Shown one piece after another: positions 1-64,000 of a DNA stretch of 64,000 nucleotides; within the stretch, counting starts at the first letter, position 1, and each line of letters opens with the position of its first letter. The notes under the pieces are model-generated. The model was not told where the DNA came from. It saw only the letters and a list, made by a program, of their open reading frames with translations, and did not search any database. The stretch covers positions 544,001 to 608,000 of the forward strand of contig JBMNFY010000017.1 in the NCBI GenBank assembly GCA_050949565.1. The letters run 5' to 3'. The DNA comes from Kiritimatiellia bacterium. GTDB lineage: Bacteria; Verrucomicrobiota; Kiritimatiellia; RFP12; UBA1067. The position numbers and the translations under genes were made by a program.

Positions 1-558
1 AAAACGGTCGGTCGGATGGAACCCTGAGAATTGCATGCGTTTTCTTCTTTCGGATTCTGTCCAGAAATAGGCTCCGAACGCGCGTTCTTGAAAGTTAATG
101 CTCATAAGTTGCGCTCGGATTTCTTCGGGGACAGAAAACCCATTCAACGCTAACGGCATGCCATCGGTCCATTCGCTCCCCGTCCAAACAGGAAGGATTC
201 CCTCTTCGTGATATTTCCTGCCGCTACCTTTTGTCGTTTTGATGGCATCCTTGACAGAGCCGGAAGAGGGCGGGATTGGAATCGCAACAAGCAACTGCGA
301 CTTCCTGTAATCCACGGCCTTTTCTTTCGCAGCCGCCACGTTGTTCGTTCCGCGCAGGAATTTAACAACCTCCGTATCCCTGTCGCTATGGTACGCCGTG
401 GTCCCCGCCCTGTCAGCCAACGCGAGTTGCGACAGGCGCGACACAGGCGACACCTCATTTGTCGAAGCACAAGCGAACAGCGCTTGCGCGACAAATATGA
501 CGACGCCCGAATGAGCCAGACGAAACGTGCTGGTTCTAAAATATGAAAATGCTTTCAT
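1..558 (-). CDS. Hypothetical exported protein, paralog of 560..1213 (runs off the window edge); immunity-protein-like context
   Basis: Not in the ORF track. My translation from ATG 558 is open to position 1: MKAFSYFRTSTFRLAHSGVVIFVAQALFAC...LSQLALADRAGTTAYHSDRDTEVVK...EEGILPVWTGSEWTDGMPLALNGF. This aligns by eye with [25 protein letters not shown]...[24 protein letters not shown]. It starts 1 nt after the upstream stop. Confidence 0.75.
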   Translation of the reverse strand, partial: MKAFSYFRTSTFRLAHSGVVIFVAQALFACASTNEVSPVSRLSQLALADRAGTTAYHSDRDTEVVKFLRGTNNVAAAKEKAVDYRKSQLLVAIPIPPSSGSVKDAIKTTKGSGRKYHEEGILPVWTGSEWTDGMPLALNGFSVPEEIRAQLMSINFQERAFGAYFWTESERRKRMQFSGFHPTDRF

Positions 559-559
559 T

Positions 560-1213
560 TCACGGTGATTTCGCAGCCGGAGCGTTGGTGCCTGTGATAC
601 GCCAGATACCGAAGGTTCTGTCGTATTTGGTTTCGAAGCCAGCATAATAAAGTTTCATACGGCAAATTGTTCTTTGATTGGCTTCATGGCCCAAGGCGTC
701 ACCCTCCGCTGCATCAGCTATTCGCTTGCAGAAAGCAAAGTAATTCAGCATGCTTAGCGTCTGTAATTGGTTCGTGCAGTTAAACCCATTACAAGCCAGT
801 CTTGTCCCATCGATCCACGCCGAACCTAACCATACGGGGACAACGTGCTCTTCTGCTAGTTTAGTCCAGATTTTTTCAATGTCTGACTTTGTGTTCAGTG
901 TGCCATTGGATATGCTGCCCCATGCCGGCAAGGCCGCGAGAAGTGCCCTTTCTTTGGCAGATTTACCGACAACAATCTCCTCGGAAGAGCTTTCCGTATA
1001 CCCGATTTTCACCAGTTCGTCTTCTCTGTTGCTTCGATAGTCACTTGATCCGGAAAAGTCCTCCAAACTCAATCGACGATAAACATTGATATAGTTTTGA
1101 AACTCCACATCAACTGAAACAGTCCCGTTCGAAGCAACTTGCTGCCCGTTCGACAGACACCTTGTTGCTCCAAACGCGATCATACCAACGATAACCAATC
1201 TTGACGTAATCAT
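560..1213 (-). CDS. Hypothetical exported protein (signal peptide), low-GC
   Basis: 217 aa ORF with RBS GGAGG upstream and a hydrophobic N-terminus; a tandem paralog follows downstream. Confidence 0.75.
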
Positions 1214-1228
1214 CTGATAGCCTCCCTT

Positions 1229-2356
1229 TTACGGATGAGTGAAACTCATTGTGCCTGCGGCATTTGTCGTTGCTGTCGTCAGGTTGTCCCATGTCTTTGT
1301 CTCAAAGGGAATACCTAACTCGGGTTGAGTATGGGCTCCACTGTCGGGGATCCCTTTTATACAATAAAGTCCGACGGTAAAATAAAGTTCAGTCTTTTGT
1401 CCAGCGAGATAGGGTTCACGTATTGGAGTGTCGGAGATATAGTGAAATCCATTTCGGATATCAGGCGGATAAATCGGATTATCTGTTCGAGAATCTATTA
1501 CGTCATTCACAAAATTGATGTCAACAAGTCCTCTTCCATAAAGATTCACTTTTCGGAAGACCCCGTTTGAAACACTGCAATAGCCTCTAACTTTCTGGAC
1601 AAAACAAAAATGCGACAACGACGCATCTGAAAGCGGCGTTGATTGGAAACGATGGAACGCATTTCTTTCGCTTGTAGGTGGTTCATCGATGTAGGGAATA
1701 ATAAACTGTTCAACCGACCCCGGCACACAGACGGTGACGTGGGCGGTGTTGGAGCATGCGGGGATGGCGATGGACGTGGCGGTGATCGTATAGTTGGTGC
1801 CGATGTTGCCGGGCTGGAAGATGGCGGCTTCGCCACCTCCGTCCAGAGTCGCACCGTCCGGCACCTGGGGCGAGAGCGTCCAGATGACGCCGCCGGGAGC
1901 ATAGCTGTTGGTCAGGGAGAAGACGGTGTTTTCAAGGCAACGGGGACATCCGAGAAGTTCGGGCGGCGTGATCTCGATGCTGTGCAGAGTGAGGATCACA
2001 CTCTTGCCTTCGCCTGCAAAGGGAGTGTCCGCCGGATCGGTCGCGTGGGTGCCGAGCAGTCCTGCGGTATCCTCAGCTACGAGGAACACGCCCGGCGCAA
2101 TACGGCAAAACTTTGTATTTAAGGACTTTCTTCGGGAGCGGAAGCGGATGGGTATCGTCATCGACCATGAGGTGCGCAAGTGCGTCATCATCGAAAAACC
2201 AATCAAACTCTTTGCAAGGTTATCGGGGTTATAGTTTGACACTAGGCATTTCGTGTTTCCAGCAACCTCAATACATGCGCAGCCGACCGATACAAGGCTT
2301 TGTCGGTTTTCAGCCGCGCCGCCATCTTTCCGTTGCTGCCTCGGTTGCCTCGCCAC
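1229..2356 (-). pseudogene. Mosaic ORF: repeat-derived N-terminus, GC-rich Ig-like segment and AT-rich variable C-terminal domain (orphan toxin-tip-like remnant)
   Basis: The first codons (MARQPR..KDGG) come from the 106-bp repeat also at 63848. Composition switches abruptly near 1715, from GC-rich TYTITATS..TAHVTVCVP to AT-rich GSVEQFIIPY... Confidence 0.45.
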
Positions 2357-2418
2357 GGCAATACATTACCACACCGCGAAAACGCCTCGCAACCCTTGAT
2401 TGGCCCATGTCAAAATAC
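2313..2418 (-). repeat. 106-bp dispersed repeat copy 1 (promoter-like TTGCGA-N18-TAATGT plus start of MARQPR ORF)
   Basis: About 8 mismatches versus 63848..63953 by manual comparison. Confidence 0.9.
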
Positions 2419-2537
2419 CGCGTGGGGCCTTGGCGATCTTGACGCCCTGACGGTTCCAAAAAAATTTTGTGTTTGTGTTTGTGTGAGAGAAAACTGAACG
2501 TCTTGCACCGGTCCGGCGTTTAGATATACTAAGGAGG

Positions 2538-3680
2538 ATGAAAATGAAAAAAAGTTTACTGATCTCTGTGTTGCTGTTTGCTGTGGCCGTCTCACACGCT
2601 GCTTCGCCAGCGCTTCCCGAAGCGCTTCAGAAAGAGGCGCGCGCGGCAATCGACAAGGGATTGGCTTGGCTCATCGCCAACCAAAAGGAGGGCGGTTTCT
2701 GGTCTGACGAAAGGAATCCGGCCATGACAGCGCTGCCGGTCTGGGCGATCTCCGCTGCCGGTGTTACCGCCTACTCTTCACAGGTCGACAGGGCGGTCGC
2801 CTACATTCTCTCCAAAGCCCAGCCTGACGGCGGCATCTATGTGCCTGATCCGCGACGCGGCGGCGCGGGCCTCGGCAACTACAACACCTCGCTCTGTATG
2901 ATGGGGCTGCACGCCACCGGCCGCAAAGATGTGATCCGCGTGATCCAGAAAGCGCGCGATTATACCGCCTCGACCCAGCTTGTCGGCGATGACCATCACG
3001 CTGGCGGATTCGGCTACGACAAAGGCGGCAGACGCCACACTGACCTGAACAACACCGGCATGGCCATCGACGCCATGCGCCGCACGCAGGATGTCGAGGA
3101 TCTCCGGCCGTCCGGTGAAAGACGCGCCGATCTGAACTGGGACGCCGCGCTGAAATATGTTGAAAACATGCAGCGCAAAGAGGGCGAAGACAAGGGCGGT
3201 TTTCTCTACACCCAATCGTTCGAGCCGGGCGGCATACCCGCCCCCAAAAAAGGACAGGATGGCGCAGGTGCCGCAAGCACACGGCCGCAACTCCGCGCCT
3301 ACGGATCAATCACCTATGTCGGTCTGCTCGCCATGATCCACTCGAAGCTAACGCGCGACGATCCGCGTGTACGCTCAGCGGTCGATTACTGCACCAAGCA
3401 TTGGACCCTCGACGAAAATCCGGGGCAAGGCGAACAGGGCATCTTCTTCTACTACAACATTCTGACGCGCGCCCTGAGCGCTGCGGGCATCGATGAGATT
3501 CCACAGGTAGCAGGCGGCAACCTCGCCTGGCGCGAGGAACTGGTCCGCAAGATCATCAGCCTCCAAAGGCCCGACGGCTCCTGGATCAACGATAACAACC
3601 GCTGGTGGGAAAACGACCCGGTGCTGGTGACCTCCTACAGCCTGCTGGCGCTTGAATTCGCATGCGGGCTGACGCAGTAG
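2538..3680 (+). CDS. Exported prenyltransferase/squalene oxidase repeat (alpha/alpha toroid, squalene-hopene cyclase-like) protein
   Basis: RBS AAGGAGG, signal peptide, and QW-type repeats (GLAWLIANQKEGGFW, ILSKAQPDGGI, IISLQRPDGSW). Confidence 0.85.
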   Translation: MKMKKSLLISVLLFAVAVSHAASPALPEALQKEARAAIDKGLAWLIANQKEGGFWSDERNPAMTALPVWAISAAGVTAYSSQVDRAVAYILSKAQPDGGIYVPDPRRGGAGLGNYNTSLCMMGLHATGRKDVIRVIQKARDYTASTQLVGDDHHAGGFGYDKGGRRHTDLNNTGMAIDAMRRTQDVEDLRPSGERRADLNWDAALKYVENMQRKEGEDKGGFLYTQSFEPGGIPAPKKGQDGAGAASTRPQLRAYGSITYVGLLAMIHSKLTRDDPRVRSAVDYCTKHWTLDENPGQGEQGIFFYYNILTRALSAAGIDEIPQVAGGNLAWREELVRKIISLQRPDGSWINDNNRWWENDPVLVTSYSLLALEFACGLTQ

Positions 3681-3693
3681 CCCTCAAAAAAGC

Positions 3694-3761
3694 AAACCGC
3701 CAAGGTGCCAAGAACACCAAGGAAATCATGATTTTCATGAAGTTTCATGTGCTTCATGGTT
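3694..3761. repeat. CCAAG triple module followed by a lone right-hand CATGAA inverted-repeat end
   Basis: AAACCGCCAAGGTGCCAAGAACACCAAG, then TTTCATGAAGTTTCATGTGCTTCATGGTT at 3733..3761 (1 mismatch to consensus). Confidence 0.85.
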
Positions 3762-3801
3762 CCACTTAAGCGTTGCCGGTGGCTCCGACCACGACGCGCG
3801 G

Positions 3802-5825
3802 TCAGCGAAGCCACATCAGCGTGCCTGCATTGTCGTGAAGCACTTTCAGTACGCCTGTGCCTGAGAAGTGCGTGTTGTCCTTGTACGTGGCAGCGCTGCC
3901 GCTGGCCCCGTACGTACCGGCCCGCTTCATCTTGTCACCGTAGAAGAGCCAGCCGACCGACTCATTCACGCCAGCGGCCAGATTGATCTTCGCGGTCGAA
4001 ACCCCGGACTCGGGCATCGTCACAACCGCCGTGTCAGCGATCATTGACGGATTGGTGCTGGAGAGGTCCAGCGTGCCGCTGCCGCCGACCACGATGTTAG
4101 TGCTGTTCGGGCCGAGAGAGCCGAAGTTCGACACGCTCAAGGTCCCGTTGCTGACCGTGAAGCTGCCTGAAGTCGTGTGATAGGCGTTGGTCAGTGTCAG
4201 TTTGCCGGTGCCGAGTTTAACCACGCTCACCGCACCGGTGATCATGGCGTTGTAGATCGTGTTGTCGCTCTGGTCCACCGTGAGCGTCATCGGTGCCACG
4301 CTGTACGTGACCCGCACGCCCGAACCGGCATAATCTCCTATCAACGTGCCGACGCTCTGGTCATTGCCGTTAAAGTTCAGGATCGAGCCCGCCGAGCCTT
4401 GCGACCCCTGTCGTAAAAACAGGTTGGCAGGCCAGGCGTTGGGCACGTCGACCCGGAGTTCGTTGCCGCCCGCCTCCATGGAGGTGAACGTATTCCCCGC
4501 CACGGCGATGATCACGGTACCGCCGTGCGTGTGGCAGGTGAGGCCGCCGGCGGTAATCGGCTTCTCCGCGAAGCGGATATAGGTGCCGTACACAGCCGAG
4601 CAGATAAGTCTGCCCCCGTCGACCCCGCCGACCACCTCCCAGCAGCCGTTGTTGTTGGTGCGGATGCGCGCATAGGAGGACGTGAGCTTGGCGGCCAACG
4701 TATTGGTTCCCGCGTTACTGCGCAACGTCCCCGACCAGCGGATCACATCATCACCATTTATCGTGATCGGCTCGTTCAGCGTGAATCCGCCCTCGACCAC
4801 GAGATAAGCGCCGTCTTGGACAATCGTGTTGCCCGCCGCGCTGCCCAGTGCATTCGGATGCCGGACGACAGCGTAGTTCGTCGCGATCGTTGTGACACCG
4901 CCGTAGCTATTGTTGCCGGACAGGATCAGCACGCTGTCGCCGCGCTGGGTCAGGTTGAAGGCATTGCCGCCGTCCGAGATGGCTCCGCTCACATGCAGAT
5001 ATGTGGTGCCGGTGCCGTTTTTGGTGATGTTCCAGAACTGGTGGTCGTCCAGAATCAGATCCGACGCGATCGTATAGGTCCGATCCGATGGTGACGGGGT
5101 CGAGGCACCTGCCTTGATACCGCCCCCGCCGACCGTCAGCGTGCCGGCACCAGCCGCGACAGTGAAGTCGGAGGCGGCGTTGAATGTCATCTTGGTAAAG
5201 GTCGCGGGCGTGTCCACCGTCGCCGTCGAACCGCCAGTCGCGAAAATCGCGCGCGAGAAGCCGTCGAACGAGGGCAGGGCGTCGCCGTCCCAATTCGCGG
5301 CCACGCTGAACCCGTCACCTGCACCGGTGCCGCCGCCGTCCCACACCGCATCGGCATACACGACCTGAGTCCCGCTGATGACGTTCAGTGTGCCGAGCCC
5401 GCTGAAGAAGGTGTCGTTCACATGATCCGCGCCGCTGCCGACCGCGCCCCACGTGCCCGCAATCTGCTGCTCGCCGTCCAGAAACAGTTTGTCGACGGTG
5501 ACCGTGACACCCTCCTTGATCGCGACCTTGGCACCTTCCTGCACGCGCACGGCTGTTGTGTCGGGCAGCGCGGCCGAATTGCGCAGTTCCAGCGTACCGC
5601 CGCCGACCCTGACAAGCTGGCAAGCGCTAAATCCGGCGGTTTCAGCGATCACGATGGAGCCCCCGTTGAGGACCACGTCGCCGGTAGTGGTTGAGATCAC
5701 ATTGGTGATGGTGATGCGCCCGCCGTTGTTCTTGACCAGTGTCACCGCACCGTCAAACGCGCCCGCGTAGACACTATTACCGCCCTGATTGACGGTGAGC
5801 GTCGCCGGCAGGGTACGATGTTCAT
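3802..5825 (-). pseudogene. Autotransporter-associated beta-strand (PATR) repeat protein, 5' part deleted or out of frame
   Basis: PATR motifs (LTQRGDSVLILSGNNSYGGVTTI, VVKLGTGKLTLTNAYHTTSGSFTVSNGTL). The frame begins mid-repeat (~5812) with no signal peptide. RBS GAGGAGG plus ATG at 5825 is out of frame. Ends GTLMWLR*. Confidence 0.75.
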
Positions 5826-5864
5826 CCTCCTCTGACGCAGGTTCTGACGCAGGTGCAAAACGGG

Positions 5865-5893
5865 TTCACGCCCGCCGCATCCTTTGCTATCAT
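5865..5893 (+). promoter_or_regulatory. Sigma70-like promoter of etfBA
   Basis: TTCACG-N17-TATCAT with an extended -10 TG. Confidence 0.5.
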
Positions 5894-5925
5894 GTAGGGC
5901 GTTTTGAAGCATACAAGGAGAATTC

Positions 5926-6735
5926 GTGATGAATGGATTTCAGATCGTCGTGTGCGGCAGCTTGGTGCCTGATCCGCTACAGACACTCGAACCGGTGACA
6001 ACCCCGCAAGGCCCGGGACTCAAGAACGAGACCATGTTGCCGTCGGTGCTCGACCCGTGGTCGGCCCACGCGCTGTACGAAGCGGCCAACCTCGCCAAAC
6101 AGGTGGCAGACAGCAAGGTCTATCTCGTGAGCCTCGGCCCCAAGGCCAAACTGCAGCAACTCATGATGACCGTGGCGCAGAAGGTGCCCTTCGAACTGGT
6201 CGCGTTGGATGGCAGCGCCAGTGGCTTTACCGATGCGCATGGCGTGGCGGCGGCTTTGGCCGATGCCATCGCCGCGATCCCGGGTCTCGACAAGAGCCGC
6301 CTGTTGGTCTTCGGCGGTTGTGCCTCGGCTTCACGCGACGCCAGCGTAACCATGCAACTCGTCTGCGAACGCCTCGGCATCCGTAATTTCTTCGCGGGCG
6401 TGGATGAGTTCAAGGTGGCCGAAGACGGCTCCTTCACGGTGCTGGAGCGTATCGAGGGGGGCGAATATCTGGCCTCCTCTTGCAAAGGCGCGCCCGCTGT
6501 ACTCGCCTGGGCCACGGGTAACCTGCCCGAACCGCCCAACAACCCGCAGGTCGGCATGGCAAATATGCGCGGCGTGATGCCGTCGCTGATGAAGGCCAAA
6601 CCGACCCCGTCGGGCGTCGGTGGTATCGCCTACGAAACAACCGAAATCCCGCCGCAGAAACGCCAGACCCGCATCGTCAAGGATGCCTCGGCCGACGAGA
6701 TCGCCAAAGAGATCGTCGAGTGGATCAACAACTGA
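5926..6735 (+). CDS. etfB: Electron transfer flavoprotein beta subunit
   Basis: IVVCGSLVPD, LDPWSAHALYEA, VLERIEGG; paired with the alpha subunit; RBS AAGGAG. Confidence 0.85.
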   Translation: MMNGFQIVVCGSLVPDPLQTLEPVTTPQGPGLKNETMLPSVLDPWSAHALYEAANLAKQVADSKVYLVSLGPKAKLQQLMMTVAQKVPFELVALDGSASGFTDAHGVAAALADAIAAIPGLDKSRLLVFGGCASASRDASVTMQLVCERLGIRNFFAGVDEFKVAEDGSFTVLERIEGGEYLASSCKGAPAVLAWATGNLPEPPNNPQVGMANMRGVMPSLMKAKPTPSGVGGIAYETTEIPPQKRQTRIVKDASADEIAKEIVEWINN

Positions 6736-6755
6736 TTTGAATGAGGACGCTTTCC

Positions 6756-7766
6756 ATGTCTAAGACACTCGCACTTCTGCACACCCAGGCCGACGGCTCA
6801 CTGCCCAAGGCCGCCCTTGAAACCCTCACCGCCGCCGTTGCGCTGGGCCAACCCTTCGACGTGGCGATCCTCGGCACCGGCGCGTCAGCCGCAGCCGACG
6901 CCATTCAGGGCTGCGGCGCGGCCACGTTCTACACGGTCGACGATCCGGCAGTCGCGCAGCCGCGCTATGCCACAGACACCGCCGCCGCCGTCGCATTGAT
7001 CCAGGCCGCCGGGGCTGAACTCGTGCTGGCGCCTGGGACCTCGCGATTCTCGCGCTGTCTGCCCGGTGCCGCGCACCGCGTCGACGCGCAGATCGATACC
7101 CACATCGTGGCGTTGAAGGCTGAAGGCGACACCCTGCGTGCCCAGCGTTGGTTCTACCGCCAGCGCATCCTCGGCACCTTCAGCCGCGCGGCACGCCCCT
7201 GGCTGTTGCTGCTCGACTCCGGTGTGTTCGCTCCCTGGCAGGGGGCGGCCGGCAAGGCCGACGCGCAGGCCGTAGCCGTCACCTTTGCTGAAGACGACCA
7301 GCGCACCACCGTAACCGGCGTGCAGAAGCCGGTTGCCGACGCGCAGACGATCCGGCCGGATGCGAAGCTGCTCTTCGTGGCGGGCGCGGGCTGGACCAAG
7401 AAGCAAAAAGACGGCCAGTTCCACATTGGCGATGCCAGCACACTGATCCTCGACTTCCTCGGCAAGACGCAAGCCTCGCTCGGCAGCAGCAAATCACTGG
7501 TGGACATTCAGGGCGAGGGCCAGGAGACCTTGAGTTTCATGTCGCACATGAACCAAGTGGGACAGACTGGCTCGACGCCGCGCCACCCCAAAGGCCTCGC
7601 AACCTGCTGCCACGGCGAAGAGCCGCACGCGGTCGGCTGGCGCTTCATCAACGAGCGCCGCGCAGTCAACTTGGATCCGAACTGCGGTTGGGCGCAGGGC
7701 AAAGCCGACGTGCTCTACGTGGCCGACGCCTTCGAAGTGATGGCCAAAGTCAACGCGTTGCTCTAA
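6756..7766 (+). CDS. etfA: Electron transfer flavoprotein alpha subunit
   Basis: AKLLFVAGAG, LGSSKSLVD, QVGQTG, AVNLDPN..ADVLYVADAFEV; alternative start at 6741. Confidence 0.85.
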   Translation: MSKTLALLHTQADGSLPKAALETLTAAVALGQPFDVAILGTGASAAADAIQGCGAATFYTVDDPAVAQPRYATDTAAAVALIQAAGAELVLAPGTSRFSRCLPGAAHRVDAQIDTHIVALKAEGDTLRAQRWFYRQRILGTFSRAARPWLLLLDSGVFAPWQGAAGKADAQAVAVTFAEDDQRTTVTGVQKPVADAQTIRPDAKLLFVAGAGWTKKQKDGQFHIGDASTLILDFLGKTQASLGSSKSLVDIQGEGQETLSFMSHMNQVGQTGSTPRHPKGLATCCHGEEPHAVGWRFINERRAVNLDPNCGWAQGKADVLYVADAFEVMAKVNALL

Positions 7767-7786
7767 CGCGGACGGAGCCCGTAACC

Positions 7787-7820
7787 TTCACCCCGCCCTC
7801 TTCCGGAGGGCGGGGGTGAA
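7787..7820 (+). terminator. Stem-loop after etfA
   Basis: TTCACCCCGCCCTC-TTCCG-GAGGGCGGGGGTGAA; weak U tract. Confidence 0.5.
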
Positions 7821-7864
7821 AACGGCTCTTCTTTCATTTTCACGTGTTTAAACTCCTTTCCCTG

Positions 7865-7905
7865 TTGACAGCCTTCAGCCGAGCGTGATATAAAAACCGG
7901 TATAC
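7865..7905 (+). promoter_or_regulatory. Sigma70 promoter with overlapping candidate operator AAAACCGGTATAC (copy 1)
   Basis: TTGACA-N18-TATAAA with TG extension; near-identical copy at 11526..11565. Confidence 0.7.
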
Positions 7906-7952
7906 AGCTTTTAATAACCTGTGTTTTACCAGTATGGCGAAAGGAGTCAGGC

Positions 7953-8218
7953 ATGCATGCTCAAGGACGGAGTTCGCGGTTCGCTATTTCGATCAGGACG
8001 GGAGCGGTCATCGGGCCGCCCCTTCTCACGGGGAGTATGCGACCCTTGTATTCTGCTGCATGTTCGTTATCCACTCTCGTGCCGAAACCGTGGCCTTGTG
8101 GAAGCTAGATTATGAGGCCGGTGATAGTGTCTTGAACGCGCGTTGCCTACTGAACCCGGCGCACGATTTGTTACCTTCGGGTTCCTTATGCGCTCCAGAG
8201 GGAGCCTCACACGACTAA
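7953..8218 (+). pseudogene. Decayed paralog of the 5' end of the LamG gene at 11614
   Basis: MHAQGRSSRFAISIRTGAVIG matches MHAQGRSSRFAVSIKTGAVIG, then loses frame. Another frame gives AETVALWKLD, like the TVAYWRLD domain starts of the LamG protein. Confidence 0.7.
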
Positions 8219-8236
8219 AAACCAGGGAGACACACA

Positions 8237-8662
8237 ATGAAAACCTGCCAGACTAAGAAATGCGCTTGGATGCGTACTCCGCTCATGGTCGTTTCGGTTA
8301 CGTATACAAGTATGGCTCTCGCCCTAGCCTATAACGATGTCACCGCGTGGTGGCATTTCGATTGTGATGCCGATCAGAATGAGCGAGCGGATATGTCAGA
8401 AATCCGTGACCAACGCGATTGGGGCACATCAGCGTTAAAGGGGGCGTCAGGGTATCACGCCACCTCTGTTAACGGTGGTTTGGGGGTGCCCTCATGGACA
8501 AACGAAGTCGTGAGTCCGGCGGGAGGTGCTTTGTATGGAGGGTTTGATCGCTTGTCTCAGTTGGTTGGGCAAACCCATTTTAACCTAGTATCCGCGGTGA
8601 TCACGCCCGGTAAGTGGTATGAGGCAAAGGCAGCAAAGGGGGAAACATGGACAGAAGGGTGA
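8237..8662 (+). pseudogene. Truncated secreted LamG-like protein
   Basis: Signal peptide followed by DVTAWWHFD (LamG-type domain start); only 141 aa. Confidence 0.45.
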
Positions 8663-10875
8663 TACGGGTGTTGACGGCCGGTGCGCTGACGATGTTCGCG
8701 ATAACAGCCTGCTGTGCGCAGCAGGTGCTGTATGTGGATGCGCAACGCGGCAGTGATCTCCATGACGGAACGCAAGCGAAACCATTTGCATCGCTGGCGC
8801 GGGCGCGCGACGCCGTGCGCGCCCTGAAAAAGGCGAATGCTTTTCCAGAGCGGGGCGTGGTCATCGAGGTGTCCGGCAACTTTTCGCTGGCGACCCAAAA
8901 CTTGGTGCTGGAAGCGCAAGATGGCGGTACTGGACCTGATGCGCCGGTGGTGGTCCGGGCCGGCGCGAGCGGTGCCGTAATCACGGGTGGCCATGCGCTG
9001 CCGCCGGAGGGTTTCCGCAAGGTGACAGACGACGCGACGCGCACCCGCCTGCCCGAGGCCGCGCGCGAGCACGTTGTGGTGTTTGACCTCGCAAGTGTGG
9101 GGGTGGAAGCCTTGGAGCCCCTGCCGGACAAATTCAGCGGATGGCGCGAGATGGAAATCTTCTGCGACGGCAAGGCGATGCGACTGGCGCGCTGGCCGAA
9201 CACCGGCTGGACGGAGATCGTCAAGGTCATTGATCGCGGTGTCAAGCCGGTCGACAAAGCGACCGGCGAATGGGAGCACGGCTACAAAGGAGGCACCTTT
9301 GAATACACGGGCGACGCGCCATCGCGCTGGCGGGTCGACAAAGGGATCTGGATGAACGGTTTCTGGTGTCACGACTGGGCCAATGAAACGCTCAAGATCG
9401 GGACGATCGACACCGCCAAGCGCTGGATCACTTCGGCCGGCATCCACACGTACGGCATCGGCAACTCGTCCAAATGGCGCACGGCCAAACGCCGTTATTA
9501 TGTCTTCAACCTGCTCGAAGAACTTGACGCGCCGGGCGAATGGTATGTGGACCGGGAAAACCGCATGCTCTATTTTTATCCGCCGGACGGCGCGGTTGAT
9601 GCCGTGGTTTTGGCGGTGCAGAAAAAACCGTTGATCCAACTGGTCAAGACGGCTCATGTCAGGCTGGAGGGGCTTCAGTTTGCCTTCAGCATTGGACATG
9701 CGGTCTCCATTCAAGAGTGCGAGAACGTGCTGTTGAAGGAACTGCGCGTGGCGCACATCACGACCGACGGCGTGAACATCCATGGCGGGCGCAACTGCGG
9801 CTTGGACGGGTGTGAAGTCTACGGCACGGGCGGCACAGGCGTGAGGGTATACGGCGGCGACAGGAAATCACTGACCGGCTGCGGCCACTTCGTCACGAAC
9901 TGCCACCTGCATCATTGCGGACGCTTACAGCGCACTCAGGGGAAGTGCTTATCGTTTTTCGGAGTCGGCGTGCGCGTCGCGCACAATCTGATCCATGATT
10001 CGCCTTACGTCGCGGTCATGTACAACGGTAATGACCATGTGTTCGAATATAACGAGGTCCACTCGGCGATGATGGAGAGCGGTGACGGCGGCGGTCTCTA
10101 CACGGGGCGCGACTGGGGGTCGCAGGGGACGGTCATCCGCTACAATTATTTCCATCACTTCGGACAGCCAGGGGTGACGTGGCAGAAAGCGCAGGGATTG
10201 TCGCCGGACTATGAGCCGCTCAAAGAGAGCGTGATGGTCATGGGCGTTTACCTAGATGACTGTGACAGCGGGGAGACGGTCTGCGACAATCTGTTTTTCC
10301 GTACCGGCTGGGCGGCGTTCGTCGGCGGCGGGCGCTACAATACGATTCGCAACAATCTTTTCATCGAGTGTACCTCCGCGTTGCATCTTGACGACCGCGG
10401 TCTGAAACGGGCGCGCCCGGGCGAGGGAACCAAGGACGGCTGGGATCTATCGGCCAAGCTGGAGGCGGTCAACTGGCAGGAGTCGCCGTGGAAAGATCGC
10501 TATCCGCACTTGGTGAACATCATGGAGGACGAGCCGAAGTTGCCGTTGCACAATGTGTTTGAAAAGAACGTGGCCATCAACTGCCCGCGCTTCTTGCAAA
10601 TGCACGGGACGGTCAAAGAGACGGCGGTGCCGCGCTTGACATTCCGTGACAATCTCGTGTTCGGGACGATCCATGCGAAAGACGCCGAGGCCTTTCCCCA
10701 GAACGAAGAGGGGCGGCAGCGCGTTGCATTCATGACGGAGACTTTGCCGGACAGTAACGAACCCGATCAGACCGGATTCAAGGTGCAGGAGAGCGAGATG
10801 TTCCGGCGGCTGGCGCCTTGGTTCGAGCGTATTCCGCTTGAACGCATCGGGCGCAGTGCGCCGCGTGCGAAGTAG
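8647..10875 (+). CDS. Secreted right-handed parallel beta-helix (pectin-lyase fold, GH141-like) protein
   Basis: LYVDAQRGSDLHDGTQAKPFASLARARDAVR, LARWPN, NLLEELDAPGEWYVD, DGGGLYTGRDW, GVYLDD. Confidence 0.85.
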   Translation: MDRRVIRVLTAGALTMFAITACCAQQVLYVDAQRGSDLHDGTQAKPFASLARARDAVRALKKANAFPERGVVIEVSGNFSLATQNLVLEAQDGGTGPDAPVVVRAGASGAVITGGHALPPEGFRKVTDDATRTRLPEAAREHVVVFDLASVGVEALEPLPDKFSGWREMEIFCDGKAMRLARWPNTGWTEIVKVIDRGVKPVDKATGEWEHGYKGGTFEYTGDAPSRWRVDKGIWMNGFWCHDWANETLKIGTIDTAKRWITSAGIHTYGIGNSSKWRTAKRRYYVFNLLEELDAPGEWYVDRENRMLYFYPPDGAVDAVVLAVQKKPLIQLVKTAHVRLEGLQFAFSIGHAVSIQECENVLLKELRVAHITTDGVNIHGGRNCGLDGCEVYGTGGTGVRVYGGDRKSLTGCGHFVTNCHLHHCGRLQRTQGKCLSFFGVGVRVAHNLIHDSPYVAVMYNGNDHVFEYNEVHSAMMESGDGGGLYTGRDWGSQGTVIRYNYFHHFGQPGVTWQKAQGLSPDYEPLKESVMVMGVYLDDCDSGETVCDNLFFRTGWAAFVGGGRYNTIRNNLFIECTSALHLDDRGLKRARPGEGTKDGWDLSAKLEAVNWQESPWKDRYPHLVNIMEDEPKLPLHNVFEKNVAINCPRFLQMHGTVKETAVPRLTFRDNLVFGTIHAKDAEAFPQNEEGRQRVAFMTETLPDSNEPDQTGFKVQESEMFRRLAPWFERIPLERIGRSAPRAK

Positions 10876-10880
10876 GACTT

Positions 10881-11048
10881 GATGAATTGCGTAAGGCGTA
10901 CGATACGATGCACGCGCACATTTCTTGGAGTATGGCGGACGCGCTGACGGCGTTTGATGCCGCGACCGCCGCTGCGACTCGGAAAGGTCGTGCGCCCAGC
11001 GATCCGGTGCATGACGCGTTCGCGCAGATCACGGCCCGCTTCACGTGA
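10881..11048 (+). pseudogene. Internally deleted 3' fragment of a paralog of the GntR gene at 24646..25404
   Basis: Translates DELRKAYDTMHA|HISWSMADALTAFDAATAAATRKGRAPSDPVHDAFAQITARFT*, matching two segments of the GntR that lie 95 codons apart. Confidence 0.9.
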
Positions 11049-11054
11049 TGGCTC

Positions 11055-11510
11055 AAACCATGAAACACATGAAACTTCATGAAAGGTTGAGGGCATGAAA
11101 GAAAAGATCACGGCGGTCTATGAAGAGGAGTGCTATCAGATACGCGGGGCCTTGTATGACGTGTACACGGTGCTCGGAACTGGTTTCTCGGAAGAGGTCT
11201 ACCAAGAGGCGCTGGAGAAAGAATTTGCCATGCGCCATATCCCTTTTGTGTCACAGCAAGTCCTGCGATTTCATACAAAGGGGAATGGCTTGCAAAGACC
11301 TACAAAGCAGATCTGGTCTGTTACGACAAAATCATTCTCGAATTGAAAGCTGTCAAAGCCCTGCTTTCCGAGCACGAGGCGCAACTCATCAATTACCTTA
11401 AAGCAACCGGAATGCGTCTGGGCTTTCTCGTCAACTTTTGTCATTTTCCCAAGGCAGAGATACGCACATATGTAAACTAATTTCATGAAGTTTCATGTGT
11501 TTCATGGTTT
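11055..11510. mobile_element. CATGAA-IR element 1 carrying a frameshifted GxxExxY gene
   Basis: Perfect 30-bp inverted repeats at 11055..11084 and 11481..11510 enclose only the RBS and ORF. Confidence 0.75.
11095..11480 (+). pseudogene. GxxExxY protein (PD-(D/E)XK-like), 1-nt frameshift near 11266
   Basis: GFSEEVY motif; CTGCGATTT here versus CTGCGGATTT in the intact copy at 21123. May be a sequencing error. Confidence 0.85.
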
Positions 11511-11525
11511 AAACTCCTTTCCCTG

Positions 11526-11565
11526 TTGACAGCCGCCAGCCGAACGTGATATAAAACCGGTATAC
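11526..11565 (+). promoter_or_regulatory. Sigma70 promoter with candidate operator AAAACCGGTATAC (copy 2)
   Basis: TTGACA 11526, TATAAA 11550; lies immediately after the right IR. Confidence 0.7.
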
Positions 11566-11613
11566 AGCTTTTATTAACCTGTGTTTTAACCGGTGTGGCA
11601 AGAGGAGTTAGGT

Positions 11614-14600
11614 ATGCATGCTCAAGGACGGAGTTCACGGTTTGCTGTTTCAATCAAGACGGGGGCGGTCATTGGGCTGTTCCTCCTTATGGGCGCACAT
11701 GGTGCACGTGCCGCCGACGCAGTGCTCAGTTTCAGTGCCAGTGGCCAGCGGGTTGTCACCACCGGCCAGATCACGGCCAATGACTTCACAGCGGAGGCGT
11801 GGTTCAAGCTATCCAGCTACATCTCTGAAAACCAGATCTTTTCGCAATACCGCGACGATGCCGGTCGCTTTATTGTCGGTATCAAGGACAAGGTCGCGGG
11901 CATGTTCATCGGCGGCACCTGGATGACGGGCAGCGGTACGATCCCGCTCAATACTTGGACTCACATTGCTGTCTCGCGTAGCAACACGACCTGGACCATC
12001 TACATCAACGGCCAGTTCTATACGAACGGCGTCCATAACGCGAATCCTCTCGCCAACACAACGTTTGCAATCGGCGCGATCGGCACCACGGCACCGGGCT
12101 TCCGGGGAGAGATCAGCGATGTGCGTGCCTGGAATACGGTCCGCTCTCAAGCGCAGATCGCTGGCGGGTTGGACACGCGCCTTACCGGCACTGAGGCAGG
12201 ACTTGCGCACTACTGGCCGCTGAATGAGGGCTTAGGTAGTACGGTCGCGGATCTTGCTGCTGGAGCCTCAGGAACGCTCGGTGCCGGTGTTGCTTGGGCC
12301 GTTAGTACCGATCTGCCGTTCTCGACGGCGCGACAGGACGGCACCGTTGCCTACTGGCGGCTGGACGCAGATGCGTCCGGTACGTTGGACACGCGCGACT
12401 TTATCGGCAACGCCCGCTTGTCGAGCGGTCTCGATATAACCGCGCACACAACAACCATGCAGGCCAGCCGCAATCAGGCGTTCAGCGGCCAACCGCCGAA
12501 CAGCACGCTGCCCCTGCCGAACGGTAACTCCGGTTCGGCGTACGCGCAGGCCAACGGTGCCTGTCTGCGCGTCACCGATCTGGGACGCCACTTGGAAATC
12601 ACCAACAGCTTTACGGTCGAGGGTTGGATCGCTCCGCACCGGCAAGATTATGATACAGACATCCAGTACATCGCTAATACGCGTGTTTTCACCAAGGGAT
12701 GGGCCTTCGCGCTCAAACGCATGTCGGACGGCACGCGCAGGCTCGTCATCTACGCTGGGGATGACAGTGGCGTTCAAGTTGGCGACGCATCGCTCTCCGG
12801 CGACCTGGCGGCGTGGGCGGACACCTGGCGGCATGTGGCGCTGGTCTATGATGCAAATGCGGGCGAACAGGCGCAGGGTGCCTGGCGGTGCTATCTGGAT
12901 GGCGAGCTGCAGGGCGCGGCCACCAATCAACAGGCGCGTGTCGGCACCACTGCCTCCGAGTATTTCCATTTGGCCGGCCGCATTGGCGGCCACCCCGCTA
13001 CTTTCTGCGGTTATCTGGATTGTTGGCGTGTGAGCCAGGCCGCGCTCGTACCCGAGCAGTTTCTCAACGCGACCGACGGCGCGGTCGCCGCGACCGACGT
13101 GCTGGCGCTATGGCCGCTGAATTCAACGGACGGGGTCTACTTCGATGGTTCGGACGTGACCGGCAACTGGTCGTTCGGCACACCGTTGACAGCCTTGCAC
13201 AAGGCCACAGGCAGCACATCGCAGGCGGTAACCCCGCTTCCCAATCCGGATGCGTCGGCCGCATTTCGCGGTGATCCCGCCGTCAATACTGGCAGTCTGG
13301 TGTTCAACACACCGGCGGCAGCAGCCAAGCGCGCGTATCTCGCCTCCGACAATTATACCGTGCGCGACACGCTCTGTTACACCAACAGCTTTACACTGGA
13401 GGGGTGGTTCTATCGGACACTGAATCCGGGCGGCTGGCAACTTCTCTTTGCGACGGGCGGGGCACCGGTGTTCAGCAATCCGATCGTCGGCCTGTCACTC
13501 AATTTCACCTACCGGACCAACGGTTACGTGCTCTTCGCGGGTGGTGGGTGGCCGGGGACGCTCGTGAGCGATGTGTCGTTCGGCACTGGGTCGATTGATA
13601 ACGAACTGAACGTCTGGCGGCATGTTGCGTTGGTCTACGACGTGACCGTCGGCAAGGGGACCTGGTCGCTCTATGTGGACGGCACGCTCAAAGGCAGCAT
13701 CGAAAACAACACAGTGCCGACCCGTTCCGTACCGGCTTACTTCTATATCGGCGGGCGCCCGTGGTCGGACAACGCGTTCAACGGCGCGATCGATACCGTG
13801 CGCCTGACGCGCGGCGTGCTCGCGCCGTCGCAGTTCCTCAATGCTGCAGGCGCACCGCCGCCCGCTCCGCCCGCGCCCGCGACGGTCGCCTATTGGAAGC
13901 TGGATGACGACGGCGCCGCGCTCGATGCCTCCAGCCAGGTGGAGCCGCGCTACGGCTTCGCGCTGGATGCGTACGCGCCTCGCCGCTTCGGCGGCGCAGT
14001 TCAAGCGCTTCGTCCCGGTGCCGGACACGACGCCCGGCTTCATCGGCGAACCCGCGCGCCAACGCCGGTTCGGCGGCTTTTGACAGTGCCAATTATTTGC
14101 GTGTGCAGAGTCTTGGCATCCGAGTCGAAATGGATTGCGCTTTTACGGTCGAGGGCTGGATGTTCTGGAGCAACCGGGCCGCCCGTGCGGTGCAAACGAT
14201 CGCGGGAACGCGCTTCGACGCGACGTACGGCTGGAGGCTGTCGCTTGAAAAGAACGGCGACGCGGCGGCGTTCCGGCTCTTCTGTCGTACGCCGAATCAG
14301 ACGCCGCTGATTGATGCCACTTTCGCTTTTGATGCCGCTGGACTAGCCGACGCGTGGCACCATCTGGCGCTGACCTTTACGCCCCGCCGCAATGATACCG
14401 GCACATGGGAACTCTTCGTTGACGGGGTCTCGGTCGGTACGCTTGAAAACATCTTCTATCCCGCCGTGCCTCACCGGAGCCACTGGTTTGCGCTGGGTGG
14501 GCAGGCCGATGGCACCGATTCGTCGTTCGACGGACTGCTCGACTGCTGGCGCGTCTCGGAGGGTGCGCGGACGCCCGACACCTTCCTGTATTTGGGGTAT

Positions 14601-14630
14601 GACAAAGGGACACTGCTGAAGATCCGCTGA
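11614..14630 (+). pseudogene. Large secreted multi-LamG (concanavalin A-like) protein with two apparent frameshifts (~13978, ~14050)
   Basis: Repeated FT(V/A/L)E(G/A)W...WRHVALVYD...WxLY(V/L)DG...FxGxxDxxR units continue across ORFs 11593..14310, 13841..14083 and 14097..14630. Ends GTLLKIR*. Confidence 0.8.
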
Positions 14631-14636
14631 TGAGGG

Positions 14637-15063
14637 AACCATGAAACACATGAAACTTCATGAAAGTTTTTTTGAGGGCATTGCTCGGGTTTGTTTAACC
14701 ACAGAGAACACAGAGAGCACAGAGTTTTTTGAGGGGGCGGGGCTGGCCGCAAATTTATTGCGACCACCTAGTGGTCGCAATGATGAGTGTAAAAGCACTG
14801 CTCGGTTGTTTCACGCGAAGGCGCGAAGACGCGAAGGTTGGAGGGCGAGTGTCCCCACGAGCCGCCTTCCGCTGAGCGGAAGGATGGGAGGGACGAGCGT
14901 CGCTCGTCCGCGGGCAAGCAGACGCTTGCCCCTCCCTGCGCTTCGCAAGCCAGATGACACGAGATGGAGGGCGGCATCTGGGTGGCGCACAAAATTGAAT
15001 TGGGGTGCGGGCTCCGCTAAAAAGGAGTTCTTGATTTCATGAAGTTTCATGTGTTTCATGGTT
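14637..15063. mobile_element. CATGAA-IR element 2 (427 bp, non-coding, packed with repeat modules)
   Basis: 29-bp IRs at 14637..14665 and 15035..15063; about 5 substitutions versus 16273..16699. Confidence 0.8.
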
Positions 15064-15120
15064 AAAAAAGTCCTCCCTCTAATCGGGATTGGAACGAAAA
15101 ATGTGACGAAAGGATATGTG

Positions 15121-16272
15121 ATGAAAAAAACACTTGTTGTTTCGACTGTTAGCCTCTTGTTTGCTGCGGCTGCTTTCTGCCAGCCGCCTAAGGCCCCGCC
15201 ACCGGAGCATGCCGGTCCGCCGCTGCCGCGTCATGCAGTCACCAACCGCGCTTTCACTGGCATCTCCAGCCTGGCGGTCGCACCCAACGGTCGGCTCTGG
15301 GTAACCTGGTATGCCGGCCACACGCCGGGCGAGGACCGCAATAACTATGTGGTGCTCGCTACCAGCGGTGATGGTGGCGCGACTTGGAAGGAACTGCTCA
15401 CTGTGGACCCCGACGGCGGGGGGCAACGTCGCACCTTCGATCCCGAAGTGTGGATTGCGCCGGATGGTCGGCTACGCTGGATATGGAGCGACCGTACCAT
15501 GCCGCACAGCGGTGTGTCGTCCGACGCGATCTGGATGATCGTGCTCGACGATCCCGCGTCGGAAAGCACTGCATGGCACCCGCCGGTATATGTCACGCAG
15601 GGCGTGATGATGTGCAAGCCCATCGTGCTCTCTTCAGGCGAGTGGGCGCTGCCGGTCTGTACGTGGTATTCGGAGAACAGTTCGAAAATGGTGGTCTCCA
15701 CTGACAACGGCAAGACGTGGTCGGTGCGCGGCGGCGCGAACATGCCTAGGGAAGACCGCTGTTTTGACGAGCACATGTTTGTGGAACGCAAGGACGGCTC
15801 GATCTGGTGTCTGTCGCGCGCCAAATCCGGCATCCGCGAGGCGGTCTCGACCGACCGTGGCGCAACATGGTCGCCGCTGGAGCCGTCGCCGATCCAGCAC
15901 CCGTCGGCACGCTTCTTCATCACGCGGCTGCTCTCCGGCAACCTGCTGCTTGTGAAGCACGGTCCGATTGAAAGGAAGACCGGTCGTTCGCATCTCATGG
16001 CCTTTGTGTCGAAGGACGATGGCCGGAGATGGGAGGGCGGCCTGATGCTCGATGAGCGGAACGGTGTCTCCTATCCCGACGGCCAGCAGGCGGCGGACGG
16101 CACGATCTACATCACATACGATTTTGACCGTATCGGCAAACGCCATATCCTCTTCTCCACCTTCCGCGAGGAGGACGTGCTGGCCGGCAAGCCGGTTTCC
16201 GGCGCGGTACGTCTGCGCCAGATCGTGAGCGAGGGATCGGGTGGTGTCAAACGGTCTGAGGCCGCTAAATGA
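15121..16272 (+). CDS. Secreted sialidase-family (BNR/Asp-box) protein
   Basis: Asp boxes SGDGGATW, STDNGKTW, STDRGATW, SKDDGRRW; VSYPD; signal peptide from ATG 15121. Confidence 0.88.
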   Translation: MKKTLVVSTVSLLFAAAAFCQPPKAPPPEHAGPPLPRHAVTNRAFTGISSLAVAPNGRLWVTWYAGHTPGEDRNNYVVLATSGDGGATWKELLTVDPDGGGQRRTFDPEVWIAPDGRLRWIWSDRTMPHSGVSSDAIWMIVLDDPASESTAWHPPVYVTQGVMMCKPIVLSSGEWALPVCTWYSENSSKMVVSTDNGKTWSVRGGANMPREDRCFDEHMFVERKDGSIWCLSRAKSGIREAVSTDRGATWSPLEPSPIQHPSARFFITRLLSGNLLLVKHGPIERKTGRSHLMAFVSKDDGRRWEGGLMLDERNGVSYPDGQQAADGTIYITYDFDRIGKRHILFSTFREEDVLAGKPVSGAVRLRQIVSEGSGGVKRSEAAK

Positions 16273-16699
16273 AACCATGAAACACATGAAACTTCATGAA
16301 AGTTTTTTTGAGGGCATTGCTCGGGTTTGTTTAACCACAGAGAACACAGAGAGCACAGAGTTTTTTGAGGGGGCGGGGCTGGCCGCAAATTTATTGCGAC
16401 CACCCAGTGGTCGCAATGATGAGTGTAAAAGCACTGCTCGGTTGTTTCACGCGAAGGCGCGAAGGCGCGAAGGTTGGAGGGCGAGTGTCCCCACGAGCCG
16501 CCTTCCGCTGCGCGGAAGGATGGGAGGGACGAGCGTCGCTCGTCCGCAGGCAAGCAGACGCTTGCCCCTCCCAGCGCTTCGCAAGCCAGATGACACGAGA
16601 TGGAGGGCGGCATCTGGGTGGCGCACAAAATTGAATTGGGGTGCGGGCTCCGCTAAAAAGGAGTTCTTGATTTCATGAAGTTTCATGTGTTTCATGGTT
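16273..16699. mobile_element. CATGAA-IR element 3 (427 bp direct duplicate of element 2)
   Basis: Begins at the base after the sialidase stop; same length and content as 14637..15063. Confidence 0.8.
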
Positions 16700-16710
16700 T
16701 AAGGAGAGGA

Positions 16711-18504
16711 ATGATGAGAGAGTTGATGATAGTCGCGACCGTAACGATCACACTGTGCGGGCTGGTACCGCTTCACGCGCGCGCTAACGCGCCGCTTGTC
16801 TCCTGCGCGTTGTTGAGCGGGCCGGGCGCGGCGCTTGAGAAGATCACCGGTGTGCATCCCGGCGTTATCGAAGAGGGGGCCACCGTGTTCACCGACCGCG
16901 CCTTCGTCTACCATCGGCCGCCCGCTGGCCTCAAGGGTATGCCTGCGTTGGTGGGATCGATCGATTGCGACGTGCCGGTCACCGTGTCCAAAGACGGCCT
17001 GCTCACCGTGCTCACGCCAGCACCGGACATCAAGGGCGCGTTCTGCTCAAATGCCCCCGAATTGGAAGCGCGCGGCTTCACATGGGTTCAGTCTCCGGCG
17101 CAGTTCCAATTGTTCGGAGAGAATCCTGTCGACACCGTGCGCATTTATCAGAAAGCCGTCACGCGCGGCGAGTCGTTCACCTTTAAGAAATGGGTCGTGC
17201 TGGCGGGTGTCGATTTCGCAGGCCAAGATTTCTTCACGCCGAACGCACGGGTGGCGCGTGTGGTCGAGGCGCTGAAGGCCGACACGACCCGTCTGGACGC
17301 AAAGCTAAACGCGCAGGACATTCTGGTCAACCGTCCCGACTATGTGGTGTTCATTCCCCGGCAGCCGCGCGACAAGACAAAGCGCGATCCCGCTCGGCCT
17401 GGCGACACCTACAACGACCACTTTCAGGTGATCGAGCACGAGGGCATGCTGTACGCCTTCTGGACGCAAGCCTCGCGCGAGGCGGATATTGACCAGCACA
17501 TCGCTTTCTCAAAAAGCGCGGACAAAGGCGAGAGCTGGAGCGAGCCCGTGGTTCTGGCCGGTTCGCCCAACAAGAAAAACCCGGCGCTGTTGGCGAGTTG
17601 GCAACAACCAATGATCAGCGCGTCGGGCCGTATCTACTGCCTGTGGAATCAACAAACCACCAGCCGCGGGCCGCACTGTGGCCAGATGTTCGGCGCGTAT
17701 TCTGATGACAAGGGAGACACATGGTCGGCACCGAAAATGATACCGCTGAAGCGCAGCATTCTGGATGATCCCGATCCATTGATACCACCGAGCTGGTGCA
17801 ACTGGCAGCGCCCGTTGCGTCTGGGCAAAGGGGGGCGTTACCTGGTGGGCGTCTCGCGGCACGGTAAACTGCCGGACGCCAAACGGGGCGGATGCTATAT
17901 TGAGTTCTTGCAGTTTGACAACATCGACGACAATCCCAAGGTCGAGGACATCCGGCTGAGCTGGTTTTCGAGCGACGAGAAGGTACTGCGCGTCAGCCAC
18001 GAAAAATTCGGCGATGCTGCAGAGGAGGTCGGTCTCGTTAAGCTGCCGGACGGTCGTCTTTTCGGCATCATGCGCACCGGCGCGGGGTACCCCTACTGGA
18101 CGCAGAGCCGTGATAACGGCGTGACCTGGACGCAGCCCCGGCCGCTCCTGGATCGCGACGGCGGCAAGCCCTATCTGCACCCGCGCTCGCCCTGTCCGAT
18201 CTACGACTGGAAGGGGTGCGAGGCCGCCAGCGGCTACTACTTTGCCCTTGTCCACAACACCTTCGACTTTGACGGCAAAAGCGAGTATCAGCATCGCGGC
18301 CCGCTCTATCTGATCGCGGGCCGGTTTAACCCAAACGCCGAGCAGCCGGTCGAGTTTGCGCCGCCGAAACTTTTCGCCGAGCGCAAGGGCGGCAACTCGT
18401 TCTACACGAGCTATACGATCATGGACGGCAAAGGCATCCTCTGGTTCCCCGACCACAAGTTTTATCTGCTCGGACGTGAGATCGGGGAGGAGTGGTTTAA
18501 GTAG
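16711..18504 (+). CDS. Secreted sialidase-like (Asp-box) protein with an N-terminal accessory module
   Basis: RBS AGGAGAGG then ATG 16711; Asp boxes SADKGESW, SDDKGDTW, SRDNGVTW. Confidence 0.82.
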   Translation: MMRELMIVATVTITLCGLVPLHARANAPLVSCALLSGPGAALEKITGVHPGVIEEGATVFTDRAFVYHRPPAGLKGMPALVGSIDCDVPVTVSKDGLLTVLTPAPDIKGAFCSNAPELEARGFTWVQSPAQFQLFGENPVDTVRIYQKAVTRGESFTFKKWVVLAGVDFAGQDFFTPNARVARVVEALKADTTRLDAKLNAQDILVNRPDYVVFIPRQPRDKTKRDPARPGDTYNDHFQVIEHEGMLYAFWTQASREADIDQHIAFSKSADKGESWSEPVVLAGSPNKKNPALLASWQQPMISASGRIYCLWNQQTTSRGPHCGQMFGAYSDDKGDTWSAPKMIPLKRSILDDPDPLIPPSWCNWQRPLRLGKGGRYLVGVSRHGKLPDAKRGGCYIEFLQFDNIDDNPKVEDIRLSWFSSDEKVLRVSHEKFGDAAEEVGLVKLPDGRLFGIMRTGAGYPYWTQSRDNGVTWTQPRPLLDRDGGKPYLHPRSPCPIYDWKGCEAASGYYFALVHNTFDFDGKSEYQHRGPLYLIAGRFNPNAEQPVEFAPPKLFAERKGGNSFYTSYTIMDGKGILWFPDHKFYLLGREIGEEWFK

Positions 18505-18538
18505 AGCTTAGAAAGGTGGACAGCGCGGTTGGAATGAG

Positions 18539-18738
18539 ACCATGAAACACATGAAACTTCATGAAAGGTGGGGCATGGTTAGTGTATTGGTGCGTTAGTT
18601 CATCAGTGCATTAATTTGGTTCCATCGGAATCGGGATCGGGACCGAAATCGATAGAGAGTGAATAGTGGGGGGCTGTGCGGACACAAACCGCTAAAAAGG
18701 AGTTCTTGATTTCATGAAGTTTCATGTGTTTCATGGTT
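18539..18738. mobile_element. CATGAA-IR element 4 (200 bp, different internal modules)
   Basis: IRs at 18539..18566 and 18710..18738. Interior has TTAGTGC-like and ATCGGG-like repeats and shares the CCGCTAAAAAGGAGTTCTTGA tail with elements 2 and 3. Confidence 0.8.
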
Positions 18739-18766
18739 TAGAACGGTATGAAAAAGGAGAGGAAAG

Positions 18767-20899
18767 ATGAGAGGGATGATGATAATCGCGGCCATAACGA
18801 TCATGCTGTGCGGGTTGGCACCGCTTCATGCACAGCCGCGCGATACGCCCTTGCCGGGACGCGGTGCCGCACTCTTCGTGCAAGGGATTTTTGAGCAGGA
18901 TACGTTTACCGAAGGTGCGCGACTCTTCCCGGACCGCACTTACACAGTGGCTGAAGCGCCCGCTTGGTTGCGCGGGTCGACCTTCCTGCGCGCAAGCATT
19001 GATGGCAACCTTACCGTGACGGTCAAGCAAGCCGGTGTGTTGACGGTGATTACGGCCGATCCCGCCGATCCGCTCGCCACGCATTCGCAATGCACGCGTC
19101 TGGAGGAACTGGGGTTTGTCTGGGTCAAGGCACCGGCGACCTTTCAGCTTTTCGGCAAAGCGGCTCACGACATCAGCCGCACTTATCAGAAACTGGTCGC
19201 GCAGGACGAAACGTTCAACTTTCCCAAGTGGACGGTGTTCGCCGGTTTCTCCGAGGTGACCGGGCCGCCGCTGCCGTTCGACCTTCTGCCAGAGCGCGGC
19301 GAGCGACTTTACAACGGCATCGAACTTTCAACCAACTGGCCGCCGCGCACCGTGAACACGACGAACTGGGCGCCGATGGCCGTGCCGTATCTGACCGCGC
19401 CGCCGGAGTTGATCCATATTGATGTGGGGCGGCAACTCTTTGTGGACGACTTCCTGATTGCGACCAGCACGTTGCAGCGCGTCTTCGGTATGCCTGAGAA
19501 GTACACCGGCAACCCGGTGCTGCGTCCAGAGACCGAACTGGAGTTGAACGGCATCCGGAACGCCGCAGCCGTGCCGAAGGGTGGCGGGCTCTGGTGGGAT
19601 CCCTACGAACGGCTGTTCAAGCTCTGGTATGAGGCGGGCTGGATCCACACCATTTGTTACGCCACCAGCACAAACGGTCTGCACTGGGAGCGGCCGAAGT
19701 TGGACGTGGTGCCGGACACCAATCAGGTGCTGCCGCCGGACTTGACACCAGACTCCTGGACCGTGGTGCCCGATTGGGAGGCGACCGATCCGCTGCAGCG
19801 CTATAAAATGTTTATGCGCGGGCCCGGCGGGACAATGCCCGGGGTGAGTATGACTTCGGCGGATGGCATTCACTGGGTGAATCGTGTAGTTACTGGCCAC
19901 ACCGGCGATCGTAGCACCATGTTCTATAATCCATTCCGGCGCAAATGGATCTACAGCCTGCGGAGCGGCTGGCGCGGACGGTCACGCGATTATAGGGAGA
20001 GCGACAACTTCCTGCGCGGTGCTTCTTGGAGCGCGGCGGATACCGTGCGTTGGTTGGCCGTGGATGAGAAGGACCCCAAGGATCCGAAAATCCAGCGGGT
20101 GCCGCAACTCTACAACTTTGACGCGGTAGCCTACGAGAGCATCATGCTGGGTGCATTTGAGATTCACCACGGACCGGAGAACGACGTCTGCATGAAAGTC
20201 GGTTTGCCGAAAATCACGGAGTTGAATTTCGCCTACAGCCGCGACGGGTTCCACTGGTCGCGGCCTGACCGCAGAGCGCACATCCGCGCGGAACGTTGGG
20301 GCAGCGGCAAATGGGATACCGGCTATGTGCAGTCGCTCGGCAATCTTTGCACGATTCAGGGCGACAAGCTCTGGTTCTATTACTCCGGATTTCAAGGCGA
20401 CACCAATCGCCTCAGCGGCGACTGGTTGCAGAACGGCATGTACGACAACGGTGCCATGGGCATCGCCTTCTTGCGGCGCGATGGCTTCGCGGCTATGCGG
20501 GCGGGAGACGGTGGTGGAGAACTCGTCACGCGGCCATTGCTCTTCAGCGGTGCGTGTGTGTTTGTGAATGTGGCGTGTCCACAAGGCGAGTTGCGCGTGG
20601 AGGTGCAGGATGTCGAAAGCGAGACGGCCATTCCGGGTTTTGCGCTGGCCGAGTGCCGCCCCGTCTCCGTCGACAGCACCCTGCACCGCATCACCTGGCA
20701 AGACGCCGACACCGTCAGGGCTTTGCGTGGCCGACCGGTCCGTTTCCGTTTCGCATTGTCCAACGGCGCGCTGTACGCTTTCTGGGTCAGTCGTGATGAA
20801 AGCGGTCGCAGCGACGGCTATGTAGCGGGCGGCGGACCGGGATACACCGGGCCGACTGACACGGTGGGGGCTGCCGCGTTGTTGCAAGATGAACCATGA
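18767..20899 (+). CDS. Secreted five-bladed beta-propeller glycoside hydrolase-like protein (GH32/GH43-clan-like) with the same N-terminal module as 16711
   Basis: GRQLFVDDFLI, CYATSTNGLHWERP, SADGIHW, AYSRDGFHW, LRRDGF; its stop codon lies inside the next IR. Confidence 0.75.
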   Translation: MRGMMIIAAITIMLCGLAPLHAQPRDTPLPGRGAALFVQGIFEQDTFTEGARLFPDRTYTVAEAPAWLRGSTFLRASIDGNLTVTVKQAGVLTVITADPADPLATHSQCTRLEELGFVWVKAPATFQLFGKAAHDISRTYQKLVAQDETFNFPKWTVFAGFSEVTGPPLPFDLLPERGERLYNGIELSTNWPPRTVNTTNWAPMAVPYLTAPPELIHIDVGRQLFVDDFLIATSTLQRVFGMPEKYTGNPVLRPETELELNGIRNAAAVPKGGGLWWDPYERLFKLWYEAGWIHTICYATSTNGLHWERPKLDVVPDTNQVLPPDLTPDSWTVVPDWEATDPLQRYKMFMRGPGGTMPGVSMTSADGIHWVNRVVTGHTGDRSTMFYNPFRRKWIYSLRSGWRGRSRDYRESDNFLRGASWSAADTVRWLAVDEKDPKDPKIQRVPQLYNFDAVAYESIMLGAFEIHHGPENDVCMKVGLPKITELNFAYSRDGFHWSRPDRRAHIRAERWGSGKWDTGYVQSLGNLCTIQGDKLWFYYSGFQGDTNRLSGDWLQNGMYDNGAMGIAFLRRDGFAAMRAGDGGGELVTRPLLFSGACVFVNVACPQGELRVEVQDVESETAIPGFALAECRPVSVDSTLHRITWQDADTVRALRGRPVRFRFALSNGALYAFWVSRDESGRSDGYVAGGGPGYTGPTDTVGAAALLQDEP

Positions 20900-21112
20900 A
20901 ACACATGAAACTTCATGAAAAGGCGGGGTGTGGTTAGGGAACCATGAAACACATGAAACTTCATGAAAAGGCGGGGTGTGGTTAGGGAACCATGAAACAC
21001 ATGAAACTTCATGAAAAGGCGGGGTGTGGTTAGGGAACCATGAAACACATGAAACTTCATGAAAAGGCGGGGTGTGGTTAGGGAACCATGAAACACATGA
21101 AACTTCATGAAA
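20892..21112 (+). repeat. Tandem array: five left IRs separated by an identical 19-bp spacer (48-bp period)
   Basis: Units start at 20892, 20940, 20988, 21036 and 21084; spacer AGGCGGGGTGTGGTTAGGG. Confidence 0.95.
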
Positions 21113-21538
21113 GGTGAGGGGTATGAAAGAAAAGAGCGTGATGGTTTATGAAGAGGAGTGTTATCAAATACGCGGGGCCTTGTATGAGGTATATACGGTG
21201 CTCGGGACTGGTTTCTCGGAAGAGGTTTACCAAGAGGCACTGGAGAGAGAGTTTGCTGTGCGCCATATCCCGTTTGTATCACAGCAAGTCCTGCGGATTT
21301 CATACAAAGGAGAATGGCTCTCAAAGACCTACAAAGCAGATCTGGTCTGTTACGACAAAATCATTCTCGAATTGAAGGCTGTCAAAACCCTGCTTCCTGA
21401 GCACGAGGCGCAACTCCTCAATTACCTTAAAGCAACCGGAATGCGTCTAGGTTTTCTCGTCAACTTTTGTTGTTTTCCCAAGGCGGACATACGCACGTAT
21501 GTAAACTAATTTCATGAAGTTTCATGTGTTTCATGGTT
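21084..21538. mobile_element. CATGAA-IR element 5 carrying an intact GxxExxY gene
   Basis: Left IR 21084..21112; right IR 21510..21538 starts directly after the stop codon. Confidence 0.78.
21123..21509 (+). CDS. GxxExxY protein (PD-(D/E)XK nuclease-like)
   Basis: LGTGFSEEVYQEAL, ADLVCYDKIILELKAV, HEAQLLNYLKATGMRLGFLVNF; 128 aa. Confidence 0.93.
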   Translation: MKEKSVMVYEEECYQIRGALYEVYTVLGTGFSEEVYQEALEREFAVRHIPFVSQQVLRISYKGEWLSKTYKADLVCYDKIILELKAVKTLLPEHEAQLLNYLKATGMRLGFLVNFCCFPKADIRTYVN

Positions 21539-21545
21539 GAAAAGT

Positions 21546-22796
21546 ATGAAAAAAATTAAACAACTCCTTTCGGTTCTTGGTCCCGGCATCTTTGCGATCG
21601 GTTACACGATCGGCACCGGCAGCGTCACCTCGATGGCGAAGGCCGGCAGTCAGTACGGACTGCAACTGCTCTGGGTGCTCTTCCTGATCTGTCTGTTTTC
21701 AGGTGTGCTGATGGAGGCGTACGGACGCATGGCGGCGGTGACCGGTGGCACCTCGTTGCACGCCGTGAAGCGTCATCTGCCGTTCGGCCGCACGCTGGCC
21801 ATCCTGATTCTGATCGGCGTGGCGACGGCGCAGTACACCTGTCTGGGCGGAATCTTGACGCTATCGTCCGGCGCGATCTACGAGACGCTCGCCCTTTACG
21901 TTCCCTCCTTGCCAAAGGAGAACTACGCTGCGACACTGGGCATCGCCGTGGTGCTGATCGCGTTGATGTACAGCCTGCTCATGATCGGACGCTACAGCTT
22001 CTTTGAGAAAGTGCTGGCTTTCTTTGTGATGATCATGGGAATCACCTTCTTGATCTCAATGTTCGTGGTCTGGCCGTCGCCGGAAATCCTCAAACAGGCG
22101 CTGATCCCATCAATCCCCGATGAGCCGGGCGCACTGCTGATGATTGCGGCCTTTGTGGGTACCACGATGGCGGCGCCCACATTCGTCACCCGACCGTTAC
22201 TGCTGAAAGAGAAGGGGGTGGGCGTAGCTGACCTCAAGGAACAAACGCTCGATTCCGTAGTCTCCGCGTCGCTGATGTTTTTGATCAGCGGCTCGATCAT
22301 GGTTGTCGCGGCCGGCGCGCTCTACGCGCACGGCAAGGAGATCGTCAAGATCCTCGACATGGTTCACACGCTCGAGCCGCTAGCTGGCCGATTCGCGGTC
22401 GCGCTGTTCATGACGGGGACGCTGAGCGCCGGTCTCTCTTCGATCTTCCCGATCTTGATGGTCGCCCCGCTGCTGATCTCCGACTATCGCGTGGGGCACA
22501 TGGAGCCGCGCAGCAAGACCTTCCGGGTGCTCTGTCTGGTGGCGGCGTGTGCAGGCTTGATCGTGCCGGCGCTGGGTGGCCGCAATCCGGTGGCGGTTAC
22601 GATCATGGCACAGATCTCCAATGTTTTTGTGTTGCCGCTGACTGTCGCCGTGATCTTGGTGCTGGTGAACCGGCGCGATCTGATGGGAGAGCACCGCGCC
22701 GGTCCGTTGCTGAACATCGGCTTGGCGCTGGCCGGTCTTTTCGCGTGCATCATCGCCGTGACCGGCCTGCGCGCGCTACTTGATGCATGGTTTTGA
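21546..22796 (+). CDS. Nramp-like (APC superfamily) membrane transporter
   Basis: LGPGIFAIGYTIGTGSVT, GLQLLW, AAFVGTTMA; about 11 TM segments; lacks the canonical DPGN. Confidence 0.82.
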   Translation: MKKIKQLLSVLGPGIFAIGYTIGTGSVTSMAKAGSQYGLQLLWVLFLICLFSGVLMEAYGRMAAVTGGTSLHAVKRHLPFGRTLAILILIGVATAQYTCLGGILTLSSGAIYETLALYVPSLPKENYAATLGIAVVLIALMYSLLMIGRYSFFEKVLAFFVMIMGITFLISMFVVWPSPEILKQALIPSIPDEPGALLMIAAFVGTTMAAPTFVTRPLLLKEKGVGVADLKEQTLDSVVSASLMFLISGSIMVVAAGALYAHGKEIVKILDMVHTLEPLAGRFAVALFMTGTLSAGLSSIFPILMVAPLLISDYRVGHMEPRSKTFRVLCLVAACAGLIVPALGGRNPVAVTIMAQISNVFVLPLTVAVILVLVNRRDLMGEHRAGPLLNIGLALAGLFACIIAVTGLRALLDAWF

Positions 22797-22811
22797 CCGG
22801 AAAGGTGTCGT

Positions 22812-23462
22812 ATGAAAGAGGACATTGAGAAGTTGGTACGCGAGTCGCGCATCATTGCGATCATCCGTGGTTTTAAGCCAGACATCTGCCTGAAGCTTGC
22901 TGATGCCTATGCGAGGGGTGGTATCCGGATGGTTGAAGTCACGTTCAACCAAGCGTCCCCCGAGACGTGGGCGGATACTGTCGCAGCGATTCGGGTGATC
23001 CGCGAACATTTTTTCGGAGATATCCGGGTCGGCGCGGGCACGGTTCTCACTGAAGAGCAACTGACGATGATGGAGGATGCGGGCGGCGAGTATATGGTCA
23101 CGCCGAATGTCAATCCGTCTCTCATCCGCGAGTGCGTCCGTCGCGGGTGCGCCGCGATGCCCGGGGCGCTCACGCCGAGTGAGGCTGTCGACGCTTGGGA
23201 GGCGGGCGCGAGTTTCGTGAAAATCTTCCCGGCGGGTTCACTCGGTGCAGGCTACGTCGAGGCATTAAGCACGCCGTTGTCGCATATTCCGTTTCTCGCG
23301 GTTGGCGGGGTGGGGCCTGACAATGTCAGAGACTTTATGGCGGCTGGCTGCGCTGGCGCGGGTGTCGGCGGGAACCTCACGAACAAAGAGTGGATTGCCG
23401 CAGGCGAGTGGGACAAGATTGCCGCCGTTGCTAAAACTCTGATCGACAATTCCCGTATCTAA
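22812..23462 (+). CDS. eda: KDPG/KHG aldolase
   Basis: IIAIIRG, VEVTF, VGAGTVLT, PGALTPSE, VKIFPA, LAVGGV. Confidence 0.92.
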   Translation: MKEDIEKLVRESRIIAIIRGFKPDICLKLADAYARGGIRMVEVTFNQASPETWADTVAAIRVIREHFFGDIRVGAGTVLTEEQLTMMEDAGGEYMVTPNVNPSLIRECVRRGCAAMPGALTPSEAVDAWEAGASFVKIFPAGSLGAGYVEALSTPLSHIPFLAVGGVGPDNVRDFMAAGCAGAGVGGNLTNKEWIAAGEWDKIAAVAKTLIDNSRI

Positions 23463-23492
23463 ATCAATCCTTCAACAAAGGAGAACCAGACA

Positions 23493-24518
23493 ATGAAAAT
23501 CGTTACTTTTGGCGAAATCATGATGCGCCTTAATCCAGAGGGTTACCGTCGGTTCACGCAAGCGGACAAGTTTGAGGTGAGTTATGCGGGCGGCGAGGTG
23601 AACGTTGCCGTGTCGCTTGCGAACTACGGCATGGAGGTGTCCTTCGTGACGAAACTCCCTGAGAATCCGCTGGGCGAGGCGGCACGGAATGCCGTGCGCC
23701 ATTTCGGCGTTGAAACGAAGGATATCGTCTGGGGCGGCCCTCGGCTCGGCACCTATTTTGTGGAAAAGGGGGCTTCGCAGCGTGCGTCGAAGGTCGTTTA
23801 TGATCGCGCCGGATCATCGATTGCGCTCGCGAAACGCACGGACTTCGATTGGGCGAAAATCCTGCGGGGCGTAAAATGGTTTCACTTTACCGGCATCACG
23901 CCCGCGCTTGGTGGCGAGTTACCTGCGATCTGTCTGGATGCGCTTGAGTATTGCAAGGCGCACAAGATTACGGTTTCCTGCGACCTCAATTATCGCGGCA
24001 AGCTTTGGACCAGGGCTGAGGCTAAAGCATGCATGGCGAAGCTCGTTCCGTATGTCGATGTCCTCATTGCAAACGAGGCGGACGCGGCGGATGTTTTTGG
24101 GATCGTCGGCAAGGGCACCGATGTCGAGGGCGGAAAACTCGACAAGGCGGGGTATGTCTCTGTCGCCGAGCAGTTGGTGGAGCGTTTTGGCGTGAAGAAA
24201 GTGGCGATCACGCTCCGCACTTCGCTTTCCGCCTCTGACAACCTATGGGCGGGTGTGCTTTACGACGCAAAGACGAGAGAGCCCGTGTTTTCGACAGAAT
24301 ACAAACTCCACATCGTCGACCGCGTCGGCGGCGGGGACAGCTTTGGCGGGGGACTCATCTATGCGCTTGTTACGGGCAAGAACCCGCAGGCGGCGATTGA
24401 TTTCGCAGTTGCGGCAAGCGCCCTTAAACACTCAATCGAGCACGACTTCAATCTTGTTTCCGTCAAAGAAGTGGAGGCACTGGCCGCAGGCGGCGGAACA
24501 GGACGCATTCAGCGGTAA
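23493..24518 (+). CDS. kdgK: 2-dehydro-3-deoxygluconokinase (PfkB family)
   Basis: FGEIMMRL, GGEVNVAVSLA, DLNYRGKLW, IVDRVGGGDSF. Confidence 0.92.
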   Translation: MKIVTFGEIMMRLNPEGYRRFTQADKFEVSYAGGEVNVAVSLANYGMEVSFVTKLPENPLGEAARNAVRHFGVETKDIVWGGPRLGTYFVEKGASQRASKVVYDRAGSSIALAKRTDFDWAKILRGVKWFHFTGITPALGGELPAICLDALEYCKAHKITVSCDLNYRGKLWTRAEAKACMAKLVPYVDVLIANEADAADVFGIVGKGTDVEGGKLDKAGYVSVAEQLVERFGVKKVAITLRTSLSASDNLWAGVLYDAKTREPVFSTEYKLHIVDRVGGGDSFGGGLIYALVTGKNPQAAIDFAVAASALKHSIEHDFNLVSVKEVEALAAGGGTGRIQR

Positions 24519-24565
24519 GAGGGCGTGATACGCGGCACCTTTTTTAGACGTGAAGCTTCATGTAT

Positions 24566-24610
24566 GCCGTGACCAGCCTGCGCGCTCTGCTTGTCGCATG
24601 GTTGGGTTAG
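24566..24610 (+). pseudogene. 3'-terminal remnant of an Nramp-like paralog
   Basis: GCCGTGACCAGCCTGCGCGCTCTGCTTGTCGCATGGTT (AVTSLRALLVAW) resembles 22755..22796 (AVTGLRALLDAWF). Confidence 0.7.
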
Positions 24611-24619
24611 GTCTCTCCT

Positions 24620-24637
24620 AACCATGAAACACATGGT
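24620..24637. repeat. Collapsed CATGAA-IR site (candidate empty site or footprint)
   Basis: AACCATGAAACACATGGT is the outer part of one IR fused at CATG to the outer end of the other. Confidence 0.7.
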
Positions 24638-24645
24638 ATGAGCTA

Positions 24646-25404
24646 TCACGTGAAGCGGGCCGTGATCTGCGCGAGCGCGTCATGTACCGGATCGCTGGGT
24701 GCGCGGCCGCTCCGAGTCGCGGCGGCGGTCGCGGCATCAAACGCCGTCAGCGCGTCCGCCATACTCCAAGAAATGTGCGCGTGCATCCAGCGAGCCGCAG
24801 CGCTCGGGTCGCCGCGCCGTATCGCACGCTCGACCTCGGCATGCTGACGCCACGCCCAGGCAACGTGGCGCAAGTCGCGCTTGTGGCTGTACTGGCCGAA
24901 GAAGAGATTACGCTGGTAGACGTTGGTTACGATCTTGATGGCCAAGTGGTTGCCGGCCGCTTTGAGCAACAGCAAATGGAACGAGAGGTCTGCCGTGAGA
25001 AATGTAACCAGCGGTCGGCCCTCCAGCAGCGGACGACGCCGCGTACGCAGACTGACAGCCATCGCATGCATCGTCTCGCACGCCTTGCGCAATTCATCGC
25101 GGTTGGCTTTGGTGAGGTTCCGCACCGCACGTTCCATGGCGAAGGTCTCAAGTGCCATCCGCACTTCAAAGGCATCGATGAGCTGACGCCGGTCCGGCCG
25201 CGCGACATACGTGCCGCTGGACGGGATCTGATAGAGCAGCCCCTCCTCCGTCAGCCGACGCACCGCCTCGCGCACCGGCGTACGGCTAATCCCGCACTCG
25301 GCAGCAATCGTCTGCTCGGAGAGCTTTTGCCCTGCCACCAGTTCGCCACTCACCAATTTCTTGCTGATGTGCCGATAGGCGACATCACTCAACGTTTCAC
25401 CCAC
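24646..25404 (-). CDS. GntR family regulator (FCD/FadR-type)
   Basis: LSEQTIAAECGISRTPVREAVRRL HTH; ADLSFH...AGN...QHAEV C-terminal domain. Confidence 0.93.
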   Translation of the reverse strand: MGETLSDVAYRHISKKLVSGELVAGQKLSEQTIAAECGISRTPVREAVRRLTEEGLLYQIPSSGTYVARPDRRQLIDAFEVRMALETFAMERAVRNLTKANRDELRKACETMHAMAVSLRTRRRPLLEGRPLVTFLTADLSFHLLLLKAAGNHLAIKIVTNVYQRNLFFGQYSHKRDLRHVAWAWRQHAEVERAIRRGDPSAAARWMHAHISWSMADALTAFDAATAAATRSGRAPSDPVHDALAQITARFT

Positions 25405-25542
25405 AGTTGCTCCAGCTCCCTCACGATCTTCGCACGTCCTTGCCGCTAATTACATACCGGATGCGTCAAAACGAATACCGGTTTTGCAATACGGTATCAA
25501 GTTAGGGCGGACTTGTCAGCAACCGATCACAGACACAACCGA

Positions 25543-27990
25543 TCACTGCACCGGCCAGAGCGAGCGCCAATAGGCTTGGTCGGTGGCGAAAGGATCAAGC
25601 GTGTCTTTTTCTGGGTCGAAGTCTGACGGCAGGATGCCGAAACGCTTCATCTCGCGCACGTATTGCGGATTGGGCCGCCAGCCAGGCGCACCCCAAGGCG
25701 GACGTGCATCGTAAAGCTTCTTGCCGCTCTCGATCGAGGCCAGTATTTTTTTGTAGTCTGGATCGTCAGTGTCTTTGAAGACTTCGCGGGAGCAACGCCC
25801 CACCCCACCCGCCGATTTCGCCAGCGGTGCGAGCAACAGGCTGGAACACGTAGGCCGCGTGTAGTCGACCAGCACGCCGGAGTCGTAAAAACGCGCGGGG
25901 TCGTTCGGCAGGACGATGCGCTCGTGGTTGCCGGTGGGACGCCCCAGTTTTTTCTTCTCTTTGTCGCGCCGCAACCCCCAGTTGAGGGGGAAGCCCGAGA
26001 TATTTTGCTCTTCGGTGTTTTTGTGGCACTCCACACAGCGGCGTTTGAAGACGTCGCGACACTCGCCGAAGATTTTGTTGCCCGCGTGGCCGTAGTAGCG
26101 TTGCTCTTCGGTGTTGCGCACGGCAGCGTAACTGCCGGCGTAAGGGGCGGCGGCCTCGATCCACAGCCAGACCATACGCCACTCACGCGGCGAGACCTTG
26201 ACGTTGTGGTGGTCGCCGGAGAGCCGCGCCAACAGCGGGCTGGCGGAGCTTCCGATTGTGCGTGGCGGACGGTTGCCAAGACCGTTGGCGCCATCCGCGA
26301 CCTGTTGACGGGCCAAAAGCGCAACATATGCATTTGAGAAGCGCGGTGCCAGAGCAGCCGCCAGATTGAGCGTACCGGCGCGCTTTTGCGGATTGTGGCA
26401 GGTCACGCAATGGCGGTCCAGAATCGGCTGGATGTCACGCTGGAAGTCCGGCACGTCCGGGAAGCCTTCGAACGGCTGGATGACGGACGGTGGCCGTTTC
26501 AGAGCAAGTGGCGTAGGCTGGTCGCGGCGGGCATCGGCAGCGCTGGAGCGCGTCTCATGGCAGCCGATGCAGGTGAAGGTCTCGCCGGGCATAAGGTCGG
26601 CAAAGCTGTGCATGCGCTTGACCGAGAGGTCGTTGGCATCGAGTGCAACGAAGAAGAGCGGACGTCCAGCAGGCGCAAGAAACGAGGCGCTGCCGTCCTC
26701 TTCGACCGGCACGATCCCCAGCACCCGCTCAAGGTTGAAGGTGCCGAGCCACGAGGTCAGATCCATGCCGCCGCTGAAGTTGACAGGCTTGGGTAGCGGC
26801 TCGATCACGAGCAGTTTCTTGATGTCGCCACGCTTGACGCCTTCCATATTGCGGCCTTGGTAGACGTCGATCAGTATAAATTGCCCGGTGGGCTTACCAG
26901 AGACCACGCGCGAAGGGATGACCGGTTCACGCGGGCGTGGACGCAGCACACGCGGCTCGTGAACCGGCGTGGCGGGATCGGTCAGGATGGTCTCCTCTTT
27001 GCCGTCGCGCGTCAGGAAGGCGATCGACTTCCCCTTGGCTACCAGAAACAAGTCACGCGTGACGGGGAAGGGGTCGCGGATGCGTCCGGTGTGCTTGATG
27101 CGTACGGCGGCCTCCTTCTCGTCCGGCCCCTGCTTCTGTGAGACAAGCGTGGCAAACCCTTCGTGCTCGTTGACACCGTGGCCGGGCGAGAAACTGGCGA
27201 TCACCTCTTGGGTGCCAGGGATCGGCAGGGCGTCGATCATCACGATCCATGAGTGCATGTTGCCGAAGTAGACATTAACGCCGGTACCATCCGGGTTCAT
27301 TGTCCAGAGGTGGTGGTACTCCACCTGCGAGCGATCGATATACTCCCATCGCGTGTATAGGATGCGGCCGTCCGGCAGCACCGCCGGCGTGTTGTCGTGT
27401 TCGATGTTGGCGGAAACACACTGCATGTCAGAGCCGTCGGGCCGACAACGGTACATCGTGCCGACTTGGGTATACCAACAGCCCACCCAACGCTTGCAGC
27501 GCGTCGTGATAAACAGGATGTCGCCGTCCGGCAGGCGGCATGCCTCGTAGTCGTCCCACGGGCCGTCGGTGATTTGCCTGAGGCCTGAGCCATCGGATTG
27601 GATCTCGTATAGATGATAGTGGTCGGTACCGGCGGGCCGGTAAGAGAAGAGGATCGTGCGACCATCGTAGTCGACATGCGGATCACGGATGCTGCCGCCG
27701 CATGCGTCGAAAATCACGCTGTTCTGACGGGTTTTCAGATTATACCGGTACAACACACCAGCATCCGGTTGGCCATTACCCGCGTAGGCTTTCTTGGCCA
27801 CGTCATCACAATAGTGACCGATATTGGCATACCAGTGACCGTCGTCATACCGTGCGCGCGTACAGTAGACGAACTCAGGCGTGTCGCGCATCGGCCCTTC
27901 CAGCGCCTTCTCCACAAGCGCGGCGCGGACACTCGACATACAGCAGGCACAACCCAGCCCTGCAAAAAACACTCCCCATCGTTTCCGCAT
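25543..27990 (-). CDS. Exported beta-propeller / hydrazine synthase alpha middle-domain-like protein with three CxxCH motifs
   Basis: PDGRILYTRWEY, LGIVPVEEDGSASF..PAGRPLFFVALD, CIGCH, CVTCH, CVECH. Confidence 0.8.
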   Translation of the reverse strand: MRKRWGVFFAGLGCACCMSSVRAALVEKALEGPMRDTPEFVYCTRARYDDGHWYANIGHYCDDVAKKAYAGNGQPDAGVLYRYNLKTRQNSVIFDACGGSIRDPHVDYDGRTILFSYRPAGTDHYHLYEIQSDGSGLRQITDGPWDDYEACRLPDGDILFITTRCKRWVGCWYTQVGTMYRCRPDGSDMQCVSANIEHDNTPAVLPDGRILYTRWEYIDRSQVEYHHLWTMNPDGTGVNVYFGNMHSWIVMIDALPIPGTQEVIASFSPGHGVNEHEGFATLVSQKQGPDEKEAAVRIKHTGRIRDPFPVTRDLFLVAKGKSIAFLTRDGKEETILTDPATPVHEPRVLRPRPREPVIPSRVVSGKPTGQFILIDVYQGRNMEGVKRGDIKKLLVIEPLPKPVNFSGGMDLTSWLGTFNLERVLGIVPVEEDGSASFLAPAGRPLFFVALDANDLSVKRMHSFADLMPGETFTCIGCHETRSSAADARRDQPTPLALKRPPSVIQPFEGFPDVPDFQRDIQPILDRHCVTCHNPQKRAGTLNLAAALAPRFSNAYVALLARQQVADGANGLGNRPPRTIGSSASPLLARLSGDHHNVKVSPREWRMVWLWIEAAAPYAGSYAAVRNTEEQRYYGHAGNKIFGECRDVFKRRCVECHKNTEEQNISGFPLNWGLRRDKEKKKLGRPTGNHERIVLPNDPARFYDSGVLVDYTRPTCSSLLLAPLAKSAGGVGRCSREVFKDTDDPDYKKILASIESGKKLYDARPPWGAPGWRPNPQYVREMKRFGILPSDFDPEKDTLDPFATDQAYWRSLWPVQ

Positions 27991-28038
27991 CGCTACCCCC
28001 TTTCAGGCCCCCCGGCTCGACGCAGCCGAAGCGCCCCG

Positions 28039-28881
28039 TTATTCCTTGTGCACATCCACACGCGTCGCCCCGCCGCGCTCATAGGGCGGCGGACTCACCA
28101 CCGCTTTGCCGTCATCCGGCGGCGGCTCACTGGGCCTTGCCCTGCCGAAAAAAGAGAACCCCGCGAACGGCGGACGCTGTTGCGCCGCCGCCTCTTCCAT
28201 CAGCACCATCCGGTACTCGCGATCGGCTGCGGTGTAGATGAAGTAGGCGATCAACAGGCGGGTCAGCATATAGCCCTCGAATCGATGCGTCAGGAAGGAG
28301 AACAGCACCGAGAGCCCCATCAGTATGGCGATGAACCGCCCGATGCGCGAGGCGACCCATGTGGCCCGCAGGCGTGTCATGAAAAACTGCTGCAAGAAGG
28401 CGCGCAGGATGCGTCCGCCGTCCATCGGGAACGCCGGCAGCAGGTTGAAAAAGCAGAGCGAGAGGTTGATCACCCCGAGATAGAAAAAGAGGCCAGGACT
28501 ATAGCCCGCCGACGTCGACACAGACATCGGATCGATATGCAACAACGACACCGCAGCCAGGCAGAGCGCACCGATCAACGCGCTCACCAGCGGCCCGGCC
28601 AGTGCCATCAGAAACTCCTGCCACGCCTTGCGCGGCATGTCAATGATGGTCGCGCAGCCCCCGATCAGCATCAGCGTGATGTCACGCACGCGACAGCCGA
28701 ACGCCTGTGCCACCAAGCTGTGGCCGAGTTCGTGCAGGACGATGGACGCCGCCACACCAACGCCGACCGCGATGCCGAATAGCGGGTTGCCGAAGTCGCT
28801 GACCACGAAGAGCAACAACAGGATCAACGACCAGTCAACATAGATCGGAATGTTAGAAACGGTAGCAATTTTGTAAGCCAT
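28039..28881 (-). CDS. Site-2 protease (M50) family
   Basis: HELGH and FNLLPAFPMDGGR motifs; probable ATG at 28881. Confidence 0.92.
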   Translation of the reverse strand: MAYKIATVSNIPIYVDWSLILLLLFVVSDFGNPLFGIAVGVGVAASIVLHELGHSLVAQAFGCRVRDITLMLIGGCATIIDMPRKAWQEFLMALAGPLVSALIGALCLAAVSLLHIDPMSVSTSAGYSPGLFFYLGVINLSLCFFNLLPAFPMDGGRILRAFLQQFFMTRLRATWVASRIGRFIAILMGLSVLFSFLTHRFEGYMLTRLLIAYFIYTAADREYRMVLMEEAAAQQRPPFAGFSFFGRARPSEPPPDDGKAVVSPPPYERGGATRVDVHKE

Positions 28882-28914
28882 AGCAGAAAAATCCAATCAC
28901 AAAAGGGTATACGC

Positions 28915-29889
28915 TCACAACGTGGTGACCAGCAGACACGCGGCGGCATCAGGCTCCATATGATACACATCGGCAGCCGCCGGCACCAGTGCGCTTTGTC
29001 CGGCTCGCAATAAAACACGCTCGCCGCCGGCCGACACAGCAACCGCGCCGACAGTGACAAACAGGACATGGAACGAAAGGCCGTCCATAGTCACATCGAG
29101 CGGCTCCGCGAGATTCAGCCGACGCACGTTGAAGTAGTCGCAGGCCACCACTTCCGACCAGCCTGCCCCCGCTTGGTCTCCCCCGGCGGGATCGATCATC
29201 TGCGGCGCGGGCAGCGACCAGTCGAGCGTCTTAAACGCTTCCTCGATATGCAGCGTCCGGGGTCGGCCGTCCGCGCCGACGCGATTCCAGTCAAACAGAC
29301 GATAGGTGGTGTTGGAGTTTTGCTGCACCTCATAGATCAAGCACCCCGCGCCGATCGCATGCGCCAGTCCACCGGGAATGAAAAGGGCCTGGCCGGGCTC
29401 GACCGGATGCTCCACAAGCTGCGTTGCGGCCGTACCATCGGCGAGCGACCGCCGCAGCGATTCCGGCGTCATACCTTCCGCCAATCCCGCATAAAGCGTG
29501 GCACCGGGCAAGCGATCCAACACCACCCACATCTCCGTTTTGGGTTCTCCGCCGGTGCGCTCCGCATTCTCGGCGTTCGGATGCACCTGCACACTCAGCC
29601 GGTCGCGCGCGTCGATCACTTTGAAAAGCAGCGGGAAGCGATGCGGGTCAGAAGCACGCGTACCGACCAACGCCGGACCATATTCGGCGCTCAGTTCCGT
29701 GAGCCCGCGTCCCGCGAACGGTCCGGTTGCCACGATACTCTCGCCGTCCGGCCGCGCCGCGATCTCCCACGACTCAGCGCACACCTCCGGCGTATCCGTT
29801 CTGCCATACACGGCAGCCAGACGCTCTCCGCCCCATATATAGTCTCTGTACACCGGCTTGAAAACAAGTGGAACACACAACGCGCTCAT
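28915..29889 (-). CDS. manA: Type I mannose-6-phosphate isomerase
   Basis: IWGG, AESWE, FPLLFKVIDA..LSVQVHP, KTEMW, HAIGAG..EVQQNSNTTYR. Confidence 0.93.
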   Translation of the reverse strand: MSALCVPLVFKPVYRDYIWGGERLAAVYGRTDTPEVCAESWEIAARPDGESIVATGPFAGRGLTELSAEYGPALVGTRASDPHRFPLLFKVIDARDRLSVQVHPNAENAERTGGEPKTEMWVVLDRLPGATLYAGLAEGMTPESLRRSLADGTAATQLVEHPVEPGQALFIPGGLAHAIGAGCLIYEVQQNSNTTYRLFDWNRVGADGRPRTLHIEEAFKTLDWSLPAPQMIDPAGGDQAGAGWSEVVACDYFNVRRLNLAEPLDVTMDGLSFHVLFVTVGAVAVSAGGERVLLRAGQSALVPAAADVYHMEPDAAACLLVTTL

Positions 29890-29909
29890 GACGGTTCAGT
29901 TTATCAGCC

Positions 29910-30431
29910 CTGAAAGAGCGTTGAAAGTTGAAAGTGTAATCGGTTAGTGACAAGGAGGGTGCGAAGGTCATGAGTTTCTGGTGAAAAGGGGAGCAGAGAG
30001 TCGGGCGCGGGCGTCCTCGCCCGCAACAACGTGTCTTGCAAAAGATTGATGCGCAGATTCCCTCGTTGCGGGTTTATTTTTTGACCTGATTGACATAACT
30101 GACCTGATTGACATGATTTGGAGGGCGAGTGTCCCCACGAGCCGCCTTCCGCTATGCGGAAGGATGGTTTCGGGTTTCATTGCGGAGCGCCGAGATGGGC
30201 AAGCGTCTGCTTGCCCGGCGGCGCATGTGCCACCCACTTGAGCGTTGAAAGTTGAGCGTTGAGCGTTGGGCGTTTAATTTTTTGTGCGCGGACGGCGGCT
30301 CGTGAGGACACTCGCCCTCCAGTGCTACGGTCTGGGCTAGCGAAGCACCGTAAAAAATTCCTGCGTCTCTGCGTCTCTGCGTTAAAAAAACTCTCAACGT
30401 TCTGCGGGCGAGGACGCCCGCGCTCCCGACT
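29910..30431. repeat. Composite intergenic REP/BIME-like region with nested inverted repeats
   Basis: Outer pair GCGGGCGTCCTCGCCCGC (~29999..30032 / 30397..30431); inner pair GGAGGGCGAGTGTCCCCACGAGCCG (30120..30144 / 30296..30320); also TTGAGCG, GACCTGATT and CTCTGCGT repeats. Confidence 0.85.
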
Positions 30432-30545
30432 GCGCACACCCAAAACACGCGCTCGACTCGCACACCCCTATCACCAACCGATAGCGATCTCGATGCTGAT
30501 TTACCTTTGCTTCATGCGGGGCAAAGGGTAAACTTACGCTCCGTT

Positions 30546-31820
30546 ATGGGATATGAAGTATTAGCTCGTAAGTGGCGCCCCAAGGGGTTTGATGATGTGG
30601 TCGGTCAAGAGCATGTCACGCGCACGCTCAAGAACGCGATTGAAACCGGACGCGTCGCGCACGCCTACCTGTTTGTCGGGCCGCGCGGTATCGGCAAGAC
30701 CTCGCTGGCGCGTATCTTTGCCAAGGCGCTGAATTGCACGAAAGGCCCTACGATCACGCCGTGTAATGAGTGCGACATGTGCCGCGAGATCACAGCCGGC
30801 AACGCGCTGGATGTACTGGAGATCGATGGCGCGTCGAACAACGGCGTGGATCAAGTGCGCGACCTGCGCGACCAAGTCCAGTTCGCCCCGGCCCACGGCA
30901 CCTTCAAGATCATCATCATCGACGAAGTCCACATGCTCACCACCGCTGCTTTCAATGCATTGCTCAAGACGCTGGAAGAGCCGCCGCCGCATGTGAAGTT
31001 CATCTTCGCCACGACCGAGGGCGACAAGATCCTGCCGACCATCATCTCGCGTTGCCAGCGCTTCGACCTGCGCCGCATCCAGACGCCCTTGATCGTCGAG
31101 CGCTTGCGCCACATCTGCACAGCCGAAGGCATCACGATTGATGACGACGCACTGCTGGCAATCGCGCGCGGCGCCGAAGGCGGCATGCGCGACGCGCTCT
31201 CTGCACTGGATCAGCTTATCTCCTTCAGGGGCGACGCCCTCACCGAAGACGACGTGCTGGCGGTTTTCGGACTCGTGTCGCGCCGCTCGCTCGAAGGGCT
31301 CGCCACGGCCGTACTCAAGGGCGACATGCCCGAAATCTTGCGGTTGGTCGGGCTGTTCGACAGCGCCGGCAAAGACATGCGCCGTCTGACCGTGGAACTG
31401 ATGGAGCACTTCCGTCATCTGCTGGTCTACCTGTATGTCGGCGAGGCGATGTCGACGCTCGACGCCACACCCGAACAGATCCGTGCGCTATCCGAACAAG
31501 CGGCATTGGCCGACGCCGTGCGTGTGCATCAGATCGCCGACCAACTCGCTGAAATGGAGGGGCGGTTGCGCTTCGCCCTCTCGGTGCGCACGCTGATCGA
31601 GATGACGCTCATTCGTTGCGCACGTATCGCGACAGCGGTATCGCTCGAAGAGGTTCTGAGCCGCCTGAATGCGTTGCGCTCCGATGAGCCGCCGACCGTC
31701 ACAAGCAAACCCGCCGCGTCTGCGACACGTCCGAACAACATCTACGACGACCCGCTGCTCAAGCAGGTGCTGGAAGAGTTTGACGGCAAGATCGTCAGTA
31801 TTGAAGACGGCGACGACTAA
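30546..31820 (+). CDS. dnaX: DNA polymerase III subunit gamma/tau
   Basis: YEVLARKWRP, GPRGIGKT, IDEVHML, NALLKTLEEPP. Confidence 0.97.
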   Translation: MGYEVLARKWRPKGFDDVVGQEHVTRTLKNAIETGRVAHAYLFVGPRGIGKTSLARIFAKALNCTKGPTITPCNECDMCREITAGNALDVLEIDGASNNGVDQVRDLRDQVQFAPAHGTFKIIIIDEVHMLTTAAFNALLKTLEEPPPHVKFIFATTEGDKILPTIISRCQRFDLRRIQTPLIVERLRHICTAEGITIDDDALLAIARGAEGGMRDALSALDQLISFRGDALTEDDVLAVFGLVSRRSLEGLATAVLKGDMPEILRLVGLFDSAGKDMRRLTVELMEHFRHLLVYLYVGEAMSTLDATPEQIRALSEQAALADAVRVHQIADQLAEMEGRLRFALSVRTLIEMTLIRCARIATAVSLEEVLSRLNALRSDEPPTVTSKPAASATRPNNIYDDPLLKQVLEEFDGKIVSIEDGDD

Positions 31821-31852
31821 CCCGCGCTACGCGCGGAGTTAGAAGGTAGGAT

Positions 31853-32581
31853 TTAGAATTTAGGATTTAGGAGTTCGAGTCTCTCGACCAGCGCGTGGCA
31901 CAGGTTGGCTGACACCGCGGATGCGCGCTTCAAAAAGGTTTGGAAGTCCAAGGCACTGTCGCCACTCCCCGGAGCGTCACTCAACGCGCGCAGAATCAGG
32001 AAGGGCACTCCGAAGCGCGTGCAGGTATGGGCGATGGCACCACCCTCCATGTCGACGCACGCCACGCTGTCCTGAAAACGCGCGCGAATCTGGTCAAGCT
32101 GCTGCTGCGAGTGAATGAACGAATCTGAGGAACCCAACAGGCCATGGTGGCAGACCGGCGGCGAGGGCTGCTCGGCCAACACGTCTCTGAAGCACGCGAG
32201 CAATGCGGGCGCAACGCGGAAACGCGGCTCGCTGCCGAGCATCTGCCCAAAGGCCAGCCCAAGCGGCGTCAAGTCCACATCGGTGTAGACGATCTCTTCA
32301 GGCACGAGCAGGTCTAGAATATGCTGGCCGGCCTGCAAGCCGCCGGCCGTACCGGTATTGATCACGCATCCCGGCGCAAAGTCCGACAGCAACAGGGCGA
32401 GTGTGCAGGCGGCGTTGACCTTGCCGACGCCGGTCTGTGCAATCACCAGCTCCTGGTTGCCGTGGTGGGCGTGAAACAGCCGCGTGTTGAAGTGTACGCA
32501 TGTTTCGTGTTGTGGAAAACACGCCAGCAGCGCCTCCACTTCCTCCTCCATCGCGGCCACGAGGGCAATCGGTTTCTTCAT
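31853..32581 (-). CDS. mtnN: 5'-methylthioadenosine/S-adenosylhomocysteine nucleosidase
   Basis: AMEEE, GVGKVNAA, INTGTAGG, DMEGGAIA, RALSD. Confidence 0.93.
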   Translation of the reverse strand: MKKPIALVAAMEEEVEALLACFPQHETCVHFNTRLFHAHHGNQELVIAQTGVGKVNAACTLALLLSDFAPGCVINTGTAGGLQAGQHILDLLVPEEIVYTDVDLTPLGLAFGQMLGSEPRFRVAPALLACFRDVLAEQPSPPVCHHGLLGSSDSFIHSQQQLDQIRARFQDSVACVDMEGGAIAHTCTRFGVPFLILRALSDAPGSGDSALDFQTFLKRASAVSANLCHALVERLELLNPKF

Positions 32582-32612
32582 GCGCTTAGTTTCGTATGAT
32601 CAGCGCCGGACG

Positions 32613-33518
32613 TCAACCCCGGGTATCGATGAACGCCGCCATGTCGTCGGTGAGGTTTTTCCAATCGGCACACAGAGGAATCACATGCCCGGTCTCGGGC
32701 AGGTCGCGAACCGACGTCGGCCCTTTGCAAGCGGTAAGCCAGTGCTGTGCGGCGGCGGTATCGACAACCGAATCCCGCGCGGCGGTCACCGCAAAAACCG
32801 GGCAGGTGAGCTGGGCGGCGCGCGGGCGGTTTTCGCTGACCAACTTAAAGAGTGCGCGGTAGACGCAGAAGGGAATGAAACGGTCGCGCGCGTATGTGAA
32901 GGCGGGATCGTCCTCGGCAACCCCGCGCACAGAAAAGGGCGATTCAAACATCGGCGAGAGGCAGAGCGCAACGCGCGCGATCGCGAACCAGACATGCGGC
33001 GGCAATAGCGGACATCGCTTGCGCGACACTTCGATAAGCGGAGCAAAGAGTGCCACGCCGTTCACCAGATCCGGCAAGCGCAACGCCGCATCCAGCGCGA
33101 GCGCACCGCCCAACGAATGGCCGACGACCCACACGGTTTCATGCGTCTCGCGTAACTGCACCAGGTCGTCGGTCACCTGCGCACGCCAGACTTCCAGCGA
33201 TTGGCGGCGGGCACGCGCGACCGGCTCGGCACTGCCGGGCAGGCGCATGGCACGGCAGGTGAAGCCCCCGCCTTCCGCCAGACGGTGTGTGATACGTCGC
33301 CAGATGTAGGGCGTGTCCGCAAAGCCATGGATAAAGAGCAACGCCACGGAGCCGTCGCCGACCTGATAGGCCGCGGCACCCGGCAACAGACCGTCCGGAT
33401 CGCGGTTCGCGTGTTTTTCCCAAGCCCGGTGGCGCAGCCCCACCCAGAGCCGATGGAGCAGATTCGTGCCGAGCCAAGCCGCAACAATGACCAACAGAGT
33501 GAAGAGCAGTGAACCCAT
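32613..33518 (-). CDS. Membrane-anchored alpha/beta hydrolase (carboxylesterase-like)
   Basis: LFIHGF, GHSLGG, DSVV, GHVI; probable start MGSLLF at 33518. Confidence 0.85.
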   Translation of the reverse strand: MGSLLFTLLVIVAAWLGTNLLHRLWVGLRHRAWEKHANRDPDGLLPGAAAYQVGDGSVALLFIHGFADTPYIWRRITHRLAEGGGFTCRAMRLPGSAEPVARARRQSLEVWRAQVTDDLVQLRETHETVWVVGHSLGGALALDAALRLPDLVNGVALFAPLIEVSRKRCPLLPPHVWFAIARVALCLSPMFESPFSVRGVAEDDPAFTYARDRFIPFCVYRALFKLVSENRPRAAQLTCPVFAVTAARDSVVDTAAAQHWLTACKGPTSVRDLPETGHVIPLCADWKNLTDDMAAFIDTRG

Positions 33519-33602
33519 GGTGGCCAGTTTATCTTCACACCCGGCCTCGGCGCAACACAAAAGGGGTTTACCTCCCGAGGGGGAACAGTCTACACTCTCG
33601 GT

Positions 33603-34301
33603 ATGTTTGCGTTCGACCTCCATATTCACTCCTGTCTCTCTCCGTGCGGCGATCTTGATGCGTCACCGCGCGCGATCGTGCAGGCTGCCAAGGCCGTTGG
33701 GCTGAATGGCATCATGCTGGCCGACCACAATTCGTCGCGCAACTGCCCGGCGCTAGCGGAAGCTTGTCGGCGCGCGGAACTGAATTGCCTGTTCGGGCTG
33801 GAGGTCACCTCGGCGGAGGAAGTTCACGCACTGGCGGTTTTCGATACGCTGGAACAAGCGGCGGCAATGACCGAGATCTGCTATGCCGCGCTACCCAAGC
33901 GAGTGAATCAGCCCGAGGTGTTCGGCTATCAGGCGGTAGTAGATGCCGACGACAACGTAGAAGAGTTGGAGTGGCGGCTGCTGAGCGCACCGACCCGCCT
34001 GACGTTACGTGAGGTGGGTAAACACATCCATGAACTGGGCGGTCTCTTCATTGCGGCGCATATCGACCGCGCAGTATTCAGCGTGACCTCGCAACTCGGC
34101 GGCCTCTTCGGTGATGAGGGCTTCGATGCAGTGGAGCTGACCCGATACGCAAATCTGGAGGAGTGGCGCGATAAGACGCTCGGGCTGCCGGTGATCCGCT
34201 CATCCGATGCCCACCATCCCGACGCCATCGGCATCATCTGGAGCGAGGCCGACCTTTCGGTTTTTTCGACACAGGCATTGAAAGCGGCATGGGGTTGTTA
34301 G
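33603..34301 (+). CDS. PHP domain protein
   Basis: DLHIHSCLSPC, ADHN, EEVH, AAHIDR, SSDAH. Confidence 0.9.
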   Translation: MFAFDLHIHSCLSPCGDLDASPRAIVQAAKAVGLNGIMLADHNSSRNCPALAEACRRAELNCLFGLEVTSAEEVHALAVFDTLEQAAAMTEICYAALPKRVNQPEVFGYQAVVDADDNVEELEWRLLSAPTRLTLREVGKHIHELGGLFIAAHIDRAVFSVTSQLGGLFGDEGFDAVELTRYANLEEWRDKTLGLPVIRSSDAHHPDAIGIIWSEADLSVFSTQALKAAWGC

Positions 34302-34367
34302 TTCATTAGTGCATTAGTGTTACCGTGGATTTGAGCGTTGAAAGTTGAACGTTGAGCGTTGAGCGTT
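34298..34367. repeat. ATTAGT 8-mer and TTGAGCG/TTGAAAG heptamer repeats
   Basis: TTAGTTCATTAGTGCATTAGTG ... TTGAGCGTTGAAAGTTGAACGTTGAGCGTTGAGCG. Confidence 0.8.
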
Positions 34368-34417
34368 TCTCTGCTTCCCCCCGCGCCTAACAATTTGCTA
34401 GACTAGCGTCATTAAAC

Positions 34418-35755
34418 GTGAGTGAAGCGTTTCCATATTTGACGGCGGCGGTCCTGAGCGACACCGGTTGCCGCCGCGAAAACAACGAAGACGCGGCGGT
34501 GAGCCTGCTGCAGTGCGGTGTCTTCGCGGTGGCCGACGGCATGGGTGGCGCGGCGGCTGGTGAGGTCGCCAGCCAATGTACCGTAGAGGCTATCCACACT
34601 GCCTTTACGCAATCGCCGGACGCACCGTTCGCGCTGACCGCCGAGTCCTCGGCATGGTTGCTGACACGCGCGGTCAACGACGCCAGCCGAGCAATCAAGG
34701 CCTATGCGGCGGACCACGGTTTCGCGGGATCAGGCACGACTGTCGTGGTGCTGGTGTTCGATCGTGCCACGCCCACGCGGGCCTGTGTGCTGCATGCTGG
34801 CGACAGCCGCGCCTATCGTTTCCGCGATGGCCTGTTGAGCCAGTTGACCGCTGACCATTCGCTGGCGGCTGCGGCCGGCGTTACCGTGGAAGAGAGCCTG
34901 CCCATGCGCTTCCGCGGGGTCATCACGCGGGCGGTCGGTCTGGCGCCGGACGTCGAACTGGAGCGGACATCACTCGCCGTGCGACCGAACGACCTGTATC
35001 TGCTCTGCACGGACGGCCTTTCGAAGATGGTGTCCGACCCGCAACTTGCAGCCTTGTTGGTCCGCGAGGGTGACCGGCCCTTAGAGGAATTGGCGCAGAC
35101 GCTGATCGACCACGCGCTACAGGCCGGCGGCGAGGATAACGTCTCGGTGCTACTGGTCCGCGTAGCGAATCATTTGCCGCCGGCCACGAACACACCCCTG
35201 CCGCGTCAAACCCGCTTGTTTGAAAAAGAGCTTCGGTCTCAATCCATGGAGGACGCTCCGTTGCATGACATCATCCGAAAATGCCTCAGCCACGATGCAC
35301 ACCCGCTGGTGCAATTCATCAAATACGGAATCGTCGGCGGTATGGCGACAGGCGTACACATCATCACCTTTTTCCTGTGTGGCTGGTTTCTGCTGCCGTG
35401 CCTGACGCAAGACGATATTGTTGTCCGGTTGCTGGGGTTGACCGCGCCCGAACTCACCCAGTCCGTACGCGCTTGGAATGCCGGCTTCTGCAACGCAATC
35501 GGCTTCGTCCTGTCGAACACCTTCTGCTATCTGCTCAACCGTCTGTTCGTCTTCAAGCCCGGCCGCCACCACTGGATCATAGAATTCCTGCTTTTCTTTG
35601 CGGTCTCCGGCATCAGCATGGTATTGGGCACCGCGATCCAGACCTTCCTGATCACGCAGTCGGGGATCCAGACGACCCTCGCCTTTGGCGCCAACATTAT
35701 CTGCGCACTGTTCATCAACTACGCGATGCGCAAGTTCGTGATCTTCAAAGGCTGA
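34418..35755 (+). CDS. PP2C Ser/Thr phosphatase fused to a GtrA-like membrane domain
   Basis: RRENNEDA, VADGMGG, HAGDSRAY, LCTDGL, GGEDNVS, then QFIKYGIVGG...LNRLFVF...NYAMRKFVIF. Confidence 0.85.
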   Translation: MSEAFPYLTAAVLSDTGCRRENNEDAAVSLLQCGVFAVADGMGGAAAGEVASQCTVEAIHTAFTQSPDAPFALTAESSAWLLTRAVNDASRAIKAYAADHGFAGSGTTVVVLVFDRATPTRACVLHAGDSRAYRFRDGLLSQLTADHSLAAAAGVTVEESLPMRFRGVITRAVGLAPDVELERTSLAVRPNDLYLLCTDGLSKMVSDPQLAALLVREGDRPLEELAQTLIDHALQAGGEDNVSVLLVRVANHLPPATNTPLPRQTRLFEKELRSQSMEDAPLHDIIRKCLSHDAHPLVQFIKYGIVGGMATGVHIITFFLCGWFLLPCLTQDDIVVRLLGLTAPELTQSVRAWNAGFCNAIGFVLSNTFCYLLNRLFVFKPGRHHWIIEFLLFFAVSGISMVLGTAIQTFLITQSGIQTTLAFGANIICALFINYAMRKFVIFKG

Positions 35756-35764
35756 TCGTCCGCA

Positions 35765-38032
35765 CTACATCAGGCTGAGCGCGTCAACATCGATCGCCAG
35801 TGTGACATCGGCTGTCGGTCGTAGATTGGCCAGCAACGCACGCAGCGGGCGTGTTATGGCGTACACGGTCGGTGCGCGTAGCAAAAGCTGATAGCGGTAG
35901 TGATCCTTAGCTTTGGCGAGCGGCGCCGGACAGGCTTCGGAAAGCTTTACGGAGGCATCGGCCAGCGCACGCCGCAACTCACGCTCGACGCTCTCGGCCA
36001 CGAACCTCACCTTGGTTTCGTCGGGACCTTTGAAGGTGACGCACACCAGGCGCGTGTAGGGCGGATAGCCGCCGGATTTGCGCTCAGCCAATTCGACCGC
36101 CGCGAACGGCGCGAAACCTTCGTCGGAAGCGGCCGCCTGCACGGCCGGATGGTCAGGCGAGAAGGTCTGCACATAGACCTCGCCCGGCAGTTCGGCGCGT
36201 CCCGCACGCCCCGAAACCTGCGCCAACAACTGATAGGTGCGTTCCGCCGCGCGGAAATCCGGCATGTGCAGACTGGTGTCGGCCACCAGCACGCCGACCA
36301 GCGTAACATTGGGGAAGTCGAGTCCCTTGGCGATCATCTGCGTACCGATCAAGATATCCGCGCGCCCGCTCTTGAAGGTCGCCAACAGTTCGTCGTGACT
36401 GTTCTTACGCGTCGTCACATCCGCATCCATGCGCAGCAACCGCGCCTGCGGGAGACAGCGCTTGAGGGCGCTCTCCACCCGCTGCGTGCCGAAGCCGGAG
36501 AACTTGAACGCCGGGTCACCGCATTCCGGGCACACATCGGGCGGCGGTCGCCAGCCACCGCAGATGTGGCAACGCAGGCAGGTGTCGGCCTGATGATAGG
36601 TATAGGCTACACTGCACGAGGGGCACTCGGCCACCGCGCCGCATTGGGGGCAGATCAGCGAGGTAGCATAGCCACGGCGGTTGAGAAAAAGGATCGACTG
36701 CTCGCCACGCTCCAGACGCAACTTGAGCGCCTCCAGCAGGACATCGGAGAAGATCTGGACATGGCCGGTCTTGGCGGTCTCGACGCGCATATCAACGATA
36801 TGCACGCACGGCATAGGACGCCCCGCCACGCGCTGCGTCAGATGCGCCGCAACATACTTGCCCTTTTCGACATTGAGCCAGCTCTCCATCGCGGGCGTGG
36901 CACTGCCGAGCACCACAGCGCAACGCTCCATCCATCCGCGCATCACCGCCACGTCACGCGCATTGTAGCGCGGTGCCTCATCCTGCTTGTACGAGGGTTC
37001 GTGCTCCTCGTCCACCACGATCAGTCCCAGATTCTGAACTGGCGCAAAAACGGCTGAGCGCGGCCCCACCACCACCGCCGCCTCACCGTTGCGGATGCGA
37101 TGCCACTCGTCATAACGTTCGCCGTCGCTCAAAGCGCTATGCAGTACCGCAATGCGCGCGCCAAACCGCGAGGCGAAACGCTGCACAGTCTGCGGCGTGA
37201 GGGCGATTTCAGGCACCAGCACAATCGCGCCCAATCCGCGCTGCAACACGTGAGCAATCGCCTGCAGATAGACCTCAGTCTTGCCAGAACCAGTCACACC
37301 GAAGAGCAGCACCGGCTTGGGTGGCAAGTCGGGAGCGCGGGCGTCCCCGCCCGCGTCAACCGCCGCAATGATCAGTTTGAGGGCGGCGGCTTGCTCGGGC
37401 ATAAGCGGCAGGGGACGCGTAGGCAGTATGGTGCGGTTGGCGAGCGGGTCACGCCGCATCTGGCGCGCCTCGATCACGGCGGCTCCCTTTTCGGCCAGCG
37501 TCTTGAGCGTCTGTGCCGTGCAGGCAAACTCGCGTGTCAGGCCATACAGCCAACCGCCGCCCACGCGGCGCAGGTTGGCGAGCAGCTCCGCTTGGCGCGG
37601 CGTGAGGTCGAAGTCTCCCTCACACGGTGTGACATAGAGGCGTTCTTTGGGCTTGACTGTACGGCTGCGTACGGCGGCGGGAAGCATGCAGCGCAGCGCC
37701 AATTCGAAGGTCGTGCAGGTGTAATCGGCCATCCAGCGCGCCAACTCCAGCAACACCGGCGAAAGAAACGGCGTCTCATCCTCAATCGCAAGGATCGTGC
37801 GCAGCCGCCGGGCGGCGGGAAGGCTAGGCAGATCGGACTGATTGAAGAGATCAGGAACAGCGGGAGCCGCAGGTGTCTCTGCTGCAAGTTCCACCACATA
37901 GGCTGAGAGCGTGCGGCCACCAAAAGGCACACGCACGCGCTGCCCTACGGCCAGACGCGGTGCCAACTCGTCCGGCACCCGGTAGTCGAAGAGTTGTCCG
38001 ACGGAGACTTCTGTGGCCACGCGCGCGATCAT
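35765..38032 (-). CDS. priA: Primosomal protein N'
   Basis: GVTGSGKTEVY, LVPEIALTPQ, DEEHE, zinc-binding Cys pairs, GTQMIAKGLDFP, QVSGRAGR. Confidence 0.97.
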   Translation of the reverse strand: MIARVATEVSVGQLFDYRVPDELAPRLAVGQRVRVPFGGRTLSAYVVELAAETPAAPAVPDLFNQSDLPSLPAARRLRTILAIEDETPFLSPVLLELARWMADYTCTTFELALRCMLPAAVRSRTVKPKERLYVTPCEGDFDLTPRQAELLANLRRVGGGWLYGLTREFACTAQTLKTLAEKGAAVIEARQMRRDPLANRTILPTRPLPLMPEQAAALKLIIAAVDAGGDARAPDLPPKPVLLFGVTGSGKTEVYLQAIAHVLQRGLGAIVLVPEIALTPQTVQRFASRFGARIAVLHSALSDGERYDEWHRIRNGEAAVVVGPRSAVFAPVQNLGLIVVDEEHEPSYKQDEAPRYNARDVAVMRGWMERCAVVLGSATPAMESWLNVEKGKYVAAHLTQRVAGRPMPCVHIVDMRVETAKTGHVQIFSDVLLEALKLRLERGEQSILFLNRRGYATSLICPQCGAVAECPSCSVAYTYHQADTCLRCHICGGWRPPPDVCPECGDPAFKFSGFGTQRVESALKRCLPQARLLRMDADVTTRKNSHDELLATFKSGRADILIGTQMIAKGLDFPNVTLVGVLVADTSLHMPDFRAAERTYQLLAQVSGRAGRAELPGEVYVQTFSPDHPAVQAAASDEGFAPFAAVELAERKSGGYPPYTRLVCVTFKGPDETKVRFVAESVERELRRALADASVKLSEACPAPLAKAKDHYRYQLLLRAPTVYAITRPLRALLANLRPTADVTLAIDVDALSLM

Positions 38033-38048
38033 AAACAGGGTTTTCCCC

Positions 38049-38077
38049 AAAAAAAAGGGAGCGGCGAACCGCTCCCT
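38049..38077 (-). terminator. Rho-independent terminator of the prepilin gene
   Basis: Minus strand AGGGAGCGG-TTCG-CCGCTCCCT followed by a T tract. Confidence 0.85.
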
Positions 38078-38105
38078 CTTCTCAAAAGTCCTACCAACGT
38101 CAGCC

Positions 38106-38882
38106 TTATTTTCCTGCCGAAACGCTGGACTTGGGAGTCAGATACTTCATCTGCGCAGACTGCGACTGCAGGGTTGTGTCAAACTGCTGGTTGTTATAGA
38201 CAACGCGCAGGTCACGATAACGCGAACGGCCCTTGAAGATCGCGCCGCCCTTGCGCACCATCACGAAGCCCTTGTCCGAAAACGGCTTGGGATCAGACGT
38301 GGAGAAGCTGATCTTGGTGGTCGCCTTCGAATCGTCGTATTTCGCGACCAGCGTGCTGGCGTCCACGTTACGCGTCACCAGAATCGGGATGATATCCGCC
38401 CACTCGTCACGCATGTTGCAGATGATCGTCCACATGTTGTACTGCTCTTCCAGCTTGTTTTTGCCGCAGGAAGGAATGCCCGCACCAGCCAGCTTGGAGT
38501 AGTCGAAACCCTCAGCAACCGGGCTCCACTCTTGCGTGCCCAGATTATCTTCGTCATAAATATAGGCAAAGTACTTGGTACTGTCGGACGATGCTGCCTT
38601 ACGCTTCGTGTCATCTTCGGAGAGGTCACCAGAGGCATCCGACATCTCATCCGGCCAGACACTGCCCAAACCCAGCGGCTCGCGCTCCATGTTTGCGGAA
38701 GTGATCGCCACAAAGATGTCTTTGCCGCGGGTGCCGACGGCCGCCATGTTGGCGGACATCACCGCATTGCCGATCGCGGGGAAAAGCGCTGCGGAAAGAA
38801 TGCCGAGAATCCCGATTACAACGAGCAACTCGACGAGGGTGAAACCTTGGTTTTTATGCATAGTCATTTCCGTCTCCTTCAC
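38106..38882 (-). CDS. Prepilin-type N-terminal cleavage/methylation (type II secretion pseudopilin-like) protein
   Basis: QGFTLVELLVVIGILGIL; the true start may be ATG 38867 or 38861. Confidence 0.9.
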   Translation of the reverse strand: MKETEMTMHKNQGFTLVELLVVIGILGILSAALFPAIGNAVMSANMAAVGTRGKDIFVAITSANMEREPLGLGSVWPDEMSDASGDLSEDDTKRKAASSDSTKYFAYIYDEDNLGTQEWSPVAEGFDYSKLAGAGIPSCGKNKLEEQYNMWTIICNMRDEWADIIPILVTRNVDASTLVAKYDDSKATTKISFSTSDPKPFSDKGFVMVRKGGAIFKGRSRYRDLRVVYNNQQFDTTLQSQSAQMKYLTPKSSVSAGK

Positions 38883-38926
38883 GCAGCCGATTCACGGACT
38901 GCCTTAAATCGATTACAGATACACGT

Positions 38927-38955
38927 ATTATGCCACTCACCCGCAAGGAGGTCAA
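38927..38955 (-). promoter_or_regulatory. Sigma70 promoter of the prepilin gene
   Basis: TTGACC-N17-CATAAT on the minus strand. Confidence 0.65.
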
Positions 38956-39806
38956 GTGCAGGAGCATTTTTTTTTGACTAATTTTTTGACTGCCGCTGCA
39001 ATCAGGTAGGCGACAATCGCGAATTCGACGATTGTCGCGCCAGGCGGCCAGCCGGGGCCATAGCTGGATGCCAATCCCATCAGGCTGACACCCGCCCCGA
39101 TACCGACAGCCACCACCATCATCCGGTCGAGGCGCCGCGTGAGCAGACCGGCCGTCGCCGCCGGCAAGGTCAGTAGCGCGACGGCCAGCAAAATCCCTGC
39201 CACGCGCACCAGTAGCACCACGGTCAAGGCGGTCATCACGTAGTAGATCACCTCGTAGGGCATCGTAGCAACGCCACGCAAACGAGCCAGATCGGCGTTG
39301 AAGGCAATCGCCAAAAAGCGGTTGTAACAGACGGCCATGACCGCGATCAGCAGAAGATCGGCAACCAGCATCCAAAGCAAATCCGCATCAGAAACCAACA
39401 GGATCGACCCGAACAGATAACTCATCAGATCATCCTGATAGCCCGGTGTCGCGGCCACGCAGGAGACGCCCAGTGCCATGCCGCCGGTCCAGACCGCACT
39501 CAGGACGGTGTCAGAACGGTGTCGGCCACGCCGCGTCAGCCAGACAAGCAACAGGGCGGCCGCGACGGCCGCCAACGTCGCGCCGGCCATGGGCGGCAGC
39601 CAACCGATCCCGAACCGCCGCTCCAGCAGGCGCGCTGCTCCCAATCCGGCCAACACGCTATGGGAAACCGCTCCGGCCAGATAGGTTGAGCGTCGCACGA
39701 CTACCAAGCTACCCGTCACGCCCGCCGCGACCGCCGCGAGCAGGGCCGCCACAACGGCGTTGCGGAGGAAGGGATACTCCCAAAGGTCTTGGAAAAAGTG
39801 AAGCAT
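38952..39806 (-). CDS. Metal (Zn/Mn) ABC transporter permease, ZnuB-like
   Basis: AVSHSVLAG, YLFGSILLV, GILLAVALLTLPAATA, PPGATIV. Confidence 0.9.
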   Translation of the reverse strand: MLHFFQDLWEYPFLRNAVVAALLAAVAAGVTGSLVVVRRSTYLAGAVSHSVLAGLGAARLLERRFGIGWLPPMAGATLAAVAAALLLVWLTRRGRHRSDTVLSAVWTGGMALGVSCVAATPGYQDDLMSYLFGSILLVSDADLLWMLVADLLLIAVMAVCYNRFLAIAFNADLARLRGVATMPYEVIYYVMTALTVVLLVRVAGILLAVALLTLPAATAGLLTRRLDRMMVVAVGIGAGVSLMGLASSYGPGWPPGATIVEFAIVAYLIAAAVKKLVKKKCSCT

Positions 39807-39821
39807 CGAGAGATTCGATTG

Positions 39822-40175
39822 GGTCTAACGCGGGCGGAGCCCGCAACCCAAGTTCATTAGTTAATTAGTTTGTCCGGGAGCGCACTGCCCCAAAAAACCT
39901 TCGTGCCTCTGTGAGAGAAAAACAGAACCATGAAACACATGAAACTTCATGAAAATTGAAGCCTTTCCTTTGCGTTCTCTGCGTTCTTTGCGGCCATTTA
40001 TGTAGCCATGCCTATTCGATTCGCGACAATTCGCATCATTCGCGGTTAAAAATCCGTCGCCATGCCACCCAAAAACATCTGCGTAATCTGTCATCTGTGG
40101 ATGTAAAAAACCGAGCCATGCCCCAAAAACCTCTGCGTCTCTGCGCCTCTGCGTTAAACAAACAATTTGTTTTTG
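39822..40175 (-). repeat. Modular array of triple-repeat units, inverted homolog of 60733..61122; contains a lone CATGAA IR at 39926..39954
   Basis: The reverse complement reads CGCAGAG x3, CAGAT x3, GCGAAT x3, CGCA(A/G)AG x3, IR, CACAGAG, CTAATT modules, with GGCATGGC(TCGG) linkers. Confidence 0.85.
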
Positions 40176-40200
40176 CGCTTGCCGAGCCGTAAGGCACTCA

Positions 40201-41490
40201 TCAATCGGCTTGCTTTGCCTGCGGCTCCAGCCGCTTCAGACCGCGCAGGTAGGGATGCAGCGCCTCGGGCAGCAGTACCGATCCGTCGGCCTGCTGACAC
40301 TGTTCGAGGATCGCGATGATCAGCCGCGGCAAGGCCACGCCCGAACCGTTGAGGGTATGTACCAAACGCGTCTTACCGCTAGCGTCGCGGTAGCGGCAGT
40401 TCAGACGGCGCGCCTGAAAATCCTCGAAGTTGGAGCAAGAAGAGACTTCCAGCCACCCCTGCTGACCCGGTGCCCACAGTTCAATGTCATAGCACTTGGC
40501 AGCCGAGAAGCTGATGTCACCCGAGCAGAGTTCCAACACACGGTAGTGCAGACCCAGGCTGGTGAGCACTTCTTCAGCATTCGCCACCAGCGTCTCCAAC
40601 TCGTCGTAGGAGGTCTCCGGCTCTACGAACTTGACCATCTCGACCTTGTCGAACTGATGCACGCGCAGGATGCCGCGCGTCTCTTTGCCGGCCGAACCGG
40701 CCTCACGCCGGAAACAGGGGGTGTAGGCGGTGAGATAGATCGGCAACGGACGATCGAGAATCTCGTCGCGGAAGTAATTTGTGACCGGCACCTCGGCGGT
40801 CGGAATCAGCCAAAGGTCATCGACCTCGCAGTGGTACATGTCATCAGCCATTTTCGGAATCTGGCCGGTGCCGCGCATCGAGGCGCTGTTGACGATGAAG
40901 GGCGGCAGCATTTCGGTGTAGCCGTGGCGTTCAGTGTGCATGTCCAGCATGTACTGAATCAGCGCGCGCTGAAGTCTGGAACCCGCGCCCAGCATCAACG
41001 GGAAGCCCGACCCGGTGATCTTAGCACCGCGCGGCAGATCGAAGAGTCCGAGCCGCTCGCCAAGCACGATGTGGTCCAACGGCTTGAAGTCGAATGTCGG
41101 CGGCTCGCCCACGATCCGGACGACGCGGTTGGCTGAGGCGTCCGGACCGGTCGGGATGGTCGCGCACGGCACGTTGGGGATCAACAGCATGGCCGCTTCG
41201 AGGTCGGACTCGATCTCACGGAGCTGCGTGTCGAGCGCCGTGATCTGATCGCCGATCGCGCGCACATCGGCCTGCACCGCTGCGGTGTCTTGACCGGCTT
41301 TCTTCAGAGTACCGATCTCTTTAGACCGGCTGTTGCGCAACGTCTTCAACTCGTCGGCCTTCGTGACCAAGACGCGCCGTTGCGCGTCCAGATCACGCGC
41401 ACGCTCGGCCCATTCGAGCGACGCTCCACGCCGCTGCAAGCCCTCGGTCACTTCGTCGAAATTCTCGCGGATCCGCTTGATGTCTAACAT
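40201..41490 (-). CDS. serS: Serine--tRNA ligase
   Basis: MLDIKRIR, LIPTAEVP, CFRREAGS, RVHQFDKVE, EVSSCSN, HTLNGSG. Confidence 0.98.
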   Translation of the reverse strand: MLDIKRIRENFDEVTEGLQRRGASLEWAERARDLDAQRRVLVTKADELKTLRNSRSKEIGTLKKAGQDTAAVQADVRAIGDQITALDTQLREIESDLEAAMLLIPNVPCATIPTGPDASANRVVRIVGEPPTFDFKPLDHIVLGERLGLFDLPRGAKITGSGFPLMLGAGSRLQRALIQYMLDMHTERHGYTEMLPPFIVNSASMRGTGQIPKMADDMYHCEVDDLWLIPTAEVPVTNYFRDEILDRPLPIYLTAYTPCFRREAGSAGKETRGILRVHQFDKVEMVKFVEPETSYDELETLVANAEEVLTSLGLHYRVLELCSGDISFSAAKCYDIELWAPGQQGWLEVSSCSNFEDFQARRLNCRYRDASGKTRLVHTLNGSGVALPRLIIAILEQCQQADGSVLLPEALHPYLRGLKRLEPQAKQAD

Positions 41491-41556
41491 GGCATACCCT
41501 CAAAGGTTAATGAAACGTAGAGAGGATAACCCTTTTAGACGGCGATGCGCAAGCCT

Positions 41557-41967
41557 CTACGTTTTAATAAACGCTTGTGGCAGCAACGCACCCACGGTAG
41601 TCGCAACGCTCCGTCCGCCGGTGAGACGCGCATAAAAGACCGGCATGTCCGGTGCGCAGAACTCCGCCAGCACCTGACGGCAGGCTCCGCACGGCGCGGC
41701 AGGTGTCTGGTCGCCCCCCACCACCGCCAATGCCGCAAATTCGCGCACGCCGTCGCTGACTGCCTTGACGAGAGCCGTGCGCTCCGCGCAAAGGGTCAGG
41801 CCGAACGAGACGTTCTCGACATTGCAGCCGGTGATGATCTGTCCTTCGCGCGTCAACAACGCCGCCCCCACCGGATAGTTCGAGTAAGGGCAATAAGCAT
41901 GCGCCGCCGCCTCACGCGCCGCCGCGATTAAATTCCGCCGTATACGAGCGTCCACAGTCACAGTCAT
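41557..41967 (-). CDS. cdd: Cytidine deaminase
   Basis: AYCPYS..VGAAL, GCNVEN, CAERTA, PCGACRQ. Confidence 0.96.
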   Translation of the reverse strand: MTVTVDARIRRNLIAAAREAAAHAYCPYSNYPVGAALLTREGQIITGCNVENVSFGLTLCAERTALVKAVSDGVREFAALAVVGGDQTPAAPCGACRQVLAEFCAPDMPVFYARLTGGRSVATTVGALLPQAFIKT

Positions 41968-43283
41968 TCTCCGTTATGCGGGACCGCCTCTTCAATCACC
42001 AATTTCCGCCCGGCCGGTGCCGTCGCATCGAGCTGCACCGCAGCAGCGGCCTCCTGCAACAGTGCCTCAGCGCGTGCGGCGTCGCACGCCAGCAACCGCA
42101 TCAAAGGCTGGCCGCGCGCGACCGTCTCACCGGCCTGCACCAACCGATCGACACCGGCCGCCGGATCAATCACATCATCGGTGGTGGTACGCCCGCCGCC
42201 CAATTGCAGCACCACGCGCCCGATCTGCTGCGCGTCAACATCGGTGACGATCCCGTCTCGCGGCGCGGGCACCTCCACCACCGCGCCGGGCTGCGGCAGG
42301 TGCAGCGGGTCGTCAATCACGCGCGCATCGCCGCCGTGTGCCTCGACCATGCGGCGGAACACATCCAACGCACGGCCGTCGTCCAGTCGCGCGGCCAGTT
42401 CGCGCCGCGCCGTCGTGCGGTCGGCCATCACGCCGCCGCGCTCGCACATCAACGCGGTCAATTCGATCATCAGCATACGGGTGTCCGCCGGGCCGCCGCC
42501 TTTGAGCGTTTCAATCGCCTCAGCCACCTCGACGGCATTACCGACCGCGCGGCCCAGTGGCTGCGTCATATCGGTGATCAGCGCACCCATGCGACGCCCC
42601 AACGCCCCACCAACCTGCAATAGACTGTGCGCCAACTCACGTGCCTCGTCGAGCGTCTGCATAAAGGCAGCGCGTCCGCATTTGACATCGAAGACCAGCG
42701 TATCGGCACCCGCTGCGAGCTTTTTGGACATGATGCTGGCGGTAATCAGCGGGATGCTGGGAACGGTACCGGTCACATCGCGCAGCGCGTAGAGTTTTTT
42801 ATCGGCCGGGGCCAAACTCGCGGTCTGGCCAGTGATCGAACAGCCGACTTCGGCAACCACGCGCTGGAACTCGGGAATCGAGAGCTGCGTGGAGTAACCG
42901 GGTATCGACTCTAACTTGTCGAGCGTACCGCCGGTAATACCGAGCCCGCGTCCTGAAATCTTCGGCACCGCCAAGCCCGCCGATGCGGCGAGCGGACCGA
43001 TCACCATCGACAACTTGTCGCCGATGCCACCGGTCGAATGCTTGTCCGCCGTAGGACGCGGCCACCCCTCAAACGACAGGCAATCGCCAGAGCGCATCAT
43101 GGCGTCGGTCAACGCCGCCGTTTCCTCCGGTGTCATGCCTTGGAAAAAGATCGCCATGGCCAACGCGGCCATCTGGTAGTCCGGGATCACGCCAGTCGTG
43201 TAACCTTCGATGAACGCGCGGATGTCATCCGCTTCGAGGACGCCGCCGTCGCGCTTTTTCTCTATCACCCATTGCGGAATCAT
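41964..43283 (-). CDS. pdp: Pyrimidine-nucleoside (thymidine) phosphorylase
   Basis: IEKKRDG, PDYQ, DKHSTGGIGDK, SGRGLGITGGTLDKLES, SIMSKK. Confidence 0.95.
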   Translation of the reverse strand: MIPQWVIEKKRDGGVLEADDIRAFIEGYTTGVIPDYQMAALAMAIFFQGMTPEETAALTDAMMRSGDCLSFEGWPRPTADKHSTGGIGDKLSMVIGPLAASAGLAVPKISGRGLGITGGTLDKLESIPGYSTQLSIPEFQRVVAEVGCSITGQTASLAPADKKLYALRDVTGTVPSIPLITASIMSKKLAAGADTLVFDVKCGRAAFMQTLDEARELAHSLLQVGGALGRRMGALITDMTQPLGRAVGNAVEVAEAIETLKGGGPADTRMLMIELTALMCERGGVMADRTTARRELAARLDDGRALDVFRRMVEAHGGDARVIDDPLHLPQPGAVVEVPAPRDGIVTDVDAQQIGRVVLQLGGGRTTTDDVIDPAAGVDRLVQAGETVARGQPLMRLLACDAARAEALLQEAAAAVQLDATAPAGRKLVIEEAVPHNGE

Positions 43284-43346
43284 TACAGCCAACCTCCAAT
43301 CTGGTTGCGGGCATTGTACCACATTGCACCCGAACGTTGAAAGTTA

Positions 43347-43403
43347 AACATTACAGGAACATTACAAAAACCGCTTGCATCTGGCGGCACATAAGGGTAC
43401 AAA
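43347..43403 (+). promoter_or_regulatory. AACATTACA direct repeat (11-bp period) upstream of TTGCAT-N17-TACAAA; candidate OmpR-family box
   Basis: Repeats at 43347..43355 and 43358..43366 ahead of the membrane protein-RR-HK operon. Confidence 0.5.
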
Positions 43404-43442
43404 CTACACCGTTCTGTACCAAAGGAGGAATCGTAGCAGACA

Positions 43443-44186
43443 ATGGACATTCTTAAAAGCAAGTACTCGTGGTCGGTTGCTCCCCTGATCTGGTTGGTTG
43501 GCATGGCCGTGCTGTTCCTCATCTGGGCCATCGCGACGCCGGAATGGATCCAGACGCACTTCGACGATGACGGCAACTCGACAATCGAAGTCGTCACGGT
43601 CGGGCTTCTTTTCTTCCAGATCGGTTTCTTTTGGCTGGTGCCGCCGATGCGTGCCTCGCGGTCGCGCCCGTTCTGGCTCACCAACTTTTCTCTGATCTCT
43701 TTCTTTGCGATCTGCCGCCAACTCGATTGGCACAGGTTGCTGATCGCCCCCTCCAACCTGCCGGGCGCCACGCGCGGCACCCCGTTTAAAATGAGATTCC
43801 TCACCAATCCCGTTAACCCGCTGTCCGACCGCCTGATCGTCGCCGCCTGTTTCGTGGTTGTGATTCTGGTTTGCGGCGGCACGCTGCTCTATTTCCTGCG
43901 CCGACTGTGGACCGGCCTGTTCAAGCTACACCCGGTTTCTTGGTCGATCGGTTTTATGGGCGGCACCCTCATCTTAATTCAGATCGCAGACCGTCTGCCG
44001 GCCGTTTTTCGCAAGAATTTCGGCATCCGCCTCTCCGACTCCATGTACGCGCTTATGACCGCCCTTGAAGAAGGGCAAGAATTGTTGCTGCCACTGTTTG
44101 TCATCGTCGCCGTGTTACAAGCCCACTTCATCTACAACAATGACCGTCCGGACGACGATCCGCTCGCCCGTTTCAGAGAACTATAG
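43443..44186 (+). CDS. Multi-pass membrane protein
   Basis: RBS AAGGAGG; about 6 hydrophobic segments; conserved-looking RQLDWH and LEEGQE. Confidence 0.8.
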   Translation: MDILKSKYSWSVAPLIWLVGMAVLFLIWAIATPEWIQTHFDDDGNSTIEVVTVGLLFFQIGFFWLVPPMRASRSRPFWLTNFSLISFFAICRQLDWHRLLIAPSNLPGATRGTPFKMRFLTNPVNPLSDRLIVAACFVVVILVCGGTLLYFLRRLWTGLFKLHPVSWSIGFMGGTLILIQIADRLPAVFRKNFGIRLSDSMYALMTALEEGQELLLPLFVIVAVLQAHFIYNNDRPDDDPLARFREL

Positions 44187-44201
44187 CTTGAGGAGGCCGC
44201 C

Positions 44202-44891
44202 ATGCGCGTACTTGTCATCGAAGATGATAAAAAAATCCAGGCGTTCATTAGCCGTGGATTGCGCCAAGAGGGCCACACCGTAGAAACCGCATCCACCGGT
44301 ACCGAGGGTCAGGCGCTCTGGCAGGCCCACCGCTACGACGCCGTCGTGCTTGACATCATGCTCCCGGAAATCGACGGCCTCACCGTACTCAAGCAGTTGC
44401 GCAACAGTGGAGACCTCACGCCTGTCTTGGTGCTCAGCGCCAAAAACGCCGTCGGCGACCGGGTCTCCGGCCTCCAGTCGGGTGCCGATGACTATCTGAT
44501 CAAGCCCTTCGCATTCTCCGAACTCTCAGCACGCTTGAACGCCATTACCCGCCGCACGGCAGCGGCTCCGCAAAAAGGCAAGACCGCGACCTCCATCAGC
44601 ATTGGCGACCTGCATGTGGATATGTTACGCCGCACTGTCGTGCGCGGCGACAAGAAGATCGACCTCCAGCCGCGCGAATTCGCCCTCCTCGATCTGCTGA
44701 TGCGCAACCCCGACCGCCCGCTCACCAAAGCTCTGATCCTCGAGCGCATCTGGAACCTTGACATAGACCCTCAAACCAACATCGTCGACGTTCTGATTTG
44801 CCGGCTTCGCAACAAGATCGATGCCGGCTTCGATAAGAAGCTGATCCAAACCCTGCGCGGAGTCGGTTATGTTTTTCGGACGGATCAATAA
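44202..44891 (+). CDS. OmpR-family response regulator
   Basis: VIEDD, LDIMLP, GADDYLIKPF, winged helix TLRGVGY. Confidence 0.95.
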   Translation: MRVLVIEDDKKIQAFISRGLRQEGHTVETASTGTEGQALWQAHRYDAVVLDIMLPEIDGLTVLKQLRNSGDLTPVLVLSAKNAVGDRVSGLQSGADDYLIKPFAFSELSARLNAITRRTAAAPQKGKTATSISIGDLHVDMLRRTVVRGDKKIDLQPREFALLDLLMRNPDRPLTKALILERIWNLDIDPQTNIVDVLICRLRNKIDAGFDKKLIQTLRGVGYVFRTDQ

Positions 44892-46293
44892 GGTCTTCCG
44901 CTCCTTCGCCTTCTACCTGTGCTTGGGCTACCTCGTGGTCTACGCGCTCTGCACCGTCAGCATCTACGTGCTCGCCAGCCAAGTCATCACGAAATCCGCG
45001 CGTGGGTACGACCGGCAGGACGTCACCGCCGAAAGCGAAGAGTTGGTCGAACTCATCCAGCAGAGTGCCGGCAGCAACCTGCTGGCAGAACAGGTCACAA
45101 TGGAACGCTACCCTCCCTCCACCATCTTCATCGTCCGTGTCATCAACCGGCGCGGCCAGGTGGAGTACACCATGACCTGGCCCAAAAAGATCGACCTGCC
45201 CGACTGGCGCGTCTATACGCCCCCGCAGGAGGCCTCGTCCCTGCCGCCTGCCGGCCTGAGCGAGTATTACATCAAGCCCCTTGGCCGCCACATCCAGATC
45301 CAGACCACCCTGCTCGAAGACGGGCGCGTCCTGCAGGTAGGCAAGGGGTCGTTTCTGGAGGTCGATCAAAAGAGCATGCTGGCCCGCATGCTACTGGTCT
45401 TTGCGTTGCTCTCGACCCTGTTTTCAGTTCTTTCCGGCATCTTCATGATGGTGATCACGCTGCGCCCCATCCATCACATCACCGACTCCATGAGCCACAT
45501 CATTGAGACCGGTGCCTTTGAAACCGGTGCGCCTCCCGTCAAAAGCCTGATCGCCGAACTCGACACCCTCGGCCGCCTCTTTACGATCGTCACCGAAAAG
45601 TACGCCAATCTGATCCAAGCCATGCGGCAGACCATGGACAATATCGCACACGACTTTCGCACGCCCCTCACCCGTATCCGCGGTGCCGCTGAACTCGCCC
45701 TAAACCATCGCGATCTCCCGCAAGATGTGTCCGACACGCTGGCAGACATCATTGAAGATTGTGACTCCGCCAAACTCCAGTTGCAGAATCTGATGGACGC
45801 ACGCGAAATGGAGAGCGGCTTCGTCAGGCTCAACATCCGCCCCTTTAACCTGACCAAGCTGATCGACGAGATCGTCGACCTCTACACACTCGTCGCGGAA
45901 GAGAAGGAGATTTCCCTTAAAACCGATCTGCCAACTGCGGACATGCTCGTTCGGGGCGATCGGCCGCGTCTGGTGCGTGTCTTCGCCAATCTCATCGACA
46001 ACGCCATCAAATACACCCCACAGCGCGGATCGGTCATCGTCTCTTTTACCGCAGATGACACCGGCATTACCACCTGTGTCCGCGACACCGGCATCGGCAT
46101 CCCGCAGGAAGAACTCGCGCTGATCTGGCAACGGCTCTTCCGCGGTCAACAGGCTCGGGAGGCGGAGAAGGGCCTAGGGTTGGGTCTCAACATCGTCCAG
46201 GCCATCGTCGCCGCCCACGGCGGCAAGGTATGGGCCGACAGCACCTCCGGCCAAGGTACCGCCTTTTACGTCACCCTGCCGCGGCACCCTTAG
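44869..46293 (+). CDS. Sensor histidine kinase
   Basis: Two TMs, NIAHDFRTPL, NLIDNAIKY, DTGIGI, GLGLGL. Confidence 0.95.
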   Translation: MFFGRINKVFRSFAFYLCLGYLVVYALCTVSIYVLASQVITKSARGYDRQDVTAESEELVELIQQSAGSNLLAEQVTMERYPPSTIFIVRVINRRGQVEYTMTWPKKIDLPDWRVYTPPQEASSLPPAGLSEYYIKPLGRHIQIQTTLLEDGRVLQVGKGSFLEVDQKSMLARMLLVFALLSTLFSVLSGIFMMVITLRPIHHITDSMSHIIETGAFETGAPPVKSLIAELDTLGRLFTIVTEKYANLIQAMRQTMDNIAHDFRTPLTRIRGAAELALNHRDLPQDVSDTLADIIEDCDSAKLQLQNLMDAREMESGFVRLNIRPFNLTKLIDEIVDLYTLVAEEKEISLKTDLPTADMLVRGDRPRLVRVFANLIDNAIKYTPQRGSVIVSFTADDTGITTCVRDTGIGIPQEELALIWQRLFRGQQAREAEKGLGLGLNIVQAIVAAHGGKVWADSTSGQGTAFYVTLPRHP

Positions 46294-46349
46294 TCGTTTA
46301 TACCAGTGCGGCGGCAAGCGGTATTCCGCGCAACGCCGCTTTTTCTGCG

Positions 46350-46592
46350 TTCGGCGTTCAGTGTTCGACGTTCGGCGTTCGGCGTTCAGAAGCGGCGTGA
46401 AACGCCGCCCGGACGAGCGACGCTCGTCCCTCCCGGCACTGCGCGAGCCGGATCATGGACTGGAGGGCGAGTGTCCCCACGAGCCGCCTTCCTCCGTGCG
46501 GAAGGATGGTTTCGCAGGTTTCAGTGCGGAGCACCGGGAGGGGCAAGTGTCACTTGCCCGGCGGCGCATGCGCCGCCCACTTGAGCGTTGAA
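46350..46592. repeat. Composite REP-like region
   Basis: CGTTCGG heptamers, GGACGAGCGACGCTCGTCC palindrome, GGAGGGCGAG REP at 46462, and a block homologous to 30120..30250. Confidence 0.85.
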
Positions 46593-46610
46593 AAATCCGC
46601 TCTTTTCGGT

Positions 46611-48081
46611 TTACAGGCCGCGCTCGAAAAACAGCCAGCCGAGGTTGGCCGGATTGTCGGTGTTGATCAGAAGACGCGGCCCCCAGGGCTTCCGAGCGAT
46701 CCAAGACGTTTCTCCCACTCCGGCAATCTCGTTCCTGACATTGACACGTAGCGGTTTGGGGACGACCGGATCAGCTTGGAGCGAGACGAACGGGATGCGC
46801 CGCCAGCCGTACCAGCCGCGGTTGTCTTTCATGCGGAACCAGGTAATGCTGTAATTGAGCGTCGGCCACAGTCTGCGCGGCTCGACCGTGAGCGTTACGG
46901 AGCCCGCCTTTTTCAGGTGTTCGCCAACGCACTCGGTCAGCACGTAGAAGGCGTCGCGGTCGTGGCAGCAGGCCCAGCGGATCTCGGGCACGGCGGCGTT
47001 GGTGCCGGAACAGGTCTGCCACTCCAGTCCGTCGGGCGGACGGTGGTTGGCGGGATTGCCGGACAGACGCGTGCCGATGTCCGCGCAGAAGAGGCTGCGC
47101 ACGGCGGGGCCGTCTGGCTTGCGTCCGGAGTAGGCGGCAAAGACATCCGTGCCGCTCGCGATCTCGCGCTCGAGCGCGGGGAATTCCTTGTCGAGCAGGC
47201 CTTGGATCTGCTTCATGCGCCAGCGGATTTTCGCGGGATAATACTTGTAGCCGCCGGCCTCCGAATGGAAGCCCAGACGCGAGTCGGCCTCGCACAGGGC
47301 GACCAGTTCGCCGCCGTTTTTCAACTCCTCTTCGGCGATCCGGCGCAGTTCCTTGATCGTCTCAAGCTGCTGGGCGGGAGTTTCATGAACCATACGCTCG
47401 CGCAGATCGTAGAACTGAAGAATGTTCAGCCCGCTACGGAACTGGATGCCCAACGCCTTGGCCACGCCGATGTCCAGACGGCGTTCCGGCAGAAGCCCCG
47501 GGACGGACTCCAGCGTCCGGAGCAAATCCACGCCCCAGTTCCATCCGGCGCTCAGGGTACGGCACGACTCGACGGCCTCGGAAAGGGCATAGGCCTGCGC
47601 CAGACACTCACCGATCCGGTCTCCGCAGGGCGGGAAGGGTGCCGGATTCATCCACGTCGGAACGAGCGGAGCGTCCTGCGGACGCAGCAGCAGAGGCCAG
47701 ACCACGCCATCGTGCATGGGGCCCCACCACTGGAACTCCGTGATCAGCGGCATGTGCTCATACCCGTCGGCCATCCGCTTCCAGGCCTGGGCAACCTTGT
47801 CCGCCTGCTTGCCCCAGTCGGGGCGCGCCAGCTCCTTCAGGAATGTCTCTTCCGATTCAGGGAAGGGCTCGAACGAAAGTGCGCCCGCCGCCTTGTTCAT
47901 GATCCCCGGAAAGTTGCCGAAGTACCAGCAAAGCATGGCGCGGGAAACGCCCAGCTCCCGCATGGCCTTGAATTTCCGGTAGAGCAGGCCCGGAACCGGG
48001 ATCTGCGGCGCGGTGGCCACCTCGTGCGAGTTGCAGGTCTGGATTTTTGCGGACATCGGCATGCCGGCCTGTCGGGCCACA
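46611..48081 (-). pseudogene. 3' half of a large hypothetical (glycoside-hydrolase-like) protein fused out of frame to a truncated PATR gene
   Basis: Begins mid-domain (AKIQTCNSHEVATAPQIPVPG, MLCWYFGN, DSRLGFHSEA) with no start or RBS; abuts PATR sequence at ~48082. Confidence 0.65.
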
Positions 48082-50345
48082 CGCGGTGACATTGGTGTCA
48101 TTGAGCGTGGTAAGGGAGTCGAGCTTGGAGGCGTCTAAGCGGTAGGAGAGCCCGGAGATGTCTGACAAGCTCCCCATCTTAAGGGTGCCGCCTGAGACGG
48201 TCGTCGCGCCGCTGTAGCGGTTGGTGTTAAAAAGGGTCAGGGTGCCGGTGCCGGTTTTGACCAGCGAGATCCCGTCGTCAATCTGTCCGGAGAAGACGGT
48301 GTTGGTATTACCGGAACCGACCGTCAGCACAAGATCCAGCCCCGAGGAATTCACGACCCGGCCGACGCCGGAGAGCGCGCCGAAAGCGGCGGAAGAACCG
48401 CAGAGGTCGAGCGTGCCGTTGAGGGTCAGCGGCCCGGCATAGTCGGGGACACGACCGAGCTTCAGGGTACCTGCTCCTTGGTGTGTGAGAGATCCGGTGC
48501 CACTGAGGAGATTGGTGACCTCAACGGTGGACGCGCTGTCGAAAATCAGGCTGTAGTCATTCTCAACCGGACCGGTTCCTAGAGTCCCGCCCGTGCCGAC
48601 CTTCAGGGTGTTGCGGTGCACACGCGTGCCGCCCGAATAGGTGTTCGTTCCGGTCAGCACGATCGTACCGGAGAGACGATCAACAGTGTGATCCCCTCCG
48701 ACTTCGAGTCGCCACGGGCCAGAGATCGGGCCGCTAAAAGTTCCGGTGACTAGTCTGTCTGAAGCGGCGATGCATGTGTCGCCGAGCAGCTCGACCGGCC
48801 CCGTGAATCGAGCGTTGCCCCCGATCCTGATGGCGCCGAACCGATAGTTTGCCTCCACATGGCCAGTGAGACCGGAAATGTGGAGGGCATTGGTGATAGT
48901 GAACCAGGAGCCGGAGAGATAGAGTTGGCCGCCCCAGCCATCGTGGCCTAGCACGGTGATATCCCCGCCGCCCAGGGCACTGTTTTTCGACATCACGACC
49001 CGTCCGGAGAGGATGCGGGTCCCGCCGGTGTACGGGTTACTGCTGGCAGGACTCAGATTGATCTCGGCACTCGGAGAGAGCCCGGCAAAAGTGATGCCGT
49101 TCTGGCCGGCCAAGGACGAGTAGACAATGGTTTGAATCGCGCCGCCGGTGTTTATACCGTTGAAAAGGACAATGCCCTCCGAGGTACCGAAGTCCAAGGT
49201 ACCGCTGGAGACCACAGTGGTCGTTTTGCCCGTCTTGTTCAGCATCAGGCCGGCCGGGCGAGTGCCGTCTCCGACGGTAAGGGTTTTGCCGACGTTGACA
49301 TTCAGGAGCACACCGCTGTTCACGCGCAAGGCGTACACGCTCGCGTTGTCGGTGGCCGTGGTGGCGGTCAGGTTGGCGATCGAGTCGGCGCCCCCGCCGA
49401 GCCCATCGGTGTAGTTGGCGACCGTAAAACCATTCGCACCGTAGGTCAGGAAATCGCCGGTATTCCCGCTATCATCGCTGTCGCGCCCCACGATTGAGGC
49501 ACCGACCATGCCGTTGTGGGTCGGCACGCCGCCGTTCACGAACAGACGCTCGGCGGCACCCAGATTCGCGGGGGAGGTTCCGTTCGTCGGCTCGACGATC
49601 AGCACGCCGCTACCAGCACGCGTGAGGACGCTCTCGGACGCGGCGGAAGCGTTGCCCAGCGTCAGCGTGAGGCTCGTGTTCGCGCCCTTCGCGAGATCGA
49701 GGGTTGCGGCGCCGCTGTAGGTGAAGGTGGCGTCCGTACTGCCGGAGGCTGCTGTGAGGGCGACATCCTGGCCGCTGCCCGCAGGAGCGAGATTGAGCCT
49801 GCCGCCATTCACAGCCACACTGCCGGACCCCAGAGGCGCACCGCCGGTCGCGGACGAGGAGAGGGTGCCGCCGTCTAGGGTCACCGGCCCCGCCAGAGTC
49901 CCGGGGGTTTCGGCAGTGAGACCCAGTTGACCCGCGCCGCGCTTGGTCAGTCCGCCCGTGACGTTCAGCGGTACGGCGAGCACGGCCCGCGTGGTATTGG
50001 CGGCACCGATGCCGACTGTGACGGTTGCGGGGGAGGCGTTGTTGTCAAGGGAAATGGCGTTGTTGGTGACCGTGTGAAAGCCGTTGGCGAAGAAGAGGCC
50101 GCCGAGCGTCAGCCCCGGAACGTTTTGATTCACGGTCGCGGCAACGAAGTTGGTGAAGGAGGCCACCGAACCCGCGCCCGAGGGGACAACGCCGCCCATC
50201 CAGTTGGCGGGGTGTTCCAGTCGCCCGATGCGATGTTGTTCCACGCGCCTGAATCGGCGCGCGCCTCGGTAACGCCGAGCAGCACGGCGGAACCGCAGCA
50301 AAAAACCTTTAAAAATCCGGCGACACGCATCGTTCTGTTTTCCAT
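48082..50345 (-). pseudogene. PATR (autotransporter-associated beta-strand) repeat protein, frameshift ~50210 and 3' truncation
   Basis: RBS AAGGAG then MENRT..signal..GDWNTP, shifting into ANWMGG. Repeats LTKRGAGQL, LTGTNTYSGGTRV, LVKTGTGTLTL..NRYSGATTVSGGTL. Ends abruptly at NDTNVTA. Confidence 0.78.
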
Positions 50346-50484
50346 CGTCCGACTCCTTGCGTTTCGTACGCTGATTTTCATAATCATAGAGTGGGCACCA
50401 TCGCCAAGGCGGGCCAGCAACCACCGGCCCCAGACAGTTTTGGGGCATTGTCCAAAGGAAAGGGGGAAAAAGTCAACCCTAAAA

Positions 50485-52851
50485 TCAGAAAATCTGTGCG
50501 ACGAAGCTGGGATCCATCGGGCACGTGACCATGACCTTGTCGTCGGCCTTGCCCCCCTTGATCGAGTAGTCCACAAGCTTGCCGTTTTTCATCTCGGCGG
50601 AAACAACGTAACCGCCGCAGGCACGGAAGTTCTCAAATTTGCCGGTGAATTTTTCTGGGACGGACGGGAACAGGCGGATCTCCCCACCCCAACTCTGTAA
50701 CAGCGCCTCGCTTGACAACATCAGGAACGCCGCCCCGCCTTCGATAACCGGCGCTACAAGCGCTTTGGCGTCAGGGTTGTAGGTGAGATCGTTCGGGCCG
50801 CGGCGTCCCCACTCCGTGAGTTTGCCGTGGTAATTACGACGGAGCAGCTTCGGTGCCTTCTTCACGTTGGCCAGCGCTTCCTCGCGCGTCATTTTCGTCA
50901 AGATGATCGGGTTGTGCGAAAAAACCCCATTCGGCTTGGCAAATCCGTCTTGGAAATCCTTGAGCGCCTCCCACCCTTTCACGCCGCCGTGAATGCGCGT
51001 CGTCGCCATGCCGAGATAAAGCGCGCTCCAGTCGTGTACCGGATGCGGTTCTGGCGTCTCGTATGAAATCTCCACCGCGTACTTCCATGCGTAATCAAGC
51101 GTTTTCTTGGCGACCTCGATATCGGTGTCGGCTTCAGAAGGGAAGAACGGATAAAAGAGATGACCGCCGTACATATAGTGGTCGTCAGGGATTTCCGGCC
51201 CGCACCACCAGCCGCCTTCGGAATGTTTCGCGAAGGCGGGATAATGCGCGAGCACATCCTTCCAGAGTGCCAGTTCCTGCGCATCGCATTTGAAACGTGT
51301 CGCCGCCTCTACAGCGGTTTCGAGACACGGCTTCAGACAGGCGATTGCCGTGGTGTCGTCCTTGGAACCGGTGAAAATCTCCGGCGGCACCGACCAGATG
51401 AAGTGATAGGTGCCGTCAGCGTCTCGGGTCATGGTTTCGGTGTAGAAGAGGATGAACTTTTTAAGCAGCGGATAGATTTCGCGCAGCACCGCTTCATCGC
51501 CGGTGTACCACCACGCCTGCGCCAGCACGAGTCCCGAGTAGGCACCTCCGCACAGCGTGTAGCGGTAGTCGGCGACGGGATGTTCGAATCCAAACTGGTT
51601 CATGTTCAAGGGCAAGTAAGCGCCCTTCACGCCGAATTTTTCCATCGTACGGCGTTCTATTTCTGGCATCGCATCTTGATACGTGCGGATGAACGGTTTA
51701 ATGAACTCGGCGTGATTAAGAGGAAAGAACGGCATCATCGGGATCTGCACGTTCTGGTCGTGGACGTAGCAATGAGAGCCGACACCGGCGTTAGCGCCGT
51801 CGATGGGGCCGTAGATGAGGCCGTTCAACGCCGGCATCGGCGATGCTCCGAACTGCGCGGCGAGCGCATAAAGGGCGTAGTTCCACTGGGTATCGACAGC
51901 CGGATCGCTATCGAAATAGGCACGTGCGCCCCTCATCCAGAAATCCTTCCACCATGCCCGGTTGTCCGCGCGCACGCGGTCGAAGCCGTCTTTCTCAGCG
52001 GCCTTGACCGCATCGAAGGCGGCGGCAACGGGATCGTCCGCATCACGCGTGGTCCTGACCGCGAGGAACAACGTCTTGCGCCCAGACGCCCTGACAGATG
52101 CGGTGCGCCCGTGCGCCACGGGCGTTGCGGGCGCAGACATCGCCACCGCGTATGTCTCGCCGCCCGGCAGACGCTGCGCAAAACCGACGACGCCGTCTTT
52201 GATTGTCCAAGCAAAGCCGCTGTCCTCAAGACGATGATCCTCTGGCCGCGCGAGTTGAATGACGGCGAGACGGTTCGGCGCGTTCGGATCGCCGATGTCG
52301 ACGACCATCACGTCGCGGCTACGTTCAATGAACGAAAGTGCTTCCGGCGTCAGGAACGGCGACGTCATCTTGGCGGACAGTTCGCCCGTCCGCGTGTCGA
52401 GTTCCTGGCGGGTGGCGGGGATGGACGGCATCGACCAGCCTACCCCGCTCCAAAAACGAACATGCAGGATTGCGGCAGAAAGCGAAGCCGTCAGCATGCT
52501 GCCGCCATCCGGGAAACCTTTGGTTCTTTGCTTCTCGGCGCGGAGAAACGCAACCGAATGCCCGGCATTCGTGGCAACGCAGGCCATCACTTCGGCATGC
52601 GGCGTGTACTCGCAGGAGAACACCCTTGAGTCGAGGACATCGTTGCGGTTGATCGTCCACTCGAGGTGCGCCGGCGCGTAGGCCATCGCGCCGGTGGCAC
52701 CGTCACCGATGAAAAGCCCGTCCTGCCAGATCGTTCCCGCCTGCTCCCGCACGAACACCGTTTCTGGGGACGCGGTCAGCGCCGACGCAACGAGCGCCGA
52801 CGCCGCTACCAAGGCAGGGGCTGTCCACTTCTGCTTTCGTTTCGATCCCAT
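50485..52851 (-). CDS. GH95-like glycoside hydrolase (alpha/alpha barrel)
   Basis: WQDGLFIGDGATGAM (GH95 N-terminal-like), SVPPE, EALLQSWGGEIRLFPSVP..FENFRACGGYVVSA. Confidence 0.75.
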   Translation of the reverse strand: MGSKRKQKWTAPALVAASALVASALTASPETVFVREQAGTIWQDGLFIGDGATGAMAYAPAHLEWTINRNDVLDSRVFSCEYTPHAEVMACVATNAGHSVAFLRAEKQRTKGFPDGGSMLTASLSAAILHVRFWSGVGWSMPSIPATRQELDTRTGELSAKMTSPFLTPEALSFIERSRDVMVVDIGDPNAPNRLAVIQLARPEDHRLEDSGFAWTIKDGVVGFAQRLPGGETYAVAMSAPATPVAHGRTASVRASGRKTLFLAVRTTRDADDPVAAAFDAVKAAEKDGFDRVRADNRAWWKDFWMRGARAYFDSDPAVDTQWNYALYALAAQFGASPMPALNGLIYGPIDGANAGVGSHCYVHDQNVQIPMMPFFPLNHAEFIKPFIRTYQDAMPEIERRTMEKFGVKGAYLPLNMNQFGFEHPVADYRYTLCGGAYSGLVLAQAWWYTGDEAVLREIYPLLKKFILFYTETMTRDADGTYHFIWSVPPEIFTGSKDDTTAIACLKPCLETAVEAATRFKCDAQELALWKDVLAHYPAFAKHSEGGWWCGPEIPDDHYMYGGHLFYPFFPSEADTDIEVAKKTLDYAWKYAVEISYETPEPHPVHDWSALYLGMATTRIHGGVKGWEALKDFQDGFAKPNGVFSHNPIILTKMTREEALANVKKAPKLLRRNYHGKLTEWGRRGPNDLTYNPDAKALVAPVIEGGAAFLMLSSEALLQSWGGEIRLFPSVPEKFTGKFENFRACGGYVVSAEMKNGKLVDYSIKGGKADDKVMVTCPMDPSFVAQIF

Positions 52852-52880
52852 ATCCTATTCCTCCTCGGTTGTCCCTCGTT

Positions 52881-52926
52881 CCCGCCAGCCGACGGCCAGC
52901 GTGACGCCGGGCGCTGGCTGGCGGGC
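52881..52926. repeat. GC-rich hairpin, same family as 60684..60730
   Basis: CCCGCCAGCC...GGCTGGCGGG inverted arms. Confidence 0.6.
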
Positions 52927-53099
52927 GCACACCTCCTTCAGATACTGAATGGGGCTCATTTTGGCATGCGGAAGGGGTTCCGGCAAGGTTGAACCGGACG
53001 GGGAAGAGGAATCCACTGGACGAACTGCCGCAGCACGGCGTACACTGTCCTCGTCGGTTTCGGGGACGTGAACCCAAACAATCAAGGAGAAGACGTTTC

Positions 53100-56012
53100 A
53101 TGCGAACGAGTTACGCTGAAGGAAAGTTTTGTCGCCTTCAAAAAATCGCGGTGTTTGCCACGCTCCTCTGTGCGTTGGCGGCGCCCGTCTCTCGCGGGGA
53201 AATGAAAGCACCGGGGAGCCTGTTCATCAAGTGCGACACGTTCTTGTACGGGATTGACTCTGCGGGAAAGAATCTCCATTTCATCGACAAGTCCACCGGA
53301 AAGGACTACTACAACCGTTCCGCAAGCGGAGATTGGCAGCATTGCGCGTTCGTGAAAAAGGACGGGAAAACGTTCCCGGTCTCGTCCGCCGCCATGGCGG
53401 ACGGCCTGCTGAATCTGCGTTTTGACGGAGCGGACGCCACGGCCGCGATCCGTGTGATCAATGAGCGAGACCGGGTTGTGCTTGAGATTCAGGAGGTGAC
53501 GGGCGATCCGGAATCCATCACGTTCTTGAACATTCCGCTCACGCTTGAGGCGCGACCGTCCGAGCCGTTTGCCGCCTGCGCGCTCTCCCTGAACCTGTTC
53601 ACGCACGTCCACCAACTTCCCGCCCTGCAAACCGAGTTGTGGGCAACCTGTTACAAACGGTTCGGATACAAAGGCGGGCGGGTCGCAGTGATCGGAGTGC
53701 CCCAGAAGTCGATCATCCCGGTGATCCGGAAGGTCATGACGGCCGCCGCGCCAGATATCCCTTTCAATGATCAGGGCGGTGCCTGGGCACTCGATGCGAA
53801 AGAGGGGCGCGGCTCCTACCTGATGAACTTCGGCAGCCTGACCGAAGAGACGGTCGACCAATGGATCGAGAACTGTCAGCGCATCGGCTTCACCCAGATC
53901 GACAACCACGGGGGCGGCGAGTCGTTTTTCCTGTTCGGAAGTATGGAGCTGAACAAGCAGCGTTTCCCTGAAGGGTGGCAAACCTTCAAAAAGATTGTCG
54001 ACAAGTTGCACCGCGCGGGGATATCCTCAATCCTCCACACCTATGCCTGCTACATCGGGCCGCAGTCGAAATATGTGACGCCCGTGCCGCATCCGGGGCT
54101 TGACACCGTGGCCACTTTCACGCTCGCCAAACCGCTGTCTGTGGACGCGACGGAAATCGAGGTGAACGAATCGACCGCCAAGGCGCTGGGACGGGACGTG
54201 ACCTTGCGGATCGGCGACGAAATCATCGGGGTTTCGGGTGTCACCCAAACGGCGCCGTTCCGGTTCACCGGCTGTACGCGCGGACACCATAAGACAGTGG
54301 CTGCGGCTCATGCGGCGGGCGCGAAAGCGAGTATTCTCAAAACGTTCTGGGGCGGGCTGTATGTCCCGAACCCCGATTCGCCGCTCTTTAACGAGGTCGC
54401 TCAGAACACGGCCGACGTGGTGAACGAGTGCGGGTTCGACGGCATCTACTTCGACGCCATCGAAGGAATCCAACACATGTGGGGCCAGGAGAATTACTGG
54501 TATTACGGCGGCCGCTTCGTGTTTGAGGTTGCCAAACGCCTCAAGAAGCCGGTCGGCATGGAGTACGCCGGCATGATGCACTCCTGGTGGCATTACCGCT
54601 CCCGGTATCAGGCGTGGGACTCTCCGGCGCGGGGATACAAGCGGTTTCTGGACATCCATATCGCCTCGATGAACGCCGGCGAAGAGTACCAGCATGGAGC
54701 ATGGACAGGGCACCGCCCGAAAATCGACAAATATGCCCCAATGAACGAGAACGCGCTTTACCTTCCCTTCCAGTTCGGGTGGTGGCGGTTCCACGTATGG
54801 GGCGGTGCACAGTCCGAGCCGACCTTCGCCGACGATGTCGAATATTACTGCTGCAAGATGATCGGCCATAACGCCGGTCTCTCTTTGAACGGCGATATCG
54901 GCGAGTCGATGTTGAATAGCTATCCGGTGTTCAGGGATTACGTGAGCATGGTGAAGCAGTATGAGAAACTGCGCCACGCCAATTACTTCGGCGAGTCTGT
55001 CCGCAAGCAGTTGCGGCAAGTCGAAAAAGATTTCACGCTGTTCCGGGGTCAGGACGGGAAATGGAACTTCAAGCCGGTCGCCTACAACGCGCACCTGGTG
55101 CGCGGGCTGCGGCACCCCACCGCGCAGTGGGCCGTTCAGAATGATTACGCGGAACAGCCCGTCAAACTGCGCATCGAGCCGATGTTGTCCGCCGGCCTCG
55201 TGAACAGCCCGGAACCGTTCCTGCTGCTTGATCCGGCAAAAGCGGATGAAGTTAAGGTAGCGCGTATGGCCGCAGGCGTCACTTGTTCCGCGCAACCGTC
55301 TTCCGTTGCCGTCCCGGCCACGGGGGAGCCGGCCATTGAGGTCTCCGCCCTGAGCACCGGGGCTGTCCCGATCGAAGGGTCGTGGGTTTCGATCCGCCGG
55401 ACCTTCCCGGCGGCGACCAACCTGTGGGGCCGCGAGGCGATCGGCGTCTGGATTCATGGGGACGGTAACGGCGAGTTGCTGAACTTTAAGGTCGGCGGCT
55501 CCCACCATTACGTCACCGTCGATTTCACGGGGTGGAACTATTTCGAACTGGTTGAGGCAGAATCAACCCGCGCCAGAGACTATATCTGGCCCGAGGGGAA
55601 CGTGTACACCTATTTCACGGATTGGGGACACAAGGGTTACAAGACGGCGCAGAATTTTGAACTTTGGCTCAACAACCTTCCGGCGAACAAACGCGTGAAT
55701 GTGCGGATCGGACCGGTGAAAGCGCTGGATCTCGTCGAGAAGACAGTCAAGAATCCCGCAGTCCATGTGAACGGCGCGGCCGTCACATTCCCCGTGGAGA
55801 TGTCCACCGGCATGTATCTGGAAATGAAATCCGGCGCAGAGTGCAACCTGTACAGCAAAGCCGGAAAGATAATCCAAAAGGTGACGCCCCAAGGCGGTGT
55901 GCCGGTGCTCAAACAGGGTAAAAACGCGCTCTCCTTTACCGGCGAAAGTGCAGGGCCGGACGAAACGCGTGTGCGAGTCACGGTCATCGCCGAAGGCGCA
56001 CCCCTTCAATGA
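53100..56012 (+). CDS. Large secreted hypothetical protein, putative TIM-barrel glycoside hydrolase with a CBM-like C-terminus
   Basis: RBS AAGGAG, signal peptide, FPEGWQTFKKIVDKLH, GFDGIYFDAIEG, IGVWIHGDGNG..VDFTGW. Confidence 0.7.
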   Translation: MRTSYAEGKFCRLQKIAVFATLLCALAAPVSRGEMKAPGSLFIKCDTFLYGIDSAGKNLHFIDKSTGKDYYNRSASGDWQHCAFVKKDGKTFPVSSAAMADGLLNLRFDGADATAAIRVINERDRVVLEIQEVTGDPESITFLNIPLTLEARPSEPFAACALSLNLFTHVHQLPALQTELWATCYKRFGYKGGRVAVIGVPQKSIIPVIRKVMTAAAPDIPFNDQGGAWALDAKEGRGSYLMNFGSLTEETVDQWIENCQRIGFTQIDNHGGGESFFLFGSMELNKQRFPEGWQTFKKIVDKLHRAGISSILHTYACYIGPQSKYVTPVPHPGLDTVATFTLAKPLSVDATEIEVNESTAKALGRDVTLRIGDEIIGVSGVTQTAPFRFTGCTRGHHKTVAAAHAAGAKASILKTFWGGLYVPNPDSPLFNEVAQNTADVVNECGFDGIYFDAIEGIQHMWGQENYWYYGGRFVFEVAKRLKKPVGMEYAGMMHSWWHYRSRYQAWDSPARGYKRFLDIHIASMNAGEEYQHGAWTGHRPKIDKYAPMNENALYLPFQFGWWRFHVWGGAQSEPTFADDVEYYCCKMIGHNAGLSLNGDIGESMLNSYPVFRDYVSMVKQYEKLRHANYFGESVRKQLRQVEKDFTLFRGQDGKWNFKPVAYNAHLVRGLRHPTAQWAVQNDYAEQPVKLRIEPMLSAGLVNSPEPFLLLDPAKADEVKVARMAAGVTCSAQPSSVAVPATGEPAIEVSALSTGAVPIEGSWVSIRRTFPAATNLWGREAIGVWIHGDGNGELLNFKVGGSHHYVTVDFTGWNYFELVEAESTRARDYIWPEGNVYTYFTDWGHKGYKTAQNFELWLNNLPANKRVNVRIGPVKALDLVEKTVKNPAVHVNGAAVTFPVEMSTGMYLEMKSGAECNLYSKAGKIIQKVTPQGGVPVLKQGKNALSFTGESAGPDETRVRVTVIAEGAPLQ

Positions 56013-57022
56013 AACCTGAAACAAAAAAACGATGGTCGCAAGCCGCTTGCGCGTCCTTGGCATGGCTTTGCTGCTTTTGCAGTGCAGCGCTGCAAGCCGC
56101 CGCGCAAACGATCGCCACGCAACACGGTGGCGTGACCTTTGACTCCGCCCCTGAAGCACCGGTCGTGCTGGCACCGCCGCCGGTACGCGCCACAGGCGAC
56201 CTCGTAATGGCCACGTTACCGGTGGCCCGCGAACCGATCCGCTTCTATCTGACCTTCGGCACCGTCGGCCGTTACGGCCCTTACACCCTCTCCCACAACG
56301 CCCGCATCGGTCCGCCGCATGCCACATATCTGCTGGGCCTTGTCGATCAAGGACGGCGCTTCACACTGACCGCTCCGCACGCGACCAACACAGTTTACGG
56401 CCCCTTCGCGACAACCGACGGCACCTCCGTCCGCCTAGGCCAGGCCGAGATGACGTTCGTGCGCATCGCACCGGTCCTGACCGTCGCGCTCACGCATCCC
56501 GACCGTATCAACCAACTCCCGCTGATCGGCATCGCGCCCGACTCGCCCGCGCTTGAGCGCGAGTTGTACATGCTGCGCGCCAAGTACGCCTCACTCGCCA
56601 ACCGCGTCGACGCCGAAACCGCAGATGTTCACTTTCATGGCATGCCGCGCGTCACAAGACGCCGCTCGGGCACGATCGTCTCACCGACCATCAGCCCTTC
56701 GCAACGCGACAAGCAGAACGCCACACGCGGCGCGGAACTGAGCGCGGTACGTTTTCTCGAAACACTCATGCAGCAACACTTCCGCATCCGGTCGCAGGCC
56801 ATGAGCGGCGCACTGCGCTGGCAGTTCGCCATGCCTCCGGGCAACTACATCTTCTGTGCGATGCAAAAAGTAAAAGACCCCCAGGCCACGGGGGTCGCCG
56901 GGCTGTCGACCGCTATCTGGTGGACGCCCTTTGCATTTGACGGTGAGTATCCTCTTGCGCTGACGCTCACCGCCGAAAATGCCATCATCTGGCGCGACGT
57001 GTTCGTACTCGAACGCGAGTGA
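56009..57022 (+). CDS. Exported hypothetical protein
   Basis: ATGA overlap with the upstream gene; signal peptide; internal GPY/GPF repeat. Confidence 0.7.
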   Translation: MKPETKKRWSQAACASLAWLCCFCSAALQAAAQTIATQHGGVTFDSAPEAPVVLAPPPVRATGDLVMATLPVAREPIRFYLTFGTVGRYGPYTLSHNARIGPPHATYLLGLVDQGRRFTLTAPHATNTVYGPFATTDGTSVRLGQAEMTFVRIAPVLTVALTHPDRINQLPLIGIAPDSPALERELYMLRAKYASLANRVDAETADVHFHGMPRVTRRRSGTIVSPTISPSQRDKQNATRGAELSAVRFLETLMQQHFRIRSQAMSGALRWQFAMPPGNYIFCAMQKVKDPQATGVAGLSTAIWWTPFAFDGEYPLALTLTAENAIIWRDVFVLERE

Positions 57023-57031
57023 CCGCGCCGC

Positions 57032-57373
57032 CTATTTTTGGGCGGCGCGTGCCCGCGCTTGGTTGATTGCCGCCGCTTGCTTGCCGACTGCTTCGACCGT
57101 CTTGCCGTTGGCTTTGGCAATCGCCGTGTATCCAATCTTGCGATCCGCATTCTCCGCATTGACCACCCCGGTCTTGGTTGCATCAAGACCGGCTTTGGCC
57201 ACGAGATAACCGTCCGCGCCCTCTGACGCATCACCCGCCTTCAGAATCTGTGTGATCTGTGCGTTGCGTTCTTTGCGCCGGGCCTTCGCCGCCTCAATGT
57301 CATCCGCTTGCGCCACGCAGGCCACACCCACCAGCACTGCCATCACGGCACCCATCACTGGTCTCATCATCAT
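57032..57373 (-). CDS. ydbL: YdbL family (DUF1318) protein
   Basis: EGADGYL, VNAENADR..Y..IA; third gene of the ydbH-ynbE-ydbL arrangement. Confidence 0.85.
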   Translation of the reverse strand: MMMRPVMGAVMAVLVGVACVAQADDIEAAKARRKERNAQITQILKAGDASEGADGYLVAKAGLDATKTGVVNAENADRKIGYTAIAKANGKTVEAVGKQAAAINQARARAAQK

Positions 57374-57399
57374 TTTGCCTTCCTTTCCCGGCTAGGCCG

Positions 57400-57564
57400 T
57401 TAATCGAAATTCAAGAAATCTTCCAGTTCCTTCTGCACCTTCAGGTTCACATCCATCGTGATGTGGATCGGTTTGATCTCATGCTCTGTTTTGACGGACA
57501 GGCACCCGCCCGCCGCTAGCGCCATCAAGATCCCAACCACCACCGCTCGTCTCATTCTCCTCAT
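57400..57564 (-). CDS. ynbE: YnbE-like lipoprotein
   Basis: Lipobox AGGC, then KPIHITMDVNLKVQKELEDF. Confidence 0.82.
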   Translation of the reverse strand: MRRMRRAVVVGILMALAAGGCLSVKTEHEIKPIHITMDVNLKVQKELEDFLNFD

Positions 57565-57586
57565 GCACTCCTCTCCTTCCTGAAAA

Positions 57587-60500
57587 TCATCGTTTGGGCG
57601 CCTGCTGACGCGACGCATCCAATCCCATGTTCACTAGTTTCTCCAATGGCCCGTGGAGATTCAAGTTCAAATCCACCGGCGCGGGCCATGCCTTGTCGTT
57701 AGATTTGCCGACCAACTTGATCCGCAATGTCCCCTCGCCGTCCGCCCGCGGCTCCAAATCCAGCTTGAGCATGTTGAAATCCAAGTCGCTCAACGCTTGG
57801 GCCAACGGCTTCTGCACATCGCCCTTGATTCCCGAGCGCTCCAGCAGTGCCCGCATCTGCTCGCTGTCCTCAAGTCGCAACGAACCGCCCTGCCCCGGCA
57901 ACGAATAGAGGAAACCGGGCGCAAGCCGTACATGGCCCTCTTTGATCCTCACCGGGAAGCGGCCGAACAACACCCCTTCCATCCGCCCCTTGAAAGGCAT
58001 GACCATCATCAGCGCCTCACCCAGATCAATGCGGTCGGCATACACCACAAACTCATCGCTCGGCCGCACAAACTCCCAGTTCACCGAGTAGGCATTGAGA
58101 CTGCCCTTGCACCAGCCGACCTCGGCTCGGTCCACAAAGATCCCGCGGCGCGTCACCTGAAAATCAACACGCCCTTGGTCGAAGGACACGTTTCCGACCT
58201 TCGCATGAGTAAACGCAACAAAGGGCTGTTCTATTGTCCGGAAAAAGACACCCACCGAAAACGGTATGTCAGCGGTGACGCCACGCACCTCGGCTTGTTC
58301 CTTGCGCAACCAGCCCTCATTGACGCGTAGCCGACCGATCACATGCGGACGCACCCCCAAGAGACGCATGTTCGCCTCGGCGGCCACACGTCCGCCGACC
58401 TCGACCCCGGGCACCTTGTCGCGGACCAGCGCCATAAGCGCATCTGTCGGCTCCAACTCGGTTTCAGGCAGCGTGACCGTAAGCCGCATCGCACGCGGAT
58501 CACGTAACGGGATTTGCGCCTCCGTCTGCACACGCAGCGCGCTCTCCGACAGCCGCAGCGCGATTTGCGCCGTGACCGTATCGTCATCAGCCGACCATTT
58601 CATACCGTCCATCTCGACCGCGATGCCCTGCGCCTCCAACCGCTGCCAAGCCAGCCGCTGCTCCGGTCGGAAGGCCAGTCCGTCCGCCGCCGACCAATTG
58701 AACGGCAGCTCCATGGAGGCCTGCTCCAGCCGTGCCTGAGAACCGCTCTCGGCCCAGGCGTTACTGACGGCAAGCGTCACGTCTGCCGCCCATTGCGGAT
58801 GTGCGATGCGTTTGAACTCCGGAATCTCAAAGCGCGCACCCAGACTCTCCGCGCCGGCCGTCAACGTGCGATTCGTCTCCGGCCCGGTCTGCGCCTTGAC
58901 CTCACGCGCCCACACTGCGCCGCGCGCTGCCAGACTGTCGGTGCTGTAACGGATTTCGGCCGCGCCGCCCAACCGTCCCGCCACCTGCGCCTGCTGCTGC
59001 GTCCAAGCCGTCGGCGCGTCAGGCAGTGTCAGCGCGATGCGCCACACCGGATTGGATGACAGGCTGGACACCACGGCCTCACCCTCGAAACGCACGCGCC
59101 CCTCGTCTAGCGTCAGCGGTAATTTGGGCAGCACGCGCGCTTCACCCAGATGCCCCGTGAACGTACCACGCGCCTCCGCATAAGGCGGCCGCGTCGTCAG
59201 TTTCGTATTAACACTCCCCGTGAGGGTGAACGCATCGCGAAAGACATACCCATCTTGCAACGTGATCTCGCAACGCACCGCGCCCGGCTTGGAGGATTCA
59301 ACATCGGCCTCGCCGACCACCCGCACCGCTTTGGCGCCAACATAAGTACCGGAAAGTGGCGCGGACGAGCGCAACGCCTCAGCCGCGTACTGCACGCGAC
59401 CGTCCCACGAGCCGCCCGGCGGACACTGCGCTTCAGCATCAACCTTCAACGTGCCGCCGTCGGAAAAAAAGATCGGCACGAGCGGCAACACACGCGGCAA
59501 CAGCGTCGCAATCGAGCGTCCCGGCAGATCGCTCTCCAACGAGGCGTTCAGCCGCTGCCCCGCCGCTTCCTGCTGCCACCGCCCCGAGCCCCGCAGACTA
59601 AGCATCCGCCCGCGTTCTTGCGATGTTCCAAGTCCCTGCCCCCAAGCAAACCCGGACAGACCGGCATTGACCCGAAACTGTACATCCCGCGGCGTGCCCG
59701 ACGCCTCGATCCGCGCACTCTGCAACACCGCATGCGCCTGACGCGACGGCAGGTCGAACCGGCTGTTGCGCCCGAGCGCCAGCGAGAGTTGAAACGGCTG
59801 GACGTTGGTCCACGCCACCACCGCAAACTCGCCCCGCGCTGTCAGACTGGCACCCGCCGCTGGCTCAACCGCGCAGTGCGACAGCGCGTCGGGAGCCAGT
59901 TGACGCGCAACCGCCAGGCCGCCGGCGAGATCAGGGAAAGCCAACTCCGATGTGAGCGTGACCGCGCCTTTCGCAAGATCCGCGCTGCCGACCAGCCTCA
60001 CTTGGGACAGCATACCCGTGCTCGATCCCTCGCCCTGCACCTGTCCCCAGAAGCGGTAGCGCCCGTCGGCTTCGCCGACACCGCCGCCTGAAAAAGCGAG
60101 GCACGCCAGCGGCTCGGCCGGATCAGACGGCGTCGCCACCGCGATCCGCACATCGTGCAGGGTCGTCATCCAAAACGAAAAGGGCGGCGCATCAGACACC
60201 GGCCGCGCGCGGTCGGAACGGTCAGATGTCGGCAACAGAGGCTTCAGACGCTCAGCTAATGGCGACACCCACGCACCATCTTGAACCAGCAGGGTCGTGC
60301 GCACGCCTTGAACGTGAATACGTTCGACATGGCGTCGCGGCAAATCGTCCGGCGAATAATGCAGGTCGATCTGGTCGATCGCCAGAAGCGGGACCGGCCC
60401 CTCGCCCCAGTGCACGTCACGCAACGCCAGCCGCCACGGCGAGAGCTTGGTCAACCGGAAAGAGACATCATCGATACCCTGACGCGCCAGCACCGCATGC

Positions 60501-60634
60501 ACCGCGCGCGTCGCGATATGGATACGCCGCAACCAGAGCGTCGCCGCTGCGAGCATGACACTAACCGCCACCACGCCCACAACAATAGACACCCCACGAA
60601 CCACGCGCTTGAATACGATAACAGGGGAAAACAT
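57587..60634 (-). CDS. ydbH: YdbH-domain AsmA-like intermembrane lipid transport protein
   Basis: N-terminal TM; C-terminal G.L.GRFPV, ALSDLDFN.L, PVDLNLNLHG; operon context. Confidence 0.8.
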   Translation of the reverse strand: MFSPVIVFKRVVRGVSIVVGVVAVSVMLAAATLWLRRIHIATRAVHAVLARQGIDDVSFRLTKLSPWRLALRDVHWGEGPVPLLAIDQIDLHYSPDDLPRRHVERIHVQGVRTTLLVQDGAWVSPLAERLKPLLPTSDRSDRARPVSDAPPFSFWMTTLHDVRIAVATPSDPAEPLACLAFSGGGVGEADGRYRFWGQVQGEGSSTGMLSQVRLVGSADLAKGAVTLTSELAFPDLAGGLAVARQLAPDALSHCAVEPAAGASLTARGEFAVVAWTNVQPFQLSLALGRNSRFDLPSRQAHAVLQSARIEASGTPRDVQFRVNAGLSGFAWGQGLGTSQERGRMLSLRGSGRWQQEAAGQRLNASLESDLPGRSIATLLPRVLPLVPIFFSDGGTLKVDAEAQCPPGGSWDGRVQYAAEALRSSAPLSGTYVGAKAVRVVGEADVESSKPGAVRCEITLQDGYVFRDAFTLTGSVNTKLTTRPPYAEARGTFTGHLGEARVLPKLPLTLDEGRVRFEGEAVVSSLSSNPVWRIALTLPDAPTAWTQQQAQVAGRLGGAAEIRYSTDSLAARGAVWAREVKAQTGPETNRTLTAGAESLGARFEIPEFKRIAHPQWAADVTLAVSNAWAESGSQARLEQASMELPFNWSAADGLAFRPEQRLAWQRLEAQGIAVEMDGMKWSADDDTVTAQIALRLSESALRVQTEAQIPLRDPRAMRLTVTLPETELEPTDALMALVRDKVPGVEVGGRVAAEANMRLLGVRPHVIGRLRVNEGWLRKEQAEVRGVTADIPFSVGVFFRTIEQPFVAFTHAKVGNVSFDQGRVDFQVTRRGIFVDRAEVGWCKGSLNAYSVNWEFVRPSDEFVVYADRIDLGEALMMVMPFKGRMEGVLFGRFPVRIKEGHVRLAPGFLYSLPGQGGSLRLEDSEQMRALLERSGIKGDVQKPLAQALSDLDFNMLKLDLEPRADGEGTLRIKLVGKSNDKAWPAPVDLNLNLHGPLEKLVNMGLDASRQQAPKR

Positions 60635-60683
60635 GGGGCATAGTATACCCCATAAGTGCGCCCGTTGGGCACTGGTTTTTGCA

Positions 60684-60730
60684 GCCCGCCAGCCAGCGGC
60701 CAGCGCAACGCTGGCCGCTGGTTGGCGGGC
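60684..60730. repeat. 22-bp GC-rich hairpin
   Basis: GCCCGCCAGCCAGCGGCCAGCG-CAA-CGCTGGCCGCTGGTTGGCGGGC. Confidence 0.8.
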
Positions 60731-60732
60731 CA

Positions 60733-61122
60733 ACAAAAAACAAGTTGTTTAACCACGAAGACACGAAGGGCACGAAGTTTTTGGGGCACCGTTCGGGTTT
60801 TTTGCATCCACAGATTACAGATTACGCAAATTTTTTAGGGGCAGGGCTCGGGTTTTGGGAACCACGGAATACACGGAACACACGGAAAGGCACTGCTCGG
60901 TTGTTTCACGCGAAGACGCGAAGGTTTTTTTGGGGCACTGCTCACGAATAGCCGCAAAGAACGCAAAGAGGGATATTGGGGTTTTGGCATGACTCGGCTT
61001 TTTCTCTCACAGAGGCGCAGAGGACACGGAGGTTTTGGGGGATAACGCGCCCCCAGACAAACTCATGCACTAATTAACTAACGCACTAATTAACTTGGGT
61101 TGCGGGCTGTGCCCGCATTAGA
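60733..61122 (+). repeat. Modular array of distinct triple-repeat units separated by GGCAYNGCTCGG-like linkers
   Basis: Modules CACGAAG x3, CAGATT x2-3, CACGGAA x3, CGCGAAG x2, CGCAAAG x2, CAGAG x3, CTAATT; linkers near 60783, 60838, 60889, 60932 and 60986. Confidence 0.88.
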
Positions 61123-61607
61123 TTTATCGTCAGGTACCAAGCTGTGTGGCACGGGCATCTTGCCCGTGTGGCGGCGTGAAACGCCGCCCGGACGAGCGAC
61201 GCTCGTCCCTCCCGGCGCTCCGCGAGCCCGAATCGCAGCACTGGAGGGCGAGTGTCCCCACGAGCCGCCGTCCGCGCAAAATTTAAACACCCAACGCTCA
61301 ACTTTCCGTGGTCTAAACACCTGTCCCTTTGTCGTCCACGAAGGCACAAGGGACACGAAGGTTTTGGGGGATAACGCGCCCCCAGACAAACTAATGCACT
61401 AATTAACTAACGCACTAATTAACTTGGTTTGCGGGCTGTGCCCGCATTAGATTTACCGTCAGGTGCCGAGCTGTGTGGCACGGGCATCTTGCCCGTGTGG
61501 CGGCGTGAAACGCCGCCCGGACGAGCAACGCTCGTCCCTCCCGGCGCTCCGCGAGCCCGAATCGCAGCACTGGAGGGCGAGTGTCCCCACGAGCCGCCGT
61601 CCGCGCA
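61022..61607 (+). repeat. ~256-bp duplication (329-bp period) made of REP-like palindromes
   Basis: 61022..61278 is nearly identical to 61351..61607; includes GGCACGGGCATCTTGCCCGTG, GGACGAGC..GCTCGTCC and the GGAGGGCGAG REP. Confidence 0.9.
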
Positions 61608-61813
61608 CAGCGCGGCTCTTGTCACCGCACTCCAAATTTTCCGCCGCGCCATGAGCGGCACAACAATCCTGTCAATCCTGTCAATCCTGTCAAAAAAAAC
61701 ATCCTGCTTTTCACCAGAAACGCATTATCTTCGCACACCTCTGTCACGAACCGATTACTTTGGCAAACTGAGCGTCGCAGGTCGAATGTCGCCGGTCGCG
61801 GGGCAGGCGCCTC

Positions 61814-63682
61814 TTATGGTTTTATCCGTTCGCCGGTGTCGGGATTATAGCGGACGGTCTCGACTGAGCATTGGCCGTCCACCGTTGTCCGGATGGTCAG
61901 AACACCCTCGAGGGAGTCATCGTCTGCCGACACGCGCGCGAGTTCACGCCAGGGGCGCGTGCCGTCCTCGCGGAACGAAACGCAGACCGATGAGACAGGC
62001 TCGGAAGAACCGAGCAGGTACTCGCCGGGCACGCCGGGGCGGCGGAACACGAGACCGGTGCCGTCCCGGAGCATTTCAAGCGTGAAGAGCGTCTTTCCGG
62101 AGGGGGCGTTGTAGTGCGTCGTCTCGCCCAGTTGCTGCGGGAAGTAGCCGGTCCGTGGATACCCGGGCACGTTCCCGCAGACGAGGAAGGCGTTCTCCGT
62201 GATGCGTCCTTTCCCGTCGAGACGGTAATGCCCCACGTTGTTTTCCTTCCAGGCGTTCCACATCAGCATCACATGGAAGTGCGGCGGCGCGTCCACATGG
62301 CCGTTCGGGAAGTTGGACTCAAACCCGAAAAGCTGCACAAACGCGCCTTCGGTCGCGTTCGTCTCAGCGAGTCCGGCGCGCCGGAACAATTCGCGCGCGG
62401 CGAACAGCCAGTTGTTTTGCGCACGGACCTCCGCAGCGGGATAGGGCCTGTCGCGGTACAGACCGTGCTGAACCCCCTCCACATTGTGGAAGACGCAGAT
62501 GCGGATCGCACCCTCACTCCACCCCGTGGTGAAACCGGTGGGCGGCTTCGTCGCTGTGGGCGTGAAAAGGACACGGTCGCCGTCGCGCACCATATTCTTC
62601 GCCCCATACACGGTTTTCACCGCGACACCCGGCCAGACGAGTTCCACGCGCGGTGCGGCGAGGCCGCGCCCGGGGGCCTCGATCGTGAAATAATACTCGC
62701 GCACGTTGAGCCCCGTTTTCGCCTCATCCCCTTCCACCACCCTCCATGGTGCGGGCACCTTGATCTCGGGTGCGGGAGTCGTGCCGTGCGCGGCCTTCGT
62801 CACCTTCGAGGCATAGCGCGTGACGAACGGCGTCACGGCCGTGGCGATCTGCGCCTCACCATTCTTAAAATAATTATCGAAGAATGCCGTGATGATCGGC
62901 TTCACCATGGCGTTGAACTCGCCCGAGTGGCCGCTGGTCTTCTCCTCGGCCGTGCGGATCTCGATGTAGGTGTGCGCCACCTTGTTCGACGTAAGGATGT
63001 TGTGCAACTCGCGGTTCGCGGACAGGAAGAAGTCTGATGTGCCCACGGCCATGATCAGGTTCACATCGCCGTTCTTCAGTTTCATGGCCTCTGTAACCAC
63101 AGAGTGCTCCCGCCAGCGTTCGGGGAATTCATCACGCGGGCCAAGGCGTTTGGCGATGTCCCAGCTATTCGGAAAATTCCACAGGTTCATGCCTCCGTAG
63201 ATACTGCCGATCGCGCCGAAGAGTTCCTTATGTCTGAATCCGAGCCAGCAGGCGCCGTGGCCGCCCATGGATCCGCCCATGATCGCGCGATGCGCCCGGT
63301 CGCGGATGACACGGTAGTGCGCATCGATCCATGGCACGAGTTCCTTTGTTACATGGGTTTCGTAACGATACGACGGGTCGATAGGCGAATCGAACCACCA
63401 GCTCGTCTTTCCGCCGTCGGCGCAGACGAACAGGAATTCGTGGCGGTCGGCCAGAAACTTCAGTTCTTCCGTCGCGTACGTGCGGTAGTTGCCGCCTGCG
63501 CCATGCACCACGTAGACCGTACTGAACGCCATGCCCGGATCGGCGGCGTACTTGTCCGGCAAGACCACACAGGCCGGGATGTCCTTGCCCATCGACGGGC
63601 TCGGAACCCGGATCTCCTCAATCACCGCGCCTTGCGTAGCCGCCGCGAACGCGACCACGGAAAAAATCAAAAGTCTCCTCAT
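61814..63682 (-). CDS. Secreted esterase (alpha/beta hydrolase, CE1/FrmB-like) with a C-terminal domain of unknown function
   Basis: Signal peptide, VPSPSMGK, VVHGAGG, RAIMGGSMGGHGA; C-terminal GHVDAPPHFH. Confidence 0.85.
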   Translation of the reverse strand: MRRLLIFSVVAFAAATQGAVIEEIRVPSPSMGKDIPACVVLPDKYAADPGMAFSTVYVVHGAGGNYRTYATEELKFLADRHEFLFVCADGGKTSWWFDSPIDPSYRYETHVTKELVPWIDAHYRVIRDRAHRAIMGGSMGGHGACWLGFRHKELFGAIGSIYGGMNLWNFPNSWDIAKRLGPRDEFPERWREHSVVTEAMKLKNGDVNLIMAVGTSDFFLSANRELHNILTSNKVAHTYIEIRTAEEKTSGHSGEFNAMVKPIITAFFDNYFKNGEAQIATAVTPFVTRYASKVTKAAHGTTPAPEIKVPAPWRVVEGDEAKTGLNVREYYFTIEAPGRGLAAPRVELVWPGVAVKTVYGAKNMVRDGDRVLFTPTATKPPTGFTTGWSEGAIRICVFHNVEGVQHGLYRDRPYPAAEVRAQNNWLFAARELFRRAGLAETNATEGAFVQLFGFESNFPNGHVDAPPHFHVMLMWNAWKENNVGHYRLDGKGRITENAFLVCGNVPGYPRTGYFPQQLGETTHYNAPSGKTLFTLEMLRDGTGLVFRRPGVPGEYLLGSSEPVSSVCVSFREDGTRPWRELARVSADDDSLEGVLTIRTTVDGQCSVETVRYNPDTGERIKP

Positions 63683-63847
63683 TTCGTCTCTCCTTTGCCG
63701 AGCCACTCGGCGGCCTCTTTCTGAATGTCGCGCCAATCCATCACGCCTTCACGAAAGATTTCGCGCGCGATCAGGATGTCCGCAAACGTTTTGCCTTCCG
63801 GGACAGTCGGTCGCGATGCGTTGAGCCCTCCTGCCGCGGGGTCGAGT

Positions 63848-63953
63848 GCCACGCCGCCATCCTTCCGTTGCCACCTCGGTTGCCTTGCCACGGCAACACA
63901 TTACCACACCGCGAAAACGCCTCGCAACCCTTGATTGGCTCATGTCAAATTAC
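63848..63953 (-). repeat. 106-bp dispersed repeat copy 2
   Basis: Matches 2313..2418; followed on the minus strand by a C-terminal gene remnant ending ...WLGKGETK* that overlaps the esterase ATG. Confidence 0.9.
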
Positions 63954-64000
63954 GCCCCCGTTTTTCTCCCTTCTCTCACGATCTTCTTTAGAGGTGTTTT

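What the first reader, a model, noticed from the sequence alone, without database searches (positions are those of the whole stretch)
11055..21538. GxxExxY nuclease-like gene packaged in perfect triple-CATGAA inverted repeats; the same IRs punctuate every gene boundary of a CAZyme locus (candidate undescribed mobile or cassette system)
Seen: five consecutive intergenic gaps (11055-11510, 14637-15063, 16273-16699, 18539-18738, 21084-21538) are each bounded by the same 28-30 bp IR, built from three CATGAA cores. Two enclose exactly RBS plus a GxxExxY ORF (10 nt after the left IR, stop abutting the right IR); three carry only repeat modules. IRs sit at or just after upstream stop codons, and the stop at 20899 lies inside one. 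There is no obvious target-site duplication and no DDE, HUH or tyrosine recombinase nearby. Known: GxxExxY proteins are a PD-(D/E)XK-like family of unknown function. Inference: autonomous (GxxExxY) and non-autonomous versions of one element, in which the protein recognises the triple repeat and spreads or recombines it, turning each CAZyme gene into an IR-delimited, integron-like cassette.
Basis: partly seen in the sequence, partly recalled or inferred. Interest (0 to 1): 0.92.

Follow-up and report, generated by a model that had tools for sequence, protein, structure and literature searches.

The report
Selfish repeat arms with GxxExxY nuclease
Five gaps between sugar-degrading genes of a digester bacterium are filled by copies of a small, apparently selfish DNA element whose identical 29-base end repeats belong to a tiny nuclease gene, a pairing that recurs across many bacterial phyla and that I could not find described.

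Summary
Five consecutive intergenic gaps are each bounded by a perfect 28-30 nt inverted pair of one arm made of three CATGAA cores. Two pairs enclose a GxxExxY (PF13366) gene and three enclose non-coding filler.

Corrections:
- Copy A of the gene (11095-11480) is frameshifted.
- The arm is not local. It occurs 154 times in the genome (141 perfect), mostly solo or in tandem arrays.

The arm is the cognate end module of a small RecB/Cas4-like nuclease.
- Each of the 6 GxxExxY loci in this genome has its own triple-core module type.
- 70 of 80 homologous loci from 14 phyla carry such modules.
- Module type follows the protein tree.
- 46 of 61 GxxExxY-positive genomes carry at least 5 modules, against 3 of 60 negative ones.
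- Arms are better conserved than the gene (2 differences in 54 nt against 19.5% in the gene).
- A same-genus relative has an empty site.

Best reading: a REP/RAYT-like, IVS-shaped selfish repeat-nuclease partnership. Binding, cleavage and the route of spread are inferred.

The integron-like cassette idea is not supported. This scan's follow-up agents reported the same pairing before on other DNA (at least 10 genomes). I found no published description.

The parts
11055..11084 (+). L arm of element A (AAACC + three CATGAA cores)
11095..11480 (+). GxxExxY copy A, a frameshifted pseudogene. It has a 1-nt deletion relative to copy B. Interior identity to B is 89.9% over 397 columns.
11481..11510 (-). 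R arm of element A (reverse complement of the L arm)
14637..15063 (+). Filler 1: L arm, 370-nt non-coding interior holding CACAGAG x3 and CGCGAAG x3 modules and internal hairpins, then R arm
16273..16699 (+). Filler 2: a near-identical copy of filler 1. In relative G122 this site holds a filler-3-type unit and the upstream BNR gene is about 145 codons longer.
18539..18738 (+). Filler 3: L arm, 143-nt interior, R arm. As RNA it folds into a 30+ bp closing stem (z = -12.1).
20892..21112 (+). Five tandem L arms with a 48-bp period. The first overlaps the stop codon of the 710-aa gene.
21113..21122 (+). Leader GGTGAGGGGT (Shine-Dalgarno-like) between the L arm and the ATG of copy B
   Evidence: read from the sequence
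21123..21509 (+). GxxExxY copy B, intact, 128 aa. Scores: PF13366 132.9 bits, TIGR04256 132.7 bits. The AlphaFold model has pLDDT 94.5 and a RecB/Cas4/lambda-exonuclease-like fold.
21510..21538 (-). R arm of element B, 9 nt before the Nramp start. The same arm sits at this site in G136, G126, G121 and G124.
3733..3759 (-). Solo R-type arm with 1 mismatch
39928..39954 (+). Solo L arm inside a mixed module array
24620..24638 (.). Arm remnant: the first 7 nt of an arm joined to its last 12 nt. It lies beside a paralogous copy of the 138-nt flank found left of element A.

Best explanation
The CATGAA arm is the cognate end module of one lineage of GxxExxY nuclease. Together they form a selfish repeat-nuclease partnership, built like a REP/RAYT system but shaped like a 23S rRNA intervening sequence.

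The full unit is: L arm (three direct 7-nt cores at an 8-10 nt period behind an AACC anchor), a short leader that serves as ribosome-binding site, a 128-aa RecB/Cas4-like nuclease gene, and an R arm directly after the stop codon. Gene-less units (fillers), solo arms and tandem arrays are derivatives of it.

Proposed mechanism (inferred, not shown):
1. Protomers bind head to tail to the three cores of an arm through the N-terminal helix.
2. The D-ExK/QxxxY site breaks DNA at or beside the arm.
3. The break is healed by copying from another arm-bearing locus. This keeps arms identical, moves interiors between arm pairs, builds arrays and now and then seeds a new intergenic site.

In this locus the elements colonised the short spacers of a CAZyme gene row. 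As a by-product, each spacer transcript can fold into a 29-30 bp stem that should be an RNase III substrate.
For: **Shown**

1. Association with the gene.
- All 6 of 6 GxxExxY loci in this genome have triple-core modules on both sides. Only 1 of 5 Y1_Tnp loci has any within 600 nt, and 141 of 1000 random genes have one near an end.
- Cognate upstream/downstream inverted-repeat score of 12 or more: 20 of 33 loci of this phylum, against 4.7% of 1056 non-cognate pairings.
- Among 80 loci from other genomes (14 NCBI phyla among the 72 titled rows):
  - a module on either side in 70 (shuffles 11%; 15 of 69 windows displaced by 400 nt);
  - on both sides in 48 (0.3%; 1 of 69);
  - L upstream plus R downstream in 33 (0.1%; 0 of 69).

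2. Co-variation.
- The five paralogues in this genome carry five module types.
- On the protein tree the core label changes 31 times, against a shuffled mean of 46.1 and minimum of 41 in 300 shuffles (91 rows). Clades share a core type across phyla.

3. Genome-level co-occurrence. 46 of 61 GxxExxY-positive genomes have at least 5 triple-core matches, against 3 of 60 negative ones. Kin are not independent.

4. Constraint on the arms.
- Copy A against copy B: 0 of 58 arm positions differ, against 40 of 397 interior columns (P = 0.002).
- G136 orthologue: 2 of 54 arm positions differ, against 19.5% of the gene (P = 0.0008).

5. Mobility and decay.
- G122 has an empty site for element A.
- Element B sits at the same aldolase/Nramp site in another genus.
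- It decayed independently in G121/G126 and in G124.
- Arms per genome: 154 in G000 (intact gene); 31 and 30 in G122 and G124; 3 or fewer in the other 28 genomes searched.

6. The protein.
- G30, E33, D73, K85 and Q97 are invariant, and E83 and Y101 nearly so, in 74 sequences.
- The best Foldseek matches are Cas4 SSO0001, lambda exonuclease, LHK-Exo and RecE.

7. Self-association. The model supports binding; it does not show it.
- Score 0.46, best of 3 controls 0.26.
- The mark was reached by 20 of 30 proteins solved as pairs of one chain and by 1 of 23 solved as single chains.
- The runs agree in at least 73% of contacts, and the partner's pLDDT is at least 80.
- The job had 3 copies and my own alignment, unlike the calibration.
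- The interface is head to tail: residues 59-70 against 26-42.

8. Core against spacer. L against the reverse complement of R: cores 439 of 450 identical, spacers 125 of 177.

9. Specificity lead.
- The columns most informative for CACGAA against CACGGA are residues 17, 10, 7 and 13, which lie on one face of helix 10-27.
- Residue 17 is Q in 34 of 41 CACGAA loci and R in 18 of 21 CACGGA loci.
Against: - No binding, cleavage or movement was observed.
- There is no target-site duplication. The filled site differs from the empty one by 5+5 nt replacing 7 nt, so the insertion chemistry is unclear.
- A pure copy-repair route cannot seed a site that has no arm.
- G122 and G124 hold about 30 arms each but no cognate gene was found there. 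They are 56% and 78% complete, and their contigs break at arms.
- G068 and G074 have 42 and 18 modules but no GxxExxY match.
- 10 of 80 cross-phylum loci and 7 of 28 same-phylum loci show no module.
- Copy B has R17 although its core has A at position 5, against the Q/R lead.
- Only 5 independent pairs bear on that lead: 3 go the same way, 0 the opposite way, 2 show no difference; p = 0.25.
- Core identity is partly forced by the pattern used to find the cores.
- Solo arms show no orientation bias relative to neighbouring genes (26 against 20 in tandem contexts; arrays inflate both counts).
- The modelled trimer is open, not a closed ring.
- Related toroidal complexes are solved, so the pass may reflect likeness.
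Confidence: 0.6

Rival explanations
1. RNA-level element. The arm pairs exist mainly to form long stems in operon transcripts, as in rRNA intervening sequences or Correia elements. RNase III would cut these stems, punctuating the polycistronic mRNA and setting the stability of each gene's message. The nuclease gene would be a passenger.
For: - The arms fold into 29-30 bp closing stems: filler 3 at -93.3 kcal/mol (z = -12.1) and element B at z = -3.9.
- The elements sit within a same-strand gene row, directly after stop codons and just before the next start.
- A contig of an RNA library covers 18333-18738 without a difference, that is the 3' end of the BNR gene plus the whole of filler 3. DNA in that library is not excluded.
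- The size and build match the 444-nt Coxiella IVS with its 28-bp stem and small ORF (PMC4990558, passages read).
Against: - A stem needs complementarity, not three identical cores per arm.
- Across loci the spacers between cores are only 125 of 177 identical between L and the reverse complement of R, while cores are 439 of 450 identical.
- Most arms are solo or in one-orientation arrays with no partner nearby: only 5 close L..R pairs among 154.
- There is no orientation bias relative to transcription.
- There is no Rfam match.
- This reading does not explain why module type tracks the protein clade.
Confidence: 0.15
2. Ordinary MITEs. The arms are terminal inverted repeats mobilised in trans by an unidentified transposase, and GxxExxY is cargo.
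For: - The units have terminal inverted repeats.
- Gene-less derivatives exist.
- The location is intergenic.
- A filled/empty polymorphism exists.
- Y1_Tnp-like and integrase genes exist elsewhere in the genome.
Against: - There is no target-site duplication.
- Only 1 of 5 Y1_Tnp loci has a module within 600 nt, against 6 of 6 GxxExxY loci.
- The same gene-plus-arm build recurs in 14 phyla and arm type follows the protein tree.
- Modules are nearly confined to genomes that encode GxxExxY.
Confidence: 0.1
3. Regulon. GxxExxY is a sequence-specific DNA-binding regulator that has lost or tamed its nuclease activity, and the arms are its operators. It would repress itself at its own arms and act at many intergenic sites.
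For: - Three phased direct repeats look like operator or iteron arrays.
- The L arm overlaps the gene's own translation start region.
- Gene and modules co-occur in genomes.
Against: - The catalytic residues D73, K85 and Q97 are invariant and E83 nearly so.
- The arms form tandem arrays of up to 21 copies and gene-less units.
- The gene decays repeatedly while arms persist.
- Insertions truncate or replace host genes.
Confidence: 0.08
4. Integron-like cassette system. The arms are recombination sites that make each CAZyme gene a movable cassette.
For: - Gene order differs between same-genus genomes. G123 and G126 have BNR-BNR-LamG-710aa-aldolase-Nramp. G000 and G122 have LamG-BNR-BNR-710aa.
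- In G124 an aldolase gene lies between an L and an R arm.
Against: - No tyrosine recombinase is in the window.
- G123 and G129 show the alternative order or compact spacers with no arms at all.
- The aldolase case is explained by a deletion inside an older element.
- The aldolase is simply lost from G000, not moved: tblastn finds none.
Confidence: 0.03

Closest known systems
REP / REPIN elements with their RAYT (TnpA_REP) genes. Sources: PMC3116915, PMC3337134, PMC5581495 and PMC8266576, of which I saw only the search listing and abstracts.
   Same: - Short dispersed intergenic repeats in tens to hundreds of copies.
- A low-copy cognate enzyme gene flanked by an inverted pair of its own repeats.
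- Different paralogues have different repeat families.
- Clusters and arrays occur.
- A dominant master sequence.
   Different: - The enzyme is a 128-aa PD-(D/E)XK RecB/Cas4-like nuclease, not an HUH Y1 transposase.
- Each arm is three direct cores, not a palindrome.
- There is no GTAG/CGTC tag.
- The pairing spans at least 14 phyla.
- The gene itself is often inserted between operon genes.
23S rRNA intervening sequences with an S23p ORF, e.g. Coxiella burnetii (PMC4990558; abstract and passages read)
   Same: - A unit of about 430-460 nt.
- 28-30 bp terminal inverted repeats that close a stem around a roughly 120-aa ORF of unknown function.
- Inserted in transcribed DNA.
- Selfish, horizontally acquired then vertically kept.
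- The ORF is prone to decay.
   Different: - Not in rRNA.
- The ORF is a nuclease, not a four-helix bundle.
- The arms are internally triple-repeated and also dispersed as solo copies and arrays.
- RNase III cutting was not tested here.
Correia-type MITEs of Neisseria (recalled; no call)
   Same: Inverted-repeat-bounded non-coding units inside operon spacers that are co-transcribed.
   Different: Correia elements have a TA duplication and no associated gene.
Nuclease-driven homing that maintains selfish DNA, e.g. TnpB in IS605-family elements (PMC10690162; abstract in the listing only)
   Same: An element-encoded nuclease whose cuts are proposed to be repaired by copying the element.
   Different: TnpB is RNA-guided and partners a transposase. 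Here recognition would be by protein, and no transposase is seen.

Membership tests
GxxExxY / PDDEXK_3 (PF13366, TIGR04256) | Profile score above the curated cut-off | tested here: met
   Copy B scores 132.9 bits on PF13366 (cut-off 22) and 132.7 bits on TIGR04256 (cut-off 35). Copy A matches in two frames, at 46.6 bits and 77 bits.
GxxExxY / PDDEXK_3 (PF13366, TIGR04256) | GxxExxY motif and the D...ExK nuclease motif | tested here: met
   G30, E33, D73, K85 and Q97 are invariant. Y36, E83 and Y101 are at least 90% conserved in 74 sequences, and copy B has all of them.
GxxExxY / PDDEXK_3 (PF13366, TIGR04256) | Restriction-endonuclease-like fold | tested here: met
   The AlphaFold model has pLDDT 94.5. 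Foldseek top matches are Cas4 4ic1 (E = 2.4e-4, TM 0.58), lambda exonuclease 3slp, LHK-Exo and RecE. A sequence search of the PDB gave 0 hits.
REP/REPIN-RAYT | Associated enzyme is an HUH Y1 transposase | tested here: not met
   The flanked gene is PF13366. The Y1_Tnp loci of this genome are not flanked by modules: 1 of 5 has one within 600 nt.
REP/REPIN-RAYT | Each repeat is an imperfect palindrome with a GTAG or CGTC tag | tested here: not met
   Read from the sequence, the arm is three direct cores with no internal palindrome beyond CATG. The tag feature comes from the abstract of PMC3733652 (listing).
REP/REPIN-RAYT | Enzyme gene flanked by inverted cognate repeats, and the same repeats dispersed in intergenic DNA | tested here: met
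MITE / classical transposon | Target-site duplication at the ends | tested here: not met
   The flanks of the five units share no duplication. Comparing the filled site (G000) with the empty one (G122), GCTCA...TAAAC replaces AAAAATT.
MITE / classical transposon | Terminal inverted repeats shared with an autonomous copy | tested here: met
   The same 28-30 nt arms bound the fillers and the gene-bearing units.
23S rRNA IVS | Located in helix 9, 25 or 45 of 23S rRNA and excised by RNase III | tested here: not met
   The location is between protein genes. RNase III cutting is not testable with these tools.
Integron cassette array | IntI tyrosine recombinase with attI next to the array, and attC sites | tested here: not met
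   There is no PF00589 match in the window; the nearest is at C17:750768. The arms are triple direct repeats, not attC-like imperfect palindromes (read from the sequence).

The most novel reading that the evidence does not exclude
GxxExxY proteins are a pan-bacterial family of small nucleases that read DNA (or RNA) through one face of their N-terminal helix (residues 7, 10, 13, 17). They polymerise head to tail on three phased 7-nt cores and follow a simple residue-to-base rule: Gln17 with A and Arg17 with G at core position 5. They drive a class of intragenomic replicators distinct from REPINs. These replicators reshape operon spacers, delete and truncate host genes, and build satellite arrays. 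If so, the family would be a naturally diversified, re-targetable recognition module, and the first function for PF13366.
Probability: 0.25. Interest if true: 0.9.

Novelty: new variant of a known kind. Interest (0 to 1): 0.78.

Why it matters
- PF13366/TIGR04256 is a large family listed with unknown function in the 2012 survey of PD-(D/E)XK enzymes (PMC3424549, one table row read). A constant genomic partner gives it a testable role.
- The partnership would be a second, phylogenetically much wider example of the REP/RAYT principle, in which repeats are kept by a low-copy host-resident nuclease. It uses a different enzyme and a different repeat design.
- It may explain many unexplained intergenic repeat arrays and assembly breaks in genomes of Verrucomicrobiota, Desulfobacterota, Bacteroidota, Planctomycetota and others.
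- In this locus it also has visible costs. One host gene was lost, one was truncated, and every spacer of a CAZyme gene row was turned into a long hairpin.

Tried and rejected
**Searches that found nothing**
- Rfam on 10900-21700 at E up to 1: 0 matches.
- PDB by sequence with the 5-protein profile: 0 matches.
- Literature:
  - 'GxxExxY' is held by 3 papers, 2 listed; the one I read only names the domain.
  - PDDEXK_3 / PF13366 / TIGR04256 is held by 2 papers; the survey I read has one table row giving 'Unknown'.
  - Four 16-nt module strings: 0 papers.
  - The REPIN/RAYT listing shows nothing on PD-(D/E)XK partners.
  - The IVS/S23p search gave the Coxiella paper.
  - Subscription journals and supplementary files were not searchable, so an existing description cannot be excluded.

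**Reads: all four runs are assembled contigs**
- DNA contigs of X3 and X6 break at the arms, as assemblers do at repeats. They reproduce filler 3 (18541-18718) and copy B (21087-21351 and 21322-21538) without a difference. They cannot show excision or circles.
- The single joint, 18571 to 21083 in X15 (side 28), is an arm-to-arm assembly join and I give it no weight.
- X16 gave no cover over 21125-21478. That is no evidence that copy B is silent.
- The X15 contig 21168-21538 has 27 other letters and the 1-nt gap of copy A, so it reflects copy A, not B.

**Other checks**
- Orientation of arms relative to neighbouring genes: no bias (26 against 20). My gene calls were crude longest-ORF picks, and 28 'inside gene' arms are mostly false ORFs across arrays.
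- The module census (1,163 modules from 4,596 raw hits) had no shuffled-genome control of its own. The nearest control is the reversed pattern (440 against 9 in G000).
- The residue-17 rule was not significant with 5 independent pairs.
- I did not resolve how the gene order of G000/G122 and that of G123/G126 are related.
- A homing origin for copy B in G000 was considered and dropped. G124's remnant is identical to copy B's 3' end, so a shared ancestor carrying aldolase-L-gene-R followed by two separate deletions is simpler.

Full report
**1. What is there**

CATGAA is three times over-represented in the window: 91 matches against 30.45 expected, and 0 of 100 shuffles reach 91. The excess comes from one 27-nt arm, CC + three CATGAA cores at a 9-10 nt period, usually preceded by AA.

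Exact L and R copies bound five consecutive gaps of a same-strand gene row.

| Gap | Position | Content |
|---|---|---|
| GH141-like beta-helix gene / LamG gene | 11055-11510 | gene copy A |
| LamG / BNR | 14637-15063 | filler 1 |
| BNR / BNR | 16273-16699 | filler 2 |
| BNR / 710-aa gene | 18539-18738 | filler 3 |
| 710-aa gene / Nramp | 21084-21538 | gene copy B |

- The last gap is preceded by four more tandem L arms from 20892, with a 48-bp period.
- In both gene-bearing units the ATG lies 10 nt after the L arm and the stop codon abuts the R arm.
- Copy B (21123-21509, 128 aa) is an intact GxxExxY protein: PF13366 at 132.9 bits and TIGR04256 at 132.7 bits.
- Copy A has a 1-nt deletion and is read in two frames, so it is a pseudogene.
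- Fillers 1 and 2 are near-identical 427-bp units built from other triple-repeat modules (CACAGAG x3, CGCGAAG x3) and internal hairpins. Filler 3 is a different 200-bp unit. All three share about 21 nt before the R arm.

**2. The arm is genome-wide**

- In the 4.66-Mb genome the arm occurs 154 times: 141 perfect, 11 with one mismatch, 2 with two. The reversed control pattern gives 0.
- 64 copies are not in same-orientation arrays. The rest form arrays of 4-21 units with periods of 48 to 729 bp.
- The five close L..R pairs of this locus are the only ones in the genome.
- The arms are intergenic. Most of the 28 'inside gene' cases are false ORFs across arrays.
- The genome holds about 1,160 triple-core modules of many types by my detector, which had no shuffle control of its own. 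A strict triple-core pattern gives 440 matches against 9 for its reversed control.

**3. The link to the nuclease gene**

*Within this genome*
- It has six GxxExxY loci. Each carries a different module type at its ends: CATGAA, CACAGAA/CACGGAA, CGCAGAG, CACGAAT and CGCAAAG.
- Modules lie on both sides of 6 of 6 loci. Only 1 of 5 Y1-transposase-like loci has one within 600 nt, and 141 of 1000 random genes have one near an end.

*Within the phylum*
- In loci from 28 other genomes of the phylum plus those of this genome, the cognate upstream/downstream inverted-repeat score reaches 12 in 20 of 33. It does so in 4.7% of 1056 mismatched pairings.

*Across phyla*
- I examined 80 loci encoding proteins 50-64% identical to copy B. 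They come from 14 NCBI phyla among the 72 titled rows.

| Module position | Loci (of 80) | Shuffles | Windows displaced by 400 nt |
|---|---|---|---|
| within 70 nt on either side | 70 | 11% | 15 of 69 |
| on both sides | 48 | 0.3% | 1 of 69 |
| L upstream and R downstream | 33 | 0.1% | 0 of 69 |

- Most cores there are CACGAA (37) or CACGGA (15). CATGAA is a rare variant of the same design.

*On the protein tree*
- The core label needs 31 changes, against a shuffled mean of 46.1 and a minimum of 41 in 300 shuffles (91 rows).
- Clades share a core across phyla. One 12-row CACGGA/CACAGA clade draws its titled rows from seven NCBI phyla. Host phylum is clustered too (34 against 47.7).

*Genome level*
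- In 121 genomes of the phylum, 46 of 61 with a GxxExxY match have at least 5 triple-core matches. Only 3 of 60 without one do.
- Kin are not independent, so the P values overstate the case.

**4. Constraint and history**

*Arms are better conserved than the gene*
- Copies A and B differ at 40 of 397 interior columns but at 0 of 58 arm positions (P = 0.002).
- In G136, another genus, an orthologue (84% amino-acid and 80.5% DNA identity) lies between an aldolase gene and Nramp. Its arms differ at 2 of 54 positions (P = 0.0008). The insertion next to Nramp is therefore older than the genus, and the arms evolve more slowly than the gene.

*The gene decays*
- In G121 and G126 the unit has decayed to the first 8 nt of L, the last 29 nt or so of the gene, and R.
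- In G124 a separate deletion fused the aldolase 3' end to the last 27 nt of copy B plus R, and a solo L lies upstream of the aldolase.
- G000 has lost the aldolase altogether; tblastn finds none.

*Site polymorphism*
- For element A, G122 has an empty site: AAAAATT where G000 has GCTCA-element-TAAAC. There is no duplication.
- G123 and G126 hold a hicAB-like pair at the same site.
- Compared with G122, filler 2 of G000 is a copy of filler 1. It replaced a filler-3-type unit together with about 145 codons of the upstream BNR gene.
- In G123, G126 and G121 the LamG and 710-aa genes are 16 nt apart and the gene order differs.

*Arm counts within two mismatches*
- G000 154, G122 31, G124 30, G136 3, G135 3, G128 2.
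- G121, G125 and G126 1 each, and 0 in the other 22 of 31 genomes.
- Fragmented genomes undercount.
- No cognate gene was found in G122 or G124. They are 56% and 78% complete, and their contigs end at arms.

**5. The protein**

- G30, E33, D73, K85 and Q97 are invariant, and E83 and Y101 nearly so, in 74 sequences.
- The model (pLDDT 94.5) matches Cas4 SSO0001, lambda exonuclease, LHK-Exo, RecE, MGME1 and AdnAB nuclease domains. This is the RecB-like branch that works on DNA ends.
- Three copies: the model supports binding; it does not show it.
  - Score 0.46, best of 3 controls 0.26.
  - The mark was reached by 20 of 30 proteins solved as pairs of one chain and by 1 of 23 solved as single chains.
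  - The runs agree in at least 73% of contacts, and the partner's pLDDT is at least 80.
  - The job differs from the calibration: three copies and my own alignment.
  - Related toroidal complexes are solved, so the pass may reflect likeness.
- The interface is head to tail (residues 59-70 against 26-42). That is the geometry expected on direct repeats.
- Between CACGAA and CACGGA loci the most informative columns are residues 17, 10, 7 and 13, on one face of helix 10-27.
  - Residue 17 is Q in 34 of 41 CACGAA loci and R in 18 of 21 CACGGA loci.
  - With 5 independent pairs (3 the same way, 0 opposite, 2 no difference) this is only a lead.
  - Copy B, with R17 and a CATGAA core, does not fit it simply.
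- L against the reverse complement of R: cores 439 of 450 identical, spacers 125 of 177. The core figure is partly forced by the search pattern. This points to recognition of the cores rather than a need for a perfect stem.

**6. RNA side**

- The arms close 29-30 bp stems in the predicted folds.
- An RNA-library contig spans the BNR gene's 3' end and all of filler 3.
- Cutting by RNase III, as in the Coxiella IVS (444 nt, 28-bp stem, small ORF; PMC4990558), is plausible but untested. I treat it as a by-product.

**7. Verdict**

- The integron-like reading is not supported.
- The closest known systems are REP/REPIN-RAYT and the rRNA IVS. The unit fails defining features of both: the enzyme class and palindromic repeats for the first, the rRNA site for the second.
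- Follow-up agents of this scan reached the same pairing on other DNA of this genome and in at least 10 other genomes. I tested the claim independently here.
- I found no published description. Subscription journals and supplements were out of reach.
- The strain, or near-identical DNA, is held by digester, biogas, bioreactor and landfill metagenomes: 13 runs besides the probable source hold at least half of the sampled words.

Noticed in passing
window 11593-14630: The LamG-repeat gene reads as two overlapping ORFs in different frames (11593-14310 and 14097-14630). tblastn finds both frames in the relatives too. This may be a frameshift, or a chimera of two LamG paralogues that are separate in G123.
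   Followed up: partly
L051 (G123:C397) 830-1440, the site orthologous to window 11050-11515: In G123 and G126 the intergenic site that holds element A in G000, and is empty in G122, carries a roughly 600-nt pair of small genes that look like hicB/hicA. The spacer is therefore a repeated landing place for small selfish genes.
   Followed up: partly
window 24620-24638 and 24645-24785: A 19-nt arm remnant (first 7 nt joined to the last 12 nt of an arm) lies beside an inverted paralogous copy of the 138 nt that flank element A on the left. It could be a footprint of an internal deletion or of an inversion between arms.
   Followed up: partly
G000:C17:1052915-1055128 (outside the window): A 729-bp unit repeated four times in tandem. 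Each unit holds a CATGAA arm, other modules and what looks by eye like a tRNA gene; no tRNA scan was run.
   Followed up: no
window 14690-15030 and 16330-16670: The fillers are mosaics. L-type modules of other families each follow a T-run plus a GAGGGCATTGCTCGG-like linker, whose first 10 nt equal the leader before copy A's ATG. The linkers may be leaders left after loss of a gene.
   Followed up: no
L001 and L003 (G000:C17:1382000-1384000 and 1745900-1747800): Two other GxxExxY paralogues sit directly after genes that looked to me like restriction-modification or defence-island genes. I ran no family search on these neighbours.
   Followed up: no
L005, L006, L012, L017, L018, L021, L029, L030: In eight genomes of the phylum a GxxExxY unit sits in one conserved spacer. 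The gene after it begins with a conserved (Y/F)E(A/P)VIGLE(I/V/T)H motif that I recall as GatB-like; no family search was run. The insertion is therefore old and inside an operon.
   Followed up: no
window 16270-16272 against L048 (G122): The first BNR gene of G000 ends about 145 codons earlier than its G122 orthologue, at the point where the filler 1 copy begins.
   Followed up: partly

Follow-up and report, generated by a model that had tools for sequence, protein, structure and literature searches.

The short site behind the intact GntR gene of this Kiritimatiellia genome (G000) is probably a decayed GxxExxY hairpin cassette at an inversion joint, its interior lost through a host-made microhomology deletion, and not an empty target. 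The site, here called J1, lies in a stretch of 64,000 nucleotides, the whole of which was analysed and is referred to as the window (contig JBMNFY010000017.1 of assembly GCA_050949565.1, positions 544,001 to 608,000). A first-pass annotation of the window had paired J1 with a filled site behind a second, fragmentary GntR gene and taken the two as the same position with and without the element. It read the short form as a pre-insertion site or excision footprint with crossover at the palindromic CATG, and held the pair to be the best internal evidence that the element moves or excises.

The two sequences are as that annotation gave them. On the forward strand of the window the filled site reads ...CGCTTCACGTGA-TGGCTCA-(AACCATGAAACACATGAAACTTCATGAAA ... 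TTTCATGAAGTTTCATGTGTTTCATGGTT)-TAAACTCC: the TGA of the GntR pseudogene, TGGCTCA, and then an element with 29-bp inverted arms at 11056-11509, which counts 454 bp and not the 456 bp first given. The short site, as the reverse complement of 24620-24648, reads ...CGCTTCACGTGA-TAGCTCA-TACCATG-TGTTTCATGGTT-AGGAGAGACC; 3′ of the intact GntR gene on the minus strand there accordingly stands TGA-TAGCTCA-TACCATG-TGTTTCATGGTT. Alignment confirms that the GntR 3′ ends of the two loci are ~94% identical over 156 nt, the 7-nt spacer and ACCATG included. The outer part of the arm recurs exactly as the 16-mer at 24620-24635, and when up to 3 mismatches are allowed this 16-mer has 17 matches in the window against 0.25 expected. 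Of the arm facing the Nramp flank J1 keeps 16 nt and of the arm facing GntR 3-7 nt, the two meeting at CATG; its 19-nt remnant can form a 6-bp stem with a 5-nt loop (-5.5 kcal/mol, z = -3.6 against shuffles). The short site is a remnant of a filled site, with both outer arm tips kept. Beyond the element there is no homology between the filled (TAAACTCC...) and short (AGGAGAGACC...) loci, and the pair is therefore one-sided. A candidate repeat-family member close by, CATGGTTGGGTTAGG at 24598-24612, resembles the tail of a 48-bp repeat unit; it was rejected, being the 3′ end of the Nramp coding sequence (...AWLG-stop) as judged from G004.

Contigs of the public runs X14, X16 and X20 span J1 without any difference (21600-25500 compared; four runs), and run X19 has no piece that bridges J1, so that bridging contigs come from three of the four runs. 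No filled or alternative J1 allele was seen in the contigs of these four public runs, in which rare variants are invisible. The identical J1 contigs in three runs show only that one widespread strain carries J1. Coordinates of the features are collected in Table 1.

Table 1. Features of the locus, in window coordinates
Feature	Coordinates	Strand	Remarks
ETF-domain gene ('geneY')	6741..7766	+	outer left flank of the inverted segment
J2, decayed motif TTTCAT/TTTCACGTGTT	7832..7848	.	other inversion joint
Right-flank tag TAAACTCC + TTGACA / TATAAAA promoter + ACCGGTATACAGC box	7849..7950	+	directly after GntR in relatives
GntR pseudogene fragment, 5′ truncated, 275-nt internal deletion	10881..11048	+	common to G002:C313:3148-3316
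Tag TGGCTCA before element 1	11049..11055	+	
Element 1: perfect 29-bp inverted arms + frameshifted GxxExxY (PDDEXK_3) gene 11095-11480	11056..11509	+	
Elements 2, 3, 4 + two BNR genes between	14637..18738	+	block edged by inverted arm copies
Element 5: four extra 48-bp arm units, then cassette 21084-21538	20892..21538	+	
Nramp-family transporter gene	21537..22796	+	3′ end is the original neighbour of motif B
KDPG aldolase + PfkB kinase genes	22812..24518	+	between two 38-bp repeat copies; absent here in G004
Duplicated last 45 nt of Nramp gene + 9-nt spacer	24566..24619	+	
J1, two-tip remnant AACCATGAAACACATG+GTA	24620..24638	.	one inversion joint
7-nt tag TAGCTCA (other copies TGGCTCA)	24639..24645	-	goes with the left end of the cassette; in no empty site
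Intact GntR/FCD regulator gene	24646..25404	-	PF00392 1.4e-17, PF07729 3.4e-20

A 16.8-kb segment of G000, lying between the ETF gene and GntR, is inverted relative to G004 (95-99% identical) and G001. On contig C38 of G004 the ETF gene is followed by CTCTTC, by a solo motif, TTTCATGAAGTTTCATG(-2 nt)TTTCATGGTT, and by AGGAGAGACCTAACCC..., which is the reversed Nramp 3′ end, AGGAGAGACC... standing between the solo motif and Nramp. Nramp converges on the ETF gene in G001 (C549) as it does in G004, and GntR is colinear with the promoter in G001, G002, G004, L117 and G018. The order in G000 is ETF - J2 (TTTCAT TTTCACGTGTT) - TAAACTCC - promoter - operon - Nramp - (aldolase, kinase), after which come a copy of the Nramp 3′ end, J1, TGAGCTA and the reversed GntR gene. 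Since the right flank of the short site is the Nramp 3′ locus, which has its own solo motif in G004, the short site is an inversion joint, and the notion that the filled and short forms share one position falls away. As judged from the aligned gene orders, the two breakpoints are the cassette behind GntR and the solo 29-bp motif behind Nramp. Both J1 and J2 keep the CATGTGTT part of the arm, and hence two motif copies took part. J2 itself corresponds to a 29-nt arm that has lost 4 nt and 8 nt and acquired one substitution, and stands between the ETF flank and the TAAACTCC-promoter.

Around the aldolase and kinase genes, 24566-24603 repeats 22755-22792 as a 38-bp direct repeat of the Nramp 3′ end; the stretch of G004 that matches 24566-24619 is the true Nramp 3′ end, followed by the solo motif (motif B). 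None of the six other genomes of the genus gave a match to the PfkB kinase. Behind the J2 promoter, 7955-8650 holds what is left of the beginning of a LamG-type gene, a short piece 82% like 11585-11693, which is interrupted by a stop and precedes a beta-helix/GH141-like gene at 8647-10875.

Relatives of the genus also show what the site looks like when empty. Their GntR gene is followed by a conserved promoter/operator on the same strand (TTTCCCTGTTGACA ... ACCGGTATACAGC) and then by a LamG-type gene. The empty site reads TGA-TGGAAAATTTCC-TTTCCC in G004 (C170) and at site 1 of contig L117, TGA-TGAAAAATTTCC in G002 (C313), where it lies behind the same internally deleted pseudogene as in G000, and TGA-TAAAGATGAC in G001, G003 and G006. 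Between the stop codon and TTTCCC, G001 has TAAAGATGACCGAT; other DNA follows TAAAGATGAC in G003 and G006. None of five empty sites of relatives holds ACCATG..CATGGT, and none of the five holds the tag TGGCTCA together with TACCATG. TGGCTCA and the right-hand tag TAAACTCC were found only together with the cassette or some part of it. The short site is thus not a pre-insertion target. G002 is only 56% and G004 only 78% complete, with contig breaks at the arm repeats. In G003 and G006 (loci L003 and L004; G003:C397 and G006:C90) two short ORFs stand directly after the GntR stop codon and, by eye, read like a HicB/HicA-type toxin-antitoxin pair.

The filled allele from which J1 would derive came from a metagenome scan with the pattern CGTGAT-N(1-6)-GCTCA-N(0-1)-ACCATG, a loose pattern that matched at least 119 contigs, one of which, L117, was relevant among the matches listed; other alleles may have escaped the scan. 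L117 is 96.6% identical to window 30591-24645 over 5955 nt and carries two tandem GntR genes. It reads GntR#2-TGA-TGGCTCA-TACCATGAAAC...(48-bp unit)(full cassette)...CATGGTT-TAAATTCC-TTTCCCTGTTGACA-promoter; the stop codon of GntR#2 is followed by TGGCTCA-TACCATGAAACACATGAAACTTCATGAAA, a single 48-bp unit and the full cassette, and the promoter side is 96.6% identical to window 7832-8378. Position 1 of its arm is T, in agreement with the TACCATG of J1, and its cassette gene has an in-frame TAA. Judged from this alignment, L117 keeps the parent allele of J1. The intact GntR gene of G000, which has the N-terminal GntR winged helix and C-terminal FCD domain of the FCD subfamily, aligns as a hybrid, with a GntR#1-type body up to the stop codon and a GntR#2-type tail, and may have arisen by unequal crossover between two tandem GntR copies.

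The same cassette is found in other states nearby. In the GntR fragment before element 1, 10881-10916 matches 25063-25098 and 10907-11062 matches 24632-24787, which marks its internal deletion. G000 and G002 have this pseudogene and its upstream gene in common (95.8% over 3.2 kb); the site behind it is empty in G002 and filled in G000, with both tags of the GntR#2 site, and the final ~40 nt of the G000 pseudogene resemble the intact G000 GntR gene. Because element 1 came with both flank tags, it is probably a copy of the filled allele, made by gene conversion between tandem GntR-promoter modules, and not a fresh insertion. Such a conversion would point to an allele that had kept its full length in the G000 lineage until then. 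G002 retains a 42-bp remnant of the same ancestral cassette, ACCATGAAAC joined to TAATTGCATGAAG...CATGGTT, in which the left arm meets the gene end at AAAC. Deletion endpoints therefore vary. The first-pass annotation had named variable endpoints in relatives as one observation that would speak against its reading, and this AAAC joint is largely that observation.

We propose the following history. One insertion would have placed a GxxExxY hairpin cassette, together with TGGCTCA, between a GntR stop codon and the promoter it faced, the state that L117 shows. In the G000 lineage the right arm of the cassette would then have recombined with the inverted solo motif 9 nt behind Nramp and turned 16.8 kb; the inversion is observed, and a homologous crossover of arm against motif is the step that may explain it. 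The inversion would have left the whole cassette at J1, between Nramp flank and GntR, and a single motif at J2, between ETF gene and promoter. Finally, a deletion from one CATG to another in direct orientation, close to where the 29-bp stem has its base, would have removed the interior at J1, giving AACCATGAAACA-CATG-GTA, and J2 would have lost 4 and 8 nt. The deletion at J1 is probably host-made, by slipped mispairing across the hairpin as in PMC4134008, which combines a model with in vitro work. Slippage at hairpins with short flanking direct repeats is an established route. The genomes and contigs examined yielded no intermediate in which a full cassette separates the Nramp flank from GntR.

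Several details of the joints agree with this history. A crossover between right arm and solo motif predicts a whole cassette at J1 and one arm at J2; the one arm seen at J2 lacks 4 and 8 nt and differs by one change. If a deletion at J1 then ran from the first CATG in the GntR-side arm to the other arm's second CATG, counted from the outer end, exactly the observed 19 nt would remain. These words occupy positions 4-7 of the GntR-side arm and 13-16 from the outer end of the other arm, so that both endpoints lie no more than 16 nt from the ends of a 29-30 bp stem, and in element 1 and L117 alike the junction falls in a short direct repeat present at both parent endpoints. The only palindromic words of the arm are CATG (three times) and TTCATGAA, with core TCATGA, around the third CATG; the only 4-mers common to the inverted arms in direct orientation are CATG and words inside TTCATGAA. 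As inverted arms share direct words only where these are palindromic, a microhomology deletion between the arms must end in CATG or a TTCATGAA word, and with these as the sole shared microhomology a CATG joint is expected without any enzyme. Independent events used different microhomologies: AAAC in G002, with other small losses at J2 and in copies of G004, which lost 2 nt in motif B and at G004:C77 and 3 nt in the arm of element 5. Several motif copies of G000 are 2- or 9-nt slippage variants.

The arm belongs to a large repeat family. Its exact outer 11-mer occurs at 164 places in G000, 150 of which match over all 29 nt, and many copies are arrayed in tandem, the period ranging from 48 to 729 bp. 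Inverted arm pairs around a core number only five in the genome, all within the window (11056-21538), and each of the five elements fills the gap between a stop codon and the next ribosome-binding site. Elements 1 and 5 alone carry a GxxExxY gene. In element 1 a 1-nt indel splits the gene into two ORFs, with PF13366 matches in two different frames (5.2e-21 and 6.7e-11), and the element folds with a 30-bp terminal stem (-80 kcal/mol, z = -5.9). The gene of element 5, at 21123-21509, is the only intact one of the arm type in the genome; its protein matches PF13366 at 8.3e-39 (133 bits, curated cut-off 22). The four 48-bp units before element 5 (20892-21083) are perfect, each consisting of the arm and AAGGCGGGGTGTGGTTAGGG, and gene 18767 has its stop codon inside the first.

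Elements 2 and 3 have cores (14680-15030 and 16320-16670) that are 99% alike with no gene inside; these cores are pieced together from repeat families found elsewhere in the genome, the AACCACAGAGAACACAGAGAGCACAGAG word and GGAGGGCGAGTGTCCCCACGAGCC hairpins, which recur at 30112, 46454 and 61564. Element 3 takes the place of ~500 nt of the 3′ end of gene 15049. The block 14637-18738, elements 2-4 with the BNR genes, spans 4.1 kb and is missing between the LamG gene and gene 18767 in G001, G003 and G006; there 14 nt separate these two genes, and the two BNR (sialidase-like) genes lie elsewhere. The other four GxxExxY genes of the genome (G000:C17:1382786, C17:1746657, C15:17358 and C7:32937) have their own, different triple-word flanks, with AACCACAGAACACACTGAATACACGGAA, AACCACGAATGGACACAAATACACACGAAT, CGCAGAG runs and CGCAAAGA runs as flank repeats and arrays beside the gene too. 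A literature search found the word GxxExxY in three papers and in no title or abstract; as far as we found, GxxExxY-plus-hairpin cassettes are common and undescribed in the literature.

Other readings of J1 fit parts of this evidence. That ACCATG-N5-CATGGT is the site into which the cassette inserts is hardly credible: the short and filled sites do have a left flank in common, but the word is missing at five homologous empty sites, TGGCTCA-TACCATG is confined to the cassette, the genome has the word once against ~150 full motif copies, and the flanks of elements 2-5 have no such word. The pre-insertion site of the first-pass annotation is contradicted by the empty sites of G004, L117, G002, G001, G003 and G006, all without ACCATG..CATGGT. 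We also consider it very improbable that the 6-bp stem persists because the convergent GntR and kinase genes use it as a terminator or regulator-binding site. The stem does fold more stably than shuffled sequences, but it is weak and is not followed by a T run; a separate GC-rich stem with a T run serves the kinase at 24523-24546, relatives have no hairpin behind GntR, and the sameness of J1 in the contigs of three runs reflects a single strain. An unlikely route is a one-step illegitimate inversion that joined the left arm tip and motif B directly at CATG, in which case J1 never held a cassette and J2 received nearly the whole of it and lost it later. Such an event would make a separate deletion at J1 unnecessary, and the inversion itself is shown, but J2 would have to lose ~500 bp and end by chance as a single decayed arm, a product that recombination of 29-bp inverted copies yields directly. 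Moreover, the presence of the same CATGTGTT arm part at both joints fits two whole copies after homologous crossover.

It is unlikely that J1 records active excision, with the GxxExxY nuclease supplied in trans from the intact element 5, the arms cut at CATG and the tips rejoined as a footprint. The CATG junction with both tips kept suits such a cut, as do the intact PDDEXK_3 gene with the same arms 3 kb away and the three CATGAAAC words of the arm, whose spacing of 9-10 nt resembles a protein-binding array. A second G000 motif copy, at C10:272687-272702, is broken after the same second CATG (AACCATGAAACACATG followed directly by TCGCAAAAG...). The DNA joined there has no match in six genus relatives for ~540 nt, and G004:C77 has a whole motif at the orthologous place; that contig ends 197 nt past its motif, and its two sides map to different G000 contigs. 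No partner half of the C10 copy was found, the only copy cut on its outer side near position 16 (C8:224022) having unrelated flanks. Farther along, the joined DNA is followed by a gene family repeated five times (C10:276-293 kb). Two of the four truncated, outer-anchored motif copies of G000, J1 and C10:272687, end at this one position, which hints at a preferred break and counts against passive decay.

A footprint of active excision would be expected to recur, yet the motif-derived ACCATG-N5-CATGGT occurs once in G000 despite ~150 full motif copies and five arm-flanked cassettes, and the 17-nt remnant word is unique. Nine CATG fusions are possible, eight of them long enough to test, and only that of J1 occurs, once in G000. 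Among 60 other family genomes, 12 of them with the motif, none contains the remnant word; one match with 1 mismatch among them is a complete motif with a point change and was set aside. The remnant word is likewise missing from five further genomes, which were searched for copies cut after position 16, and G049, with 60 copies, is among the genomes that have no footprint. A genome-wide collection of these sites, which the annotation had proposed, thus yields one motif-derived site and no further CATG-fused site, and footprints do not recur at independent donor sites in G000, the 60 family genomes or the five further ones. Nor do both flanks of J1 come from one locus, only the GntR side being common. 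The same ancestral cassette was deleted in G002 at AAAC and not at CATG, CATG is the forced microhomology of inverted arms, and a table in PMC3424549 gives the function of PF13366 as 'Unknown'. We accordingly regard the locus as weak evidence for active excision, and with the AAAC deletion and the single CATG-fused site it loses its standing as the best evidence that the element moves or excises. What remains of the supposed excision footprint is a filled-site remnant with both tips, as L117 indicates, and with flanks from two loci. We think it improbable that the GxxExxY protein recognises its own triple-word arm as a site-specific nuclease and cuts it just after the second CATG (CATG^AAAC), with J1 and C10:272687 as two repair products of such breaks; what probability this reading keeps comes from the second truncated copy.

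A cassette lost passively at an inversion joint, the reading we favour, has parallels in known systems. Transposase-independent excision of Tn10 and Tn5, both 'nearly precise' and precise, was reportedly described by Ross, Swan and Kleckner in 1979 and by Foster et al. in 1981. There, as here, the interior between long inverted repeats is lost at short direct repeats in or next to the arms, a small palindromic remnant stays and the enzyme of the element is not needed; the arms here are 29 bp and not of IS length, the microhomology is 4 bp, and only the product is seen. Recombination between inverted repeats such as IS elements and rRNA operons turns the segment between them and leaves hybrid repeat copies at both joints, as in the present inversion, whereas the repeat here is only 29 bp. 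For RecA-dependent exchange such a length is short, and the inversion may therefore involve a route stimulated by hairpins or breaks.

The layout also recalls REP sequences and REPINs, whose RAYT genes encode Y1 HUH (TnpA-REP) transposases: a short repeat stands in inverted copies on either side of a single small gene, and gene-less copies and tandem clusters occur genome-wide. The likeness is one of layout alone, since the gene here has a PD-(D/E)XK fold (PF13366) and matches only PF13366, and the arms consist of triple direct words and not of REP palindromes. Footprints of Tc1/mariner and hAT elements in eukaryotes recur at many loci with a typical structure and unchanged flanks. Like J1, they leave a few terminal nucleotides of both ends at the donor site, but here there is one site, with flanks from two different loci.

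This locus shows a cassette in five states within about 4% sequence divergence: an empty site, a full cassette, a conversion-copied full cassette, a 42-bp remnant and a 19-bp remnant. Passive decay is expected to join inverted arms tip to tip at CATG, and this sets a standard for similar claims. If the nuclease reading were true, it would provide a first cut site and mechanism for a widespread gene family, and the breaks would also seed inversions, conversions and gene shuffling at the cassettes. The 29-bp motif acted as the crossover point of a 16.8-kb operon inversion, and the order of genes is thus altered by such repeats, mobile or not.

Follow-up and report, generated by a model that had tools for sequence, protein, structure and literature searches.

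Positions 60736-61121 of the window (the whole 64,000-nucleotide stretch of a Kiritimatiellia bacterium genome analysed here) raise the question of how a series of different short-repeat modules came to be strung together by one recurring linker, between a YdbH-like gene and an esterase gene. An initial annotation, made from the sequence alone, had described about seven triple-repeat modules in one orientation, separated by T-runs plus linker. The array is real: all seven modules and five linker cores were located, and four of the arms (as we call the modules) together with linker copies were also picked up independently by Tandem Repeats Finder and a repeat search. Its description needs some revision. 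Six co-oriented heptamer-repeat arms are followed by an inverted seventh, and the first six are joined by five copies of a T-run plus GGCAYNGCTCGG. Each arm repeats a heptamer directly in tandem, is rich in purines on one strand and lacks self-complementarity; modules 4 and 5 hold two core copies each, not three. The linker core spans 12-15 nt with 0-3 changes among the five copies, and the T-runs that flank it vary in length.

Directly left of the element lies a GC-rich palindrome of 47 nt with 22-nt arms (60684-60730; 95% complementary), which occupies the position of the left terminal hairpin of other copies and is a dispersed repeat of its own, 45 nt of it recurring often, on both strands, in several genera of relatives. 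On the forward strand, the element then opens with the left inner shell end AAAAACAAGTTGTT and a TAAC lead-in (60736-60753), a motif that opens 16 paired shells in the genome and is also seen in other genera. Arm 1, three copies of CACGAAG (60754-60777; 38 genome copies, all copy numbers being taken at about 15% mismatch or less), is followed by a T-run and linker 1, GGGGCACCGTTCGGG (60778-60797, core 60785-60796), and arm 2, two copies of ACAGATT plus ACGCAAATT behind a CC lead-in (60808-60832; 5 copies), by a T-run and linker 2, GGGGCAGGGCTCGGG (60833-60852, core 60840-60851). Arm 3, three copies of CACGGAA (60863-60887; 81 copies), ends in A and carries linker 3, GGCACTGCTCGG (60889-60900), directly behind it with no T-run. 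Arm 4, two copies of CGCGAAG with its own lead-in TTGTTTCA (60909-60924; 56 copies), precedes a T-run and the degenerate linker 4, GGGGCACTGCTCACG, ending in CTCAC (60925-60946, core 60934-60945); linkers 1 to 4 were all recovered as direct-repeat matches. Two copies of CGCAAAG make up arm 5 (60952-60972; 16 copies, one inverted pair), linker 5 is GGCATGACTCGG (60986-60997), and arm 6 combines CACAGAG, CGCAGAG and CACGGAG (61008-61032; 7 copies).

Beyond arm 6 the layout changes. Between modules 6 and 7, in place of the linker, stand a T-run, a GGGGG-ATAACGCG-CCCCC mini-hairpin and the spacer AGACAAACTCAT (61033-61066, forward strand). This segment recurs in 9 of the 16 shells and is the constant inner part of the shell. 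Arm 7 (61067-61094, reverse strand; 21 copies) reads as GCACTAATTAAC-type on the forward strand and is the reverse complement of the ATTAGTGC arm, which at two loci elsewhere precedes the linker in the forward (>) sense; six modules, not seven, therefore share one orientation. The forward-strand right end TTGGGTTGCGGGCTGTGCCCGCATTAG, the end motif of paired shells with a 7-bp hairpin of its own, closes the element (61095-61121). A second, shorter partial copy follows on the same strand at 61327-61451, with a CACGAAG-type arm, the mini-hairpin, an inverted ATTAGTGC arm and the right end (motif at 61424); it belongs to a 329-nt direct duplication (60998-61278 versus 61327-61607, 94%).

Arms and linkers of this kind are abundant across the genome. 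Triple repeats of a 7-mer at a period of 7-10 nt number 2119, against 203 in a block-shuffled genome, and those of an 8-mer 1282 against 27; counting both strands, there are 121 exact linker cores, compared with about 12 expected by chance on our own base-composition estimate. Linkers accompany arms, as the initial annotation had predicted: a linker with at most 2 mismatches lies within 45 nt downstream of 126 of the 382 arms having a one-sided T-run, whereas 1.9% of 20,000 random 45-nt windows contain one. Genome-wide we count 104 co-oriented arm/linker arrays, and in the 123 clusters that have two or more arms and one or more linkers, the linkers point the same way as the arms. The variable parts come from a repertoire of about ten arm types with 5-81 genome copies each, and the constant part amounts to only 12-15 degenerate bases, which does not bear out the suggested CRISPR-like design. 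Lead-ins are arm-specific (TGTTTCA, for example, precedes 23 of 38 CGCGAAG arms), so that the part which units share and can exchange falls in the linker. Units do not follow one another at random: CACGAAG tends to come first and a CGCCAAG or CAGAG-type arm last. The end of an array is often a single complete hairpin or a single inverted arm; segments of the present array between 57 and about 180 nt in length have matches of 67-94% in other arrays; and perfect multi-unit tandem amplifications are present elsewhere. The central dinucleotide of the linker is associated with the upstream and downstream arm alike and assigns the linker to neither, none of 2000 shuffles reaching as high a value among copies that are not independent. 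Array orientation showed no tie to flanking genes (the four classes hold 32, 33, 25 and 13, from crude gene calls and with tandem copies counted more than once), and linkers on the 1.97-Mb contig showed no clear replication-strand bias (56 '>' and 66 '<' in the negative-skew part, 13 and 7 beyond it, counts that carry noise from 1-mismatch matches).

The arms have counterparts at the ends of small GxxExxY (PF13366/TIGR04256) genes. Module 3 is identical over 24 consecutive nucleotides to an arm at the GxxExxY gene at C17:1382786, and module 5 has a 19-nt match to the arms at C7:32940, where an inverted pair encloses a GxxExxY gene. For other modules the correspondence holds at the level of the core family, in genus relatives (G001, G003, G004 and G005): CACGAAG/CACAAAG arms (module 1) bracket GxxExxY genes in G003 and G004, CAGATT/CAGATG arms (module 2) do so in G005 (L035) and G001 (L041), and CGCAGAG/CACAGAG-type arms (module 6) likewise. 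By these matches the arms can be assigned as inverted end repeats of GxxExxY (PD-(D/E)XK) cassettes, for two of the seven modules in this genome and about three more by core family in genus relatives. The idea that the modules are half-sites of GxxExxY inverted repeats thus stands for modules 1, 2, 3, 5 and 6; for modules 4 (CGCGAAG) and 7 (CTAATT) no gene-bracketing copy was found in this genome or the genus relatives; since some modules do flank GxxExxY genes and the linker is enriched, neither observation that would have counted against the initial annotation was made. Within this genome, modules 1 and 4 showed no inverted pair and no nearby GxxExxY gene. At the locus itself arms 1-6 are unpaired and co-oriented and enclose no gene, and 60600-61800 contains no match to TIGR04256 or TIGR02436.

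Intact hairpins and cassettes also show where the linker lies. CACGGAA hairpins read armL-GGCATGGCTCTG-armR in 5 of 6 copies examined; a T-run plus GGGGCATTGCTAAGG lies between the arm and the GxxExxY start in G004 (L033); and the loop TTTTTTAATGACTCGCC of CACGAAG hairpins in G009 and G001, in other genera, has the 8-mer ATGACTCG in common with linker 5. These cases place the linker next to the left arm, on the side that faces the loop or gene. Our literature searches found no paper describing repeat-bracketed GxxExxY cassettes: the two listed of three papers holding the term GxxExxY are, by their titles and the starts of their abstracts, not about repeats; PDDEXK_3 returned a superfamily survey only; Kiritimatiell- gave no match with miniature inverted elements; and nothing was found on a 23S rRNA intervening sequence with a four helix bundle and an inverted repeat.

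Around this array runs a second, more constant structure. Sixteen shells, in which the left end AAAAACAAGTTGTT is paired with a right end TTGGGTTGCGGGC...GCCCGCRTTAG, lie on 7 contigs with end-to-end spacings of 84, 92, 101, 106, 107, 108, 108, 109, 169, 171, 228, 321, 323, 346, 350 and 359 nt and hold 1 to 6 internal '>' arms; the present locus is the 359-nt shell, the longest in the genome. In 9 of the 16 the last '>' position is taken by a CAGAG-type arm, as by arm 6 here, and in 9 of the 16 module 7 adjoins the right end. Allowing up to 1 mismatch, the left terminal 12-mer is found 47 times; this copy is without the left terminal part TTAGTGCCTTAC... that is present in 14 of the 15 other shells. 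All 11 CACGAAG loci taken from G009, G014, G001, G007 and G006 consist of one CACGAAG hairpin framed by these same ends. The copies are short, non-coding and dispersed, with common ends, as expected of a MITE; the ends are only loosely inverted by eye (TTAGTGCC...CAAC versus GTTG...GCCCGCATTAG).

That such shells move is indicated by a sibling of 169 nt at C6:184031, which in G001 is replaced by a 12-nt stretch between flanks 83-87% identical. The sibling ends at ...GCCCGCATTAG, the exact point where the empty site of G001 resumes (CGCTAG|GAG), and the (T)TAG on both sides suggests a target duplication. A second empty-site search, at C17:1494870, recovered no site, the relatives' contigs breaking at the element, and the closest relative at the present locus shows a synteny break rather than a clean empty site. 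A search for a transposase with matching ends found none: the genome has 29 DDE_Tnp_1 matches, and at the 17 of these loci that were checked no shell termini lie within 1.8 kb. Overlap with one of the 16 recognisable shells is seen in only 5 of the 104 arrays; the shell accounts for the present locus but not for the general tendency to form arrays.

The motif GGCAYKGCTCGGNTTT occurs 77 times in this genome (G000), 31 times in G004, 14 times in G002 and once in G006, and is absent from G001, G003, G005, G009, G010, G013 and G014; a class sample of 200 further genomes has one copy in each of 10 and none in the other 190, and a reversed control pattern gives 0-1 matches. On these counts the linker motif belongs to a young sub-lineage, made up of this genome and two close relatives. 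In G003 and G001 tandem arms are joined by plain GGTTTTTTTAAC. Array content also differs at matched loci: C6:30751 differs from its counterpart in G002 by a one-unit indel and a duplication of about 170 nt; at C12:15110 the modules are entirely different from those of G004 between flanks 94-98% identical; and at the present locus G004 has no array next to a left gene 93-95% identical. The one-unit difference from G002 could equally be an insertion.

We consider it reasonably probable that 60736-61121 is one copy of a BOX-like modular, non-coding mobile repeat, a MITE-like shell whose units shuffle at a shared linker. The fixed ends with their graded series of sizes, the mobility of the sibling, the identity of arms with cassette ends, the loop-side position of the linker and its restriction to a young sub-lineage, and the differences in unit content between strains carry this reading. 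The simplest shells, seen in this and other genera, hold one hairpin (left arm, loop, right arm), and in the present copy a run of left-arm units takes the place of the loop and right arm, each made of an arm-specific T-rich lead-in, the arm, a T-run and the loop-side GGCAYKGCTCGG that we call the linker. Some 30 nt of T-run, linker and lead-in, common to every unit, would offer a substrate for recombination, and unequal or ectopic recombination together with replication slippage at this shared stretch may add, remove and exchange units. Recombination there would keep units co-oriented automatically and so produce the 'constant linker, variable module' layout with no selection for it. Most likely the array serves no cellular function of its own, and what effects it has are probably incidental: rearrangement of the genome, of which window 16269-16700 is an example, and perhaps a changed expression of genes nearby. 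That a single 15-nt linker adjoins ten or more older arm types counts against the model.

The most serious competitor, which we nevertheless judge rather unlikely, is the serial site-specific insertion already raised by the initial annotation as successive insertions at a preferred target: hairpin or cassette elements would enter the linker, the loop-side sequence of a resident element, in one orientation, arrays would preserve the succession of these events, and the right halves would later be lost because long nested palindromes are unstable. The linker does sit where cassettes carry their cargo, the complete hairpins or inverted arms at which arrays often end are in keeping with it, homogeneous multi-layer arms stand on both sides of the GxxExxY gene at C15:17355, and a whole unit distinguishes G000 from G002. 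However, neighbouring linkers resemble each other little more than randomly paired ones do (identity 0.77 versus 0.73 over 39 unique adjacent pairs; same central dinucleotide in 26% versus 19%, n = 39) and so give no sign of duplicated targets, none of the 123 clusters contains a mirrored array (>A >B ... <B <A) of the same arm types, and the scheme requires repeated, exact loss of right halves.

Improbable, too, is a derivation from decayed tandem cassettes, in which each unit would be an arm plus an extremely shrunken GxxExxY gene, reduced at its 5' side to ribosome-binding site and start and at its 3' side to the last codons and TAA. It would account for TTGAGGGCAT, common to a linker (window 14668-14690) and the start region of a frameshifted GxxExxY gene at window 11100, for the stop codon directly followed by a direct-orientation arm in two cassettes, and for an internally deleted GxxExxY gene in G001. 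Yet the similarities between linker and gene cover 8-10 nt, the T-run and G-run lengths vary so that no reading frame is kept, the six genomes examined contain no array of intact tandem GxxExxY genes, and the joint in linker-free relatives is a bare T-run.

Readings at the level of RNA, promoter or protein were considered separately. Neither strand of 60733-61122 folds better than shuffles (z -0.28 for the forward and -0.68 for the reverse strand), Rfam at gathering score gives no match in the whole window, and 60500-61900 contains no sigma-70-like site and 3 terminator-like sites against 2.1 expected. A structured or protein-sponge small RNA (CsrB/RsmZ-like) finds no support in the fold and Rfam results, and a coding reading was rejected on the alternation of 8- and 9-nt periods and the varying T- and G-runs. 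The sigma-54 consensus has GG and GC 10 nt apart; by eye they are 5 nt apart in the linker, and a sigma-54 promoter there was likewise set aside. Six RNA runs contain the stretch, all as assembled contigs, and most array pieces in them come from other copies.

Against this background, the proposal of a functional half-site library, in which the array is kept because several GxxExxY cassette types find in its single arms a DNA or RNA decoy, a landing pad or an antisense partner, is slightly less probable again than decayed cassettes. In its favour, the arms belong to cassette types with cognate genes in the genome or genus; a 304-nt RNA-library contig (X16) covers 60806-61090, differing at 10 positions and having 3 gaps, its strand, ends and level being unreadable and DNA carry-over possible; and an array-bearing element at 14629-15062 is about 96-97% conserved between G000 and G002, the same as the flanking genes, a degree of conservation compatible with constraint. 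But the closest relative has no array at the present locus, module content is wholly different at an orthologous site, 6 GxxExxY genes face hundreds of arms in this genome, with modules 1 and 4 lacking both inverted pair and nearby gene, and array orientation is not tied to flanking genes; the landing-pad, decoy or antisense role first suggested also draws no support from folding or Rfam. Least likely is an archive, in which the mobile shell would collect one arm per GxxExxY cassette type of the lineage and its transcript or single-stranded DNA would act as a multi-specific decoy or guide restraining cassettes or nucleases, a scheme that, if true, would follow the logic of a piRNA cluster or CRISPR array with transposon-end half-sites instead of spacers.

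Among known systems, the preferred reading of a modular mobile repeat brings the array closest to the BOX elements of Streptococcus pneumoniae and S. suis, which, in the excerpted text of Croucher et al. 2011 (PMC3049150), have fixed boxA and boxC ends around variable tandem internal modules over 67-637 bp, terminal inverted repeats and target duplications, and a module number that varies between strains, with unequal crossover among the mechanisms named. Both are small, non-coding, dispersed composite repeats with fixed end modules and internal modules varying between copies and strains; as far as that excerpt goes, BOX repeats one module type (boxB, with boxD in addition in S. suis), whereas here a constant linker connects about ten arm types, and what serves as module is the end repeat of a cassette family that codes for protein. 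The resemblance is architectural only, and sequence homology is not expected. The 'global regulator binding sites' of Geobacter metallireducens (classes 1-3) are multicopy intergenic sequences in which a hepta- to nonanucleotide is repeated 3-5 times in tandem; most form pairs on opposite strands with a varying interval, and the corresponding extract of Aklujkar et al. 2009 (PMC2700814) interprets them as regulator sites. Their class 2 consensus TCTCCGTS[Y] is complementary to a CACGGAG-like arm, but the extract describes no co-oriented mixed arrays, linker or link to a gene family. GxxExxY hairpin cassettes share the lead-in, the 2-3 copies of a 7-mer at 8-9 nt period and the arm sequences found around genes in the genome and genus; they differ from the present array, with its single, unpaired, mixed and co-oriented arms, its lineage-specific linker and a shell that has its own ends and encloses no gene.

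REP/BIME sequences and REPINs are abundant short intergenic repeats, mosaics of few motif types with short linkers, tied to one small repeat-flanked gene family; a REP is a single imperfect palindrome of 20-40 nt, and the associated gene encodes the Y1 (RAYT) transposase. Abundant intergenic mosaics with short linkers and one associated small gene family are common to both systems, but the arms here are tandem direct heptamers and the associated gene encodes a PD-(D/E)XK protein, not a Y1 transposase. CRISPR repeats are near-identical and about 23-55 nt long, in contrast to a core of 12-15 nt with 0-3 changes, and CRISPR spacers are unique and similar in length, unlike variable parts that are each an internal tandem repeat found 5-81 times in the genome; the resemblance to CRISPR in layout is not to be read as a sign of adaptive immunity-like function.

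Arrays of this kind break metagenome assemblies and cause rearrangements, and one of them truncated a BNR-repeat gene in this strain. The linker is a dated, lineage-restricted marker for the spread and recombination of such repeats, and the arms are a set of defined half-sites for testing nuclease recognition. GxxExxY/PDDEXK_3 is among the commonest uncharacterised small gene families in bacteria, and here the ends of its cassettes lead a life of their own, with well over a thousand occurrences, a mobile shell and mixed arrays assembled through a young 15-nt joint.

The array locus occupies part of a 1.18-kb intergenic spacer between two minus-strand genes, one YdbH-like (57587-60634) and one encoding an esterase (61814-63736), and sequence inspection located all seven repeat modules that the initial annotation had reported at 60733..61122. 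On the plus strand, modules 1-6 are purine-rich and comprise, in order, CACGAAG x3, ACAGATT x2 plus a variant, CACGGAA x3, CGCGAAG x2, CGCAAAG x2, and CACAGAG/CGCAGAG/CACGGAG. These six are separated by five GGCAYNGCTCGG-like linker cores. A T-run precedes each core, except the one that comes straight after the A-ending CACGGAA arm, and a T-rich lead-in carries on from each core into the following module (an arm, or module, being two to three heptamer copies). The annotated picture of one shared orientation and one constant linker holds among these first six modules and ends there: module 7 (GCACTAATTAAC...) reads as the ATTAGTGC arm in reverse complement, an arm that stands before a linker elsewhere in the genome, and in place of a linker it is a T-run, then a GGGGG/CCCCC mini-hairpin and a spacer, that connects modules 6 and 7. 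Arms and linkers were recovered independently by Tandem Repeats Finder and by a second repeat search. The same spacer also holds a direct duplication (60998-61278 and 61327-61607, 329-nt period, 94% identical) in which short hairpins rich in GC (TGCGGGC.., CACGGGCATCTTGCCCGTG, GGCGGCGTGAAACGCCGCC, GGACGAGCGACGCTCGTCC) follow one another in a chain; hairpin blocks related to this chain fill CATGAA-armed elements at 14840-15030 and 16480-16660.

Across the source genome (4.66 Mb, 21 contigs), the arm and linker layout is far above chance and genome-wide. Triple repeats with a 7-10 nt period number 2119 for 7-mers and 1282 for 8-mers, versus 203 and 27 in the block-shuffled genome, and there are 121 exact copies of the linker core, versus ~12 by chance as estimated from base composition. 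For arms with a T-run on one side, a linker lies within 45 nt downstream in 126 of 382 and upstream in 96, against a baseline of 1.9% of random windows holding one. Linker direction tracks arm direction in the 123 clusters that have at least two arms and at least one linker. We counted 104 co-oriented arrays, with two (74), three (21), four (5), or five (4) detected arms; the detector is strict, scoring just two of the seven arms at the array locus. A separate class of strict 7-nt-period repeats with variable copy number (AGGATTT, AGGAGTT, GAGCGTT, CTGCGTT, and others; 56-124 arrays each) flanks four-helix-bundle (TIGR02436) genes and not GxxExxY genes.

What, then, are the arms? The genome encodes six GxxExxY genes (TIGR04256/PF13366, PD-(D/E)XK), two of them in the window, and about nine four-helix-bundle genes (TIGR02436), and inverted runs of short tandem repeats bracket both kinds. 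A 24-nt stretch of module 3 recurs unchanged in an arm of the GxxExxY gene at C17:1382786 (contig 17 of the source assembly), and a 19-nt stretch of module 5 in the arms at C7:32940. Among 13 GxxExxY loci fetched from five genomes of the same genus, the genes are bracketed by CAGATT/CAGATG (G005, G001), CACGAAG/CACAAAG (G003, G004), CGCAGAG (G001, G003, G004), CACAGAG (G003, G005), and CAGGATT arms (G003); one locus, from G002, has none. The proposal that the modules are half-sites of GxxExxY cassettes is thus supported by gene-bracketing partners for two of the seven in the genome and for three more, by core family, in the genus. No such partner was found for the CGCGAAG and CTAATT modules in the source genome or the fetched genus loci, and within the source genome modules 1, 2, 4, 6, and 7 form no inverted pairs within 1.5 kb among 38, 5, 56, 7, and 21 copies.

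The GxxExxY cassettes themselves vary in state. The window gene at 21156-21494 is intact and is followed by a lone inverted arm (21509-21536); the CATGAA-type gene at 11128-11471 is frameshifted, giving two HMM matches (profile positions 2-58 and 48-115) between intact inverted arms. A gene in G001 (C141:1081-1284, locus L041) has an in-frame internal deletion of profile positions 30-79 and retains its CAGATG arms; it may be an intermediate between cassettes with and without a gene. At 61664-61693, CAATCCTGT x3.3 followed by an A-run constitutes an inverted CAGGATT arm, the type found around a G003 GxxExxY gene (locus L042).

The linker core is also the loop of complete gene-less hairpins, with armL-GGCATGGCTCTG-armR in five of the six CACGGAA copies printed, and in G004 a T-run plus GGGGCATTGCTAAGG separates an arm from a GxxExxY gene start. 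The CACGAAG hairpins of other genera have the loop TTTTTTAATGACTCGCC, of which the part ATGACTCG is also in linker 5. The linker is therefore the inner, cargo-side sequence of a left arm, and its core is followed by a lead-in (GTTTGTTTAAC, TTGTTTCA, ...ATCC, TTGGAAC) that depends on which arm type comes next. The motif GGCAYKGCTCGGNTTT is present in 77 copies in the source genome, 31 in G004, 14 in G002 (only 56% complete), and one in G006; none occur in G001, G003, G005, or four family members from other genera, and in a class sample of 200 other genomes it is single-copy in 10 and absent from 190 (reversed control pattern, 0-1). Of the relatives found, G004 and G002 stand nearest to the source genome (91-99% nucleotide identity over matching stretches), and tandem arms in G003 and G001 meet at a plain GGTTTTTTTAAC joint. 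The linker motif is young: with the motif restricted to close relatives and a plain joint in G003 and G001, the arms are old and occur widely, and their 15-nt core was added within the T-run recently.

The array locus coincides with a shell, an element with fixed ends, running from left end AAAAACAAGTTGTT (60736) to right end TTGGGTTGCGGGCTGTGCCCGCATTAG (61095-61121). The genome holds 16 such end pairs, spaced 84 to 359 nt: the four shortest (84-107 nt) contain a single hairpin, four of 106-109 nt contain one CGCAGAG arm, a mini-hairpin, and an inverted ATTAGTGC arm, two of 169-171 nt have one further unit with linker, and the remainder (228-359 nt) have several units each, the array locus being the longest. 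A second large shell (39839-40174, minus strand, 323 nt between ends) carries a different set (CGCAGAG, CAGATG, CGCGAAT, CGCAAAG, inverted CATGAA, CACAGAG), and two shells, with 321 and 346 nt between ends, hold GC-rich hairpin blocks related to those beside the array locus. Shell copies finish in ...GCCCGCRTTAG, and 14 of the 15 others begin at (G)TTAGTGCCTTAC...; the array-locus shell lacks this outer left part, its position being occupied by a 47-nt dispersed palindrome. Copies of this GC-rich palindrome (60684-60730; 22-nt arms, 95% complementary), 84-96% identical, are scattered over many sites and both strands in relatives that belong to several genera and families, and it forms a separate REP-like family.

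Where the source genome has a 169-nt shell at C6:184031, G001 has 12 nt between flanks 83-87% identical and resumes exactly past TAG, with (T)TAG on both sides, a clean presence/absence difference. CACGAAG loci from G009, G014, G001, G007, and G006 all (11/11) have shell ends around one simple CACGAAG hairpin. Given the same ends in other genera and the empty site, the shell is a MITE-like element common to several genera, and its expanded, linker-bearing interior is a novelty of the G000 (source genome)/G004/G002 lineage. A (C/T)TAG target duplicated over 3-4 bp resembles IS5-group elements. Among 17 checked DDE_Tnp_1 loci (29 family matches in the genome), no insertion sequence had shell-matching ends. 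We conclude that the array locus is probably a modular MITE. Overlap with a recognisable shell is seen for just 5 of the 104 arrays, and arrays also lie inside CATGAA-armed elements (14629-15062, 16269-16700).

These elements turn over among strains. The 14629-15062 element is kept in G002 (~96-97%), and 16269-16700 is its second copy in the source genome; compared with G002:C157 (L026), the 16254-16700 copy displaced a CATGAA element of smaller size together with ~400 nt at the 3' end of an upstream BNR-repeat gene; the gene continues in G002, and its shortening is a repeat-mediated truncation. One CACAGAG unit and a ~170-nt duplication are extra at C6:30751 relative to G002, and at C12:15110 the modules differ wholly from those of G004 between flanks 94-98% identical. 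At the array locus, the left gene is 93-95% identical in G004, similarity ends at ~60683, and no arm or linker was seen by eye in the remaining 458 nt of the contig; that assembly (78% complete) yielded no esterase gene, so either insertion or rearrangement may account for the difference. Array-locus stretches of 57 to ~180 nt match other arrays at 67-94%, and unit order is non-random (CACGAAG-to-CACAGAG 14 versus 2 in reverse; CACAGAG-to-CGCCAAG 18 versus 3). The window contains a perfect multi-unit tandem amplification (48 bp x 4.6 of CATGAA arm plus spacer, 20891-21112, directly upstream of the intact GxxExxY gene), and outside it C17:778,369-781,536 consists of many identical tandem copies of a 143-bp block with CACAGAG, CACGAAA, and inverted CATGAA arms. 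Further multi-unit amplifications occur at C5:12434-13501, C18:19574-20779, C17:732,000-733,250, and C17:1,052,876-1,055,226.

Each unit would have ~30 nt in common (T-run, linker, and lead-in), at which unequal or ectopic recombination and slippage could add, remove, or swap units. Such exchange would account for the strict co-orientation and the constant-linker, variable-module appearance, as well as for the strain differences and tandem amplifications. Serial insertion that duplicated the linker finds no support: adjacent linkers are barely more alike than random pairs (identity 0.77 versus 0.73, 39 unique pairs), and none of the 123 clusters is mirrored. Old insertions whose right halves were later lost are a less likely alternative. 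Linkers show no clear replication-related strand bias on the 1.97-Mb contig, and array orientation has no tie to that of flanking genes.

A CRISPR-like functional reading is unsupported, and no sign of a dedicated function of the array emerged: the window search matched no Rfam family, neither strand of the array locus folds better than shuffles, no promoter-like site lies around it, and terminator-like sites are not in excess; the RNA data covering it consisted of assembled contigs. The closest known architecture is the BOX element of streptococci, in which boxA and boxC ends flank a variable, strain-variable tandem boxB array (67-637 bp; PMC3049150), though BOX repeats boxB whereas the internal modules here are of about ten kinds and derive from gene-cassette ends. 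The arms also match the 'paired tandem-repeat' sites of Geobacter metallireducens, listed without explanation in the available text of PMC2700814. Literature searches on GxxExxY, PDDEXK_3, Kiritimatiellia MITEs, and rRNA intervening sequences with four-helix-bundle genes gave no account of these cassettes or arrays. To the picture of the cassettes the array locus contributes mixed arrays of co-oriented arms, a linker limited to one lineage, and a graded shell series, and it is useful mainly for approaching the biology of GxxExxY cassettes.
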